Source: Lama guanicoe
Taxonomy: Eukaryota
Direction: 5' to 3'
DNA length: 64,000 bases
Assembly (NCBI GenBank): GCA_013239625.1
Contig: MU053304.1
Location: 558,001-622,000 of the forward strand
Part shown: in pieces, positions 1 through 64,000 of the stretch
Layout of the letters: every line of letters begins with the position of its first letter
Position numbering within the stretch: position 1 is the stretch's first letter
Position numbers and translations under genes: made by a program
The notes under the pieces: model-generated
What the model was told of the DNA's origin: nothing
Database searches by the model: none
Seen by the model: the letters and a program-made list of their open reading frames with translations, nothing else

Positions 1-41
1 CTGGCTAATCCTTCCGCTAATCTGGGTTGAGCTTGGTTTCT

Positions 42-439
42 TTCTTTCTTTCTTTTTTTTTTTTTTTCTTTTTTTTTTTAATTGAAGTATAGTCAGTTTA
101 CAATGTTGTGTCAGTTTCTGGTGTACAGCACAGTGCTTCGGTCATACATGAATATACATATATTTGTTTTCATATTCTTTTTCACCATAAGCTACAACAG
201 GATATTGAATATAGTTCCCTGTGCTATACAGTATAAACTTGTTTATCTATTTTATATATACCAGTCAGTATCTGCAAATCTAGAACTCTCAATTTATCCC
301 TTCCCACCCCCTCCCCCTCGGTATCCGTAAGTTTGTTTTCTATGTCTGTGAGTCTGTTTCTGTTTTGTAAATTCATTTGTCCTTTTTTTTTTCGATTCCA
401 CATATGAGAGATATCATATGGTATTTTTATTTCTCTTTC
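42..439 (-). mobile_element. 5'-truncated LINE-1 3' end with poly(A) tail (poly-T on +)
   Basis: The T-rich tail is followed by the 'ttgaagtatagtcagtttacaatgttgtg...' L1 3'-UTR sequence repeated across this window. Target-site duplication tgagcttggtttct (28-41) / tgagctttgtttct (440-453). Confidence 0.85.
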
Positions 440-2141
440 TGAGCTTTGTTTCTGTTATTTCCAACTTTCATTCACTTTGCAGTCGCAGTATCTAGCATTG
501 CCTGGAGCATAGTGGTACTTACCTGGCTAAACAAATATTGGTTGAAAGTGTTTGGGGTTCACCCTGGCAACTCTATCACCTGTTCTCTGCTCTGGGCTCC
601 GGTCAAGTTCAGCTGCTTGGCCCCCCTCCCCAACCAAGCACCCATCATGCCTGCCTCGGCTTTCGTTGTCGACACCTCTGTTGGGGACACCATCTCTCCT
701 CTCCTTTTAGGTTTGACTCAAGGAGGCCCTGATACTGGGATCTGAACTGTCAGTCTCCCTTCTCTGAATTCTTTGCTTTCACTACATGGGGACAGTTCAC
801 GACTCACTTATAGAAAGTGGCATCTCCTTGAGGGAAGGGGGTGGACACACTGGGTTGTCTTTTCATCCCCTTGGGATCCCTGGGCACCAGACTTCCTCAC
901 ATGAGCCATCTGCTGGCCCAGGAAGGGAGGTAAACGCATGCCTCTGTGGTCAGGCAGGTGACCTCAGTACTGATGTAGACCATGCAGCTCCTTCTAAGGG
1001 GTCAGCTCCGTTGCCAGTTGCCCTGAAGAAAAAAGGTTCTTAGGTTTTCAAGAGAAGCAGAAATCCATATTTTTATTTAAAATTTCCTTGCTTTGAAATG
1101 TTGGTAACTAATTCACAACTTAAGAAACACTATGTGGGGCAAATAAATCCATCAATGGGCTGGTTTCAGCCAAGGATTTGGAGATTCTGCTGGGAATGAG
1201 GAATGCATGAATGGACAAATTCACAGCCAGGGCTGCAGCATGAAGGTGTGTGGGGTGTGACCTATGTAAGTCGTCAGCTGAGGGCAGGAGTCAGGGCTGG
1301 TGTCGAAGCGTCACTCACCACATCAGGCTGCCAGATGCACTGTGTCCAGCCAGAGGGTAGGCTGGTGGCTTTCCAAAGCTCCCTTTTCAAAATGGACAAA
1401 ATCACAAAAAAGAGTAAAAAGCATGTAGAGACCTGGGTCTAGGGTGACCAACTTGTCCTGGTTTGCCTGGTTTTAAATCCCAAAGTCCCACATCCCAAGA
1501 ACCCTCTTAGTCCCAGGCCAGCTGGGACGGTTGGGCACCCTAGCTAGATCTGATCCCTCTTCCCACCATGTCCCCAGCCCGCTGGTGGACAATCATCATG
1601 GCAGCTGAAATATGTGAGCTCATTAAGTACCAGACATCATGTGTTAGGAGCTGCATTGTTTCCCTCACGTTTCATAACATCTTCATGGTGTGGATTTGTT
1701 ACCTGTTCTACAGATGACAGTTGGAGTTGCAGAGGGTGAAGTGATCGGCCCACGGCCAGTAGCCTTGCTGGGGTTTGAGCCTACATTGGTCTCGCTCTGT
1801 GCTCAACCCCACTCTCAGAGGGCGCAGCAGGGTGGCCTGAGCCTGAAGCCTCGGGGAAGGGGCAGGTTTCAGCTCCCCAGAAACGCACTTGCCTGGTTGG
1901 AGGTCCACCCAGGATCAATTTTTGCAGGTCTGAACCCTCCACGCCTGGCCTCTCAGACCTGCCCAGGCTCTTGTCTTTCTGTACTTTGGCCCCTAACCCC
2001 TGAAAGGGACAACCCAAGAAGCCCTCAGGAGACACTTTTCTGTTTCCAGAACACCGCCGCCCCCTCCTCTCCCTCCATCCTGTGCCCACTGCACAAACAA
2101 GGGATGAGGCTGGCGCTTGGAAAATAAACGCTGACTGGTGA

Positions 2142-2147
2142 TTTATT
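2142..2147 (-). terminator. Polyadenylation signal AATAAA for TEX44
   Basis: TTTATT on +, about 75 nt downstream of the TEX44 stop in minus-strand orientation. Confidence 0.7.
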
Positions 2148-2222
2148 GCCCAGTTCGGGGAGAGCCGTCCAGGGCAGGACATGAGTGTCCCTGGGGTCTT
2201 GGAAGGTCGTGGAATGCAGAAT

Positions 2223-3299
2223 CTAGTTGAGGTTGGGGCCGGCCTGGGCCTGGCTTGGGGTGAGGTGGCTGGTCAGGTAGCGCACGGCTGAGCGGATGCC
2301 CTCTATGGTCCTCTGCTCCACTGATTCCAGGATGTGGGTGATGGTGCGCAGGGCTGATATGGTCCCTTCTGCCAGCCCAGAGGAGAAGGCAGAGCTGGCG
2401 CTCCCTAGGATGCTGGAGACAGAGTGCAGGCCGGGCCCCGTGGTGTGCAGCAGGTCTGTCATGGAGCCGTGGCCAGAGGCCAGGATGCCTGTGGCCATGC
2501 CCATGGTGGTCTCAGACCACACCAGGATGTCTGCCAGCGAGCTGAAGGACCCCTCGCCCCCGCCCAACAGGCTGGTCATGGAGCGCATATAATTGTTCTC
2601 GCTGGCCTCGTAGTCTGTGGGCCTCCTCCCCAGAGCCACCCTTCGGGGCCCAGGCAAAGTAGGGGCTGATGGCAAAGCGTAAGTGTCAGGGTTCAAGGCC
2701 TTCGGATCCTCAGGTTTCTCAACAGCTTCAGCAGTGTCAGCGGCCCGAGTGTCAGGCTGGCTGTTGGCATCCGCAGTGCTCAGAACGGGCTGAGCCTCCA
2801 CATTTTGGGGGGACTGTACCTGAGCACTTGGGGTAAATGGAGCTAGTTCCTGCCCCCTACCTGGGACCGCCGCTGTTTGTGGTGTCTCTTCCTTAATCAG
2901 GGAGTCTTGTTGGAAAACCTGAGGACCCTGAGTCATCCTTGAATCTTGCCCGGGTCCATTCTGCACTGAGTCCTGGAGGCCCATGGATGTTTGCAGTGCG
3001 TCTGGGGCCGGGTGATCAAGCAGGGTGGTGGCCTCCTTGGGCTCCTGGCCATGCCCTGCAGCAGCTTCATGCTTGTCCTTGTCTCCAGACCCTGACTTGT
3101 CCTCCAAGGTGGCTGGCTTGATGGAGGCCTGGTCTACATCCTGCTGTTCAGCCAAAGCTGCAGTGCTGAGAGCTGCTGGGACACCTGCAAGGAGGGGCAC
3201 CGGACTTTGGGACCCCACGGTTGGGATGTCTGTAGACTTGCTGTCACCATGTATAGGGGTGCTGGTGGTTTTGGCCTCTCCTGAGGGCACGGTGATCAT
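2223..3299 (-). CDS. TEX44: Testis-expressed protein 44 (C2orf57 orthologue), single coding exon, 358 aa
   Basis: Intact 358-aa ORF with recognisable TEX44 blocks (QDVDQASIKPAT, SGDKDK, ALGRRP, YMRSMTSLL..GEGS.SSLADILVWSETTMGMA, ALRTITHILESVEQRTIEGIRSAVRYLTSHLTP). It is transcribed divergently from NMUR1, as in human. Confidence 0.93.
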   Translation of the reverse strand: MITVPSGEAKTTSTPIHGDSKSTDIPTVGSQSPVPLLAGVPAALSTAALAEQQDVDQASIKPATLEDKSGSGDKDKHEAAAGHGQEPKEATTLLDHPAPDALQTSMGLQDSVQNGPGQDSRMTQGPQVFQQDSLIKEETPQTAAVPGRGQELAPFTPSAQVQSPQNVEAQPVLSTADANSQPDTRAADTAEAVEKPEDPKALNPDTYALPSAPTLPGPRRVALGRRPTDYEASENNYMRSMTSLLGGGEGSFSSLADILVWSETTMGMATGILASGHGSMTDLLHTTGPGLHSVSSILGSASSAFSSGLAEGTISALRTITHILESVEQRTIEGIRSAVRYLTSHLTPSQAQAGPNLN

Positions 3300-3366
3300 C
3301 TAGGCCTTCTGTCACTTGTGCTGGTTGAGGGAGTGACCACTGCCTTGCTGGGCTGAGTTGTTCAGG

Positions 3367-3409
3367 TGGTGATGTCACAGGGGGCTGTTGAAGCTGGTGA
3401 TGTCACAGG
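3367..3409. promoter_or_regulatory. Duplicated CRE-like elements in the TEX44 proximal promoter/5' region
   Basis: 15-bp direct repeat TGGTGATGTCACAGG at 3367-3381 and 3395-3409. Each copy contains TGATGTCA, one mismatch from the CRE TGACGTCA, 70-110 nt upstream of the ATG. Confidence 0.5.
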
Positions 3410-3784
3410 CACCTGCAGAGCAAGGGTCGTGAGTCTCCAGAGTGGCTGCCCTAGGGGACTGAGTCTCTGGGACTGTTCATGGCCAAGTTTGCTAATGTCT
3501 AAGGAGAGCAAGGCAGATGTGGAGAAACATGGAAGTTGTACACAGGTGCAGTTGCCCACAAGGAATCATGATGGCTATGACTCTGATGAAAGAGAATGGG
3601 ATACTGATGTTGATTTATAATAATGTCATAAGGGACCACTCCCAGCACCTCTCTGTTCACACTGCTGACTGATTTGGCCAAGTCTTTCTGCAGAGAGTGA
3701 GTTTCGCAGCAGTGGTGAGTAGGAACAAGTGAAGGCTAAGGGCCTGGGCAGCAACTGGCCCTGATTGTCTTTGGTTGTGGGAGC

Positions 3785-4035
3785 TATAGGCGGAAGGTGT
3801 GTGTCCCATCCTGAAATTTATGTGTTGAAAGCTAATCCCCAGTGTAATAGTATTTGGAGTTGGGGCCTTGGGGAAGTGATTACGTCTGAGGGTGGGGCCC
3901 TCATGAATGGGCTTGGTGCCCTGATAAAATGGACCACACCAAGTTCCCTGGCCCCCTCCTCCATGTGAATTGCAGCCAGGAGATGGCTATCTATGAGCGA
4001 GGAAGCAAGTACTCACCCGACACTGAATCTGCAGC
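3785..4035 (+). mobile_element. MaLR LTR (MLT1-like) fragment
   Basis: Typical MLT1 motifs 'tatgtgttgaaagctaatccccagtgtaatagtatttggag..ggggccttggggaagtgatta..gagggtggggccctcatgaatgg'. Confidence 0.7.
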
Positions 4036-6172
4036 CTGAATGGACTAAGACAGGGGTTAGCCCTGGGATGCAGGATAAGCAGTCTCCATCTTCTCCTTGC
4101 TTAACTAGGTTGGGAGGGCAGAGAGTAACAAAAGATCTGTAAAGCCCTGAGTGTTCTTTGGAGAAGCGTAGACCCAGATAAATGTGCTTGTGCTTGTGAT
4201 TAAGACAGTGGTTAGAGGGAGAGTTCCAGTCTGTCATGCCTGTGCTCCCCTGCGGTTATCACCTAACGTTTAGAGACTGTTTATCATGCACAGGAAAAGA
4301 AGCTACACATCCATCTAACCTCCAACAACCCCATCATCTCTAGGTAGGTGCGGATCCATTATCGGGAAGCCGAGCCTCAGAGGGAATAAATGACTTATTT
4401 AAAGGCACACTATTAATAAGCACTGAATCTGGGATTTCAGAGCTCAGGCTCTCCAGCACTACCTTATATCCAGAAGGGGTATTAAAATATTGAATGATTG
4501 GCATAGGAAGGATATTGGCTAATGCAGAGAAGGCTTACCATAATCTCACCGCATCAGTATGTAACAGTTGCTGTCACTTCTCCGAGCACCAGGCTCAATG
4601 CTTAATGAGTATTTCTTCTCCCCATGAATACTCTGGCCATCTCAGAAGTCACAGGGCAAACCCAAGTTTGTCAGTGTGGGATGACCTTATACTTTGTAAA
4701 GGAGTCACGGAAAAGACTGCTAGTTGCTCATCTTAGTAGCCGTTCTTCCTCAAGATCAGAAGTCCAATTTTATTTAGGGTGGCTATGTGCTCAGACAAAA
4801 GAATATATTTCTCAGCCTCCCTTGCAGCTAGGTAAGATCTTCTGGCCAATGAAATGTAAGCAGAAAGTATTGAGTGGAACTTCAGGAAGAATTCTTCAAA
4901 GAGCAGAACACCTTTTTGCTCCTTCTCCTTTATGCCATCCTGTTATCAAGAATGTGAAGGCTGGAGCACCAGCAGCCATTCTGATACATGAAGTGACCTT
5001 GAGGTTGGAAGGCACACACTAAATGCCACACAATTTGTGGAACACATAGAAGGAATCTGGGTCCCATGGTTGGAGCCACCACACCAGCCACCAGATCAGA
5101 CCAGACTGTTGCTATCCTCCAGAATTCTTTGTGTGAGGGAAAATAATTGCATATATGCTCAAACCATTGTTATTTTGGGTTTTCTGTTACATGCAGCTAA
5201 ACTTAATCCTTATCCAGTTCTGACAGTTATGACATCCCTGTCAGGTAGGTGGTTGTTCAGTGTTTGTTCGAATAATTTCCTGTCTTAAAAATCAAGGTCA
5301 GCACATTGCATTAAGTGCTTGGCACTGTACAGGTGTTATTCCCCCACTATTCAGATAAGGAAACTGAGACTTAGAGAAACTAAATACACAGCAAGTTAAA
5401 TGCTTGACTCCAAAGCCCTCCATACCCCCACTGCCTCCTGCTTCTAGTTAGAAAGTTCTTAATGTCACCTTATGGGCAGACTGTGTCCCACTACAACCAT
5501 TAGACACTCTTCATAGGCACCGAAGCCAAACTCCTTGTCCTCCTTGTCCTTCCATTTGGAATTCAAGTTTTAATTCAACGTATTGCACTTTACACTTACC
5601 CTTGTTAAGTTTCACATGCCTTAAGAATCTGTGCCAAGATGTCAAAGAGCAGAGAAGATTATTAAAATTGGGGTAAAAAAATATTGTTTATTTATAAATA
5701 AATATTAGATATTGGTATAGAACACAATGTATATTTATTCTATTGTTACATGGAATATATATATATATACACACACATATATATACACATACACATATAC
5801 AAAAGAAAATATATCTAAACATTTTTTTCTTAATTTAGTTCAAAAGTTTCCTGCCTTTATTAAGTAGTGTTCAGAAGAGGAAATTAGTCTAAAAAACTTT
5901 GCCTTTGATTCCTTTCAACTCCTGTCTTGTAGAGACAATGACTCTCCTATTAAATATTCTTATTTTAGGGTAAATTCAGTTTATGGAATATTATGCAGCT
6001 GTATAAAGCCTACATATACACATGGGAAAATGCTTGCCATATACTATCACCCTAAAAAGCAGGATAAAATATTTTATGTACATTATGTATGTTTGCCAAT
6101 ACACTCAGCTGGAGGTAATGAAAACCCAATTCAAACTGGGTAAGCAAAAGTAATAAAAATAAAAGTGGAGCA

Positions 6173-6310
6173 GGGAGGGTGTAGCTCAGTGGTAGAGTGC
6201 CTGCTTAGCATGCACAAGGTCCTGGATTCAATCTACAGTACCTCAGTTAAAAATAGATAAAAAATAAAAACATATATACATACATCCCCCAAAGTAATAC
6301 AAATAAAGGG
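6173..6310 (+). mobile_element. tRNA-derived SINE (vic-1-like, camelid type)
   Basis: A box 'tagctcagtggtagag', B-box-like 'gattcaatc', and an A-rich tail. Near-identical copies occur elsewhere in the window. Confidence 0.85.
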
Positions 6311-7840
6311 ATTTATTGGTTCACAGAAATGTATAAAGTCTAAAGGGATGTTTCTGCAGAGACCTCAGTTCAGTGATGCTGTCAAGATTCAGTCTTCTCT
6401 TTCTCCCTCTCTTGGTTCCCTTTTCTCACTGATGGACAGATTTTTAGGAATAGTCCTCTGTATGCAGGTTGCTAGCAGCTTCAGGTCAATGCAGACACCC
6501 TGGTCCTCAGTAGTTACAGCAAACCTCAGGCCCTGAGTTTCATAGGTTCCTGTGTTTTCCTCTGAAGAAATCAACTTGGGGACAAAATCCTGGCTGGTCA
6601 GGCATGGAATGGGGACATGGGGTCAGTCTCATTGAAACATAAGGCCTGCAAATAGTAGTGGAGTTGGTCCCAAAGGAAACTGGGGTGCTGTTACCAAAGA
6701 GGGCAAAATGGACTCTGAGCAGGAAACACAGATGAGATCTGCTGTATGGTGATTACAGACATTTAAAGAAAGTCTACTAGGCAAAGCCCGGCAGAAAGCA
6801 AAATGCCCACAAGAGATGCTGATTATTGTAACAAAATCAGAAAATACACGTAAGCAAAAATAAGTAAATAATAATAAAAACAAAAATCACCCTAAGCAAT
6901 ATGGTGGACTGAGTGTGTGGGAACCTGTTACCCCAACATACTCACACTTACTCTCACTCTTATACTGACACGCACTCACACTGACACACACTGGCATCTT
7001 TCAGACGCAGAGATGCGGGGTAGCAACACAGCCCACAACAGGTTAAGTGTATAGCTAAGCTGCAAAACATGGTAGGGCGCAGGCTCCAGAAGGGATGGAA
7101 GTGGGGACGGGGCCGGGTGTCGGCTGAGGTCAGGCGTTGGGGATTTTCTAATGTCCTTCTCAGGACAGCCCCGCTGTGGCCCTGGGCGGGCCTCCCTGTC
7201 AGTGAGGAGGGCTCCCCCAGAGCTCTGCCCACAAGCCAGACATAATCAGGGCTCAGCTCAGCTCTGAGTGGGGGTTGACGTCACACCGTAGGAGGAAGCT
7301 TCCACCTGACTGTGCTGTTGCTGTTGGAATTGGGTGAAGCCGTGGAAGTAGCTGCCGCCCCAGGACCTCAGACTTGCTGGGAACCCCCTATAAGCCCCAA
7401 ACCTGCAGAGCTGTCCATCGGAGTGCATCGGCTGATAGACCCGCCTCTTCCCTGTGTCAGCTTACTAGCTTAACATCAGCCTGGGGGGATTGTTTCCCCC
7501 ATGGAAAACGACTAAGAATTGTTTTCCCCAGTAAATCGGTGGTTCACCAGCACACCGCTGAGTCTGAGTACACTCTCTTTCCCTGGCAGGGGGCTGTTTG
7601 CCCTGCCCTCCTAAGGGATAACACTCAGGGCTCCCTTTTGAGGACGGTCTCACGCCATGATCCCCCAGCGTCCCACACAGCAAGGCAGCTGGTGCTGCGG
7701 CTCCCAAGTGGCCTCTGGGACTGAGCTGCCCGGGTTCAAATCCTGCCGCTGCTGTAACCTGCTGTGTAACCCAAAGCAAGTTACTTCACATCTGTACCTC
7801 GGTTCTTCCGACTTTTAAGTGGGGCTAATAATAGTCCTAC

Positions 7841-8135
7841 CTGTGGTATAATGAAAAGTAATATATATTTGTTTTTTGTCCTGGCACAGAGCTCCTAAAA
7901 CCTTTGGAATTTCCTAGTAAGAGTGTCTTGTGTTATTCATAATTGCTGACCATGCCTGAGTTTATGTTAACGAGGGGACTAGTAAGATTCTGGAGGGGGA
8001 CTGGTTGCCAGAGGAACCAGTCTTGTGGTTAGAGGATTGCAACTTTCAGCCCCACCCCCGCAACTCTAGGGAGGGGGAGGGGCCGGGGGTGGAGTTGACC
8101 AATCACCAATGACCAATGATTTAATCAATTGTAAC
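7841..8135 (+). mobile_element. ERVL-type LTR fragment (MER21-like)
   Basis: Motifs 'ctggcacagagctcctaaaacctttggaatttcct' and 'ggctggttgccagaggaacca..gattagagg..aactttcagcccca..caatgatttaatcaat'. Confidence 0.55.
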
Positions 8136-9515
8136 TACATAATGGGCTTTGTTTTTCCCAGTAAATTAGTGGTTTACAGTAAATGGGCCTGGAGCCTTCT
8201 GGAGCTCTGCGGCCCTGCCCACACTCCTCCCCCGACCCGCACGCCCATGGCCCTGTCCACGAGAAGGGTGGTGCACACGGCCCCTACCTGCCAGTGAGAC
8301 CACCTGGGGGCCCTAGTCTCTGGTGGCAGCTCCTCCCTCTGTCCCAGCTCTCCGCTCCCCCTTCCCCCGCCCCCGGCAGCCCTTCTGAATGTCAGCGCTC
8401 TAAGGGGGTGCTCAGATTCTGCCTCTTCCCAAAGCTCCTGCTTCCTGTGTTTTCAAGACCTTTAAGGAGTTGAGCAACCTGGGCTCCTTTAGCAGGTGGT
8501 ATGGGAACTCCACTTAGAACACACTGGGTTTGTTTGGAAGAAATATGTTAATAAGCCCCATGGGGTGGGGGCTGAGACCCCGAAGGCATTCTCAAATGAC
8601 AAAACGTGATGCTACTCTGCTTTCTAAGGAGATGGATGCTGTTACCCCAAGAAGAGAGACTTCGTTTGGAAAGAGCTGGGTTTGGGCCAGGAGCCCTCCA
8701 GCCTAGGTGCTCTGTGGGAGAGATGGGGTGAGGGTTTTGAAGTTCTTCGGTTGCACTGAGAAGGGGAGAAAAGGTCAGGCCTTTCTCGGAGCGGAGCAGG
8801 TGAGGCTTGGGGAGAACAGAAATGTCTAGAGGGAATTTTTAAATTGTTTGTGTTGAGCTCTCCAAGGTACACCCGTCACCTTCTCTCCACAACATCAAAA
8901 ATCACACCTTGTTTGCTAGTGCTTTTGTGTGAGCGCTGGCGGCCAGGGAGCTGCAGACCCAGGGGACTAGTTTCTCCTGGAGGTTGGCAGGAGCAAACTG
9001 CCCTGGGGACGTGGAGCAGGGACAGTGGAGGGCTGAGTTACAAAATGGTGCTGGGCCAGTTGGTTAAGTATCTGGAAAAACATTGGGTTAGTTTCTCACT
9101 TTCACTTAAAGAAGCAAGTACAAAGAAAGAAAAAGAGAGAGAGGTCCTAAGTAAACTAAAAATATTTGGTTTTGGGGAGACGTACTTTCTAAACATAAAA
9201 GAAATTCCAAGGAGGAAAAATAGACATAGGTCAAAAAGCAATCTAAAAAATTTAAGAACAAACCATGAACTGGGAAAAAATACTTGCTACAAATATAACA
9301 TAGGATTAATACCTACACTATATGAAGATCCCAAACAGCTCAATAAGATGCCATTATATACCAAAGACCACAATGTGCAAAAGATGAGCACAGGTCACTT
9401 ACCAAAGAAATCTGAATAACGAATAACCATGGGACAATGTTCAAAGGTATTAAAAGCAGTACAAGTTAAGAAAAACAAGGTATCTTTAGGTAATGGGATT
9501 ATAAGTGACTTAAAT

Positions 9516-9541
9516 TGTGTGTGTGTGTGTGTGTGTGTGTG
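9516..9541. repeat. (TG)13 microsatellite
   Basis: Read directly from the sequence. Confidence 0.95.
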
Positions 9542-10254
9542 AAATGAATTTTCTAATGTTTCTCTAGTAACATGTATTACTTGCATCAAGATCCTAAGAG
9601 TTAAAAACACGGTTGGGTCAAATAACAAATGAGTAGCCAGCATCAGAGACTTCTAGTTGTGGTGGACCATAGGCAAGTTTTTTCTTTCAAGCTTTTGTGC
9701 ATTTTGAAATTTATACAATTCATTTGCCCTTTCAACAATGAGTAAATATTACTTGAAGTATTAGAACAAATTTGCAAGTTAAAATAAATTCCTTCTCCCT
9801 AAACTTCCAGAAGCCTGGGCCCTGTATGCAAATAGGATTCCACCCAAACACCCACTCTGAGTGGGAAGGCAGTTGAACTGAGAGACCACCCCTCCCACCC
9901 CCATCTCTAAAACAAAGTGGTGTTTCAGTCCTCTACCCACCACATACACACCCCCTTGGGCTGCCGCAGCCCTTAGGATGCCTTTTCTAGTCCGGCCTCC
10001 ATCTCCAGGGTCCACCTTGATCTCTCCCCACCCTCAGGTTTGGCCTGCCAGCTGCTGTGAGAGGACTCAGGCCCCTCAGAAGCCTGGTTGGGGGCTGTGC
10101 AGTGGCCGGAGGGGGGCCCTGAGGGGACTCTGGTGCAGATCAGCCTTGAGAAGCTGGACCAGCAGACCCCTGAAATTCACCTGCCAAGCGGTGAATTATT
10201 CCTCTGCTCACGTGTCCCACCACTCATCCTTACTCCTGGGTGTCTGCCCTTCAG

Positions 10255-10602
10255 AGTGTGACTATATTAGGAGACTGGGCCTTTAGAGAGGTAATTAAAT
10301 TAGAATGGGGTCACTAGGGTGGGTAACTCAGTATGACTGGTGTCCTTTTAAGAAGAAGAAATGGGGACCCAGACACACGCACACACAGAGAACGCCCCGT
10401 GAACATGAAGACGGCCATCCATAAACCAAGGAGAGGAGCTGGGAACAGCTCCTTCCTTCATGGCCCTCAGAAGGAATAAACAGGGCCGACACCTTGATTT
10501 CTCCCTTCTGCCTTCTGCCTTCAGAACTGAGGAAACGCGTTTCTGTCATTTAAGCGCCACTGTCTGCGGCACTTTGTGTGGCAGCCTGAGCGGACGGATA
10601 CA
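10255..10602 (+). mobile_element. MaLR LTR (MLT1-like)
   Basis: Motifs 'tatgactggtgtcctttta agaaga', 'gccctcagaaggaa...gacaccttgatt' and 'agaactgagga...tttctgtcatttaagc'. Confidence 0.75.
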
Positions 10603-11752
10603 GTGCTGTTGAGCACAGGATTAGGCCCTCGAGTAGAATCCCAAAGAGGCTAAAGATAGTTATCTGCTTGCAAAAAGTGTATCTAATTTGAGAGACAAGT
10701 CATCAATCTGTTGTCACAACATGGCCTAGTGCGTCAAATGCACATTCTCTGAAGTATGTGGGTTCCCAAGATCTAGGCTGCTAGAAAGACTTAACAAGGC
10801 TGCTAGAGGCCAAGCCTTGGGGTAGATTGGGGGGTGTCACAGGGTTTTGCCCTCAGGGTCCCCAACTGTCTCTCAGCTCCAGAGATCTGATAGTCACAGA
10901 GGGTGGGGTGAGGAGGGCGGAGGGGATGAGGAGATAGGGTGGGGATGGGGCAGAGCCACCTCCTGCTCCAGGCTGGGACTCTGCACCGAGCCAGCTTCAC
11001 TCCATTCCTAGGGTGTCCTGTGGATGGTCTGTGCCTCTCAGGCCTGGGACTCACTGCTTCCCCTTCTCTCCTCCCACCAGGGGCTCCTCAACCTGGAAGG
11101 AGTGGGGAGAGGGCGGGTTTCCCCAGAGTCATCACTCTAACAAAGAGTTGCTCACTGAGCCTTTGCTCTAAACTAGTGGATTTTAGCCTCCTTAGTCTGG
11201 AAGGAACAATTTGGAGAAGGGATGAAAGATATGGGCCCCTCTCCAGAAAAATGCACATGCACATTCACAGCCGCCCCACCTCTAAGATCTACCTGTGTCT
11301 GGTTATTTGCATTCCAGGGACCAGCAGACCCTTGAAATTCACCTGCCAAGAGGCTTGTAGGCCCAGAGTTGTGCACAGGTGGCAGGGAGGGTGGTCAGGG
11401 ATGCAATCCAGGTGGAAGGCACCAACGCAGCCAGAGGCGGCCCTGTGTGGGGAGGCAGTGGGAACATACTGGCTGATCCCCGAAAGCTGTCCCTGGAGGC
11501 AGGAGATCTCACTTTCTTCTGAGGCTGAGGGACTGGTGGAGGGTTCTGGGCAGGAGAGAGGCACAGAGTAAGTACCGCTTTGGGAAGGTTTGGGGAGGAA
11601 GCCTCTAAGAAGCACAGCCTTGTAAGAGCCTGCCTGCCACATTGCAGCACAAATGAGCACTGCATTTTGCAAACGTTCCCTAGAAGGACAGGCACTGTCT
11701 TCCAGAACAAAGCAGAAGAAAGAGCAGGGTCAGGAAGCCCAATCAGGTTTTG

Positions 11753-12015
11753 TTTGTTTTTTTTTTTAAACTTTTTTTATTGAGTTATAGTCATTTCACA
11801 GTGTTGTGTCAAATTCCAGTGTAGAGCACAATTTTTCAGTTATACATGAACATACATATATTCATTGTCACATTCTTTTTCACTGTGAGCCACCACAATA
11901 TCTTGTATGTTTCCCTGTGCTATACAGTATAATCTTGTTTATCTGTTCTGCATATGCCTGTCAGTATCGACAAAGTTTGAGTTCCCAGTCTATCCCTTCC
12001 CAACTCCTGCTCCCT
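11753..12015 (-). mobile_element. Short LINE-1 3' end insertion
   Basis: Poly-T followed by L1 3'-UTR sequence. Perfect 13-bp TSD CAATCAGGTTTTG at 11740-11752 and 12016-12028. Confidence 0.85.
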
Positions 12016-12269
12016 CAATCAGGTTTTGAGTAAATAGAACAACAAGTCTTGATCTGCCCTAAACAGGAATGTATTCATGGGGATTGGTCAGCAAGGAGTT
12101 TAGGAAATGAGGATTTGGGCAACCAGCATTGTCAAGGGGAGAGGGGGTGTTCTCTCTAACATAACCCCAGGAGGGGATGGACCTTCAGTTTGCAGACACC
12201 TAGAGGGGTCCCACTCACCCGCACACCATGTCCACACTCAGCCAGCCACTTTGGGCGTCCCCTGGCTTC

Positions 12270-12632
12270 TGTAGTGGATTGAATTGTGGCCCCCAAAAGA
12301 CATGTCTACCTGCAACCTCAGAATGGGACCTTATTTGGAATAAGAGTCTTTGCAGATATAATAAGTTAAATGATGACCAGACGAGGTCATCCTGGGTTTA
12401 AGGTGGGCCCTGCATCTAATGACTGGGTCCTTATAAGAGAAAGGGTAGCTACTGAGAACGAGACACAGAGATGGGGCTTTGAAGATGGAGGTGGAGATGG
12501 GAGTGAATGATGCATCTCCAAGCCAAGGAGCTCTAAGGGTTGCTGGCAGCAAGCGGAGGCAAGAGAAAGGCATGGAACAGATTCTCCCTCAGGGCCTCCA
12601 GGAGAAACCAACCCTATTGACACCTGGATTTC
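12270..12632 (+). mobile_element. MaLR LTR (MLT1C-like)
   Basis: Begins 'tgtagtggattgaattgtggcccccaaaaga', with 'accttatttggaataag..ctttgcagat' and 'ggaacagattctccctcag'. Confidence 0.75.
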
Positions 12633-12840
12633 TAAGGTGATCATAGGTGTTGGGAAAGGAACTCATACTTAAATAAATTTGAGAAACACTGGGTTTAACT
12701 ATAGGTTTCTTTGCTGAGGAATTTCTCAGAGCCTTTAATAGGCTATGAGTCCTGTGAATTTCCCAACGGGGTAGGGGGTGGGGGGTGGGGAGCCAGTATT
12801 GAACACACATTTCCCAAGCTTGTTTAACCAAGGAACACTT

Positions 12841-13246
12841 GTGTATTAGTCAGCTCGGGCTGCCATAACAGGATACCACAGACTGAGCGGCTTAAACAAG
12901 AGACATTTGTTTTCCACAGTCTGTAGCTTCAAGTCCAAGATCAAGGTGTTGGCAAGGCTGGCTCTGGTGAGGTCTCTTCTCCTGGCCTGCGGATGGCTGC
13001 CTTCTCACTGTGTCCTCACGTGGCCTCTTATCTGTGCTCACACAAGCACACACATGCGCACGCGTGCGCACACACACAGAAACAGCACTCTGGTGTCTCC
13101 TCCTCTTCTTATAAGGACGTAAGTTCTGTTGGATTGGGGTCCTATGCTTTTGATCTCATTTAACCTTGATTACTTCCTTAAAGACATCTCTAAATACAGT
13201 CACACTGGGGGGTTAGAGCTTCAACGTATGAATTTGCAGGGGAACA
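12841..13246 (-). mobile_element. MaLR LTR (MLT1A-like), reverse orientation
   Basis: Motifs 'tgtattagtc..ctcgggctgccataaca..ataccacagactg', 'aagtccaagatcaaggtg' and 'ttcaacgtatgaattt'. Confidence 0.75.
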
Positions 13247-15749
13247 CCTTACTTCACGGGACTGGTTTTCTCCCAGAGGCATCTGGGGAAATGCAGATTT
13301 AACTTCCTTGAACTTGATCCCAGGGACATGGGGTGGGAGGGGGCACTTTGTTGGCAAGTGGCTGTCATCCATCCCTGCCTGTATAACAATATTCTTGATA
13401 TGGCAGGAGAGGAGAAAGAGCTGCGGTAGATTTTTTAAAGGTCACAATATTTTGTGGCTCCTCCTGTCTTTTCTCTGTCTCCTGAATCAGAGTCAGCCAC
13501 ATGACTTGCCTTTGTCAAGGGGACAGTAGGAAACATGACACAAGCAGAGGCTTAAAAAGTGTTTGTGCTTTGGGGCTTGGCTTCTCTTACTCTTTTTGGA
13601 ACCCAGCTGCCAAGCAAAGAAGTTTGGCTAGCTTGATAATGAGATTCTTGTGGCCCAGTTGCCCTCATCACCCCAGCCAAATGCCAGACATGTGAGAGGG
13701 GTCAACAGTGACACAGACCATTCAGCCCCCAAACCACTTGCCTAACTTTGGCCCCATAGTGAACCCAGGTGAGACCAGCAGAAGAACCACCCAGCTAAGC
13801 CCAGCCCAAATAACAATAACAACAAACAACAACAACAACAGTATTTACTCTGAACTACTCAGTTTTGAGGCATTTTCCTACATAGTAGTGAAGTCATCTT
13901 AGAAGAGACCTGTGACTGCTTTATACGGAATAGTCTTCTCAGGGTGCTGCTGTCTGAACCAAGTTAACTTCTCAGTGCTGTGGCAAAATATCTTTGCCGC
14001 CAATCTTGTATTAAAGTTTTCTAATCTCTTAAAGATATTAGCTTGATGAATATCAGGTGGAAAATCTTAAATTGATACCCCACAAAAAATAGGATGTGAG
14101 TTTTATCAGGTCGATCCCTGAAATTAGCCATAATATATTGGCTATAGCAAAACTGAAAACATGTTTTAAATGATAGAATGTCTTAAATATGTAAAAACTG
14201 ACCAATCTTGAATATTCTTGAATATCCCACTGGAAGGAGCTGGTGAAACACTTAGGTTTACTTGCAAAGCAATTTCCTTTTGAGAAATGGTACCATCCTC
14301 TGAAAAATCAAGCTGAAATGACTGTCTTGTTCAGTCTTGGTTATCTTCGGAGAGTCAGGGGCAGGGAAATGGGAGAGAGAACAGTGGATATGGGGACAGC
14401 TTCCAGGTGCCCTCCCAGCCTGATCTGGCTCTCTGCTGCCGCCCAGTGCTGGTTCTGTGGCATCACAGGAGGGTGCCAATCCCTGATTTAGGCTCCTGGC
14501 TCTGTAGGAGGCGCATCTCTCTGAGGGTCTGGCTCTGAGTCCCAGACCCCATGTGACAAGATGAGAAACAGGTTTGTGTTCCATACTCACTCCCATCCCT
14601 ACCCTGAAAGCTACACATTCACTGTCACTCTAAAGGTGTCTAGTGACAGGAGAACAGAGATCATTAGCAACCACTGCCTTTTCTGGGCCGATTTTATTTT
14701 GGGGTCCCACTCACATCATTTTAGGTACACAGAAGATCACTCAAATTCCACATTAAATGTGAGTTCCATATAATTATATAAGCGTTGACTTGCATTGAAG
14801 TTGAGGGGGTTTTTTCCTGGTCAAATACATGTAATATAAACTATACCATTTAAACCATTTAAAAGTGTGCAATTCAGTAGTATTAGGCACATTCACAACA
14901 TAATATGACCATCACCACTATGTAGTTCCAGAACTTTTTCATCACCTCAAATGGCAACTTGTACCCATTAAGCAGTCACCGCATTTAACTTTTTAATATG
15001 TGTGGTCACAAATTTTAGGTATTTAAACATTAACTTTTATTATTAACATTTACTAATCTGAAAATTACACTTTTATTTTTATATTTGGAACCAATGAATC
15101 TTTTTTTTAAAGTTACACATATTCTCATAGGACATTAAGTCTACTAGATGTAGCCCTGTGCCTGGGGTATCTGGGTATAAGGAGACCATGAGAAACCTCC
15201 CTCCACTCCCACCTCTGAGCCCTACCAGGAACTACTGGGACCCTGGGCTGCCTTCCCAGGGCTCCCTGCCCTCTGCACCACCATCAGCAATGGATTCTTT
15301 TAAACATACCTGTACAGCATAACTGTTTACCTAAATTATAAAAGTATGACATGGCCATTATAGACAAGTTGGAAAGTGCAGGTAAGCATGAAGGAGAATA
15401 ACTACCCTTTCTAATTCTACCACCTTGAGATCACCACTGTTAACATCTAGGTATCTTTTTTCCCGCAATCCTTTTTTTTTTCTAGGCAAAATTACCATCC
15501 AACTTACCTCAAGCAACATATACATGGTATATTTTTACTTACAAAACTGGGATTGCACTGTACTTTCAGTTTGAAACTTTGCCTTTGTCCACTTACTAAA
15601 AATGCTCCTTGGAGCAATTTCCTATATCCTTAACTATAATTTTAATAGCTGAATACATTCAAATATAAATTTTAATTGAAAATATAACTTCAAATTTAAC
15701 AGTTGCACTCTCATCATTTAGACACATTACACTTTATTTAGCTAGGCTT

Positions 15750-16510
15750 CTTTTTTTTTTAATTGATGTATAGGTGATTTACAATGTTGTGTTAGTTTCT
15801 GGTGTACAGCACAGTGATTCAGTTATATAAATATACATTCCTTTTTATATTCTTTTTCATTATAGATTATTACAAGATACTGAATATAGTTGCCTGTACT
15901 ATATAGTAGGACTTTGTTGTTTATCTATTTTATATCTGTTAATCCTAAACTCCTAATTTATCCCTCCCCAGTCTCTAGATCCATCCATGTTACTGCAAAC
16001 AGCATTATTTCATTCTTTTTTTGTGGCTGAGAAGTAGTCCGTTGTATATATATATACCATACCTTCCTTAGCCAATCATCTGTTAATGGACATTCAGGTT
16101 GCTTCCATGTCTTGGCTACTGTAAATAGTGCTGCTGTGAGCATTGGGATGTATGAATCTTTTTGAATTAGAGTTTTTTTTTTCCTGGGTATACACCCAGA
16201 AATGGGATTGCTGGGTCATATGGTAACTCTATGTTTAGTTTGTTAAGAACCTCCATACTGTTTTCCACAGTGGCTGCACCAAATTACATTCCCACCAACA
16301 GCGTAGAAGGGTCTCCTTTTCTCCACACCGTCTCCAGCATTTATCGTTTGTGAACGTTTTAATGATGGCTATTCTGATCGGTGTGAGGTGACACCTCATT
16401 GTAGTTTTGATTTGTATTTCTCAGATGACTAGTGATGTTGAGCATCTTTTCATGTGCCTTTTGGCCATCTCTATGTCTTCATTGGAGAAATGTCTAATTT
16501 GGTCTTCTGC
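15750..16510 (-). mobile_element. LINE-1 3' fragment (ORF2 C-terminus and 3' UTR)
   Basis: The minus-strand ORF 15958-16143 reads like the L1 ORF2 C-terminus (AALFTVAKTWKQPECP..DDW.RKVWYIY). Poly-T end near 15750. Confidence 0.9.
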
Positions 16511-17459
16511 AGCCAGGCACCTATGGCAGGACGTTTTTTAGTCAGTTTTCACTAGCAATAGCTGCAGGAACAGCGTATCCCAACATCTCAGTAGCTCACG
16601 ACTATCTGGGCATATTCCTTGCCCTTCTTACATTTCCTCCACAGCTTGGATATGGCTTGACTCCTTTTGGCAATGGGTCAGCTGTGGCTGTGATTCTCTG
16701 TTCAAGCTGAAAAAACAGCCCCCACCAGGGACACGTCAGTCTTGGGCAGAGGACAAGTGCAAGTGAGCAGGTGGAAATAAGCAATGGCTCTTAAAGTCGC
16801 TGCTATGATGTGCCACAGGTCCTGTCGGCACACAGGCCATTGGCAAAGGCAGTCATGGGGTCAAGGCCAAAGTCAGTGGGGCTGGGTTAATAGTCTTTCC
16901 CAAGGCGGCACCACAGGTCACTCGGCAGTGGGTGGGGCTGTATAATCCTCTTGCAGGAAGCGAGAGTGAATAATTGGGAACAATAATACAACTGTCTACA
17001 GATGTTTTGTGTTTAAACTATTAAATTGCTTTTGAGCTCTCTTTTTTAATGATATTAAATCTTATGCAATTAAAAAATTAAATTTTCATTTTAACCAAGG
17101 TTGCACAGGTACGTGTTTTTAAAAGTCAAATAATTCTTTATGGCTTATAAAAAAACCAAAATGCCCCAAATAGCAGCTTCCTTCCAAACAAATTCCCACA
17201 CCTCAACCAACTGAAGAAGAACTTTCCCAGTCTTACGATGTGCCAGGAACTATGCTACATAATTTACCCAGATTATCTCAACCTGATCCTTACAACCAGC
17301 TCAGGAGGTAAAGTTTATATTATTACTCTCTCTAATAGAGAAGAAATTTAGGCTGAAGAAGCCATTTCTTTGGTATAAGGGGCCATGTGCCAGCAGCAGA
17401 CATCTTTGCGATTAGAAACCGGGTTACCCAATGCCAGAAACTGGGAGTGGAACATCCCT

Positions 17460-17615
17460 GGCAGCGTCTCTCACCGTGTGGTCCTCACCAGCAGCATCAG
17501 CCTCATCTGGAACCTTGTTAGAAATGCATGTTTCCTGGGCCCCATCCAGCCCTGCTGGCTCAGAAACTCTGGGGTTACAATCAGCAGTTAGGTGACTCTG
17601 ATAGACACAAAAGAT
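17460..17615. mobile_element. MER5A-like hAT MITE fragment
   Basis: Motif 'gtggtcctc.ccagcagcatcagc.tcatctggaaccttgttagaaatgca'. Confidence 0.6.
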
Positions 17616-18264
17616 TGACAGCTGGGTTCCACCAGCCTTGCTCCCTCCTCCTGAGAGCCAGGAAGGTACCTGTGCCCTGTTACCTTCCCTCCCCTACTCT
17701 ACCCCTCCCCTTTCCTTTCCCTCCCCCAACCCTTCCCCCTCCCCTCCCCTTTCCCCCACCACATCAGTGATTTGAGGCTGTTAAAAACTTCCCTTTGGAG
17801 CCAGACTTATGAGCCCCTGCCCTTCCGTGGTCCTCCTCACTGGCCCTCCCTCACCCCCAACATGCCCCCCATGTCCACCTCCAGCCAGACTGCAGCCACA
17901 GCCACAGATCTCCTCTCTTTCCCCTTTGAGAGACGAATGTGTGCGTGTGTGGCTTGGGGCCCTGGCTGGTTGCTCTGGGAGGTCTGTCCAGCTGTAACCT
18001 GGGCCCAGAGTTGCCTGATGTCTGGTCTGGAACCGCTAGCTGGGATCTTTGCACTTTTCATCTAGGAAATAGATGGAAAGAAGGCCCAAACCTGTATAAG
18101 GTATTCAGGTCCTCCACCTTCTAGTCAGGGGCCCAAACCCCTGAGTAACTGGATGCCATGGCTCCACTGTCAATCACCAAGGGACAAGATGGGGCTGGCC
18201 CAGAGCACTGTGGGAAGGTGGGGAGGGGCCCTGACCGAACGTGGATGAGCTTAGAAGCTGAGGA

Positions 18265-18760
18265 ATCATTCATTTATTCAATATGTATCAGGCGCTGCCT
18301 CCTATGACCTGGTATTGGGAAGACACTAGAGAATGAGATGTTCTCCTGGAATTTCCAGACTAGAGCAAGGAGATAGGCAATAAACAAGAAAACAAGTAAA
18401 TAAAATCGTTCCAGACTGCAGTAAGTTCCATGTAGGGCATAAACAGGGGATGTAATAGAAGGTTTGGGGGTGGAGAGGGGCATGCCAGAATGTGTTGTCA
18501 GGGAAGCCATCTCAGAGCTCTGAAGGATGAGATGGTGCCAGGCAAAGAGCCAGAGAAAGGGAGTCCTACCAGAGCAAACAGCACATGCAAAGGCCCTGAG
18601 GTGGCAGAGAGTGGTCTGGCCAAGCACAGGGAAGGAGAATGTGAGCAGAGGTAGGCAAGGCTCAGCAGTAGGCTGAGTTAAGCTTGGGTTTATTCTAAGA
18701 GCCTTAGGAGGATTTTCAGCAGGACAGTCATGTTATTTGGTCTGATTTATGTGAGATCTG
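18265..18760 (-). mobile_element. Ancient LINE-2 3' fragment
   Basis: 'tcattcatttattcaa' L2 tail, then 'cagcacatgcaaaggccctgaggtgg' and 'gggttttattctaag'. Confidence 0.6.
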
Positions 18761-19177
18761 GCTATGGGACCTGAACTTCATGAGTATTTTGAGTGGTTTT
18801 TGTAATTTTCCATTTGTAGTGTTGTGTTGGGAAAGTCTTAATGAGGGCTATTTTTGGTTTTCTGGCCAACTTGGTTAAATCAACAACAGAATGCATGTTA
18901 TGCATGCAGAACAGCAGGGCAAGTCTCAAAACCTCCACCTGCTTCTTTATGACCTTGGGGTTGTCTCCCCCAGGATAGGTCCTCATGCCCGCTGAATGGT
19001 GGACCATTCGTCCCTGACATCCTGTCACTCAGCACCCTCCAGGCCTGCCTTCCACTGTGAGCAGATGCATCAGTCAGGGCTCCCTAGGGAAACAGAACCA
19101 ATAGGAGATAGATGATAGATACATAGATTGGTAACAAAACTTTTGACCTGGGCTCTTTTGCTCTGTTGCTCTGGGCA

Positions 19178-19181
<4 letters not shown>

Positions 19182-19215
<34 letters not shown>
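19182..19215. repeat. (TG)17 microsatellite
   Basis: Read directly from the sequence. Confidence 0.95.
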
Positions 19216-19218
<3 letters not shown>

Positions 19219-20264
19219 GGAACATTAACATCCACCAACTATCTTTTGCTTGAAGTTGAGGGCATTAGGCTGAGGCTGAGCAGGCCTGAGTTGGGGAAAG
19301 AATAAAATTCTGGGCACCTGTTTCCCAGCCTGGGCCTGGAGCCTGGTGTGAGAAGCTGGTCGAGCCCAAACCTCTCCCCTCAGCTGTTTGACTCTCAGCC
19401 TGAGTTCAGTGACCCCCGATGAGGTTCCCGGCCAAAGTGACTTGGGCCCCGCTAGGCAGGAGATGCCTCACTACACTGGTTCCTTTGCTCGGGGCTGGGG
19501 AGGGGGGCAGTTTCCCTAATTTCAAGTCTTGGCTGTGCGATCTTTGCTTTCCCTTAATCAGATACCTCAAGGTCAAATTCGAAGGGTCTGATCCTTCCCA
19601 CAGAGTCCACTGAACTCTGCTCCCACAGCCCTTCATAACCTCCTGCTTCTCTGTCTCGGTGGTTTGTGTGGTCGGACGACGCCCAGCCGCAGAGACAGGC
19701 AAAATAAGCCCAAGGGGAAATGAGCACGTCCCCCACATCCAACTCTGGGGTGGAGGGCAGGAAAAGGCCCTGGTTAACAGTCCCGCCTGAAAGGGTATGT
19801 CTGTCTGTGTCAGCGGGTAGGCAGATCATACCAGGCTCGCGCCCGGTGTGCTGGGGGGAAGGCGGCCAGCTCTGTAACTATTCTGGACTTTGATTCAAGC
19901 CTTTGCCCTGGACAGTCAGCGAGGGGGCAGTTTCCCCTGTTTCAGAATCAGCCCCACCCCCGGGGACCTTGACCCCCAGCCCGAAGAACATGATTGCTTT
20001 ATCTTGAGTTCCCTCAACAGCAAAACTTGAGACAAGAATTGGGTGAAGTCATGTATCTGATGTGATCTCGAAGAATATGGGGTTGAGGAGTGAGACAAAG
20101 ATGAGAGGAAAGAAAATCAGGTGTGTATTAACGGGCAAGTTCTGGCCTTGGGAAAGTGGGGTTGAGTCCTACTAGGGACCCCTCTGAGAGACTCTGTGGA
20201 ACATACCTCACAGTTGTCCCACCAGGGGGAAAGAACGCTGTGGTACATTCATTATCTGTTTTTT

Positions 20265-20890
20265 AAAACAGTTTTAATAAGATATAATTGTCATATGATA
20301 CAATTCACCCATTAAAAGTTACAATCCAGTGGTTTTTCGTATGTTTACAGATATGTGCAACCATCACCATAGTCAATTCAGAAGATTTTTATAACTTCAA
20401 AAAGAAATCCCACCCCTTTAGCTATCACCAGTCTCCACCGCTACCCACCTCAGCCTAAGCAACCACTACCCTACTTTCTGTAACTATAGATTTGACTATC
20501 CTGGCCATTTCATATGAATAGAGTCATTAATACATGGATTTTTGTGACTGGCTTACTTTACTTTTCATCATTCAGTCAAGCTATAGCATGTATCTGCACT
20601 TCCTTTTTATGGCCAAATAATATTCCATTGTATGAATATACCACATTTGGTTTCTCCATTTGTTCACTGATAGACATTTGGGTTATTTCCACCTTTTGAC
20701 TACCGTAAATAATGCTGCTATGGAAATTTGTGCACAAGTTTTTGTGTAAACATGTTTTCATTTCTCTTGGGTGTTCTAGGAGTAGAATTGCTGGGTCATA
20801 TGGTAAGGCTATATTCAATCATTTGAGGGACCCTCAAACTGTTTTCCAAAGTGGCTACCCTATTTTACCTTCCTACCAGGAGTGTATGAG
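20265..20890 (-). mobile_element. Old LINE-1 (L1M-type) 3' fragment
   Basis: The minus-strand ORF 20576-20818 has L1 ORF2-like motifs (LPYDPAILLL..PREMKT). An MLT1-type LTR follows at about 20891-21375. Confidence 0.8.
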
Positions 20891-23800
20891 AGTATTAGCT
20901 ATTGCTGCATAACAAATTACTCTCAAACTTAGCAGCTTAAAACAATAAACATTTATTATATCACCCCGTTTTTGAGGGTCAAGGATCCAGGAGCAGCTGA
21001 GTTGACTGGTTCTGGCTCAGGGTCTCTTGTGAAGCTGGAATCATCTGAAGATCTGACTAGGACTGGAGGATCCACTTCCAAAGGGGCTCTTTCACTTGCC
21101 TGACAAGTTAATGCTGGTTCTTGGCAGGAGTCCTTCGTTCCCTCACCACACACACACATACTTATAACAAAGCAGATGGCTTCCACAAAGAGCAAGTGAA
21201 GCAAAAGAGAGTAAGGCAGAGGCTGCAAGACTTTTATGGTTTGGGGTTTGACACACTGTCATTTCTGCAATATCCTATTGCCTAGTTCAACCCTATCAGT
21301 GTGGGAGGGATCTACCCGGGGTGTGAATACTGGGAAGCAGGGCTCATTGGGGGCCATCTTGGAAGCTGCCTACCACTTAAGACATTTATTGGTCCATTTT
21401 CATCCCTCCATGGGAGGGTGGTCCCTGGGGTGTTAAGTCCCTGACACTTCTGGCCTAAGCTAGAACACCCTGGAGACACTATAATGCTGAAGAACAGTCT
21501 CAGGCAGAGAGAGCGAAAGATTCAGGAAGCTGTCAGTTTGTATGAGCTGTATTTGCAGATGTCTACAGGAGACGAGGGGAGGGCACTGACTTCACCTGCT
21601 ACAGTGGTCACACCTGCCTGTATCAGGTCTCCTGTGTCCCGCTTCCTTGCTGAGAGGCCCACTGCCACCCAGCATTTGTCCTGATGCCAACATCCCTCCC
21701 CTTCCCTGCCTGAGTGTGCCCACCCTTTGGTGTGTTTCCTATCCTGTGGCTGGAACTTTGTTCCAGCTCTTATCTGCTCCTCCCTTATTTGGTCAACAGC
21801 TATTTCAGCAGATTCCTCAGACTTCTTTAACTACTTACTTAACTGATTTTTTGTTTGTTTTATGATTACACAAGCAATACACACTGATGAAAATTAAAAG
21901 ACCAAAAAACATCTAACTTAGAAAGTGGAAGTCCCTTGTAATCCACTCTCCAGAAATGGCCACTGTTGCTTGATTGACGTATATTCTTCAACAATTTCCG
22001 AGGCATAAAAACCCACCCAGTAATTTATGTGCCTGCTGCTATGTTCCTTACAGGTTTATCTTGGCAACATATCTTGCCTGGGTGCCTTTCTAGGACAACA
22101 TGTGTTGTCAGCCTTCATCTTCACATGCATGCACTGTGCTACTTAATATGCACATCTCACCATTTATTTTGCCGCTTCCTTAATAGCAGGTGTCTTTGGA
22201 TTCCCCTGTCTCCTTCTCTTGGCCTGACTCTGATTTCAGTTGCAGCTGGGGAGGGAGGGTCCCTACTTGGGTCCATGCCCTGCATCTTCTGATTTCTGCT
22301 CCAGAACTTTCTCTGACACAAAGGAGCCCTCTGGACTCTTGTACAAACATAGTCAGGAAGTGCCACTGAGCTAAGAGCCCTGGAGGGAGTCAACTAGCAA
22401 CCACTTGTCTGGTCCTTCAGGCAGATGGCTCAGGAGGTACCCAGAGAACTCTGCTTTCAGGAGCTAAGACAAAGAAAATTTAGATTGTCTTCAGGCAAAA
22501 TTGCAAAACTAAAAGGATAAACCTCAATAGTTTGGTAGTTATTGTGAAATTTGTCTTCCAGAAATGTTGTAATTCCTATCCGTGTTGAGGGAGCCTGTTT
22601 CCCTCTATCTGGAGGCTGGGTGCAGGGAGGAGGGTGTCCTGCATGCCTCTTAGATAGAGGTGGGGAGGGGGAGGAGACAGCTCAGAGCTAGGCTTGAGTG
22701 GGTGAGGAGGGATCTTCAAGATTGAATACTGGAGGGAGTCTACTCAATAAGTAAACATGTTGAAAATAACAGAAGGCATTTTTTCACTCTCAAGGTGGGA
22801 TAGAAAAGGATGAATGCTATGGTGTTGGGTTGGAATTAGAGGTACTGATGTCAGTTCATGTTTTTCAATATTTACAGATAGATATAAAAGTAAATCTTGA
22901 TGTGTGCGTATGTGTGTGTTTATATACATGTGCATTTATCTTATACATCTATTCCCTAGTTCAGCTCGCTGAGAGGGCCTGGGGACAACGCTCCAGTAGT
23001 AATGAGCACACATGGCACCCAGAGTTTGGTTTCTAAACTCTAGTTTAAAAGGAACCAGAGCTCCTGGGAAAATGGCTGAATCCATGCCGGCCCAGGGAAG
23101 CACATGACGAGCCAGGAATATGTTTTTGTGCTAGAAAATACAGAAATATTTATGATGCTACATGAAAAGGTTATAGAAGGCAGCTTGAAGGGGTTCCCAC
23201 TGGCCAAATCTGGGACAATTTAAACATCATAAATAATGACAATGGATAACGATTCATTGAATAAAATAGGAAATCCTGAGTCCACATGGATATAAATAAA
23301 TAATGAGAGGCAAAAAATTTTTCTCACAGTAAAACGCCAGCTAATTAATGAAGGTATGATAGAATTAGAATCACCATTTGGCAACCAGTAATTAATTCAT
23401 CTAAAAATCATAAATGAATGCTAAAATTAGTGGGTAAGAGTTTGGTGAGAAATGGGATATTTGCATAATCTCAAAATACCTTCCACAAAATACAAATTAA
23501 TTGCAAAAGGAAAACTAGTAGCTTTCCAGAGGCGAAACCTGGCAGGTACCACTGTAATCGGGGGAATAAAATTATTATTTTTAGGAACAGGACCTGGATT
23601 TAGGCTCCTGGCCAGAGGCTCCTGTGTGCCCTTGGTGGCCAGGAAATGTCCGTTCTGGGCCTGGGCCGAGGTTGCTCTTCTATCCCAGCCTCTGCACCAG
23701 GACCAGCAAGGGGACCATAGGGCAGAAAGCCCCACACTTGGGGGGTGAGTAGTGGAGAGGGGAGCAGGCTAGGGTGGCCTCTGGCTCCTCACACAGGGCC

Positions 23801-24610
23801 TGGGGATCCTGGGTGCGTGACAGGGGTGACACAGTGGAGGATGTGACAGTTGGGGTGACAAAATGGCAGCAGTATGGAGGGGGCCTTTGCGCGCCAGGGT
23901 TTGTGACCGGCTGGAGTGCATCTCTGTGTCCAAGTTTTCCCAAGCTGTCCTTGGAAGGCTTGTGACCAGACTAGGCCTGACCCGAATGATGGTTTGAACA
24001 AAGGGCTTGGCCAGAGACAAGCCACTAGGATTCCATGAGGAACTGCCTTTTAAAATGAAAAAAAAAAAAAAAAAAGAAGTATATAGTTATTATAGGAAGA
24101 ACAAATGTTGACTGTTGAGAAAAATCTTTTAAACTGAAAACAAAAAGAATTAATTCCCCTCCTCTTACCCGAATCTACTCCCCAGAGATAAGCCTGTTAA
24201 CTTCAGAATTGAGGGCCCCAAGAGACATGGCCGCCCCTCCCTCAGGGCTGCTGGGTGCCTGGGATGAGCCCGCCCAGCTCCACTCCCCAAGGGGTACGTG
24301 CCTCCATTCTACAGACCGGGAAGCTGAGGCTGCAGGAGGGAAGGGACTTGCCCAAGGTCACACGACTTGTCCCTGTCCCTGTCCTTGCTCTCACTGCAGC
24401 CACCCTCCCTCGCTCCAGAGGAGGCCCTGTCCCCTTCCTGTTCAGGGCCTGGGGCAGGGTGGGGGCTGCGGTCCTCCTGGGGCCCCGTGAGGCTGGGCGC
24501 CTTTCCTGCGGCAGGGGTTCAGCCCGACTGAAGTGGTTCTGCCCTAATGAAGTCCTGCTGGTTGCACCCCACTCTTCCTGTCCTTGTTTACAGCTCCTCC
24601 ACGCAAACAC

Positions 24611-24668
24611 TTGAGACTTTTCTGGGAACTTGAGAGCTTTCTGGGAACTTGAGAGCCTTCATGGGAAG
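24611..24668. repeat. Three-unit 19-bp tandem repeat carrying STAT (GAS) motifs
   Basis: ttgagacttTTCTGGGAAc / ttgagagctTTCTGGGAAc / ttgagagccTTCATGGGAAg. Confidence 0.85.
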
Positions 24669-26399
24669 GCAGGATCCCAGAGAGAGCACCTGCGGGAGGA
24701 GGAGGGCTGCCCCAGCACGGCAGACGACTGTGTGTCCTTCTGGTTCACTCTCCACGAGCTCCTCTTCCCAGAGGATAAAGAGAGAAACATCTATATTATT
24801 TTCTCTTGCTGTCTTGGAAGGAAAATATTAAAAATCTCTTCCCCTGGGTTCAGAAACGTACCAAGCATCTAAGACATGCACTTCCTTTCATTTATTTGAA
24901 AAATAGTTCTTATGTGCTATCTAAGCACTTTCTGGGCACTCTGCAACCTTTATTTCATTTACTGCCCAAAATAACCATATGAAGTAGGTCTGTTGCTGTC
25001 CCCATTTTACAGATGAGGAAACTGAGGCATGGAAAGTCTAAGCAACATGCCCCTCCAACAGACTAAGGACGAAGATTAGTCAACTTCTGTTCCTGGAAAT
25101 GCATCTCACAGTGTCTCTGAGCTGTGACCATGCATTGTCACCCCTTGGAAGGCACCAAGCCGTAACTTGGGAGCTCTTGAATTTTTACCAAGAGTTCCAG
25201 AGTGAACTGGACACCAACACCCTAGGGAAAGGCACTCAATGGCCTGGCTTGTCCCCGCGGAGCAACTGCTTGTGGGCCAGAGCAGGCTAGCCCGAGGCAG
25301 GTGCCACTTCCAAGCCATTCGGGGCCAAGAAGAACAACAGCACCCAGGCAGGGCAGCTCTGGGAGAAAACTCACAGCCCAGGGAAGGAAAGGCAGTGTGG
25401 GCTTCAGAAAGGCAACCAGGCCAGACATGTCTACAAAACCCTAGTCCCGGAGGGGTTAAATATACACACGGGTTTTTCTTTTTCTTTTTCTTTTTTTAAA
25501 TTTAAGTCTAAACTCTTGAAATTTGACCCTCTTTGGAAATGGGGGGACTAAGGTCAGAACTGTAAAGTGAAAGGTAAAAGTTTTTACTCACATAAATTTA
25601 GTTTCAAATCTTAGCTTCAGCACTTAGCTATGGGTCCTTGGGCAAGTTACTGAACATCTCGGGCTCACTGCTTCCTTGTGTTTAAAGCCAATTTGTCATA
25701 ATCTCTGTCTCAAGGCAGCTGGGAGAATTAACATTCTCTACTTGAGAATAAGCTGTTTATAAGTCTGCTATTTTTTTTTTTGTCAGTCCAAATGGATCAA
25801 GAAGGGTTTAAACTTTCAGTTCCCCATGTGGTTCCTTCAAATAAGAGTGTGAGCTGGTCCTTCCAACTTTGAAAATCTGAAATCTTTTATCTTCTTTGCA
25901 GACACATGTTCTCCTGGGCATTGTTTTCCAAAAAAGTTTTGTCAACACTTGGGAGCCTATTGGGATAAGCACCCCCACCACCCCCAACACCAGGTTCCCT
26001 GTGTCCACATGAGATGCACCAGCTTCCTCCTCTGATGCTGATGCATTTGAAGGGGCCTTGAACCCCTGGGTGGCAGGGAATTGCGTGCTTTGTTTCAGCT
26101 GCTTGGCACCTGGGCTGTCTGCCAGGGGCTGTGGATGCCCCACTGCGTGGGGAATCTGCCTTCCTCCGCTCCAGAAGACCCGAGGGCTCACCAAACCGGA
26201 GACGGGGTAGGATCCGTGACATCTCAAGTCTCACCCAGGGCTGGGGGTCCATCAAGTGCCTCAAAGAAGTAGGGACACGGTTCCTGCCTGGGGCTCATAC
26301 CCAAGGGCCACATTGTCAGCCCTTTCAGCTGCAAGGGGTCTTCAGCTACCTGATGATCTTCAGGAAATCCTGCCTAAATTAGCCAGAGCCAGTTTTTGT

Positions 26400-27110
26400 T
26401 TGCTTGTTTCTCATTGAAGTATAGTTGATTTACAATGTTGTGTTGGTTTCAGGTATACAGCAAAGTGATTTAGTTATATACATATATATGTTCTTTTTCA
26501 GATTCTTTTCCATTACAGGTTATTACAAGATACTGGTTATAGTTCCCTGTGCTATATAGTAGGTCCTCGTTGTTCATCTATTTTATATATAGTAATGTGT
26601 ATCTGTTAATCCCAAACTCCTAATTTATACCTCCCCTGCCCTTTCCCCTTTGGTAACCATAGTTTGTTTTATATGTCCATGAGTCTATTTCTGGTTTGTA
26701 AATAAATTCATTTGTATCATTTTTTTTAAGATTCCACATATAAGTGATATCATATAGTATTTTTCTTTCTCTTTCTGGCTTACTTCACTTAGTATGATAA
26801 TCTCTAGGTCCACCCATGTTGCTGCAAATGGCATTATTTCATTCTTTTTTTATGGATGAGTAATACTCCATTGTGTAAATGTACCATATCTTCTTTATCC
26901 AGTCATCTGTTGATGGCCGTTTAGGTTGCTTCCATGTGTTGGCTGTTGTAAATAGTGCTGCTATGAATATAGGGGTGCATGCATATTTTCAAGTTATAGT
27001 TTTATTCTGATATATGCCCAGAAATGGGATTGCTGGGTCATATGGTAACTCTATTTTTAGTTTTTTAAGGAACCTCTATACTGTTCTCCATGGTGGCTGC
27101 ACCAATTTAC
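26400..27110 (-). mobile_element. LINE-1 3' fragment
   Basis: Same L1 3'-UTR/ORF2-end sequence as the copies at 42-439, 15750-16510 and 41525-42210. Confidence 0.9.
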
Positions 27111-30100
27111 CATTTTTGTTATTTTCAAACCAGAATTGTCACCTGGCACCAGAACCCACTGTCGCTTGCAACAAGAATTTCAGCAGCAGCATCTTCTGGC
27201 ACTGTGCCTTCTAGTGCTCAGACTCCTGGCCCTCTTTTAACTTTGGACCAGCTGTGCCCACCCTAATGCCTAACACCCCCCACCCGCTCTCAGTGTCCCT
27301 GTGTTCTGTGCCCTCCCCCAAACTGAATGGTTGCTTGTTGACGCACTCAGCACTTTTTACTTACCTTGTGATAACCTTAGAAAGACATCGCTCATGCACC
27401 AACAACTGTCACCTTGTCACTACTTTTAGATCCTTTAATTTATTTTCTCCAATTTCCTTTGTAATCCTGAGCCTCTTTTTACTAACACTTTGAAAATGTC
27501 TGCTTTTGTATCTATTGGCTGTGGAAGCAGTCTGCCTTGGGAATGGCAATAACTGGGAAGAAACGTAAGGTGGTAATCAGACCAACTCAAAGTGGTCTGC
27601 TTTCTATTATCACAACACGCTGAGTGGAAAGATGTTACTCCTGCCAGGCTGACTGCTCCCTCTACATCCGCCCCTTGGTACACCACTGCCTATGGGAAGG
27701 CAGGATTAATAAATATTTACGGAAGACTTTGAAACTAAACCAGAACTGAAGTATTAAGTGGTAAAGGGGCATTATGTTTGCAACTGACTCTCAGACAGTC
27801 CAGAAAAATTATGCACATGTTCACACACATTTCCAGAAAAGGATTCAGGAAATATAAAAGTTTAACATTTGGGTAATCAGAGTGAAGGGTGTATAAGAAT
27901 TCTTGGTTCTATTTTTTCAACTTTTCTGCAGGTTTGAAATTGTGCCAATATAAAAAGCTAAAAGGAAAAGCAAAAATACCACTGTGGACTAACAAATTCC
28001 CAAGCCCTTTGATGTCAGTCACTGGTGGGTGGTCTGGGGGATTTGGTTCTGAGCTCACCATGAGCGTTCATAAAAGGGATGATCTTAAGAGGGGCCTCTA
28101 TAATGCATCTGAACGTGGTTTGGTAGCTGGGAAGGTGTGTGGATGAGCAGGTGCCAGAAGTGCTCTGTGGGTACCTGGTAACAACTGGCCCCACCCTGAG
28201 GTGGCATAAGGGACACAGTCTCAGGACAAGACAGAACCAGGCCTTTTCTGGCCCTCTCACTGTGTGCCCGTGTCCTCCCCTTGGCTACAAGTGGAGGTTG
28301 GGGCCTGGGGCACCAGCGAGCAGCTGGGGTAGGAGGTGGCTGACTCTGAGTCCCAGGCCCTTACGGACCTGAGAAACTGGGGTAGCTCAGAACCAGGGCG
28401 CAGGACCCTGGTGGGGCAAGGGGCTGGACAGTCCCAGGTGGTTCTCTGCACTAGCAGGAGAGGCAGAGGTGAGAATCACCAGAGGTCTCCAAGGTCCGCC
28501 CGCAGAGCCCGGCCTGCCTACACCGTGGCCGGCTTCGTGTTCTCCTTCCCACTGGGGCACAGCTCTCTGGCCCCAGCTCGCTGGGGACCTTCCGTTCCAA
28601 CCTGCTAAGTGAAGTTCTTCTGTCCTCCAGCTCCCACCCCAGCCCTGACTCCTGGAATTTTTCCAATATCTTCCAGAGAATTCTGAGCCACCATTATGGC
28701 CACCATTTCTTGAGTGTGTCAGCCGTAAGTGTTTTAACCTGTGTTATCCTGCTTAATCCTGACAGCACCCTGAGAGATCGGTGCTGTCCTTGCTGTCTTA
28801 CAGACCAGGAAGCTGGGGTCTGGAGGGCACAGTGACTTGTCTGAGGTGGCACAGCCAGCTCGCTGGCAGAGTGGGGATTCTCACCCGGGCCTCACTGTCC
28901 CCTGCCTTTCTTTGCCATCTCTCTTCTTGGGGGTGAGCCAGTTTCTGTGAGCGGAGCCAGGCCTGAGGACTTGGGGAGTACAGATGGCCACATAATGCAC
29001 CCAGCTTACTGAGGTGCGTCCCAGCCCCCCACCACCCTGAGGGGCTCAGACCTTCCTCCTCTCTCCTGGCTTGGCCTGACTTGAGCCCAGCCAAGCAGAG
29101 CCAGGTGGAAAAGTCTCTGGCCTGGGGAGGTGCCCAGGTAAGCATAGTGACTCTCCCCACCGCCGGATGTTTGCTGTTCCCAGCTCTCCATGTTTGCTGA
29201 GCCTGATTACTGGTGGGTCCTGGACCGCCCCGTTTTCCAGGCAGCAAGGCTCCCTGGGCCTGAGGTACGTGACTAGTCCTATAGCCCTCCTCATCCTGCT
29301 GAGTCCTGGAAGGCCCAGAAACTCCCATCCCCACGCTGCTTTACTGCTCTGGGGGAGGGGGCAGACAAGGATGATGCGCTGGGCTTGGGGACACTGAGGC
29401 AGCCAGCTGTAGGAATTCCTGACAAGCAGAAGCCATTCTACGTCTGTGAGGCAGAGATAAAGTTCTCCGTCCTTTCCTGGGCTTTGAGCACCTCCAAAGG
29501 GTCCACAGTGGGTTTCAGGCTGCTCAGAGTCTGTGCAAAATGGTCATGGCAGTGTGTGTGAGTGTCTGAGTGTTCCAGTGAGGGGGTGGGGTTGACAAGG
29601 CTCATCACACGCTAAGTGCTGTCTGTGACCCCATAGTGGCTGTTTCCAGCGATGCTGCCTGCCCCTCATTGCTCATCTGATGTGATGGCAACCCCGATCT
29701 GAAGGTTCCGGCCAGACTTAAACATCTGAGGCTTAGTTAACTCTCAGGGGCACCCTAGAAGCCTTTCCCCCAGGGACATGGGGACTATGTGCCCCTGTGC
29801 TGCCTGCAACCTCCCTGTGCCTGGGGCTGTGTTTACATGTGGAGTTGCTGGGAAGGGAGCCTGGCGGAGACTCAGAATGTTTAACTTCTAGTCTCCAAGG
29901 CCACACATTGACTCCTGTGGAGGAGGGAGGGGCAGCGAAAGTCTGAAGGAAGAAGGTCTTGCTTCCAGTTGTCATTAAATGGATATAATCAAACCCAAAT
30001 CCCACCAGAATCCCATGCGATATTCTTGAGTGCTTGCTGTGTGCCAGCCTTGTGCTAAATCTTGGCATTCAGTGAATCACAGCACACTTACAATAGGAGT

Positions 30101-31269
30101 AATGATGGGGACACATTTTATAGGAAGAGGAACAGAGGCACAGAGGGGCTCTTCCCCACCACACAACTCACCAGCAGATTTTCTGGGGCCTGGGGCTTTG
30201 GACTTAACTATTCCCATCCTTCTCAAAGTGTGCTTCTGGGGGCTGGGGCTCTCTGGAGAGGGTGTGTATGTGTGTCAAAAACAAGGATTTCTGGATCTTG
30301 CCCAGACTAAGTAAATCTGGGAAGAGGCCCAGGAGCCAGCATTTCAGCCTGTGCAATCCATGCTTCTAGGCTCGCCAGCAAGTTCCTGATGAAATAACTT
30401 CAGCTAAGGAGCTGGATGGAGGGGTAGCTGAGCAGGGAAGGTGCTCCCTGCTGAGTTTACACGTGCATGGTTTGGAGGAGCAGAAGGAGGCTTGGTGGGG
30501 TCCTGGCATTCACTGCTCTTCACTCTGCGCAGTTCCCTCCCTCCTGCAGACACCCCAAAGCAGGGTGAGAGGGGCAGAGGGCATGTTTGAATGGATGAGA
30601 GGTATTTGGGGGTGTCTGGGGCTGGAGAATATAGCAGTGGAAAGGCCCAGAAAGTCAAGTGGAGATGGGGAGGTCCAACACCAGGGTAGACTTCAGAAGG
30701 GAGTGGGCAACTCTACAGTAGGTTTTCAAGTAGAGGAATGTCATTGTTGGGGGTTCAAGAAGATGACTGTGCTGTGGGAGGTCAAACTGAAGGCAGAATG
30801 GAGTTTCCTGCAGCAGTTCTGGGAAGGGATGAGGACCTGGACTCAGGGACTGGAAGGCTCCGGAAATGAGAAGGTGGAGACTGCTGTCCTTGGACTGAGA
30901 TACAGAGATGGGGGGATCTCCACACCTAAGAGAGGGAATGAGATCCTTTGGGGCTTGTTGACTTGGAGAGGCTGGTGGGACGTCCTTGGAGGTGTGTTTG
31001 AAACATGGGGCAGGAGAGGGTGGGATCTGGAGGGACACCATAATAAGGGTTATGCTAAGAGTCAGACTGCTGGAGCATGGGTTCAGCATGTGAGATCCCA
31101 GTTCACTAGGACTTCACCTTTCTGATGCTCAGTTTTCTTATCTGTAAAATGGGTTGTTTTGAGGGTTCCACGAGGTAACGGTGCTTCTGGAAGCGCTCCA
31201 TCAAATACTTGAAAACACAATTGCTACGGTCTGGGTGGGTATGAGGGGCCTCAAATGAATGTGTCTAGG

Positions 31270-31830
31270 TTCAGCGGCCGGGTGGCCTGCGGGGGCGCCA
31301 CTGCCCCCTATTGGCAATCCTGGCCTGGGCGGTCCTGGCCCGGGCGCCCCGGGCCCCGGACAGGCGGGGCAACCCCGCGGGCTGCTTGTGGCTCCGCCGC
31401 CGTCAGTCCGCCAGTCGGCTCGCTCCTGGCGCCGCGTCCGCACATCGATCGGTCCATGGACGCCCGCCCTACACTCAGCGGGTGGGCGCCTGGCCCCCGG
31501 ATCTCGCTGGCAGCAGACGGCATGGTAGGTGAGCAGGATGCCGGCGCGGGCAAGGGCGCAGCGGTTGGAACGCACGCGGCCAGGCGGGGAGAGCGCGCGC
31601 GCAGGGTCTCCCCAGGGCAGTAGGAATCGGGGATCCTGTCGGGGCTCCCCCCTCCCAGGGGGACTCGCAGCCTCCAGGGGTATTTCTGTCTTTTTTGCCC
31701 GCCACGCGTGCAGCGGGGCTGGGGGGCTCTGTGCGACGACCTTTCCCGGGGGCGAGGGAGTCTCCCTCGAACCAGAGTCGGCGCTTGCGAGCTCCCAACT
31801 CATCTCCGCGGTCTCCGCTCGGATCCCGCA
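31270..31830. promoter_or_regulatory. NMUR1: CpG island / NMUR1 promoter and first exon
   Basis: Dense CpG, GC boxes (ggcggg, cgccc) and an inverted CCAAT (ATTGG near 31310). Contains the exon-1 ATG|GT donor. Confidence 0.85.
31522..31524 (+). CDS. NMUR1: NMUR1 coding exon 1 (initiator ATG only)
   Basis: gacggcATG|gtaggt has G at -3 and a consensus-like donor. It joins in phase 0 to APLCLNCS, matching the human start MTPLCLNCS. Confidence 0.8.
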
Positions 31831-33319
31831 GCAGCCTGGGTAGAGAATGAGGGTGTGGTGGGGCCAGAGGACCACTTGAATGGATGAAGATAAGCCTTGA
31901 TTCCAAGATGCGGGATTAGGCGTCGGAGAGGCAAGGAGGCTGGGGGAAGCTTCTGGGTGGGGGCTTTGGTGAAGAAGAATATACTCAGGATTAAGAACCC
32001 TTGGGATCTCGGAAAAAGAAGGACCTGAAAAAGAAAGCTGAACGGTGGGTGTGCAGGTACTTGGGGACCGGGAGTTCCCAAGCCCCCACCTGAGGAGAGG
32101 AAATGGAGCCTAAGAGAGGATCCAGGAACCAAGCCTGAAAATCCACAGTTGCTCAGAGGGGAGGGGACGTGGTGGTGGCGGTTTGGGGAACAGGCTCAGT
32201 AAGACAGCTCCTGGCTTTTTGAGTCAAGCCACATGCCCAGTGGAATCCCATTCAGCCCCTGGCCCAATCCCCTGAATTGTCCTTCCTTTGCCTGTGGGAA
32301 GGAAGGATCATGCTACTATGCACTGAAGTTGAGCACCTAAAATGTCAGGCACACTCCTGAGAACTTACTCTCTCATTTAATCTTCCAAGAAATTATGAGG
32401 AAGGCTCTATCGACTTACCCATTTTATAGATGAGGAGACCGAGGCACAGTGAGGGCCTGTCACAGAAGAGGGTGGCAGAGCTAGCATTTGACTGCAGGCC
32501 ATTAACTTCCTGGCTTGGGTCCTTAACTACTATATCTGGTGGACTAGCAAAAAGAGGAGCCTGAGAGAGGAAAGGGAACCTCAGAACTGGCAGTGTCAAG
32601 GTCTGGCAAATATTTCAACTCCAAACACTTCAGGTGATAGAAAACAGAAACAAGAACGAACTTTCAGATCTGCATTATAGCTTTTGGACCTTTCATGCCT
32701 TTGCTTGATCCCCACAGTGACTCAGTCCTCACAGTGAGGTGACATAATCAGGCCCTTCTGTGTGTCAGGCAGGCCCTGCGTTAATACCTTTCATGGGCTA
32801 AATTCCTTTATCTTTATAATATGGAAACAACTGCAGAGAGGTTACCATGAAAATGGCCCCACAGCCCGGAATTCAAGAGGCTGGATTTGAATCAAGGCAG
32901 CTGTTTCCAGAGCCCTTGCTCTTAAAACCATATGATACTATGTATTGTGCCCATTTTACAGATGCCCAAGCTGAGCATCTCTCCCAAAGTCAATGGCTTG
33001 AAATGGGAGAGAACCAAGGAGAGGCTGCTGATAACAAAGCCCATGCTTGAGATCAGCTCCATCACTATTCAGAGGCTTCACTAGATCTTGAAATTTAAAA
33101 TTGAAGTCCCACATTTTACTATTTTTAAGATGTATATATTTATATCTCTGAAATTGTAATGCCATTTTAAAATGTATGGCAGAGTTTGTCCTTCTCTGTG
33201 TTACATAAAATAATGGCCTCCTTAGTATCTATTGATGGTACTTTTGGTTTGATAAATTATGACAGAGCCAGGTTCCCTGAGTGACTTTTTCTGGTGTCAC
33301 TCTTTTTTTTGTTCCACAG

Positions 33320-34205
33320 GCTCCTCTTTGCCTCAACTGCTCCATCCTCCCTGGAAACAGGTCCCTGGGTGCAAAGAGCCTGGTGCCCTGCAATGGCAGC
33401 AGGGCCTTGGAGTCCTTTGACCCTGAGGACTTAAACCTGACTGATGAGGAGCTCAAGTTCAAGTACCTGGGGCCCCAGCAGATGGAGCTGTTCCTACCCA
33501 TCTGTGTCACATACCTGTTGATCTTTGTGGTGGGTGCTGTGGGCAACGGGCTGACCTGCACTGTCATCCTGCGCCATAGGGCCATGCGCACGCCCACCAA
33601 CTACTACCTCTTCAGCCTGGCCGTGTCGGACCTGCTGGTGCTGCTCCTGGGCCTGCCCCTGGAGCTCTACGAGATGTGGCGCAACTACCCGTTCCTGCTG
33701 GGAACCGGCGGCTGCTACTTCCGCACGCTGCTCTTCGAGACGGTCTGCCTGGCCTCGGTGCTCAACGTCACTGCCCTGAGCGTGGAGCGCTACGTGGCCG
33801 TAGTGCACCCGCTGCAGGCCAGGTCCGTGGTGACGCACTCCCACGTGCGCCGCGTGCTCGGGACCATCTGGAGCCTCGCGGTGCTCTGCTCTCTGCCCAA
33901 CACCAGCCTGCATGGCATCCAGCAGCTGAATATCCCCTGCCGGGGCACAGTGCCTGGCTCGGCCGTGTGCACTTTGGTCCGCCCAAGAGCCATCTACAAT
34001 CTGGTCGTGCAGACCACCGCGCTGCTCTTCTTCTGCCTGCCCATGGCCACCATCAGCGTGCTCTACCTGCTCATCGGGCTGCGGTTGAGGCGTGAGAGAC
34101 TGCTGCTGCTCAGGCAGGAGTCCAACGGCAGAGCCAGGACCAGGGACAGCCGCAGGCTCCAGCGGCTGCCGAATAGGGGTCGGACACAGGTGACCAAGAT
34201 GCTGT
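33320..34205 (+). CDS. NMUR1: Neuromedin U receptor 1, coding exon 2 (N-terminus to ICL3/TM6 start)
   Basis: Acceptor ttccacag| and donor T|gtaagt (phase 1). Class A GPCR motifs [20 protein letters not shown] and SVERY, plus the NMUR1-typical [19 protein letters not shown]. Confidence 0.97.
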
Positions 34206-34439
34206 GTAAGTTTTGCTGCTGGCAAGAGGGGCTGAGCCAGGCACTGGGTATGAAGCTGGGGCTTCCGGGGGCCCTGGGGAAGGGGCTGAGTGTCTGGGTT
34301 TATGATGGAGGCTGAATGTGAGGTATGGAGTAACACCACTGCCACCCACTGTGTGCCCGCGCGCATGCGCACACTCTCACACTGCAGGTGTATACTTTTT
34401 TAGATTACCTTGTGAGAAACCGACACCAAAGATAAATGT

Positions 34440-34625
34440 TAATGGTTCACGGCAAGATCAGCTACATAATTTGTGGGACTCAATGCAAAATGAGAATTTG
34501 TGGTCCCCTGTTTAAAAAACTCAGTAAGAATGACAAAACAGCAATAGCAGAGCTGCTCTCTTGACCCTTCCGAGGTGTGGGCCCTGTGCAAATGCACAGG
34601 TCGCACCCATGAAGCCAGCCCTGGC
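34440..34625 (+). mobile_element. MER91-like hAT fragment in NMUR1 intron 2
   Basis: Motif 'cagctacataatttgtggg.c.caatgcaaaatga.aat.tg.gg.cccctgtttaaaa..gtggggccctgtgc..ctgcacaggtcgcac'. Confidence 0.5.
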
Positions 34626-36520
34626 TCATGGAACCAACCACAGGCAGGCCGGAGGCATGTGGCTTGGCTGTTCATAGGATCTGGACCCTCCAGGCAGGTC
34701 TCTCACCTTTACTCCTAAATATATATTTCTAGGTTCTGTCCTTCCCTAAGCAGCCAGGGCGGAGGGCATGGAGCTCCCCTTTCCTGAGGAACTAACTGTT
34801 CTCTTCTCTTAGTGGCTATTGAAAATCCCAGGGAAGGATTCTGATTGATGGGCTTAGGTCATGGCCTGCCACTTGGCCAGAGTGGCAGGATGCTGGTGAG
34901 CAGCCCCCACAGACTCACATGGTGGGATCCGGGGGAAGCAAAGTTTGAAAAGATGGGGAGCAGGGTGCTGGAAAGGCAAGATGATGAATTTTCTCTACAG
35001 TATGTCTGTGGTTCTCTGGGGACCACAGGAGTGACCATGATCTAAAAGAGGTCATCAGGAGGCATGTTTGTGAGGGTCGGTGTGCAGAGCCCAGGAGAAT
35101 CAGGGCAGAAGTGTGGATGGGGGCCAGCTGGGGGAACACTCAGCTGCCTTGAGGCCCTGGATCTTTCTGTGGACTAGGCCTGGTGCTTCTTCAAAGACAG
35201 GGGCCCTGGGGAAGCCAAACTGATGCTCAGCCAATCATTGATTCCCTCCCTATCTCATCCTGTCCCACAGGACCTGAATCAGGTAGGTGGGGTGAGCCAG
35301 GGCAGGACAGGGCTGGTGAGGCCTTGATCAAAGCCATGGGATTATAGCCAGCTAACTGGGGACTGCCCCATTCCCAGAGAGATCCACTCCTCTCACTCCC
35401 CAGGACAGTGCCCAGGAGGCCAGGGTCACTTGTGCAGTCCCCTAAGATGGGAGTGACTGTGACACTTTGTGCTTGCCTCCTGCACAAGACCACCTGCCCC
35501 TTGGCTGTCTCCACTGCCTCCTGCTCCCCTGACCACAGGGGCTGAGTCTGCTCATCTGGGACGGCTCTTGTCCTGTGAAGGTGGGGTGTTTCCTTAAGGC
35601 CGCCTTGCTTGCTGGCCCGGGGCTCTGGCTTTTTCTCTCCTTCCTCCATCTTTGCTTCCCGAGGGCCTACTGTGCACAGGCTGTGTGCTGGGGATGTTGT
35701 AACCAACGCCCCGATTGACATCTGGGGCTGTGAGGAAAACCATGCTGGGGTGTGAGGTGGAAGACACTGCAGGGGAAAGATTGTAAATTGGGGAAGCAAA
35801 CATGAGGAACAAGCTACAAAAATCAAGGCAAACCTGAAGGCAGAGACCCAAGGAAGGGCATGGTTAAGACCAGAGCTGGAGGGAAGCTTGGGAGAAAGAG
35901 CGAGCGCTCAGCTGGCCTGTCCTGCTTTTTGCTGGTGGTTGGGGTGGGGGGTTGTCAAGGAAAGGGGAGTTAATGCAGGGCAGGATATTCAGCAGGGCCC
36001 GGGAGAGCTGGGGGCTGGGAAGGCTTCTAGGGCCAAAGCAGGCAAGTGTAGGGTATGTGTGTCTGTCTTGCTCTCTCTGGCCCCATAACCTCCCCGTCTA
36101 CTACCATCTAGCCATGGGCCCCATTCTCCTGCTTACATCAGCAAGCATGGCCCCGAGATGTCACCTAGAGTGGGCTTAGCCCCACAGTCTGTGTCACGCT
36201 GGGGCTCAGCATCCCAGCTGACATGAGGCTGTAGAGCACGGGGTTCCATGGGGACAGAATTGGACCAGGCCAGCTGGGCTCGGGTGTCCACACCTGGTCC
36301 AGGGCACACACCCACTGCCCAGTCAGTGACGGTGGCGAGAGTAGTCTCTCTAAAAGGGGCACGGTCAGGGCAGGCAAACTTTCAGAAAATTACAGATGGA
36401 TGGTGGGCAAGGGTGGCCTGTGGGAGAGGAGAGGAGGTGAGACTGAGCGGACCAAATTGAAGCCCAGGGCAAGCCACTGAGAGGGCTCTGGTGGGTATTC
36501 AAGTCTTTCTCCGCCCACAG

Positions 36521-36903
36521 TTGTGCTGGTCGTAGTGTTTGGGATCTGCTGGGCCCCGTTCCACATCGACCGCCTCATGTGGAGCTTCGTGTCCCGCTGG
36601 ACCGAGGGCCTGCACCTGGCCTTCCAGTACGTGCACGTCGTCTCCGGCATCTTCTTCTACCTCGGCTCGGCCGCCAACCCCGTGCTCTACAGCCTCATGT
36701 CCAGCCGCTTCCGCGACACCTTCTGGGAAGCCCTGCGCCTGGGGGCCTGCTACCACCGCCACAGACCCTGCCACAGCTTCCACAGCCTCAGCAGGGTGAC
36801 CACAGGCAGCACCCTGTGTGACACGGGCTCCCTGGGCAACAGAGCCCATCCTCTGGCTGAGAACGGTGGCCCAGGGGGGCAGCAAGAGACTGACCCCTTC
36901 TAA
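36521..36903 (+). CDS. NMUR1: Neuromedin U receptor 1, coding exon 3 (TM6, TM7, C-tail)
   Basis: Acceptor ccgcccacag|TT (phase 1). Encodes CWAPFH, NPVLY and SSRFR and ends QQETDPF-TAA. The spliced CDS is 1272 nt = 423 aa. Confidence 0.97.
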
Positions 36904-38268
36904 ATGGAGCCTCGAGGCAGCTTCACCCCAGGGTGCCGGAGCGCCATGCCCAGCTTTGGGGGCCACATGTGCCTCCTCTGCAGGGATGTCTTCATGGCCT
37001 ATCCCCTTTGTACCTTGTCACCATTTCAGCCTAGAAACTTGGGCCATCACCTCAGTGACCCCTGCCCCACCCAAGTATCAGAAGGAATTTAAGGTCTTTA
37101 AGAGTCTGCCCTCCAGATCCCCAGGCCCCCAGTTACAGGCCCACCCCTGTAGGGACATCACAGTTGGTTAACTGGGCACAGCGACTCCATCTGGGGACTC
37201 CCCTCCCACTACAGTACCTGAAGTGTTTCCACGTGGCCCAATCTTTCCTTGCCATTTCTCCCTGAGCTTCTGCAGGCTCTGGCCCATTCCATGCCTCTCT
37301 AGCTCTTGGCCTGCACCTGGGGCCCTCCTCTGCCCTGACCCTTCCCTGGCTCCCAGTTGGCTCGTTCTGCTCTGGGATCTCCACCTGGTAGAGTCACTAG
37401 GTGGCAGGTATAGCAGGGATCCAGGGAACCTGGTTCCAATCTCAGCCCTGCTGCCAACACTGTGCCCTGTGGCATCAAGGAAGTCACCTCACCTTATAAA
37501 CCTTGGTCCCTTGTTTGCAAAATGAAAGGGGCCCTGACATTCTACAGTGTCTCCCTTTGACACCTTAGCTGTGGTTTTCTGTGTGTGTGTGCAGAAGTCA
37601 CTGCTTGTAACAAAAGAGATACCCTCAGATTAACAAGGTGGAAATTTTAGGAAATCTTAAGGTCCTCAGCAACCCCCAACCCTTACTCCCTCCCTGACCC
37701 CCGCATGCTCCCCACCCTACCCCCTTGAGAGCCACTTGTCCTAGGGCAGAGGGACTGCATGTGAGCAGAGGTCCCTGCCTGCCTCTGGACTCATCTCCTC
37801 ACAGGCTGGCTTGGGGGTCTGAGGTGAGCAGAGCATTGGGACCGACTGGCCAGAGACTCTGGGGGCAAGAGACATGGGCAAACCAAGGGCAAAGAGTGAC
37901 CCTGTGAGGACTGCTTGGGGCTCAGTGAGGTGAAAAGAGAGACTGGACAAGTATGTCCTGAAACAAAGCCCCATTCCCAGTCCCCGTGGGCGACCTGGTG
38001 CTCAGTAAGGACTCAGTTGATGGACGGAACTTGTCTCGCTGTAGTCCCTGGACGCCGTCCTCCTCCCGAGAGGAGACTGCAGTACAAGGAACCCTGGCCT
38101 CCCTGGAGGGGAGCTGCGGGGTGCCCAGGGTGCTATGGGGCCTGCGGGCCGAGTCCTCCCTGCAGCCTCTCCCCTGCTCAGGTCCCAGGTTCCCTGCCTG
38201 AAAAGTGGAGGAAATTGTACAGGGTTGCATGTAATGTTCTGGAGTTTTTGCAATTCAATTGTAGAAAT

Positions 38269-38274
38269 AATAAA
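38269..38274 (+). terminator. NMUR1: Candidate NMUR1 polyadenylation signal
   Basis: First AATAAA seen after the stop, at the GC-to-AT transition about 1.4 kb downstream. Confidence 0.5.
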
Positions 38275-39903
38275 TATTCATTTTAGAAAAATTGGAAAGT
38301 ACAAATGAGCAAAAGTCAAAACAATTTAAAATAATTAAAAACCACCCTTGCTGGGGGAGGAGGGGAGGGGGAAATGGAGAGTTGTTTAATGGGTACAGAT
38401 CAGTTTTCCAAGATGAAAAAGTCCTGGAGATTGGTTACAAAACAGGGTGAGCATACTTGAACAATACTGAATTGTACACTTACATAGTTAAGATGGTAAA
38501 TTTTATGTGTATTTTACTATAGTTTTTTTTAACGAAAGGATTAAGTCAGGAAAAGAAAAAATTAAAAACTATTGTGGCTTACTCTCTGGAAGAAACCACT
38601 ATATACAAGATGAATGGGGGATTTGTGAAAGGAGCTTGTGAAAAGAGTCTATGCAGAGTTATGAGTGCCCAGTGACACTCGGAAATGAGCTCCCAGGAGG
38701 CCTTGAGGTGGCATCGGGGGAAAGGGTGTGGTTGAGGGGAACGGTCAGATGCCAAGCTTCTGGCTGGAGCTTGAAGTTGAGCTAAAGACTGGACTCCCTG
38801 GGACCTCTCTTAAGTGATAGTCAGGAACTTTGGTCAGTGTGCGTTTACAAAGGGACTACTATGTGCAGAGAAGCACTGGGCAGACTGGGGAAGGTGAGGG
38901 CTGTGAGTTGTCAGAAGGCACCAGATCTTAGTGTAAACTTGATGTATGTCTCTCAAGGGTCTCCACAGCATGTCGGTGGCTAGGTCCCATTTGCCATGAG
39001 TCACTGCTTACCATGGAAAGTAGAAACAGCAGCTCTGGGCTCAGCCTTGGAGAAAAAGGGATGGAGGTGGAAAGGCCAGCCAGCAAGATCCCGCTCTCTC
39101 TCCTGGAAGCAGCATCTTCCGCTACTTGCTCTCCTGCACTGGTCAGAGTGGGGACAGCATTCCCAAATGCACAGGGCTACTCCCAAGACAGGAGTCCTCA
39201 ACTCCTAAGTGTCTGGCTCACCTGGGGCTCAAGTCACCTCCTGTCCCAGCTGCGGTCACACACATCCCTCCTTCTCCCATGTTCAAGAGTTTGGGCTCTA
39301 CTTCTTGTCTGCTCCACTCCTGCGTGGGTGATGCTGAAGTCCACGTGGATGGCCTGCTGCCGCCCTGACATCAGCTTTAGATCTTTCCTGCAGTTTCTGG
39401 AGACTCTCCTCCACCCCAGCCTCTCAGTTCCTGGTCACCTCCTCACTCCCAGGACCTCCAGTTTTTCCATTTCTGGAAGTGTGAACTCTTGACTGTGACT
39501 GCCTCCTTCCTGCTCTGTTGCTAAGTGATAGGTTTATTCTTTAACTTCATCTATCCTCTTGACTGCTCTGTTTTCTCCCAATCCATCAGCTTCCTCAGAT
39601 CTTCACTTCCTTTCTAATGGGTCCCAGATCCCATGGTCCATCACACGCAGCCCTCTCTGCCAGTACTGCTGAGGTGAACATACTGGAATCACCCTTTCCT
39701 TCTCAGAAAAAAAAAGGTTTATTTTCTTTGGGAACTACAAGAATTCTTGGGAACATCTTGGGAAATCCAAGATGTCTCATCAACAAAGCTGCGTTTGCCC
39801 AGCCTTCCTTCTGTTAAGTACCGACTCAGGAAATGGAAATGATGCAGCACTTCACAGCTAGTCTTACATGGTCAGATGGCATTTCCAGACCAGTCCTGAC
39901 ATT

Positions 39904-40051
39904 AAAAAAAAATTGTTATTACTTTTTTATTTTTGGTGGGGGAAGGTAACTAGGTTTACTTATTTATTTATTCTTAGAGGCAGTACTGGGGACTGAACCC
40001 AGGACCTCATGTATGCTAAGCATGTGCTCTACCACTTGAGCTATACCCTCC
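39904..40051 (-). mobile_element. tRNA-derived SINE (vic-1-like)
   Basis: Reverse complement of the SINE head 'ggggagggtatagctcaagtggtagagc..ggttcagtccccagtac'. Perfect 14-bp TSD CCAGTCCTGACATT at 39890-39903 and 40052-40065. Confidence 0.9.
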
Positions 40052-41524
40052 CCAGTCCTGACATTCTTGTCTTCTAATGCATCCACCAAGTTTTCTCTGT
40101 CCCAAGTTTTCTTTCTAAAGAGGAGTTGCCCTTTTGGAGGGCTCCCTATATTTGCACTTCCTTCCCCTTGTGGGGAATCCCTCAGTGGGTGACTCTTGGT
40201 GGGAGACCAAGCCCAGGATCCCACTACAGAAGCTGAAAGGGTTCTGGACACTCTCCACCCACGATGTCACTGTGTGGCTCATGACTTGCACTTGGCCAGC
40301 TGGATGATGCGACCTGGGACTTCCATCTGGAGCAAGTGATACTAAGACCCACGACAACAGGGGCAGATGTGTCCAAGGCTGCAGCGCTAACAGCAGCATC
40401 CTGTCCAGGCTGCCCTGGGGCTCCTGCTGCCCAGCCTGCCTTGGTCTCCACCCATTTTCTCTGCCGGGTTTTCCAACCTTCCTGTTCTTCTGAGCTACCA
40501 AGAGCTTTTCAATCAATTCCTTTTCTGCTTAAGTTGACCAGAATCTTTTGCTGTTGTTTGCAACCAAGAACCTTAACAGATCCATCAACCACTGATGTGA
40601 AGGTTACACTTTCTATTTGTTCTACTAGTTGTTATCTTTACATTTTTCTAAGATGAGCAAATATTATCACTGATTGTTTTAAAACCCCAAACTATAGTCT
40701 GTAATACTTAATAATTATTTTCATTCTCTCTTTTTTTTAAAACTCTTTTTTTAAGAGGCAAGAACAATGAGGACAGATTTAAGGAATTTGATCCTAGAAA
40801 CATATTTACATTTTTCTAATAGTCTAATTCTCTTCAGCACAAAACTTTTGGTGTGCTTCTTCAGACAAAGCAGCAAGGACTCTAGACTCAAGCTACCAGG
40901 GTTCAAATCCTGGTTCAAAAGTCAGAACAGCCTTAGGCCAAAGTCAGACTGGACTGAAAGGTATGGACATTACTAAAGAAAGAACTTGCACCCTGCCTGC
41001 ACACAAGTAAGAGACTCAGAGGCCAGCACTGACCACTGCATCCTTCCAAAGAGTGTCCTAAATCTGTAAGGTTCAGTCTGAGGATGGTAGTTACTCTCTA
41101 AGGTAAATGCCCCTTTGTGCGGCCTCTTTATTTATTTTTAAAATGATGTCATTAAATATTTATTGAGCACTTCTTCTAAGCCAGGCACCGTTCTGGGAAT
41201 TAGAGCAACTACAGTCAAAAAGAGGCAAATATCTCTGCCCACAAAGAACTTTCATTCTTTGGACTAAATTTTGAATGAAAACTCACTGTGCTCAGACATT
41301 GAACTAAACAGCATATATGTTAACAATGAAGAAAATGCAATCTCACCCTCAGGAAGTTGCAATTTACTTGTTTTTCTCTTGCTAACTTTATTTTTGTCTT
41401 CTTTCCCTGTTTTTTACTTTTCTAGAAAGTGAATCCTAGGATACTTAGGTCCAAGTTAGCCTGCATAACAAAATATGTTGATAATTTATTTAGCAAATAT
41501 CAAGAATTCCCTTTAAAAATTTTT

Positions 41525-42210
41525 TTCCAGCATTTATTTTGATGTTTTAAATTGAAGTATAGTCAATACAATGTTGTGTTAGTTTCTGGTGTATAGCATA
41601 GTGATTCAGTTATATATATATATATATATATTTCTTTCCATATTCTTTTTCATTATAGGTTATTACGAGATATTGAGTATCTTGTTGCTTATCTATTTTA
41701 TGTAGTTAGTATCTGCAAATCCCAAACTCCAGTTTATTGCTTCCCACCTCTTTCTCCTGCTGGTAACCATAAGTTTGTTTTCTATGTCTGTGAGTCCCTT
41801 TCTGTTTCATAAATAAGTTCATTTGTGTCTTTTTTTTTTTTAAGATTCCACATATAAGTGATACCTTACAGAATTTTTCTTTCTCTTTCTGGCTTACTTC
41901 ACTAAGTACGATAATCTCTATTTCCATCCATCTTGCTGCAAATGGCATTATTTCATTCTTTTTTATGGCTGAGTCACATTCCATTGTGTAAATATATACC
42001 ACATCTTCTTTATCCAGTCATCTGGATAAAGATGGACATTTAGGTGGCTTCCATATCTCGGCTATTGTAAATAGTGCTGCTATGAATATTGGGGTGCATG
42101 TATCTTTTTGAATTAGAGGTCCCTCCAGATATATGTCCAGGAGTGGGGTTGATGGATCATATGGTAAGTGTATTTTTATTTTTTTAATGAATTTCCATAC
42201 TGTTTTCCTG
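41525..42210 (-). mobile_element. LINE-1 3' fragment
   Basis: Minus-strand ORFs 41706-42002 (AIKKNEIMPFAARWMEIE.IVLSEVSQ) and 42018-42311 (LPYDP..IAALFTIA..WK.PKCP) match the L1 ORF2 C-terminus. Confidence 0.9.
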
Positions 42211-42254
42211 TGTGGCCTCTGCCTGCCTGCCTTCCTTCCTTCCCTTCTTTCTAA

Positions 42255-42402
42255 ATTTTTTAAATTAATCTTTCTTTTGGCGGTGGGGAGGAGGTAATTA
42301 GGTTTATTCATCTATTTATTTAATGGAGGTACTGGGGCTTGAACCCAGGACCTTGTGCATGCTAGGCATGCACTCTACCACTGAGCTATACCCCCCCCCC
42401 CC
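42255..42402 (-). mobile_element. tRNA-derived SINE (vic-1-like)
   Basis: Reverse complement of the SINE head: 'gtactggggcttgaacccaggaccttgtgcatgctaggcatgcactctaccactgagctatacccc'. Confidence 0.85.
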
Positions 42403-43348
42403 AGTGTGGCTTCTTTAAATGCAACACTCCAACTTCATCCTCTTTCAAAGTTCTGCACAGGGCAGGGTAGGACAGTTGAGGGGTGTGGGAAAAGAGGCTA
42501 TGGCCCAGGTGAGGGACAGTGGGGATTCAGTGGGTAAGAGTGTCCTGGATCAGAAGAGGTGGCCACAGGCTAGGGCTAGACTGGAGGGCCTGGAAGCTGC
42601 TGCCACAGTCTCTGGAACATCCCCAAGAGGACCTGGGATATTTTAATCTAATATTCAAGTACCTTCATTAGCTCTAAGCAATGTGGACATCATTCATTCA
42701 GCTACCATCTATTGGCCATGTACCAGGCACTGTCCAAACCTGGGATGGGGGACATACAAGTGCTCTGACAGCTGGAACTCTGGGGCACAGAAGAGAGGCA
42801 CCTGCCTTAGTGGAGCAAAGGCTTCCACAAGGAGGCAATGCTGCTCAAGACTCAAAGTTCTGGGAGAAGGGGCCTGAGTGGCCTCTGAGCTTTGGCCGGG
42901 GAAGGGTGGAGCATCTCTAATGACATGTATGGAGCCTGTAGCAGTACAAATAAAGTGTTTACAGGAGAAATAATAGGATGCCTAGGAATCACATTAAATA
43001 CTCAAGCCAAAAAAGCAAACAAACAAAAAACCAAAGAAAGAAAAAAAAAAGAAAAAAAAAGGAGAGAGGGAGAGAAAAAAAAGTGAGACAGGGAATAGCT
43101 GAAAGACGAATGGCAAAAATATTGAAGTGATTCATTATGGTAAAAAGGGAATCATTATATATTCTCTCTACTTAATAATGTGTGTTTGAAAATGTCCATA
43201 ATTTTTGTAAAGGTTGCAGTAAAGATTCACATATTTGTCTCTTCATCAGCACGATCACTTATCGCTGGGTGAAAAGAGTAGAATTCCTAAATGTAAGGAA
43301 TGAAAATTTTTACCTCAATGGAAATTGCCAAATTTCTCTCCAGGTGTT

Positions 43349-43972
43349 TGTAATGAGGGGGATCAGGATATGCTACCCCAAGACACAGCGCCTTGGCACA
43401 GTGAATAGTTTAAGCTGAATGCACTGGAAAAAAGCAGGTGCAGGAAGGACTCTCTGACCTTCCCCTGAAGCAGATTACAAGACCCTCCCTCCACTTAGAG
43501 AAAAGGAACATTCTTTTCTCCAAGACTGGGGAACAACAGGAGGAATCTGGGCAAATAGACCTTGTCATTTCTCCCAGTGAACCACTTACCTCATCACCCT
43601 TTCTGTCCTATCACATTTTTTCACACCCTCCACTCTTCATCAGACCTAGCATGAAGAGCAGGGTATAGCTCAAGTGGTAAGGTATATGCTTAGCATGCAT
43701 GAGGTCCAAGGTTCAATCCCCAGTACCTCCTCTAAAATAAATAAGTAAATAAACAAACCTAATTATCTCCATCCCTTGCTAAAAATAGAACAAAACAAAA
43801 ATCTAGCATGAAGATACCAATTCTTCAGGTTTTCATTTCCTTACAAAGGCTCTGTGACACATACAACTTAAATAAGTTTATATGCTTTTCTCTTGTTAAT
43901 CTGCCTTTTGTTACAGGGCCTCAGCCAAGAATTTAGACAAGTAGAGGAAAAAGATATTTTTCCTCCTCTATA
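43349..43972 (+). mobile_element. ERV solo LTR interrupted by a vic-1-like SINE (about 43657-43801)
   Basis: Begins TGTAATGAGG, has an LTR-like 3' end 'ttaaataag..tatgcttttctcttgttaatctg', and contains a nested SINE flanked by ctagcatgaag repeats. Confidence 0.6.
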
Positions 43973-44100
43973 GTAACAAGTTGCCTTTTCACCAGTTTCC
44001 CCACAAACCCAAAACACTTGTTCTATGCTTTAATTTCTGTTAATCTGATGGATACAAAGTGGTATCATATTATTGTTTTAAATTAATTCCCTGGCAGTTC

Positions 44101-44649
44101 TGAGACAGGAAGGAAGAAGGCAGGGTACTACCATTAAAAGAATGACACAGCAATTGAGGATAGGATATAAACCATAAACTGGTCAGAACAAAGATGCGGA
44201 ATATTTGACTTCCAGTTGATCTTAAACTTCATTATACGTTCACCATAATGTATTAGCATGCTAACTGGCACTCCCCTGTTGCACCATGTCAGTTCCAAGG
44301 CTGGCCATAAAAGGCCAAAAGTGAGCAATAGTCCAATTACTGGAAATCCCTGCCCCTTTCCCCAAAATACTTGGAATAACCCTCCTGCTTGTTAGCATAC
44401 AAAATCACCCAGCCCATGAAAACTAACAACCCCTCACCTCATGATCACTCTTCCTCTCACCCTCTGAGGTGGCCCAAACTCTCTATAGAGTGTGTATTAC
44501 CTGGAATAAATCTACTTTCGCTTTCCTATGGCTCAGTCTTGAATTCTTTCCTGTGTGAAGCCAAGGACCCTCACCTGATGGGGTGTGTCCCAGGGACTCG
44601 AGGGAGATCTGAGACAGGACCATTCTCTCACACTCCATTTTCCTGAACA
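44101..44649 (+). mobile_element. ERV1-type solo LTR
   Basis: TG...CA ends, an internal AATAAA near 44505, U5-like 'cttgaattctttcctgtgtgaagccaaggaccc', and near-matching 4-bp flanks gttc/gttg. Confidence 0.65.
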
Positions 44650-45869
44650 GTTGTACAGTTGAGCATCTCTTCATAGCTTTATGTGCTACCTAAATTTCTT
44701 CTGAAAATTGCTTTTCATATCCTTTGCCTGCTTTTTCTTACTGTAGTTTTTCATATTCTGATACTAAATTTTTATTATATGTTACAAATATTTATTCCCA
44801 ATTTGTTCCTTATATTTTAGAATTGTTTATAAAGACTCATGCATCCAAAGTTTTAAATTGTATCATGGCAAACCCGTCATAATTTCACTTATGGATTTTT
44901 GCTTGGCGTCTTAAGAATGATGGCGTCATTTATATTCTAAATTCTTATTACTTATTTTAATAAGAATGCTTCTTAATTTTTGCCATCAAAAATATTTTTT
45001 ACATTTTCACAGATAAGCTTTATCTAAAATGATATAGTGTTTTTCTTCCTTTAGCTTGTTAGTTTAATTGACATTATTTCTTTACCTTGAAGCATCTTGC
45101 ATTCCAAAGGTAAATGCTATTGGTCAATATTCTTTTACTACATTCAGTGAGGGACTAAAATCTCTGAACTACGTAGGCAGATCGATCTTCCTCTTCTTTC
45201 CTAACTTGGAACTTACTCAGGGCCACCCTTCCCCCACACGCCCCCCCCCAAAAGCCCTTTTCCCAATCCCAATATGGGTATAATTACTAGAATTTTCATC
45301 CTGCTATTGGGCCTAACGGTGCTAATGACCATAAGATAGCACGTTAATGATGGTTTAACTCAAAGAAACTAGGAGACTGTATTAAGTAACTGAGGATGCA
45401 AATTAATGGCCTCGGATGAGTTCCTTAACCTCTGTGAGCCTCAATTTCCTTAAAAGTAAAATGAAACTAGCAATAACATCTAAGTCACAAGTTTGTTTCT
45501 AAAAGTCCACAATAAAACGTATAAAAAGTAACCAGTACAATGCCTTGCGCAAAACATCTATCAGTGTATTTTACCTATGACCATTACTACCGTCACTACT
45601 TTGATGGCAGTTTCAGGAGCCAGTGGGCAAGGAAGCGGCGATGCCTGGGGTCAGAAGGCCAACTGCCAGGCTCTGGTCCCCGCTGCACTTGGCTGTTAAG
45701 GCCTGTGCCTCCTTCTAGGCTGAAAATCGCAGCAGGTCTAACACACACTCCAGTGAGTGGGTGGCTGCCTACCGGGTTAACGGATGTAAGCGCCTGGAAC
45801 CGACCCTGGCTCACAAGCCCACAACGAAAGACTGTTTTTATGACTGCTGTTTACGTTTTACAGCTCCAC

Positions 45870-46330
45870 CCGTAGGTTAGCTGTGTGACCTCCCGCCAGG
45901 TCCCCGAACTTAGCGAAACCTGCGCCTTGTCCCCCGGCAACTTGGGACTAATGCCGAACGACCTCCGAGAATCCGGACCAGGGGTACTACCGGCTCCCGC
46001 CCGCACTAAAATGTCCTCCCCGCGCGCAGGCGCAGCACGTGCTGTCCCAGCTCGAGTCCCCGCCCCCTCTCTGGGGTCGCGGTTCGGGATTGGCCCAAAG
46101 GCGTCACGGGCTCTGATTGGGCGAGGTGGAATCACGAGGGTGCGGTCCCCTTCCGGTCTGTGTTTGGCTGGGTTCTGGAGTGTAGAGCGGCCGCTGGGAG
46201 GTGCCGGCGCCTGCGGGCCTAGTTCTGTTCCGCTGGGGCTTGGCGTCCGGGACTGCGGCCGCGCGGTGGGCGGGGCCCTACCTACACCTGCGGTACTATT
46301 AAAAGGAGAACTAGTCAGGGAAGACACTGT
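45870..46330 (+). promoter_or_regulatory. CpG-island promoter upstream of the NCL-like duplicate
   Basis: CpG-dense, with two inverted CCAAT boxes (near 46089 and 46116), an ETS motif CTTCCGG near 46150, a GC box GGGCGGGGC near 46268 and a possible donor gag|gtgccg at 46200/46201. Confidence 0.75.
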
Positions 46331-46917
46331 GCGGGTTAATTTGGGAAGTGATGGTTAACGGTTCTGGCTTGAGACTCCTTACTTGTGTTGTAAATTTTGG
46401 TGGGGGCAGAGATGGAAGCTCCTCCATTCAACACTGAGTTTTCAGTCTGGAGACGTAAAGACACTTGAATTGTAGGTACTGATTTTGTTCTTGTGTGTTG
46501 TGCTGTTTGGCTCTGTGTGCTTCCATTTGAGCAGTCGGTGGTGGAATTACTGATTTTTTTTTTTTAAACCATCACAGTTATTTGAAAACGCGTGGTGAAA
46601 GGAGCAGAATGAAGGGAAAAGGGAGGAATTCCTGGGGCTTGCCTATTTTTACCTTGAGGAGGTTCCATTTCTATATCTTGGCAAAAGAAAAGATAAGAGA
46701 AACCTAGCCTGCAAACATACCAAAAATTATCTTTTGCTATGTATTTTTATATTAGCTGGTGTGAGTAAAAGATATCAAATGAAAATAGCTTTAGAATGAG
46801 GCCTAACACGGATTTATTGCAAATGGAAACTTAACTGCAAATATTGGAGGCAAAAACATGCATAGCATGGACTGTTGAAGGCCCTGTCATGTGCCTAATG
46901 ATCTTGTCCATTTTAAG

Positions 46918-47025
46918 CAGGGAAAAAAATCAAGGAAACTGAAGAAAAAGAACCTTTCCCCAAAGGAGATAGAAGATGGGGAAGATGAGATGTCTGAAGA
47001 TAAGGACAATGGCAGTAGAGATAAG
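46918..47025 (+). pseudogene. NCL-like exon 2 equivalent (acidic)
   Basis: Reads PKEIEDGEDEMSEDKDNGSRDK|gtaat, against NCL PKEVEEDSEDEEMSEDEEDDSSGEE|. Confidence 0.8.
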
Positions 47026-47916
47026 GTAATTGTATGTACAGCGTGGAGCATTAATAGCTTATTAATGTCAACAGTCAAAATCCAGAGTAAAGCTGTTAAA
47101 CTGCACTGTACAATCTAACAAGTGGTATTGTGAACTCTTTCCAACTAGTTTCGCAAGCCCACCCTAAACTTGGTACCAGAAACTGACAGTCATTTTTAGA
47201 AAAGAAAATTACAGACCACTCTCATGAGATGCAAAAGTTCCAAACAAAATATTAGCAAGTTGAATATCAGTGTTTTGTAAAAAGAATAAGACATTGTAAG
47301 TATGGTTTATTTTGGGAATGTAGAAGTGTTTTTTGTTTCAACGGTGATATTGATTGCCTGGAAATACTGGTTTGAAAGAAAATCTCATGACTCTTAAAAT
47401 TGCTTTATTAAATGTGTGCCAACCAAACATGTTTATATATTTATTCTTTCTGTGAATATTTAGATCCGTAGTATGTTCTGCTTTTGACTTGGAGCCTCTG
47501 CATTAGTATTTGAATATAGATGGGCTTAAGTTGTGTCCTAAAAGAATTGAGGTGAGTGAATGGGTGCACAGCTACTGAATACTGAATGCTTCATGTGTGC
47601 AGCCACTGTGCTAGGACTTTATGCATTGTCTCATTTCATCCTCCCAGTGATCGTATTTAGTAGACATCCTTAGCTCCATTTTACAGACAGGAAAACAGAT
47701 TTAGTCATTGACTAACTTGCTCATGGTTTCTTAACTAATGACAGAATTAGGATTCTGCTGAATCCAAAACCCTTGCTCTTTCCTGGTTCATTCCTCAGTC
47801 TTCACCCAAGCAACTCTTTTGGAGAGACAGATGGTGGATATTTATTGTCTGCTTTGAGCAGCTAGTTGCATAGTAGAAACTTTAACACTATTCAGTCTAG
47901 TAGTTTTAATCAATCA

Positions 47917-48275
47917 AGGGATAGAGCACTGTGCTTAGCATGCACAAGGTCCTGGGTTTAATCCCCAATACCTCTGTTAAAAAATAAATAAACCTAATTA
48001 CCTTTCCTACACCCCCCAAAAAATAAAACAAATAAAAAAATGTTTAAAAAAAGTAAGTTATCTAGGAGGGTAGGGGTATGGATGAAATAGATGAAGAGGA
48101 TTAAGAGGTACAAACTACCAGTTATAAAATAAGTAAGTCGCAGGGATGTAATGTACAGCATAGGGAATGTAGTCAATAATACTGTAATAACTTCATATGG
48201 TGTGTAATCTGTAAAAATACAGAATCACTGTGTTGTACACTGAAGCTAACAATATTGTACAATAGTACTTCAAAA
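47917..48275 (+). mobile_element. Partial vic-1-like SINE followed by a LINE-1 3' end
   Basis: 'gtgcttagcatgcacaaggtcctgggtttaatccccaatacctc' and an A-tail, then 'aagaggtacaaact.ccagttataaaataagtaagtc..gggatgtaatgtacagcataggga'. Confidence 0.75.
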
Positions 48276-49268
48276 AAGTCAATTATTCATGCATACTTTT
48301 TGATTTTAACTTGAAACATTAAATATGTATTCAGTTGCCAATCTTTTGATGTGGGATGAAAGCCTTGTCTGCATTCACTGTTGCAGTAACTTATCTTCTC
48401 TGTATAAAATACACCCATAGTGCATCTTCTGCATTTTAAAATTTGCTTCTTTAAAGCAAAGCAAAACTTTAAAAACCTAGCAAAGCAATTTGAATGTAGA
48501 CTTCCACATTTTTACAATTTTCCCCATTCTTTTATGGTTGCTTACCCACACCTGATTTGACTGCAGTTTTTAAACTTTATCAAGTATGTCCAAAGTGTTC
48601 AACTTTGTTTTCATAGATTCAATAACTTTGTGCATTAATTCGATCGGTTAACATGACATTTATTATGTAATTGAAACTGCACCTACAGTGGTCACATACA
48701 GGTTTGCAAACAAACACAACTGAGGCTTATTAAGGGTACATTTCAGCTCATGGGAGCAGAAATGCCCAGGTGTGCTGGGAGTTCCACATAGCAGTCCATT
48801 AGCCACACATGCTTTGCGTTTCATAGGCATCAAGTTAGTAAATCCTGGAATTGAGGCAGTCATTTACTCTAGCCACATAGTTCAGTGTGGCATAGTTAAG
48901 TGGACATAGTAGACACAGTTTAGAGAGCACCTACTGTACTGTGATGTCTACAATACAGTACATTAACTCTCCATAGCCGTCAGAGCCAAAAAAGTCTTGG
49001 TGAATGCAGTGTTTGTTTTGGAACCTAGACTGCTAGCTCAGAGGGAAGTAGAAGCAGTCACGTTATGTTTTCCTTAAACTGAGATGCATGTGATATGTTT
49101 CTAGACTGTTCCCACTGGCAACCTTTAGTCATTCCTCTCTAAAATGTGATGTCTGTAACAGTTTACTCTAATTGGTGCAGCAAATAATAATACTATCACA
49201 GATTAACTTTTAGGCTAACCAAACCCTACTGTTGGCCCATCAAAATTATTCAATTTAAACCCAAGTCA

Positions 49269-49402
49269 GGGGAGAGTATAGCTCAGTGGTAGAGTGCATG
49301 CCTAGCATGCAGAAGGTCCTGGGTTCAATCCTCAGTACCTCCACTAGAAGTAATAAATAAATAGATAAACATAATTACCTCCCACCCACCAAATAGATTA
49401 AT
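49269..49402 (+). mobile_element. tRNA-derived SINE (vic-1-like)
   Basis: Head 'ggggagagtatagctcagtggtagagtgcatgcctagcatgcagaaggtcctgggttcaatcctcagtacctcc'. Approximate TSD aaacccaagtc / aaaccttagtc. Confidence 0.85.
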
Positions 49403-50354
49403 AAACCTTAGTCTTTTTCACATATCTTCCCTGATCCCACATCATTCCCAGGTCAGATGAACCGGTCCCTCATCTGTTTCCCTGTCAATTTTGTTCATTA
49501 CCAGTAATGCTAATCACATCATATTATAGTTTCTCATCTCTTCCTGTGATGTGGGTTGAGATATATATACCAGTTGTGTTTTTGCTGGGGCTGCCGTAAT
49601 AAAATATCTCAGACTGGGTGACTGAAACAACAGAAGTTTACTTTTTCACAATTCCAAAATCAAAGATCAAGTTGTTGACAATTTGGTTACTTCTGAGGCC
49701 TCTCTCATTGGCTTGTAGATGTCTGCCTTCTCACTGTGGTTTCACGTGGTCATCCATCGCCCATAGTTCTTCATTTTCTCCTTTTGTATATGGTGAGACT
49801 TCATTTGGTGTTCTGCTAAACTTTTCATCTTTAGTCATTTAGTTTTGTAATACTGTGCCCTGTTATCAGTAGCCCCGGGATGGGAATTGACAGGGTAGAC
49901 AGGAAGCATGAAGTCCAGTCTTTGGGGCCTGGCTCTCATTCCTGTGTATATTCCACATGGCTGTGTGGGGCCTTCTTTGGTGTTTCACTTGTATGCAGAG
50001 AGCTGGGACTCCACAGGCACGTGGAGCCTCCTACACAGTAGTTGCCTTGACGTACTTTCCTTGGGCAGTGCTTGCATATTTTTAGAAACCTAGATCCTTC
50101 CCTCTGGAGATTCTGATTTGATAGCTCTTAGTGAAGTACGAGAATTTTCTTCTCTTCTTTTCCTTAGACAAGCATGCCAGGTTATTCTGGTGCTGGGAGC
50201 TCTTTCCTGCACGTTGAAAAATTCATCCTGGAGGAGATCAGCACAGATGTTGACACGTATGCCCGAGCAGATCTTGCACTTGCTGACTGTGCAGTATGAT
50301 CGTCACCTCCTGGCCAAAGGGGAGACCTCGTCACTGCTGCTCTCCCTCCTCCAG

Positions 50355-50563
50355 GTTGTCATCCCTCAGAAGAACCATAGGAAGGTTACCACTGCTCCAG
50401 GAAATAAAGTCAGGGGGAAAAAAGCATCTGGCTCCCATGTTTGCTGAGAAATTAATACCACCATGTAGGGAGGGAGCCACAGGAGCCAAGCTGCCAGGAG
50501 ATAGGAGGAATGCCAAACTGGAGGGCCGTGAGGAGAGACGTGCGGACTCTGATGAGAATGAAG
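50355..50563 (+). pseudogene. NCL-like exon 3 equivalent, shortened and frameshifted
   Basis: Begins ccag|VVIPQK, as NCL exon 3 does, and hits TGA at 50445-50447. The 3' part (..RRNAKLEGREE..DSDENE|gtaag) is in another frame. Confidence 0.8.
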
Positions 50564-51170
50564 GTAAGAACAGTGGGTTGGATGAGGACCAGGAAGGTAG
50601 AGACCCCTTCTGGGGACGTCCCTGGTGCTGGCTGTAAGGCGGCAAAGTTCAGCCCTGCATGCCATCCCACATGGCTCTGGGACGGGTTCTGTGAAAATCC
50701 CAGCCCTCAGAACTGTTGCCTCGGAGGTCCCCGGCCGATTCGCCAGGCTTGGCTTGAGGAGTCTCTGAACATTTGACTTCTGCTGTCCAGAATCAGAGAA
50801 CGACCAGAAACAAGGTTTTCTCTTTGAGCTTTATACCTTGATTGTTTCTCTCTTTGTGCTTATGAGCCACGCAGGTGAATCATCCCCCTAACTTACTCTC
50901 AAGTGATTTTGTTTTTGTCTTGACAGAGTCTGTGTAACATTTTAAATGGTATTGCTTCCAAAGCAATAATTCTTAGCGTTTTTTAAAAAATACAATGGCA
51001 AAACATTTTAAATTATTTCAAAATATAAGTTTAAAATGACAGTGAATTTTTTCCCCTTAGATTTGTGTATATAGTCAGATGTATGAGCAGTTTCTCTGAA
51101 AGAACAGTTTGTCATTTATGTTCTTAACAAGTCTGTGAGGCAGTAATTGATTAGGAGGGTTTTCATTTAG

Positions 51171-51280
51171 ATTCTGAAAAAGAAGTCATATGAGAAAAGC
51201 CTTTCCTGTGGGGGCGAAGGAAGATGAGCAGGATAGGGAGGGTGGTGACAAAGGCTGCCAGGAAGAGGAGGAAGAGGGAG
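51171..51280 (+). pseudogene. NCL-like exon 4 equivalent, frameshifted
   Basis: tttag|(D)SEKEVI then TGA at 51191-51193. A second frame reads KAFPVGAKEDE..EEEEEG|gtcag, against NCL DSEEEAM..KVVPVKAK..EEEEE. Confidence 0.7.
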
Positions 51281-51561
51281 GTCAGAACGACCTGAACTAG
51301 CTCTGGAAAGTGCTGGCCGCTATCAGGGAATAAGAGAGATAAGGGAAACCCTTGGCCAGGGCTGTGGGTTTCTTTTATGAACTTGGACTTTCTAATTAAT
51401 TTATAAGTGCTTTTAAAAGTGTTCTGAGAGACCTAACCCAGGCGTCTGGTGGCGAACAGGCACCACGTAGGTACAGTGTTCGTGGACTTTGTAAAAGCTT
51501 CCACTTTACTCATTAGTGGCACAGATCATTAAGAGTGCCACATTCTGGCTTTCACCCGCAG

Positions 51562-51648
51562 AGTCTATGCAAAAAACCACCTGATAAACAGAAGAAGGAA
51601 ATGGCCAAAAGAAGGCTTTCCCTGAAGCCAAAATACAGAAATTAGAAG
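51562..51648 (+). pseudogene. NCL-like exon 5 equivalent (bipartite NLS) with compensating +1/-1 indels
   Basis: 87-nt phase 1-1 exon resembling EPVKEAPGKRKKEMAKQKAAPEAKKQKVEG. In the main frame it contains TGA TAA at 51582-51587. Confidence 0.85.
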
Positions 51649-51727
51649 GTAACCTCTTTGCTGTGTTTTAAAGCACAAGAGACACGTGGAGAATTTCATA
51701 TTGGCAAAACTCAAATCTCTGTTAGCC

Positions 51728-51813
51728 CAAATGATGAACAAAGGAGTTTTAATTGCAGCCTGGTGTTACAATATGCCAGTCTTTAATGGAAATTTCTTTT
51801 GACATCATTCTGA
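51728..51813 (+). ncRNA. SNORD82: Decayed SNORD82 (U82)-like C/D snoRNA relic in the intron-5 equivalent
   Basis: C box ATGATGA at 51731-51737, then 'acaaaggagttttaat...cctggtgttaca', resembling U82, which NCL hosts in this intron. The guide and D' box appear degenerate. Confidence 0.6.
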
Positions 51814-51847
51814 ACTGTTTATTTGAGTTCTTTTCTTTCTTTTTTTC

Positions 51848-51878
<31 letters not shown>

Positions 51879-51903
51879 TTTTTTTTGCCTTTTTGTATGG
51901 CAG

Positions 51904-52042
51904 CTGAACCACCTGTAACTTTCAGACTATTTGTTGGAAAACTGAATTTCAACAAAACCGTTGCTGAACTAAAAACTGATCTTAGTGAATTTTTTGCTAA
52001 AAATGATGTCGCAGTTGACAGTGTCAGAGTCAGCTTGTCCAG
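51904..52042 (+). pseudogene. NCL-like exon 6 equivalent (RRM1 N-half), open frame
   Basis: AEPPVTFRLFVGKLNFNKTVAELKTDLSEFFAKNDVAVDSVRVSLSR, against NCL TEPTTAFNLFVGNLNFNKSAPELKTGISDVFAKNDLAVVDVRIGMTR. Flanked by cag| and |gtaa. Confidence 0.92.
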
Positions 52043-53081
52043 GTAAATAGATTGTTGTTAAGAGTTTATCAGCCCAACAATGATTATTCAGGTCAGACCG
52101 TCTTGTGACTTGCTCCTCATCCCTCAGTAGGACATTACCTTGGTCTCTTGCAGTTTAGAGCATTTAAAACCCTTCAGTGGCTTATTTAGTAAATCCATTA
52201 TATTAATTTTTGCTATCCCATTTTTCCAACCAGAATACTAAAGTAATCCGAAGATCTTCCAAGTCATTCCAGAGACACATTTTCATGATTTTTCAGCTGT
52301 GAACAATGCCATTTGCCTTAGAATTATTTTAAACTAATCACAAATTTAATCATGAAACCCCTAGCTTTGGTGGCAAATATAGGTTCTGTATCACTTCCGC
52401 TTTTTTGCTGAGTTGAATTTCATCCTTTCTTACTTCTTTCTCATCAGAAGCACATGCCTTGGGCATGGGCGTGTTTATTTTATGGTACTCAGAATTTCTT
52501 AGGTAGAGTTGAGAAGATAATAGTAAACATTCACTGAGCGCTAAACTGTTCCAGGCATTTTCTTAGTTCCTTGTTTATTTAACTCCTTGAAACCATAAGA
52601 CAATCCTCAGTAGTAATTTTTGTCATTATTCCCATTTTACAAAGGAGGGAATTGAGGCACAGAGAAGTTAAGTGACATGCCCAATATCCCACAGTTAGAA
52701 AGTGGCGGGGGCAGGATTTGAACCCAGCGCTCTGACTCCAGAACTTCTGCCAAGACTTTTGTCTTATTGCTCTTTTTACGGTTTTTGTGAACTGTATTTT
52801 GAAATATTGTCGCATTTGCAGTAAATAAAGATTCCTTTTGCATTAGAAAAATATTCTGACTGTAATAGCCCTTGAGTTTGCTAACATATTCTGTATTAGG
52901 ATTGATATTTTTGTTCCAGTTCCCAAATGCAATGGCTGTTTCTTAAAACAGAAATTCAAAAGCTTGTCATTTCAAGCTTCATTTTCTATAGCTTTTGGTT
53001 AAATTTAGTCAGTTTTTAAACAGAAAACTAATAAAGATTCAACGGGTAAGTTTGCACTGACTCTCCGTCCTTGCCCTGGAG

Positions 53082-53278
53082 GAGGGCTTCTCAATTTTGG
53101 CACTATTGACATTTGGGGCCAGATAACTCCTTGTTATGGGGGGCTGTGCATTTCCTTGTAGGCTGTTTAGCACATCCCTGGGGATCTTCCCATTGACACT
53201 GGAAGTGCCCCCTTACTAGATGTGACAGCCAAAAATGTCTCCAGACATTGTCAGACTCACCCTGGGTGAGAACCCCTG
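53082..53278. mobile_element. MER20-like hAT MITE
   Basis: Motif 'ttctcaa..ttggcactattgacatttggggccagataa...aaaaatgtctccagacattg...tgagaacccctg'. Confidence 0.8.
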
Positions 53279-53472
53279 CTCTCTGGTTACTTCATAGCAC
53301 TGCTGTTGCTAGTTGGTGGAGCCTTGGTTTTAAATTGTAAATTTGGCAGCTGTGTTTGACTCAATGCTAATTTTCACTCTCATATCCAGTGCACTTAGCC
53401 AACCAGAAGGCATGTGCCTCTTGATTTTACCTGTTTTTTTTTTTTTTTCCTTTTCGGCTACATCTCTGTTAA

Positions 53473-53597
53473 GAGATTTGGTTTTGTGAATTTTAAATCT
53501 GTTGATGACCAGGAAAAAGCCCTGGAACTTAGTGAGTCGGAGGTCCTTGGGTATAAAATTAAATTTAAGAAACCAAAGGGAAAGGAAACAAAGAAAG
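53473..53597 (+). pseudogene. NCL-like exon 7 equivalent (RRM1 C-half, RNP1), open frame with altered acceptor
   Basis: RFGFVNFKSVDDQEKALELSESEVLGYKIKFKKPKGKETKK|gtagg, against NCL KFGYVDFESAEDLEKALELTGLKVFGNEIKLEKPKGKDSKK. Confidence 0.9.
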
Positions 53598-54213
53598 GTA
53601 GGCAAACGAGGTACCTTGTTCATAGATACCTGTGCATCTAGAAGATTCTGCATCAGGTGGGAATATCACGTTCTTTCTCATCCAGGGCAAGTACTCCTCA
53701 GTTTCTGGCAAGTCACCGGCCTCCACAGCACAGTCTTTCTCACCTTTAGGCTGCATTGCTCACCTGCCCTGTCGTCATGTTCGTGACTCATTCCCTGGCC
53801 ACTAACAGCCCCTCCAGAGAGTCTCAGCTTAAAGGTCACTTCCTTAGATCAGAAGCATTTTCCCTGACCCCTCAAACAGTTAAGTCTTCTCTCCTCCATG
53901 TTTTCATTTCCCTTTTTATTTACTTTTCCTTCCTGGCACTTACCACAGTTTGTAATTATGTGACTGTTTGTTTACTAGCCTTTTCCCCAACAAGACTACT
54001 TTCCCAGGAGTGGAGGCCAAGTCTGTATTTTCACCACCAGCACGTAGCACAGGCCCTCACCCAGACTCTGTGTTCAAATATTTGTTCAGTGAAGGAATAT
54101 GTACTGTTTCCACTCTTTAACTATTTGAGAAGTATTTTTGTCTCTTGTTAGAGCACTTTTGATGCTTATGAGATCTAAACTCAGACTAAAAATACTCTTT
54201 TGTGTATATACAG

Positions 54214-54328
54214 ATGGAAATGCCAAAATGCTTTTGATCAAGAACAGAGTCACTCAGCATGAATTAATAGAAGTGTTTGAGGATACTTTTCAAATCAGAC
54301 TGGTGAGCAAGGATGGGATGAGTGAAAG
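54214..54328 (+). pseudogene. NCL-like exon 8 equivalent (RRM2 N-half), open frame
   Basis: cag|DGNAKMLLIKN---RVTQHELIEVFEDTFQIRLVSKDGMSE(R)|gtatg, against NCL ERDARTLLAKNLPYKVTQDELKEVFEDAAEIRLVSKDGKSKG. Confidence 0.9.
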
Positions 54329-54581
54329 GTATGTTTTGTACCTTGTACTGAAAATATATGTCTACTGGATTCTAATGTAACAGAATTTCATTATATTCTC
54401 CCAAATCACTCATACCTGATTTTAGAGAAGAGTAGTCATCCAGGCTTTCTACTGGCAGACATAAAAAGCATCATAAATGGATAGCCAAAGGCTTCTAGAA
54501 AATTGTAGTGGTGTCACAGACAAATAAAGACTTACTCTATCAAGTATAAGATTGAAGACTGGAAGAATCTAGTTATAGGTT

Positions 54582-55152
54582 TTTGTTTTGTTTAATTTAT
54601 TTTTATTGAAGTATAGTCAATTTACAGTGTGTCAATTTCTGGTGTACCTCACAATGTTTCAGTCATACAGGAACATACATATATTCATTTTCACCATAAG
54701 TTACTACAAGATATTGAATTTATTTCCCTGTGCTATACAGCATAAAATTGTTGTTTATCTATTTTATATGTATTAGTTAGTATCTGCAAATCTCAAACTC
54801 CCAATTTATCCCTTCCCACCCTTTTTTCCCCCTGCTAACCATAAGTTTGTTTTCTATGTCTGTGAGTCTGTTTCGTTTTGTAAATTAGTTTTTTTTTTTA
54901 GATTCCACATATAAGTGATATCATACAGTATTTTTCTTTCTGTTTCTGGCTTACTTCACTTAGAATGACATTCTCGAGGTCCATCCATGTTGCTGCAAAT
55001 GGCATTATTTTACTATTTTTATGGCTGAGTACTATTCCATTGTATAAATATACCACATTTTCTTTATCCTTTCATCTGTTGATGGACATTTATGTTGATT
55101 CCATGTCTTGGCTATTGTAAATAGTGCTGCTATGGACATTGGGGTGCATGTA
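54582..55152 (-). mobile_element. LINE-1 3' fragment
   Basis: L1 3'-UTR sequence. TSD tagttataggtt (54570-54581) / tagtcataggtt (55153-55164). Confidence 0.88.
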
Positions 55153-55769
55153 TAGTCATAGGTTCCCTTCATTCCACTTTATTTCAGTCACTTCAGGGCT
55201 AACTCCAGTAAAATCACACACTTGGTGAGTTACCTGTGCAGGTACTAAAAGAGAACATTGAATTGGTCTGTTAGAATGATGTAAGCAATTAATGAAACAC
55301 TATCACTGTGTATCTAGGCTTTGGTAGCATAAGAGGGTGAATACGGTGAAATTAGAAAAGATGGACTAGAATGCATTTTGAAGGGATTCTCAATGAGACG
55401 AAAATTGGAAATCAGGATTACAGATACACTTGAGCTAAATTTGTTGGTGTCAGTTAACTCTAAAATAACCTCTACTGTATATATATATATTTTTAGGTTT
55501 CTCTATTTTTATTTTATTTTTTATTGAAGTATAGTCAGTTTACAATGTTGTTTCAATTTCTGGTGTACAGCACAATTCTTCAGTCATACATGAATATACA
55601 TATATTCATTTTCATATTCTTTTTCACCATTCTGCCATGTATTCTGATGAACATAATCTCTAGAAAAGACTCCTGCAGATTTAGAAAACAAGTCTGAGAG
55701 GATAAATCCCAAATTGTTAGTGGTGTTTGCTGTAACAAGTACTGTGAGCACTCTGCTGGGCTTGCAAAC

Positions 55770-56740
55770 TATACAGAAAAATTAACTAAAATAGATGAAA
55801 GACCTAAATGTAAGCACTACGATGAAAAGACAGAAGTAAATCTTTGTAATCTTGGATGAGGGTATTACACAAGCCATAAAAAAGAAGATTGAGAAATTGG
55901 GCTTTATCAAAATTAAAAACATTTGTACTTCAAAAGACACTATCCAAAAAGTCATAAGAAACTCTACATCCTGGGAGAAGATATTGCAAATCATATATCT
56001 GATAAGGGACTTATATTCAGGATACATAAAGGACTTGTACAGCTCAATAATAAAAAGGCAACCCAATTTAAAAATGGGCAAAGGACTTGAATGGACGTTT
56101 CTTCAAAGAAGGTATACAGACGGCCAATGGACATGAGGAAAGATGCTCAACATTAGTTGTTAAGGAAATGCAAATCAAAACCATGATGTGATACCATTGC
56201 ATATTCATTAGAGTGGCTGTGATAAAAAAGACAGACAGTGACAATGTTGGCAAGGAAGTAGAGAAATCAGAACCCTCATTCATTGCTGGTGGGGAATGTA
56301 AAACAGTGTAGTTGCTTTGGAAAACAGTTTGGCAGTTTCTCAAAATGTTAAACATAGAGTTGCCGTATGATCCAGCAATTCTGCTGGAATTGAAGTACTG
56401 ATACATGCGACAACGTGGATGAGTCTCCAAAATATTGGGCTGAATGAAAGAAGCCAGACACAAAAGATGGCATATTTGTATAATCCCTTATATAAGATGT
56501 CTAGAATAGACAGATCTGTAGAGACAGAAAGTAACGTAGTGATTGCCGGCAGCTGGGGGACGGCAGTGAGTTGAGGGGAATGAGGGGTGACTACTGATGG
56601 GTACTTTGTGGGATGCTGAAGATGTTCTAAAATCAGATGGTGGCAATGGTTCTAGAATTCTGTAAACACACCATTGTACACTTTAAATTGGTGAATTTTA
56701 TGACATGTAAACTATATCTCAGTAGAGCTTTAAATAAAAA
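55770..56740 (+). mobile_element. Old LINE-1 (L1M-type) ORF2 end and 3' UTR
   Basis: ORF 55852-56136 (IKIKNICTSKDTI..WEKI) is L1 ORF2-like, and L1M 3'-UTR motifs follow. Confidence 0.85.
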
Positions 56741-56953
56741 AAGACGTGTATATGTGTATACATTTGCTTTTATATGTACAGCATGTTACCTCTAAGGATA
56801 GAAACTGGGCAGAAGGAAGACTTTGCTATATCTTTTCTATCTTTTGCATTCTGAGTCTTGTATGTTCATTCCTGATTCAAAAGACAAATAATTAAAAGTG
56901 CTAAATGTTGACCGTTCTTTCTTCTCTCTCCTATCCCAACCCCACAATTGCAG

Positions 56954-57105
56954 GATCGCCTATATTGACTTCAAGTCACAGGCCGATGCAGAGAGAGCCT
57001 TAGAACAGAAACAAGGAACTGAGATCGGTGCCATAGTTCTGGACCATGTTGGAAAGAAAAGCCAAAACCAAGAAGAGAGAGATGGAAAAAACAGCGCCTG
57101 GAGAA
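56954..57105 (+). pseudogene. NCL-like exon 9 equivalent (RRM2 C-half), open frame, phase-1 donor
   Basis: cag|IAYIDFKSQADAERALEQKQGTEIGAIVLDHVGKKSQNQEERDGKNSAWR A|gtaagg, against NCL IAYIEFKTEADAEKTFEEKQGTEIDGRSISLYYTGEKGQNQDYRGGKNSTWSG. Confidence 0.92.
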
Positions 57106-57572
57106 GTAAGGGTGTTAAAGCTGTAGATGGAGACTTGCCAGGCTTGTTTGTTAGCATGGCCCCCAGGGAGGGACTGGCAGGAGGTTAAGGGAACTTGATA
57201 CTTTTAAATATAATTTCTCCCTATATCAGAATGCATAAATCATCCTCATAATTCTATCAAGCTAATGGGTTTTGTCCTAGTGAACTGTGACTTTGATGTC
57301 TGCAAAAGGCGTGGCACTTTGAGATACATCAGTTCAGTTCCCCTTTTTGGGGTATCTTCTAGGATTCTGTTTGAACAAGATCTTGAACCTTTGGTTTCAG
57401 AATTAGATATTTAATTCTCTTCAACATTTAATTCTCTTCAAATAGAGTTTTTATCAAGTTTAAACCAGAGATTCCAAACCAGTGTCCCTAATCTGCTTAA
57501 TCTGATTGGTAGACATGATGCCTACACAGTGTTTAAAGAAAAAAAACAATAGAATTTACCATGAATATTTTT

Positions 57573-57827
57573 ATTTAAATATTTTTTTCCTTTTATAAAG
57601 CTTAAATTTTTTTGCTTGTTCTAATTTATTTTATTTTTTATTGAAGTGTAGTTGATTTACAATGTTAGTTTCAAGTATACAGCAAAGTGATTCAGTTACA
57701 TATATACATGCATAAGTATATTTTTTCAGATTCTTTTCCATTATAGCTTTTTATAAGAAATTGTATATAGTTTCCTGTGCTATATTGTAGGTCCTTGTTG
57801 TTTATCTGTTTTATATATAGTAATGTA
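57573..57827 (-). mobile_element. LINE-1 3' fragment nested in the hAT element
   Basis: 15-bp TSD accatgaatattttt (57558-57572) / accgtgaatattttt (57828-57842). Confidence 0.85.
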
Positions 57828-58129
57828 ACCGTGAATATTTTTAAAAATCAAGAAATTTCACATAAAAATCTGGATTTCTAGCTTCTTTTGCTACATCAGA
57901 GAATCTGGTGGCCCTGGGGCCACACTCTACGTGTCCACAGGCATCTGCTCCCTCTTAGCTGTTGGCTACAACCCCCACTGTTCTTGACGTTCTCCCCAAC
58001 TCTGAAGGAGTGACCATACTCTGACACTTTGGAAAAAATAGTTAATACTTTTTTCTTCCAAAGTGGTACTTTTTTCTTATTGATAAAGATGACATTTATA
58101 ATATGTCTTGTATATTTGTCTTTTAAAAG

Positions 58130-59860
58130 TGGGAAAATGAAAGTTAGAACAAGAAAGCCATACATTTCAAGAAACATGGGAGAAAACTTATTTCTTTGTG
58201 GAGGTAAAGAATGTTCCTACATGTTTAATATGCAAAGTCTGTCTGCGTCGAGAGAATGTAGCCTAAGACAGCATCATGAAACCAGCCATAGTAAGAACCA
58301 TGACGGGTTTACGGAAAAGATGCGGGATAGAAAACTCAACGAGCTGAAAAAAAGACTGAAATTTCAACATGATTTTCTTTTGAATGTGAGTAAAATAAGT
58401 GATGCTGCTATGAAATGTAGTTAAGTGTTAAGCAAGAAAATTGTCCGGGCATCAAAACCCCCTACAGATGGCGAGTTTATAAAGGACTGTCTACTGAGTG
58501 CGGCGGAAATCATGTGTCCTGAATAGAGACAAGCGTTTGCCAACATCAGACTCATTGGTGATATTGTTGCGCAGCACGTTGACAACATGACTGAGGACTT
58601 GCAGGACAAGTTGCAAGAAAAAGCCAGATCATTTGTGGCTTTCTCCATTGCAGCTCAGGAAAGCACTGATGGAAATGACACCCCCCACAGAGCTGTCTTT
58701 ATTCGTGGTGTCAATGAAACTTTTGATGTGACCGAAGAACTTTTGGGTGTGGTCCCCATGACAGGCACAACATCAGGAAATGAATTATTTCAATTTGTTG
58801 AGAAAAGTCTTAAAAAATTTAACATGGACTGGTCAAAATCAATATTAGCACAGATGGTAATTCTGCAGTGGTTGGTGTTAAAGAGCTAGTTACAATACTG
58901 AAATTGAAAGTGTCGGGGCTTTGCCAAGACACAGCACTTAAGTCTGTGTGTGGCCTCATTCTCCAGGAGTCACTTTAGGCTAAAAAATTTAAAACGGACC
59001 ACGTCATGGACATAGTAATTTATACCATAACCTGGATACGTTGCCATGGCTCGGACCACAGAAAGTTCAGTGCTTTGTTTAATGAGTCAGATGCACAATA
59101 TGGAAGCATGTTCTGCTCCATGGAACTTAAGTGGCTAAGTCGTGGTGAGATCCTCAGGCACTTTTTTGAACTATTGGAAGAAATTGACTTTTTCATGTCT
59201 TCTAAAGGAAAAGCTGTGCCTCAGCTTATGAGCAAAGACTGGGTCAGAGACTTAGCCTTTTTGGTTGACATTATGACGTATCTAAACATGTTGGATATTT
59301 CTCTGCAAGGATGTTCACAAATGGTGACACAAATGTATGATTCACTTCACTCATTCCTAGCGAAATTGTGTCTTTGGGAGACTCATTTGGCAAGGAACAC
59401 TCTGGCCCACTTTCCTACGCTGAAATTAGTTTCTGAAAATGAAAAGGATGGACTGAACTACATTCCCCAAATTAAAGAGTTGAAGACTGAATTCCAGAAA
59501 AGGTTCTCTGATTTCAGAGTTTATGAGAATGAACTAATATTGTTTAGTTCCCCTTCTCCATTAATATTAATAATGTGAATGAAGAGCTACAAATGGAAGT
59601 TACCGAATTGCAGTGCAACACTATACTGAAAGTGAAATATGATGATGTTGGGGTCCCAGAATTCTACACATGCATTGGGAATGGTAACCCTAAATATAAA
59701 AACCATTGTGCAAAGACTTTGCCCATGTTTGGAAGTACTTTATGTTTGTGTGCAGCTATTTTCTGCTATGAAGCTGAATAAAACTGAATACTGCTCCCAG
59801 TTAAAGGATTCAAAGATGAATCCTCTGCAGGATGTTGCAACACAAAATCCACAACCTTAA
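58130..59860 (+). pseudogene. Disrupted Charlie8/GTF2IRD2-like hAT transposase (BED-type Zn finger, RNase H-like core, dimerisation region)
   Basis: Blocks FQETWEKTYFFVEVKNVPTCLICK, FIRGVNETFDVTEELL..VPMTGTTSGNE, KWLSRG, DWVRDLAFLVD, FLAKLCLWETHL.RN.LAHFPTLKLVS.NE.DGLNYIP and EELQMEV..LQCNT.LK match the GTF2IRD2 transposase domain. Stops at 58138, 58422, 58524 and 58976; frameshifts near 58236, 58840, 59555 and 59740. Confidence 0.92.
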
Positions 59861-60048
59861 GAAAAAAAATATCTACAACCTGACATTGATTGACATCTTG
59901 CGGCATAAGAAAGGAATGTCAGATTTTGAATTTCAAATCTGAGGAGTAATACTTTGAATAATTATTTCTATTTCCAAATTATATTTTTTCAACGTCAAAG
60001 TTAAAGTGCAATCTCTGGCATCATATGTTTGTGCCTTATAACATATGA

Positions 60049-60054
60049 AATAAA
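60049..60054 (+). terminator. AATAAA polyA signal after the transposase exon
   Basis: AATAAA about 190 nt after the transposase stop, followed by U/GU-rich sequence. Confidence 0.55.
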
Positions 60055-63000
60055 GTTTGATAGTTTCCTGGCAGTTTATTTTTCCTGGAGTTTACCTTTC
60101 TGGCCCTTAGATTATTCAAGTCTATAAACCTCTGCCCTAAAAGCAGCCACATTTTCCCTAAAGGCACTTGGGAGCCGGGGATGTGAACCAGGGAGTCAGC
60201 TGCGTGAATGGAATGTTTAGATGCCTTTTTGCAACCCTATCCCCAGGGATGACAGATGTGCCACAGTGATTGTGGAGCTTAGGCCAGAGTAGCCCCCTTC
60301 CTTGGACGGAGCTGGGATGGCACAGCCAATAGTGGCTTCTGGGCTTCTTTGTTGGTGCTTCCATTTTGCATTTAAACACATTTCTTTTGAAATTTCAACA
60401 TTGTTGGTCAGCCCACTGTCAGTTGTGGCTGACCCAGGAGCCATCCTGCCTCTTACAGACAGAGATGGGCATTCCTTTGGCATTTGGGCCACCCCAAGGG
60501 GATGAAGAATGGGGTGTCAGTGCATCTAAGAGCTTATGACCATTTTCCCGGGGAGAAGGCCCATAGCTGCCATCCGAGTCTTAAAGAGGTCTGCGACCCA
60601 AAAGGTGTTTTTCCATCATGAAATTGGGACAGGATTGCTCACTCATACAGAAACTGTATCAGAAACTTTGTCAAATTACAGAAATGATGTAGAACATTTG
60701 GAAACTAAAGAAATAAAAGGAAAAACCTATAATCTCCACAACCCATGGTAACTCCTATAAATATTTAGGTATGTTTTCTTTCTGTTAACTTCCTGTGCAT
60801 TATTTTATATGGTTGAGTACATTGTGTGTTCTGCTCCCTTCCCCCTCACTCCCCTCTAAACATCTGTCAGCCTTTCAAGTTCAAGGTTGAGTTTACTTGA
60901 TTCTGTCAGGTGTGCACCAGTGGCCTTTGCCCGCCAGAGTGAGTTCTCTAGCATCACGTGAACCATAAGGTTGATATCCAGGGGTGGATATCAACTTCCA
61001 TTCTGCCAGGCTCTGATAGGCCAGAGAAATACCCTGTTGTCTGGGAAGGGAGAGGCAGAGGGCATCTGAAGACTCTCAGCACAGCCTTCCAGCGGAGGTG
61101 CTGGGACCACTAATGAGAAGAAATTCAGCTGAACAGCCACAGCAGAGCAAAGAGGGAGACGGGGCCTTTGGATGGGGTCTAAATTCATGGCTCCAGTCTT
61201 AGCTGAGCCACCAGTGCTCCCTGAAAGTCTTCCATGTCCCTTGTCCACGTCCCCATTCTCCCCACAAGTCAGATCAAACCTGCCACTCTTCTCTCATTCT
61301 CATTTGGTAACTTCACATCCTCAATAAAAGCCATTTGAGAAGAACCCCTCCCCTCCTGTACATGTTTACATACTTGCCTGGATCTGCAGCCTCCTCCCTT
61401 CCCATCCTAAGGTAACTTCTTCCTGTCCATGGCCAATCCCTTGATCCTCCCACTGTTCTCTGGTCTCCATCCTTGAGGGCTTTCCTCCATCCTCTACCTT
61501 TCTGAACTTCTGGGATTTTTGTTTGTACTGGCTCCTTCCACCAATATTTAAACATGCCCATGTCCCTGTCATACTCCTTTTAATTTTCTAATTCAAAGTT
61601 CTAAATTAGGACACACATTCACTGGTTCGGAATGCAATAGGTGTAAATTGAAAGGTCTCCCTCCCACTCCCCTGGTCACCCAGCTCCTTTGTATGAAAGT
61701 AAACAGTATCATTGATCTCTTGTGTCCTTCCACTGTTGTGTGTGGTCAAGGAATTATGTTTACATTATTTCTCCCACCTATCTTTTTACACAAAAAAACT
61801 AACAGGTTATGCATATTCTCCTGTACCCTGCTTTTTTTTTCATTTTAAGTATCTTAGTGGTCATTCCACATCGATCACAAAGAGCTCTTATGTTTGTTTT
61901 TACAGCTGTAGTGTTGTATGGATGTACAAGGATTTATTTACCAGTGTACGAGGTTGACTCTAGCTCAGCTCCTGTAACAGATGGTCCCCAAATTCTTAGT
62001 AAATCAACAGAGTAATTGCTTGTTTCTCACTCATAACAGAGTAAGGAGTGAGTATTTCTGGTCAGATGGCCTTCCACATGATCATTTGGGACCTAGGCTT
62101 CCTTCACTTTGTGTCTCTGTCCTGTTTTGGGTCCTTGGAAATCTCTTCATTCAGCGAGTGGTTAGGAGAACAAGGAGGGTCCAGTGTGGGGACTTCTATG
62201 GGCTGAGACTAGATATGTGTTCACCACTACCTTTGGCTAGAGCTTGGTCAAGTGACCATGGCTCTGTTCCCAAGGGAGGAAGGGAAATGTACAAGAGCCA
62301 TGCATCCAGGAATAAGGAATGGTTTGGATGAGCAGCTAGCCAGTCTGCTGCCATTGGTCTTCTGTTGATGCTGCCATCAGTTCCAAAGAGTCCAAAACAG
62401 AGCCTTTCCCTCAACCCACACCTGCCTCCGAGGTCCTGTTTCCTTGAAAGTGTATCTTGTGTGTCTTGAAAGAGTTTCCCAATTTGCTGTCTGTAATTCC
62501 CCTACAATTCCTCCGTGCAGCTGTGATGGAGGTGCCCCCACCCCCTCTGTTCTGTTGAAACTCTTCCCAAGGACACCAGGGACCTCTGTGGCAAAGGTTC
62601 CCAGATGCTTTTTAGATCATATCTTAATCCCTGTAATATTTGACACCACTGACCACCCCTTCCTCTCCCTTTGAAATCTCATTCTTTTCATTTTTCTCCT
62701 CTCTGAATGCTTCTTCTCGGGCTCTCCCCTTCCTCTGGCCCTCAAATGTTGTTGCTCCTCAGATGACTCCCCCCCCCCCCGCAGCTTATCAGTGGCTTTT
62801 ACCCTTTGGGGAGAAGGGGAAAGGGGAGGGCAGTCAGGGAAACTGTTGGCGCATCAGTTAAAAGTTACCAACTCTCTTGCAAGAATTATGTACATGTGCA
62901 CCTACACATGTATTTTTATTGCACTTTCAGGAGGTCCTCAGATGCAGATGCTCACCTTGATCTCCAGGTTAAGCACCTCTATTCTATGAGTTTCTTGGGT

Positions 63001-63609
63001 GACTCCGTCTAGCTCATGGCTTCAGTTACATGCAGAGCCTTCCAGAGTGATATCTCCAACCCAGCACTTCCTTCTAAATGTCAGCTTGTAAGCCGCTGGA
63101 CCTCTCCATTAGGGTATCCTACAGGCCCTGTCAATGTATGGTGTTCAGGATTGAATTCACCGTTTCCCTAACTTCTAAAGCAGCTCTCCCTTGGTTTTGT
63201 TTATTTTGCTGAATGGTGCCATCATCCACCTAGTTTCTGGCTCAAGTCCAAAACTTGGGAGTCATCTTGTACTCCTATTTTCTCATTTCCCATTTCTATG
63301 TTGCTGCTAAATCCTGTTGCTTATATTACTTAACTAAGCTTTTGAATTTTTCCACTTCTCTAATCCCATTAGTAACAAACATTATTACTCTTGTTGGGAC
63401 CATCATCATCTCTTGCTTGATCTTCTGTGCAAAAGCCCTCTAACTGGTCTCCCTGTGTCTCCATCTATAATCTTTCTGCCTTCAAAACATTCTCCACCCA
63501 AGTGACCAAAAAAAAAACAAAACAAAAACCAAATTAGGTCACATTACTCCCCTGCTTAACAGTCTCCAGTGATTCCCTAAATCATTTATAATAAGACCCA
63601 AACTCTTCT

Positions 63610-64000
63610 TAACAATAAAAAACCCAATTAAAAAATGGACAAAGGACTTGAATAGACATTTCTCCAAAGAAGATGCACCAAATGGCCAATAAGCAAATAA
63701 AAAGATGCTCAGCATCACTAATCATTAGGGAAATACAAATCAAAACTACAAGGAGATACCACCTCACACTCATTAGAATGGCTACTGTAACAACAACAAT
63801 GAAAAAAATAACGTGTTTCTGAGGCTGTGGAGAAATCGGAGACCTGGTACACTGTTGGTGGGAATATAAAATAGTACAACTGCTGTGGAAGACAGTATGG
63901 TGATTATTCAAAAAATAAAAAATAGAATTATCATATGATCCAGTAAATTCACCTCTGGGTATATACCCAAAAGAATGAAAGCATGGTGTCTTAACAGATA
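63610..64000 (+). mobile_element. LINE-1 ORF2 3' fragment running off the window end
   Basis: 'aacccaattaaaaaatggacaaaggacttgaatagacatttctccaaagaagat..aaaagatgctcagcatcactaatcattagggaaat' is canonical L1 ORF2 sequence. Confidence 0.9.

Follow-up and report, generated by a model that had tools for sequence, protein, structure and literature searches.

That new regulators can arise by host-transposase fusion is documented, and most of the fusions known join DNA-binding parts of a transposase to chromatin domains. In the 64,000-nucleotide stretch of Lama guanicoe DNA analyzed here (the window), an intron-containing paralogue of nucleolin (NCL), with an acidic/NLS region, RRM1 and RRM2, occupies 46.9-57.1 kb of the + strand downstream of NMUR1, while a Charlie8-like hAT transposase exon of 1.7 kb opens 1 kb past its last NCL-like exon. 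This arrangement raises the question of whether the two form a single gene and, if so, whether that gene is alive here or in other mammals. The evidence supports the view that the window holds a decayed copy of an ancient gene of mammals that was formed by splicing a nucleolin duplicate onto a captured transposase; the label NT is used here for this nucleolin-transposase fusion gene family.

Architecture of the locus

The first coding exon of NMUR1 fixes the NT locus as downstream of that gene. NCL and NT appear to be chromosomal neighbours, and in four species (Myotis myotis, M. brandtii, Elephas and Eschrichtius) their models are found on scaffolds of identical length. The features of the window are as follows:

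33281..34315, + strand: first coding exon of NMUR1 (flank), E 3e-151 to the solved neuromedin-U receptor 1
46921..47025, + strand: exon a, like nucleolin exon 2; reads ..KKKNLSPKEIEDGEDEMSEDKDNGSRDK; donor AAG|gtaatt
50355..50563, + strand: exon b, basic/acidic N-terminal region, VVIPQKN..KVTTAPGNK..APMFAEK..; donor GAAG|gtaag, phase 1
51181..51276, + strand: possible exon c, acidic stretch; an elephant model is the sole match (E 9e-4); acceptor weak
51562..51648, + strand: exon d, NLS-like, KKxPDKxKKEMAKQKA..KKQKLE
51904..52042, + strand: exon e, first half of RRM1, EPPVTFRLFVGKLNFNKT..; open; donor CCAG|gtaaat, phase 2
53476..53597, + strand: exon f, second half of RRM1, FGFVNFKSVDDQEKALEL..KPKGKETKK; acceptor ambiguous
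54214..54328, + strand: exon g, first half of RRM2; 9-nt in-frame deletion directly after RNP2 (IKN---RVTQ)
56954..57105, + strand: exon h, second half of RRM2, nucleolin exon 9 equivalent; in-frame deletion of 6 nt; ends TGG AGA A|gtaagg, phase 1
57106..58129, + strand: intron between the NCL-like part and the transposase exon; ends ttgtcttttaaaag (ttttaaaag|)
58130..59886, + strand: exon i, Charlie8-like hAT transposase, single exon; orthologous stop at 59884-59886
60049..60054, + strand: AATAAA signal downstream of the transposase frame

The order, splice sites and phases of these exons agree with those of nucleolin and of the NT orthologues; exon a may start at 46918 or at 46921, since two AGs adjoin. 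NCL and NT have the exon structure, the acidic/NLS region and RRM1-2 in common. The alignment of the bat protein P0007 to solved nucleolin RBD1-2 covers its RRM1-2 from one end to the other (E 1.5e-80) and stops at the nucleolin exon 9/10 border, and bat NT is 65% identical over RRM1-2 to the nucleolin of the same bat, with the RNP motifs retained. In contrast to nucleolin, NT lacks RRM3-4 and the Gly/Arg-rich tail, which the transposase replaces from the exon 9/10 border onwards. The initial annotation had seen no exon-10-like (RRM3) sequence downstream in the window, and tblastn with true nucleolins indeed found none, matching only the exons at 51.9, 53.5, 54.2 and 56.9 kb. NT is thus not a nucleolin in the strict sense, which would have four RRMs followed by a Gly/Arg-rich domain at the C-terminus, as only RRM1-2 are present and the alignment stops at the RRM2/RRM3 border.

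The junction proposed in that annotation was likewise verified in the letters: the donor at 57105|57106 and the acceptor at 58129/58130 are both in phase 1, and exon i opens with A|TG GGA AAA TGA AAG TTA GAA CAA GAA (M-G-K-*-K-L-E-Q-E). The stop TGA at 58138-58140, suspected to be a former Arg codon, is occupied by Arg or Gln in the orthologues, the cat and whale models reading MGKRKLEQE. A 199-aa fragment (58979-59578) matches the orthologues with an E value of 1e-104 and 85% identity; judged from its sequence, the resemblance of exon i to transposase orthologues is far beyond chance.

Two minor features lie close by. The intron 57106..58129 contains a LINE 3'-end fragment at about 57600-57830, and within exon i a GAG|gtaaag at about 58203 corresponds to the exit point of short isoforms in other species ('FFVE|').

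Splicing across the fusion junction

Three Logan contigs, P0396, P0001 and P0432, are intronless across 4 to at least 7 exons and, because introns are absent, are presumed to be cDNA. The initial annotation had called for RNA reads spanning 57105^58130, and P0396, which encodes 195 aa in contigs no longer than 2348 nt and belongs to a species closely related to that of the window, matches exons e, g, h and i with 81-98% identity, joined without introns exactly at that position, with exon f skipped and the ORF terminating at the window's TAA at 58422. Its presumed cDNA nature granted, this contig shows that a close relative still produces spliced RNA over the fusion junction. P0432 (an ORF of 813 aa in a 3101-nt contig) and P0001 (711 aa in 2546 nt) both read through a junction identical to that of the window, which in NT takes the form '..NS.WR|(V/M)GK(R/Q)K(I/L/M)EQESHTF'.

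The junction residue is identical in models from 10 species belonging to four superorders. This, together with the agreement in phase between donor and acceptor, the three intronless contigs that cross the junction and a transposase clade that parallels the species tree, makes it highly improbable that a truncated nucleolin duplicate merely adjoins an unrelated Charlie8 fossil and that the 'fusion' is an artefact of gene prediction, even though Charlie-type fossils are common in mammalian DNA and the inverted terminal repeats of the element are not identifiable. Around 57.8-60.3 kb no convincing inverted-repeat pair was identified, the best (57903-57919 / 60241-60257, 17 nt, 76%) being no better than many others; old elements frequently lose their terminal inverted repeats and 8-bp target duplication. 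A fusion of the nucleolin acidic/NLS region and RRM1-2 with Charlie8, formed by splicing into the element as first proposed, is thus borne out by the orthologue junctions, the intronless contigs and the trees of both parts.

Decay of the window copy

The start codon of the orthologues (MSLSPKE in rhinoceros, elephant and whales) is AAG in exon a of the window, and the NCL-like part carries three frameshifts: one in exon b, in a G5A6 run near 50413-50424, and two mutually compensating ones in exon d, with TGA and TAA between them in the original frame. The transposase remnant had been described as running its full length to a TAA at 59860 with AATAAA following. Both signals are present, the TAA (59858-59860) sitting in a 24-nt insertion five codons ahead of the orthologous end, but there is no single continuous frame, as exon i contains four internal stops (TGA 58138, TAA 58422, TAG 58524 and TAG 58976) and four frameshifts (near 58237, inside the zinc finger, and near 58840, 59555 and 59733). 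Because of the lost ATG, the frameshifts and the stops, the window copy is dead and cannot make the NT protein.

It is unlikely that this copy nevertheless has a role, be it through a spliced non-coding transcript or through a short peptide, RRM-only or other. The locus does yield multi-exon spliced RNA in the close relative (P0396), four RNA-seq runs of one study contain 0.54-0.55 of the sampled transposase-exon words (a count of words), and the annotations of Myotis, whales, hippopotamus and elephant include short nucleolin-like isoforms; yet transcription of pseudogenes is commonplace and no sign of function, the window lacks the ATG of the orthologues, frameshifts disrupt exons b and d, the skipping of exon f in the RNA of the relative throws RRM1 out of frame, and conserved sites of the window copy change as quickly as others.

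Intact relatives

The supposition that the gene, though disabled here, might be intact in other mammals proved correct. Vespertilionid bats, felids, rhinoceros and elephants have predicted proteins with the NT architecture in unbroken ORFs, the models of the latter three groups being partial in the nucleolin-like part. Vespertilionid bats and two intronless contigs show the complete reading frame open; in felids, rhinoceros, elephants and a galago this is so for the transposase part. RRM1-2 and the transposase lie in one ORF in P0432, P0001, P0007, P0008 and P0014, and raw assemblies also provided three bat ORFs of 535 aa each. Of the 14 best matches to the transposase fragment, 13 are NT (71-85% identity, versus at most 68% for true GTF2IRD2), and nine of these 14 have precomputed RRM Pfam matches. 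By Pfam, RRM_1 was detected in all five NT proteins scanned and zf-C2H2_12 in six of six proteins.

Survival is patchy. Some nucleolin-like exons are skipped in the models of cat, rhinoceros and elephant, and all are missing from that of the galago, so that in lineages other than bats the RRM part may be in decay and the transposase alone could be the selected unit. Models from whale, hippopotamus, sirenian and fur seal are short or frameshifted, and NT is therefore often dispensable.

Phylogeny and constraint

In the transposase tree, NT and the window form a clade with support of 100, in the order galago / elephants / Laurasiatheria; in the RRM tree they group with 100/100 support, with eutherian nucleolin as sister (85/73). 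By these trees, the RRMs and transposase of the window belong within the NT family, whose branching mirrors that of the species and which stands apart from GTF2IRD2. Both trees favour an origin of the RRMs in a nucleolin duplicate and a transposase clade that is orthologous and separate.

Constraint was assessed by a protein-level proxy that stands in for dN/dS and rests on modest numbers: in the six intact lineages, private changes affect 49 of 1171 deeply conserved sites versus 59 of 509 other sites, and in the window 22 of 209 conserved sites versus 10 of 85 elsewhere (Fisher p 0.026). The conserved-to-other ratio is 0.11-0.55 in each of the six intact lineages versus 0.89 in the window, and this proxy thus shows that constraint is relaxed at the conserved sites of the window copy. 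NT evolves fast: its transposase branches are about 2-4 times the length of GTF2IRD2 branches, only 54-68% of positions are invariant across the six lineages, and its RRMs evolve many times faster than those of nucleolin, with end branches of 0.1-0.3 versus 0-0.06.

Such rates, together with the losses and truncations in many lineages and the patchy nucleolin-like exon content of the models, would also fit an NT that is transcribed and open in some species and selected in none, a slowly decaying leftover whose long ORFs reflect chance or generous models. This seems quite unlikely: raw assemblies and gene models contain unbroken ORFs of 535-813 aa from three superorders, whose split predates the eight disabling lesions gathered by the window copy within 1.7 kb, deeply conserved sites are spared from change in all six intact lineages, and the zinc-finger Cys/His ligands are retained in all seven proteins compared.

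Transposase motifs

Five key residues have been given for hAT transposases in the available text on Hermes, i.e., D180, D248, R318, W319 and E572 (PMC6027215). NT keeps the equivalents of D248, W319 and E572, whereas that of R318 is K in six of seven NT proteins, and the putative equivalent of D180, mapped by spacing and motif, is H in all seven and Q in the window. Correspondingly, DESTD has become HES.. in 7/7 proteins, and HCIIH reads HGL(I/F)L in six and RGLIL in elephant, its Cys and second His being gone in all seven; TDG and CEQ are retained. Residues expected of an active hAT transposase, i.e., the putative D180 equivalent and CxxH, are therefore missing, and the NT transposase looks like a domesticated, non-transposing module. 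The zinc finger, intact in its ligands, had been called a BED finger; Pfam instead scores it as zf-C2H2_12 (SPIN-DOC type).

Comparison with known fusions

The closest known relative is GTF2IRD2, a GTF2I-repeat::Charlie8 gene of placental mammals, described as a host-transposase fusion in the available parts of two sources (10.1101/2020.05.07.082677; PMC10641963). Over some 575 aa its transposase shares 62-64% identity with that of NT in the majority of species, the hamster reaching 59%; it begins at the same residue ('|VGKRKIDQE'), has the same zinc finger and, as in NT, possesses an incomplete catalytic set with KW replacing RW. In contrast, the catalytic loss in GTF2IRD2 is that of TDG (to STG), whereas in NT the DESTD Asp and CxxH are gone; GTF2IRD2 also has a lower rate of evolution, every mammal listed in the transposase-fragment search retains it, and its host part consists of GTF2I repeats (PF02946), which NT lacks. 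The possibility that NT is GTF2IRD2 was ruled out, as PF02946 occurs in none of five NT proteins (among the proteins scanned, only in human GTF2IRD2A) and the clades are separate (support 100).

A third fusion, of the FAU ubiquitin-like protein FUBI with Charlie8 (P0046, P0201 and their cluster, annotated 'GTF2IRD2-like'), has the transposase type and entry point of NT ('..VVGRMLG|VGKRKMDRE') and adjoins it in the transposase tree, in an unresolved group with P0013; no paper on it was found in the literature search. Unlike NT, it has a FUBI domain as host part (E 5e-32 against solved FUBI) and keeps DESTD and RW, with TDG and HCIIH kept in the two FUBI-bearing models.

In SETMAR, CSB-PGBD3 and KRABINER, as in NT, host exons are spliced into an inserted DNA transposon, although transposon superfamilies and host domains differ; according to the preprint text consulted, KRAB and other chromatin domains prevail among host domains, and the words 'RRM', 'nucleolin' and 'RNA-binding' are absent from that main text (10.1101/2020.05.07.082677). 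Of the features by which that text recognizes host-transposase fusions, NT shows an in-frame ORF in relatives and its own transposase exon joined by splicing, as well as intronless junction contigs (presumably cDNA) and syntenic orthologues in long-separated species, with a clade that follows the species tree; in the window copy, the ORF uniting transposase and host domains in frame is broken.

Proposed origin and significance

The window at 46.9-60.1 kb (+ strand) is very probably a pseudogenized orthologue of NT, an old eutherian host-transposase fusion gene. An intron-containing tandem duplicate of nucleolin would have arisen between NMUR1 and NCL and retained the acidic/NLS exons and RRM1-2, with a phase-1 splice leading from the exon 9 equivalent into an acceptor within the opening codons of a Charlie8-like hAT transposase, from which the remainder of the protein and the 3' end would come. 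Where intact, the product may be a nuclear protein combining nucleolin-type RNA binding (RNP1/RNP2 kept) with a C2H2 zinc finger and an RNase-H-like/C-terminal module; as each of the seven lineages examined has lost the first catalytic Asp and CxxH, that module would no longer cut DNA. By analogy with GTF2IRD2, NT might act as an RNA/DNA-binding adaptor or modulator of nucleolin.

A broader reading, somewhat more doubtful than probable, is that NT is an undescribed placental gene ~100 million years old, uniting the RNA-binding half of nucleolin with a catalytically dead Charlie8, whole in vespertilionid bats, at least partly so in cats, rhinoceros and elephants, repeatedly lost elsewhere, and one of three independent captures, with GTF2IRD2 and the FUBI fusion, through one acceptor in the first transposase codons. 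Three fusions with one entry point suggest that a splice acceptor was already present in the first codons of the element, and its repeated capture would thereby be explained. If true, the Charlie8 element would have been pre-equipped for splicing into host genes, and ribosome-biogenesis genes are two of the three hosts.

With a host part that is RNA-binding and derived from a central ribosome-biogenesis protein, NT offers a testable case of RNA binding joined to transposase-derived nucleic-acid binding. Some bats keep it whole and several orders keep part of it, while it is dead in the window, in whales and in sirenians; this uneven survival provides a natural experiment on when such fusions persist. 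No paper describing NT was found in a literature search that did not cover one published catalogue's table; the initial annotation did not recognize a named gene, which holds as far as a proper name and literature are concerned, but public gene models do exist, named 'GTF2IRD2-like', 'RRM domain-containing' or 'nucleolin-like', the first and last of which are misleading.

Structure and genomic context of the NT copy

The NT gene, i.e., the fusion of the acidic, NLS and RRM1-2 regions of nucleolin (NCL) to a Charlie8-like hAT transposase, is represented in the window by nucleolin-like exons (a to h) that precede a single transposase exon (i). These exons, together with the other features identified, are as follows:

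2223-3299, minus strand: TEX44-type DUF4678 ORF (E 6e-145)
33281-34315, plus strand: first coding exon of NMUR1 (E 3e-151 to the solved receptor)
46921-47025 (or from 46918), plus strand: exon a, like nucleolin exon 2
50355-50563, plus strand: exon b, basic/acidic region
about 51181-51276, plus strand: possible exon c, acidic, a weak match to the elephant model only
51562-51648, plus strand: exon d, NLS-like
51904-52042, plus strand: exon e, first half of RRM1
53476-53597, plus strand: exon f, second half of RRM1, acceptor unclear
54214-54328, plus strand: exon g, first half of RRM2
56954-57105, plus strand: exon h, second half of RRM2
58130-59886, plus strand: exon i, transposase in a single exon
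39977-40050, 42324-42395, 43659-43732 and 49272-49344: four tRNA-Ala-like SINE heads
51828-51894: T-rich run of 56 nt, immediately upstream of exon e
54567-54775, 55485-55614 and 57602-57822: three intronic copies of a LINE 3'-end repeat of roughly 200 nt

Splice phases are compatible between successive exons, and RRM_1 was detected by Pfam in exons f and h, even in their fragmentary form. The flanking NMUR1 exon places the NT copy downstream of NMUR1 and on the same strand. Just one nucleolin-like gene copy was found in the window, with no second copy and no true NCL inside these 64 kb, and, as the initial annotation had noted, no RRM3-like exon occurs within them. An Rfam search of the introns for snoRNA copies returned no such copies and tRNA-like SINE matches only. 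Thirteen 'nucleolin-like' or odd nucleolin models (from goat, muntjac, whales and others) were considered as NT candidates and rejected, being ordinary nucleolin-type models at this locus that match only the RRM exons of the window copy, at 34-60% identity.

The fusion junction and its occurrence in probably RNA-derived contigs

The splice into the element had been drawn from a phase 1 donor to the transposase start, and both borders are present as described: exon h ends in TGG AGA A|gtaagg, and the acceptor, ttgtcttttaaaag, extends up to 58129, the next exon opening with A|TG GGA AAA TGA AAG TTA GAA CAA GAA. With regard to the claimed full-length ORF remnant, the terminal TAA (59858-59860) and a following AATAAA (60049-60054) are in place, while the transposase exon between is interrupted by stops and frameshifts. 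The junction of the family as a whole, '..NS.WR|(V/M)GK(R/Q)K(I/L/M)EQESHTFQEKWE', matches that drawn for the window, and the TGA at 58138, proposed to be a former Arg codon, lies opposite the Arg of MGKRKLEQE in cat, fur seal and whale. Furthermore, residues 224-403 of the predicted bat protein P0007 align residue for residue with the solved nucleolin RBD1-2, and this alignment stops at ..NSTW(S)G, which is the nucleolin exon 9/10 border.

The junction was also found without introns in Logan contigs of public runs (n=3: P0432, P0001 and P0396). P0432 encodes 813 aa in 3101 nt, comprising the entire transposase and, ahead of the junction, an acidic stretch, the NLS exon, RRM1 and RRM2; P0001 encodes 711 aa in 2546 nt. 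P0396 (195 aa; three contigs, none longer than 2348 nt) originates from a species closely related to that of the window; its identity to the window is 81% in exon g, 94% in exon h and 88-98% in exon i, it has both in-frame deletions of the window copy in common, and it terminates exactly at the window's TAA 58422. It carries TGG at 58138 and is free of the frameshift at 58237. Its first eight residues correspond to the end of exon e in another frame, indicating an RNA of the form e-g-h-i in which exon f is skipped. Because introns of 2.2, 2.6 and 1.0 kb lie between exons e, g, h and i in the window, the intronless contigs are inferred to derive from spliced RNA, a retrocopy being the less likely source. 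The search for this junction in RNA is therefore answered indirectly, through intronless contigs from other sources that cross the join. At least half of the sampled transposase-exon words were present in 20 of 24 sequencing runs listed; only four of these 20 are recorded as RNA, all from a single study, labelled as reproductive system and with 0.54-0.55 of the words, a word content that informs neither splicing nor strand.

Intact members of the NT family

A protein search with the 199-aa fragment encoded by 58979-59578, performed against longer proteins, produced 223 matches from 527 candidates (120 listed). Among the best 14 of the 223 matches, 13 represent a separate family with 71-85% identity, GTF2IRD2 reaching at most 68%, and nine of the 14 carry a precomputed RRM match. 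The combination of RRM and hAT transposase, which the initial annotation suspected might exist in other mammals, was recovered by a Pfam scan that detected RRM_1 in all five family members scanned; the same scan detected zf-C2H2_12 in six of six proteins, mostly slightly below the cut-off, and the GTF2I repeat in human GTF2IRD2A only.

Table. NT family models by lineage
Vespertilionid bats: Myotis myotis, M. davidii, M. brandtii, Pipistrellus kuhlii and Cnephaeus nilssonii; 946-1017 aa
Felids: one 29-member and one 4-member cluster
Perissodactyls: Diceros bicornis and Equus quagga; Equus model of 376 aa
Elephants: Loxodonta and Elephas
Galago: Otolemur; transposase part only

Junction-bearing models are also present in Tamandua (Xenarthra), and all four placental superorders are represented if the transposase-only model of galago is counted. 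The public names of these models are 'GTF2IRD2-like' and 'RRM domain-containing protein', with short isoforms named 'nucleolin(-like)', and a low-quality flag is absent from all NT model names shown. The nucleolin-like exons are partly missing from the cat, rhinoceros and elephant models and wholly from that of galago, though not from those of bats or P0432; the RRM half may thus not be maintained everywhere. Models at the locus in whales, hippopotamus, sirenian and fur seal (P0400, P0419, P0413, P0423, P0420 and P0412) are short, carry frameshifts or bypass portions of the transposase exon by splicing, and SINE-like sequence forms the end of one whale model. The same gene appears to have decayed independently in these lineages.

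NT is a host-transposase fusion with an unusual RNA-binding host domain, and its proposed membership of that class agrees with the description of the class in preprint 10.1101/2020.05.07.082677. The main text of that fusion catalogue contains none of the terms 'nucleolin', 'NCL', 'RRM' or 'RNA-binding'. A literature search returned no description of a nucleolin- or RRM-transposase fusion, although a listing in the catalogue's gene table (Table S3) may already exist. NT differs from nucleolin in possessing two RRMs and lacking the Gly/Arg tail, and from GTF2IRD2 in lacking GTF2I repeats and forming a separate clade.

Descent and age of the fusion

In the transposase tree (36 rows), the window sequence falls within the NT family with a support of 100, and the order inside this family, i.e., galago, elephants and then Laurasiatheria (97), is that of the species tree. 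GTF2IRD2 constitutes a separate clade (100); NT has nearer neighbours in a third clade and in a single free-standing ORF. The RRM tree (27 rows) likewise unites NT and the window copy (100/100) as sister to eutherian nucleolin (100/99), with a joint support of 85/73 and marsupial nucleolin outside. The duplication thus follows the marsupial split in the best tree, although an earlier origin was not rejected by an AU test (p 0.33). NT and NCL models are found on equal-length scaffolds in four species, one scaffold being just 2.1 Mb. In human, the corresponding stretch between NMUR1 and NCL may harbour a non-coding gene. It is concluded that one tandem duplication and one capture, both before the placental radiation, probably gave rise to the family.

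The N-terminal 190 residues of vespertilionid NT proteins (P0007, P0008, P0014 and P0225) share 67% identity (about 83% without gaps) with the bat's own nucleolin but just 25% with the N-terminus of rhinoceros NT, the RRM part being 65% identical to nucleolin (comparisons with P0126 and P0242). This points to a possible 5' gene conversion by NCL, or to a secondary replacement, among vespertilionids.

Decay of the window copy and apparent constraint on the family

The window NT copy is an ordinary unitary pseudogene. Its start codon reads AAG where rhinoceros, elephant and whales have ATG (MSLSPKE), exon b is frameshifted within a G5A6 run, and exon d contains two frameshifts that compensate each other and enclose a TGA and a TAA; in-frame deletions of 9 and 6 nt affect exons g and h, respectively. 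The transposase exon carries stops at 58138, 58422, 58524 and 58976 and frameshifts near 58237 (within the zinc finger), 58840, 59555 and 59733, while TAA 59858, shortly upstream of the orthologous end, was introduced by a 24-nt insertion.

As a protein-level proxy for constraint, changes private to one lineage were tallied wherever the other six lineages have the same residue, and these sites were divided into those whose residue is also common to 22 outgroup transposases (deeply conserved) and all others.

Table. Private changes in the transposase domain
Six intact lineages pooled: deeply conserved sites 49/1171 (4.2%); other sites 59/509 (11.6%); ratio 0.36 (single lineages 0.11-0.55)
Window: deeply conserved sites 22/209 (10.5%); other sites 10/85 (11.8%); ratio 0.89

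In the share of changes at deeply conserved sites, the window differs from the intact lineages taken together (Fisher p 0.026); by this proxy, the conserved core is protected in the intact lineages and unprotected in the window. Owing to the eight disabling lesions per 1.7 kb and the excess change at conserved sites, it is suggested that constraint was lost in the window lineage ~10-20 million years ago, a rough estimate that employs assumed neutral rates. At least the 58422 stop is older than the split from the species of P0396. Constraint on NT is apparently weaker than that on GTF2IRD2: NT branches of the transposase tree are ~2-4x longer, and invariant positions across six lineages amount to 54-68% in NT, evenly along the domain, versus 46-92% in GTF2IRD2. 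A metagenome scan for orthologous DNA with the 199-aa window fragment gave 87 pattern matches, none of which was confirmed.

Motifs and possible function

The aromatic positions of RNP2 and RNP1 are kept in bats, P0432 and one felid, and the zinc finger CxxC...HxxxxH is kept in all seven NT lineages. Transposase motifs were compared with those of 54 distant relatives (34-53% identical).

Table. Transposase motifs of distant relatives and their state in NT
DESTD: HES.. in 7/7; Q in the window
HCIIH: HGL(I/F)L in 6/7, RGLIL in elephant; Cys and second His gone in 7/7
RW: KW in 6/7; RW retained in elephant
TDG: retained
CEQ.FS: retained

A profile alignment to Hermes places TDG, RW and CEQ at the chain positions of D248, R318/W319 and E572, which are among the published Hermes key residues (PMC6027215). 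When solved structures were searched by sequence, significance was reached by the C-terminal stretch of Hermes only (E 4e-5 to 4e-4); the stretches with D248 and RW, each insignificant alone, nevertheless coincide with the published numbering. Spacing (67 versus 68 residues) and the D-x-x-T-D pattern make the first D of DESTD a putative equivalent of Hermes D180. No convincing terminal inverted repeats were found around the transposase exon. Given the motif losses alongside the retained finger and motifs, the NT transposase domain looks catalytically dead yet structurally maintained, and a role as an active hAT transposase was rejected on these sequence motifs. GTF2IRD2 antagonises its relatives; by analogy, NT could act as an adaptor that binds RNA and DNA in the nucleus, or as a modulator of nucleolin.

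In all four GTF2IRD2 proteins shown, TDG, which corresponds to Hermes D248, is replaced by STG, and RW by KW; GTF2IRD2 is said to retain its DDE/RW residues in a passage of PMC10641963.

Other Charlie8 fusions and a shared entry point

A third Charlie8 fusion, located outside the window and represented by the predicted proteins P0046 and P0201 and a 36-member cluster, joins the transposase to FUBI, the ubiquitin-like domain of FAU (E 5e-32 to solved FUBI); it occurs in felids and Elephas under the public name 'GTF2IRD2-like', and no paper describing it emerged from a literature search. Members of this clade keep DESTD and RW, and the two FUBI-bearing models also keep TDG and HCIIH. A Rousettus model of the same clade begins MSLSK, is devoid of the FUBI part and has TNG and HSIIH.

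The transposase is entered at the same residue ('|VGKRK') in NT, GTF2IRD2 and the FUBI fusion (junctions of 17 proteins), and free-standing Charlie8-like ORFs begin MSLSK-VGKRK. The pyrimidine-rich first codons of the element, together with AAAG, seem to provide a built-in acceptor, and ..tgtcttttaaaag| in the window (58100-58131) looks like a remnant of those codons. A free-standing Charlie8-like ORF of 605 aa with all motifs intact (P0013 and P0463, in Logan contigs no longer than 2736 nt) branches off basally to the NT and FUBI clades, its own branch being very short (0.024); this ORF could represent a further domesticated copy or, in some mammal, an element close to the ancestral one.

Follow-up and report, generated by a model that had tools for sequence, protein, structure and literature searches.

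A probable unitary pseudogene of a nucleolin–Charlie8 transposase fusion gene upstream of NCL in Lama guanicoe

The window analysed here, a stretch of 64,000 nucleotides of Lama guanicoe DNA (contig MU053304.1), carries a partial copy of the nucleolin gene NCL and, about 1 kb further along the same (plus) strand, the remnant of a Charlie8 (hAT) transposase. The question raised by this arrangement is whether the two parts once belonged to a single gene. The original prediction read positions 46918–60054 as a fusion of the acidic, NLS and RRM1–RRM2 part of NCL to the transposase, and this interpretation is supported by orthologous proteins with the same joint. We are confident that the region is a unitary pseudogene, the dead orthologue of a host–transposase fusion gene whose origin dates back at least to the last common ancestor of placental mammals.

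The nucleolin-like part consists of equivalents of NCL exons 2–9 with GT–AG borders at 46918–57105. All coordinates proposed earlier (exon borders, donor, acceptor, stop and polyadenylation signal) were found to be correct when re-read from the sequence. About 0.5 kb 5' of exon 2 lies an unstranded CpG island (45700–46400; GC 0.62 and CpG observed/expected 0.87 in 400 bp windows) that may have served the fusion gene as its promoter. Searches for exon 1, by tblastn with the N-termini of bat proteins and by blastn with the 5' end of NCL, returned no equivalent. Exon 2 (46918–47034, between AG 46916–46917 and GT 47035) encodes the acidic N-terminus and shows 73% nucleotide identity to true NCL exon 2 and 74–75% amino-acid identity to the rhinoceros and elephant proteins (tblastn). 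Where the models of rhinoceros, elephant and cat start with Met, L. guanicoe has Asn.

Exons 3–5 are damaged by at least two frame changes (exons 3 and 5) and one stop (exon 4). Exon 3 (50355–50596, a basic/acidic region with an alternative donor at 50563) was delimited from the sequence and by tblastn against the rhinoceros protein, which returns two overlapping segments in different frames. An assembly error may account for its frame change near 50410–50426, which sits in a homopolymer run (G5A6). Exon 4 (51171–51280, acidic; read from the sequence) is out of frame or stopped (TGA 51191–51193) in the phase fixed by exon 3, and tblastn matches it to the elephant protein only in another frame. 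Exon 5 (51562–51648) contains the NLS-like stretch KKTPDK.KKEMAKQK and changes frame near 51606–51633, as seen from the sequence and from two tblastn segments in frames 1 and 3.

Exons 6–9 are all open. Exon 6 (51904–52042, with borders cag^ and ^gtaaat, where ^ marks a splice site) covers the first half of RRM1 and is 57% identical in amino acids to NCL and 76–79% identical to the bat and rhinoceros orthologues. The second half of RRM1 is found on exon 7 (53476–53597, from border reading; Pfam RRM_1, E = 1.5e-4 for the frame piece), which is one residue shorter than in bats. Exon 8 (54214–54328, from tblastn and border reading) encodes the first half of RRM2 and has an in-frame deletion of three codons directly after the RNP2 motif. 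Exon 9 (56954–57105; Pfam RRM_1, E = 6e-4) completes RRM2 and the linker with a two-codon deletion. Its donor, TGG AGA A^gtaagg at 57105, is in phase 1 and corresponds in position to that of true NCL exon 9.

The relation to the true gene was examined by tblastn with the 14 exon-bearing frames of NCL from the same genome. Equivalents of exons 2–9 were found between 46921 and 57116, with E-values of 5e-17 to 1e-14 for exons 6–9. True NCL itself lies at 85035–93440 in coordinates extended past the window, 25 kb beyond the fusion locus. Exon 10 has no match, and exons 11–14 have only chance or low-complexity matches, in extended coordinates 1–84500, which reach 20 kb beyond the window up to the NCL promoter. 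The earlier statement that no exon-10-like sequence is visible downstream in the window is thus confirmed, and it extends to exons 10–14 and as far as true NCL. The copy resembles NCL in its exon 2–9 layout, splice phases, acidic stretches, NLS-like region, RRM1 and RRM2; unlike NCL, it lacks RRM3, RRM4 and the RGG tail. Of the four RRMs and C-terminal RGG/GAR tail of a nucleolin orthologue, RRM1 and RRM2 alone are present, and the nucleolin-like part is a truncated NCL paralogue. Identity to NCL in the RRM region is only 62–66%. At the nucleotide level the similarity (70–80%) is confined to the exons and the introns cannot be aligned, so the NCL duplication is old. An intact orthologue, compared with solved structures, matches nucleolin RBD12 entries best (E = 7e-79 to 6e-54).

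Between the two parts lies the fusion intron (57106–58129), which contains a fragment of an L1 3' end at about 57620–57830. Its last 22 bases, from 58108 onwards, are Charlie8 sequence; homology to other Charlie8-derived copies begins at this point, and similarity to them is limited to 58108–59814. The former transposase start codon, now ATT, is located inside the intron. With the last base of the acceptor (ttttaaaag^) at 58129, the exon opens at 58130 with TG GGA AAA TGA, five codons into the Charlie8 transposase frame ('MSLSK^VGKRK'; codons AAA-G^TG). As the alignment shows, the acceptor AG is native transposon sequence common to two other copies. Phases and alignment place the transposase on an exon of its own, joined at an acceptor near the start of its frame. 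The phase-1 donor at 57105 and phase-1 acceptor at 58129/58130 are as originally described, and orthologous proteins have the same joint; 57105^58130 is the predicted splice joint in L. guanicoe.

The transposase exon (58130–59860) encodes a C2H2 zinc finger, an RNase H-like core and a C-terminal part. The TAA at its end (59858–59860) and the AATAAA (60049–60054) that closes the 3' untranslated stretch (59861–60054) are both confirmed. The finger had been called a BED finger, a claim that we do not retain: it matches the Pfam Spin-doc C2H2 model instead. Membership of the Charlie8 group is evident from the 64–68% amino-acid identity of an open piece of the remnant to GTF2IRD2 proteins, the transposase domain of which is described as being of Charlie8 origin (PMC10641963). 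Four stops (TGA 58138, TAA 58422, TAG 58524 and TAG 58976) and four frame changes (near 58237, 58840, 59545 and 59740) interrupt the exon, and L. guanicoe lacks the open reading frame of a functional gene. The gene had rightly been called disabled here, with the damage understated, since three of these stops and the four frame changes come in addition to TGA 58138. That codon had been taken for a decayed Arg codon, in agreement with the orthologues, which have Arg (cat, rhinoceros and elephant) or Gln (bats and galago). In contrast to the frame change of exon 3, the four substitution stops cannot be attributed to assembly error.

Intact relatives were sought with the 199-residue open piece of the transposase remnant (58979–59578). 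This query retrieved 13 protein clusters at 74–85% identity, nine of which combine Pfam RRM_1 with transposase domains, while true GTF2IRD2 proteins match the same piece at 64–68% only. Intact fusions are carried by vespertilionid bats, cats, lynx, black rhinoceros and elephants, with partial forms in galago, zebra and sloth; members of the clade thus occur in Laurasiatheria, Afrotheria, one strepsirrhine primate and one sloth. The distribution is patchy, whereas GTF2IRD2 is present in nearly all of the mammals listed. In all 14 inspected fusion proteins with an RRM part the joint ("...WR^[V/M]GK[R/Q]K.EQESHTFQEKW") is identical. The suggestion that the gene might be intact elsewhere is thereby borne out by the protein search: open RRM2–transposase frames exist in other mammals, where host and transposase sequence share the single frame that is broken in L. 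guanicoe. The scaffolds that carry the fusion protein and NCL in Myotis myotis have an identical length of 94,234,955 bp and may be one and the same. In bats the product comprises acidic stretches, an NLS-like region, RRM1, RRM2, the C2H2 zinc finger, the hAT core and the C-terminal part. The predicted RRM1–RRM2 pair is therefore correct for bats, but the models of cat and elephant lack RRM1, and that of rhinoceros has half of RRM1 fused to half of RRM2. The architecture, which the original prediction had not recognised as a named gene, is annotated automatically in RefSeq and UniProt under a misleading name, the labels being "GTF2IRD2-like" or "RRM domain-containing protein". No paper on a nucleolin–Charlie8 gene was found in a literature search that covered the principal catalogue of such fusions in its main text.

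These proteins bear directly on the simplest alternative, in which an ordinary Charlie8 fossil lies by chance 1 kb from a decayed, partial duplicate of NCL and the two were never fused. The genome carries about 30 other Charlie8-like pieces, the L. guanicoe transposase copy is full of stops, and neither terminal inverted repeats nor an 8 bp target-site duplication was convincingly found flanking the element, all of which would suit such a coincidence. The absence of the repeats and duplication is nevertheless expected at the age of the element and has no bearing on the protein family. Proteins from at least four mammalian orders join both sequences at the identical position, each half of the locus is nearest in trees to the matching half of the fusion proteins, and the copy is far less diverged from the near-ancestral protein P0013 (63% identity) than are neutral fossils (42–49%). 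We regard a chance origin as extremely improbable; for practical purposes it is refuted by the shared joint together with both trees.

In the transposase tree the L. guanicoe copy and ten fusion proteins form one clade (support 100) that follows the species tree, and a starred subset of this clade unites the copy with the sequences of rhinoceros, cat and bats (support 96). Separate clades, each with support 100, hold GTF2IRD2 and the FUBI-type proteins. In the RRM tree the copy clusters with five bat-type fusion proteins (100/100). Distances from the central node to the intact fusion proteins are 0.18–0.27 changes per site, compared with end branches of 0.96–1.06 for three neutral Charlie8 fossils of the L. 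guanicoe genome. From these sequences the intact transposase parts appear to have changed 4–5 times more slowly than the fossils, in a comparison that mixes lineages with different rates and in which the fossils may represent neighbouring Charlie subfamilies. Neutral evolution (dN/dS near 1), which the original prediction had set as its counter-case, fits poorly with a transposase rate of about one quarter of that of the neutral fossils, as measured by branch length. Nei–Gojobori dN/dS values are 0.21 for the L. guanicoe copy against the GTF2IRD2 exon of the same genome and 0.50–0.77 between fossils, with dS saturated. In the RRM part the end branches are 0.16 for an intact orthologue, 0.18 for the dead L. 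guanicoe copy and about 0.02 or less for true NCL. The RRM part of the fusion thus evolves roughly ten times faster than NCL, and constraint on the RNA-binding half is accordingly weak or recent.

A second alternative is that all mammals carry the locus in a dead or non-coding state and that the 'GTF2IRD2-like' proteins are chimeras built by homology-guided gene predictors. Most intact copies are indeed automatic gene models with automatic names and varying exon content, those of the horse family, galago and sloth being partial, and GTF2IRD2 homology is described as misleading annotation pipelines in non-mammals (PMC10641963). Against this, the transposase frames of ten orthologues (bats, felids, rhinoceros, elephants and galago) run unbroken over 543–582 residues, compared with eight lesions in the same length in L. 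guanicoe, and they evolve 4–5 times more slowly than the fossils. No low-quality mark was present among the names seen. Two Logan contigs, obtained without any gene predictor, give uninterrupted frames (3101 nt/813 residues and 2546 nt/711 residues) spanning parts that are 7 kb apart in the L. guanicoe window; their length suggests that they derive from spliced RNA. We consider an annotation artefact very unlikely.

It is somewhat easier to imagine, though still improbable, that the L. guanicoe copy is not fully dead and yields a non-coding RNA from the CpG island or a short RRM1–RRM2 protein from exons 6–9. The island persists, exons 6–9 have canonical splice sites and together leave 176 codons open, and the annotations of Myotis and elephant include 'nucleolin-like' isoforms without the transposase. 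If lesions were as dense as in the transposase exon (8 in 577 codons), however, 176 codons would escape damage by chance in about 9% of cases. Moreover, exons 3–5 are frame-shifted or stopped, the Met of other species is lost and RRM2 lacks three residues beside its RNP2 motif. A unitary pseudogene is the preferred reading, and lesion density and branch length suggest that the gene died in the L. guanicoe lineage very roughly 15–25 million years ago.

The fusion can be envisaged as follows. NCL was duplicated in tandem between NMUR1 and NCL, and a Charlie8 hAT transposon now follows exon 9 of the upstream copy in sense orientation. Splicing from the phase-1 donor of this exon to an AG within the transposon coding sequence, a joint that the orthologous proteins display, replaced RRM3–4 and the RGG tail by a nearly full-length transposase.

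The intact product is probably a nuclear protein that pairs a nucleolin-type RNA-binding module with the DNA-binding and oligomerizing parts of the transposase. A hAT structure was not found by a sequence profile search. For a poor model of the galago orthologue (mean pLDDT 41.8) Foldseek gives chains of Hermes transposase as each of its ten top PDB matches (E = 7e-5 to 2e-3, TM of about 0.15). The positions that we take to be catalytic were assigned from hAT motifs and agree with strand positions in this model. On this assignment the DDE triad is incomplete: the first putative Asp is His in all ten intact fusion orthologues, which retain the second Asp and the Glu, and Gln in L. guanicoe. Because of this His, shared by every intact orthologue examined, the transposase has probably lost the ability to cut DNA.

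The closest relative is GTF2IRD2, which belongs to the same Charlie8 family (one protein family in trees) and placental age class, retains the C2H2 zinc finger and has its joint five codons inside the transposase reading frame, immediately ahead of 'VGKRK'. Its host part consists of GTF2I repeats instead of nucleolin exons, and its putative catalytic residues differ in the opposite sense, the first Asp being kept and the second being Thr. GTF2IRD2 lies at a different locus and forms a separate clade (support 100), so the two genes would represent independent captures. SETMAR, CSB-PGBD3 and KRABINER are similar in that host exons are spliced to an acceptor already present where the transposase frame begins; fusions of this type contribute a KRAB, SET or SCAN-type chromatin domain, whereas the nucleolin fusion contributes an RNA-binding RRM pair. 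Such an acceptor pre-existed at the transposase start in eight of nine examined cases according to the Cosby et al. preprint (10.1101/2020.05.07.082677), the main text of which, as distinct from the tables of its 94 fusions, mentions neither RRM nor nucleolin.

The Charlie8 acceptor used here and by GTF2IRD2 is also used by a third host fusion, in which FUBI (FAU ubiquitin-like) is joined to Charlie8. These proteins occur in felids, a bat and elephants as unnamed 'GTF2IRD2-like' models and differ from the nucleolin fusion in their ubiquitin-like host domain, locus and clade. The FUBI–Charlie8 copy of L. guanicoe (L009) is also a pseudogene, with eight stops.

The window carries the pseudogene of an ancient nucleolin–Charlie8 fusion gene that is intact in several mammalian orders, where it goes under a misleading automatic name. 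The original prediction had proposed such a fusion of nucleolin-like exons to a Charlie8 (hAT) transposase, dead here and perhaps intact in other mammals, and it was right: orthologous proteins were found. Its coordinates are all correct on re-reading the sequence. The exon 2-like segment starts at 46918, behind an AG at 46916–46917, and the exon 9-like segment ends at 57105 (TGG AGA A|gtaagg) in the same phase as the NCL exon 9 donor. The ttttaaaag tract ends at 58129, the transposase exon begins at 58130 and closes with a TAA at 59858–59860, and the poly(A) signal AATAAA lies at 60049–60054.

The window corresponds to G000:C593:558001–622000 of a 2.05 Gb mammalian assembly, of which the next 40 kb downstream were also examined. 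Two receptor-like exons lie on the plus strand at 33281–34315 and 36481–36903, as long open frames with seven-transmembrane features; from the earlier prediction and our look at the sequence we take them to be NMUR1, which is expected next to NCL. True NCL is complete downstream, with 14 exons running from MVKLAK to KKTKFE at 85035–93440 in window numbering extended into the downstream DNA. The order on a single strand is therefore NMUR1, the nucleolin-like copy with its transposase, and NCL. Using the 14 exon-bearing frames of this NCL as tblastn queries, nucleolin-like exons 2–9 were matched at 46921–57116, with E-values of 5e-17 to 1e-14 for exons 6–9. The original prediction had seen nothing resembling exon 10 behind the donor, and this holds as far as the NCL promoter, where exon 10 has no match and exons 11–14 give only chance or low-complexity matches. 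At the DNA level the duplicate aligns with NCL in the exons only (70–80% identity) and the introns are unalignable; the duplication is therefore old, with exons conserved for much of the time since. No equivalent of exon 1 was found with bat N-termini or the NCL 5' end as queries. A CpG island (45700–46400; GC 0.62, CpG observed/expected 0.87) lies 0.5 kb upstream of exon 2 of the dead gene, and the promoter there may have remained active, driving a non-coding transcript or something else.

In the three forward frames of 58101–59900 the transposase frame is broken many times. Its longest open piece (58979–59578, 199 amino acids) was used to search among longer proteins, and the best 120 of the 223 proteins were listed. 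Among these, the top 13 clusters are 74–85% identical to the query and come from black rhinoceros, cat, lynx, Myotis, Pipistrellus, Cnephaeus, African elephant, galago, zebra and Logan contigs. Pfam places RRM_1 beside transposase domains in nine of the 13, which is the RRM plus hAT architecture anticipated for other mammals. True GTF2IRD2 proteins, with GTF2I repeats, rank next among the best 120 of 223 (64–68% identity). Pfam applied to the broken frame pieces of the window gave two borderline RRM_1 matches and no transposase; the identity came from the protein search instead.

The fusion proteins contain nucleolin-like acidic stretches, an NLS-like KKTPDK.KKEMAKQK segment and RRM2, followed directly by the transposase; bats have RRM1 too. 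Across the joint they read "...GKNS.WR|[V/M]GK[R/Q]K.EQESHTFQEKWERAYFFV", which is the same joint as that predicted for the window. There the sequence is W-R-(A|TG = M)-G-K-TGA-K-L-E-Q-E-S-H-T-F-Q-E, and the cat protein has R-R-M-G-K-R-K-L-E-Q-E-S-H-T-F-Q-E. The TGA at 58138 had been explained as probably a decayed CGA (Arg), and the orthologues agree, with Arg in cat, rhinoceros and elephants or Gln in bats and galago; both TGA and a Gln codon could derive from CGA by CpG decay.

A later search added a truncated sloth protein with the fusion-clade signature, which gives the clade members in each of the four placental superorders. The nucleolin and fusion proteins of Myotis myotis lie on scaffolds of equal length. 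Among the matches listed there are no fusion-clade proteins from cetartiodactyls, apes, monkeys, rodents or non-felid carnivores, while GTF2IRD2 proteins of these groups are present; this absence from annotation weakly suggests repeated loss. The gene models vary in exon content: cat and elephant models lack RRM1, those of rhinoceros run from the first half of RRM1 straight into the second half of RRM2, and the galago, zebra and sloth proteins are truncated or have no nucleolin part. The vespertilionid bat proteins P0007, P0008, P0014 and P0129 resemble true nucleolin far more in their N-terminal acidic and TPxKK part than do cat, rhinoceros, elephant or the window, which could be due to gene conversion from the adjoining NCL or to a chimeric gene model.

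A transposase tree was built from the window (X at breaks), ten fusion, 11 GTF2IRD2, two stand-alone and two unnamed proteins, and two FUBI-type proteins, in which the FAU ubiquitin-like domain precedes a Charlie8 transposase. The GTF2IRD2 rows were picked for taxonomic spread from about 100 among the matches listed; the isoforms P0001, P0003, P0005, P0009 and P0010 and the partial zebra protein P0012 were left out. The window and the ten fusion proteins form one group (support 100), and the GTF2IRD2 and FUBI-type proteins form separate clades (support 100 each). Inside the fusion clade rhinoceros, felids, bats and the window group together (support 96), with elephants and galago outside, as the species tree predicts. 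In a tree of RRM1–RRM2, the spliced window exons 6–9 join the five two-RRM fusion proteins with 100/100 support. Each half of the window locus is thus orthologous to the matching half of the fusion proteins. Some residues lost from eutherian NCL are common to the fusion RRMs and marsupial NCL; the outgroup row of this tree is a eutherian NCL-like sequence, and the tree does not date the duplication relative to marsupials. P0013 (Logan, 605 amino acids), an unbroken stand-alone transposase of Charlie8 type whose first residues are MSLSKVGKRK, has a branch of only 0.024 in the middle of the transposase tree, near the common ancestor of the three fusion clades.

The transposase frames of ten orthologues are unbroken over 543–582 residues, a length over which the window copy has eight disabling lesions. 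Two Logan contigs (3101 nt/813 amino acids and 2546 nt/711 amino acids) carry uninterrupted frames through exons whose window positions are as much as 7 kb apart, and we read them, from their length alone, as spliced RNA. For comparison with neutral decay, five other Charlie8-like copies of the genome (L009–L013) were added to the tree, translated through with X at stops. L010 (G000:C8810:13258097–13262311) is the GTF2IRD2 exon of this genome, 95% identical in amino acids to the deer protein and grouping with the whale and deer rows; its transposase exon is a single frame with one stop in the tblastn read-through. L009 (G000:C3434:5325804–5330490, match 5327304–5328990, minus strand) falls in the FUBI-type clade with eight stops and three frames, so the FUBI–Charlie8 copy of this genome is also a pseudogene. 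L011, L012 and L013 are neutral fossils with 6–25 stops, 42–49% identity to the near-ancestral P0013 and end branches of 0.96–1.06 changes per site. The path from the central node to the intact fusion proteins is 0.18–0.27, a quarter to a fifth of the neutral amount given by these three fossils. By Nei–Gojobori counts the window has a dN/dS of 0.21 with L010 and of 0.30 with L009, and pairs of fossils give 0.50–0.77; with dS saturated (above 1) and protein-guided alignments, only the order of these values counts, and it agrees with the branch lengths. The RRM part evolves fast: the end branch is 0.16 for an intact orthologue and 0.18 for the window copy, compared with about 0.02 or less for NCL. 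This leaves RRM2 plus transposase as what seems to be the conserved core, and the RNA-binding half may matter fully in bats only.

On the plus strand, the transposase exon of the window copy has stops at 58138 (TGA), 58422 (TAA), 58524 (TAG) and 58976 (TAG) and frame changes near 58237, 58840, 59545 and 59740. Further lesions are a frame change in exon 3 at a G5A6 run near 50410–50426, a stop in the incoming phase of exon 4 (TGA, 51191–51193) and a frame change in exon 5 near 51606–51633. The start Met of other species is Asn. Exons 6–9 (51904–52042, 53476–53597, 54214–54328 and 56954–57105) splice through canonical sites to 176 open codons. With lesions as dense as in the transposase exon, a clean run of this length would arise by chance in about 9% of cases. 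Three codons beside the RNP2 motif of RRM2 and two in exon 9 are lost in frame. Judged by these lesions, the copy is non-functional as a protein-coding gene, and the practical message for this genome is that the locus is a pseudogene. The end branch of the hand-framed window row is 0.16, compared with 0.06–0.12 in intact Laurasiatherian relatives; a value of 0.28 in the later tree is inflated by an automatically stitched row with 59548–59740 in the wrong frame. Branch length and lesion count together suggest, roughly and assuming ordinary mammalian rates, that the gene died some 15–25 million years ago.

Aligning the acceptor region with two other Charlie8-derived copies of the genome places the AG within the coding sequence of the transposon itself. 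The copies read ATG.CT CT. TCA AAA G|TG G.. AAA.GA AAG (M-S/P-L-S-K|V-G/E-K-R/G-K), and stand-alone proteins start MSLSKVGKRK. GTF2IRD2 proteins have ...GLELSN|VGKRKIDQEGRVFQEKW at the joint, and a third set (felids, a bat and the Asian elephant) carries the FUBI ubiquitin-like domain, joined as ...GRMLG|VGKRKMDREHRMFQEKW. Three host genes have therefore made use of a single cryptic acceptor that lies five codons into the Charlie8 frame. Exon 9 of the nucleolin duplicate would have been spliced onto this AG, making the fusion. In the window the former transposase start codon is ATT and the bases ahead of the AG are more T-rich than before. The available part of the preprint by Cosby et al. (10.1101/2020.05.07.082677) describes an acceptor that usually pre-exists at the start of the transposase frame in host–transposase fusions, a rule that the Charlie8 acceptor fits. 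Nothing convincing was found in the way of terminal inverted repeats or a target-site duplication around the transposase copy. The FUBI–Charlie8 proteins P0046, P0149 and P0187, with the ubiquitin-like domain and a full transposase at the 'VGKRK' acceptor, are annotated 'GTF2IRD2-like'.

In the intact proteins Pfam recognizes two RRM_1 domains, or a single one for elephant, and the transposase part opens with a Spin-doc C2H2 zinc finger, whose Cys and His residues are conserved in every aligned row. Among solved structures, the N-terminal half matches nucleolin RBD12 entries best (E-values 7e-79 to 6e-54). Motifs of hAT transposases point to three residues that we take to be catalytic: a first Asp in DE[S/I]TD, a second Asp in TDG and a Glu in CEQLFS. 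The first is His in all ten intact fusion orthologues and Gln in the window, whereas other clades have Asp (DE[S/I]TD). The second Asp and the Glu are kept in the intact fusion orthologues; the window has Val in place of the Glu. The GTF2IRD2 clade has the opposite pattern, with the first putative Asp kept and Thr at the second. A poor model of the galago protein (mean pLDDT 41.8, low because the alignment held only ten close rows) has a strand-strand-strand-helix-strand core with the His in the first strand and the Asp just after the fourth, and these strand positions agree with the assignment. Foldseek with this low-confidence model returned Hermes hAT transposase chains as all ten best PDB matches, which is only suggestive. 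A profile of ten transposase sequences matched a single PDB sequence, a designed protein, by chance. The intact product would be nuclear and unable to cut DNA; it would bind RNA in the manner of nucleolin and combine this with the DNA-binding finger and oligomerizing body of a transposase.

Host–transposase fusions are a recognized route to new regulators, with GTF2IRD2 as the classic hAT case, and to our knowledge few of placental age are known by name. The present gene is the second case, besides GTF2IRD2, in which a transposon of this family was captured at this splice site, and its RNA-binding host half is unusual; the FUBI fusion is a third user of that site. With three fusions at one site, a single cryptic acceptor in one transposon has therefore repeatedly produced genes. 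The gene is filed as "GTF2IRD2-like" in spite of having no GTF2I repeat. No description of a nucleolin– or RRM–transposase fusion was found in the literature, which for the fusion catalogue means its main text. The catalogue preprint (10.1101/2020.05.07.082677) gives GTF2IRD2 as the placental example, and RRM and nucleolin are absent from its main text; the nucleolin–Charlie8 gene may be listed without a name in its tables of 94 fusions or its figure of 55 host domains. A 2023 paper on GTF2IRD2 misannotation (PMC10641963), in the portions available, takes the mammalian entries as correct and mentions neither RRM nor nucleolin. This is a new host–transposase fusion gene unless the catalogue tables already list it.

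We consider it quite possible, if short of probable, that the locus represents an undescribed ancestral placental gene that joined nucleolin-type RNA binding (RRM1–2 with the acidic and NLS regions) to the zinc finger and oligomerizing body of a catalytically disabled Charlie8 transposase, was kept by selection for ∼100 million years in bats, felids, rhinoceroses and elephants and decayed independently in other lineages including this one. Such a protein could bring RNA or nucleolar factors to DNA sites derived from Charlie8 and hold them there, and the cryptic acceptor would have given rise to three or more host fusions of independent origin (GTF2IRD2, this gene and FUBI). Retention is patchy: some orders have an intact gene, this genome has a dead one, and apes, rodents and cetartiodactyls apparently have no annotated copy, which offers a natural knock-out series for studying its function.

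Elsewhere in the window, a Pro/Ser/Thr-rich open frame of 358 codons lies within a GC-rich stretch on the minus strand (2223–3299). Rfam finds no snoRNAs in the window, true NCL being outside it, and gives four tRNA-type matches of 32–56 bits (6175–6245, 39978–40050, 42324–42395 and 49272–49343), most likely tRNA-derived SINEs; one of them falls within intron 2 of the dead gene, whose introns 8 and 9 contain LINE-1 fragments (54588–56560 and 57620–57830) that recur several times in the 40 kb downstream.
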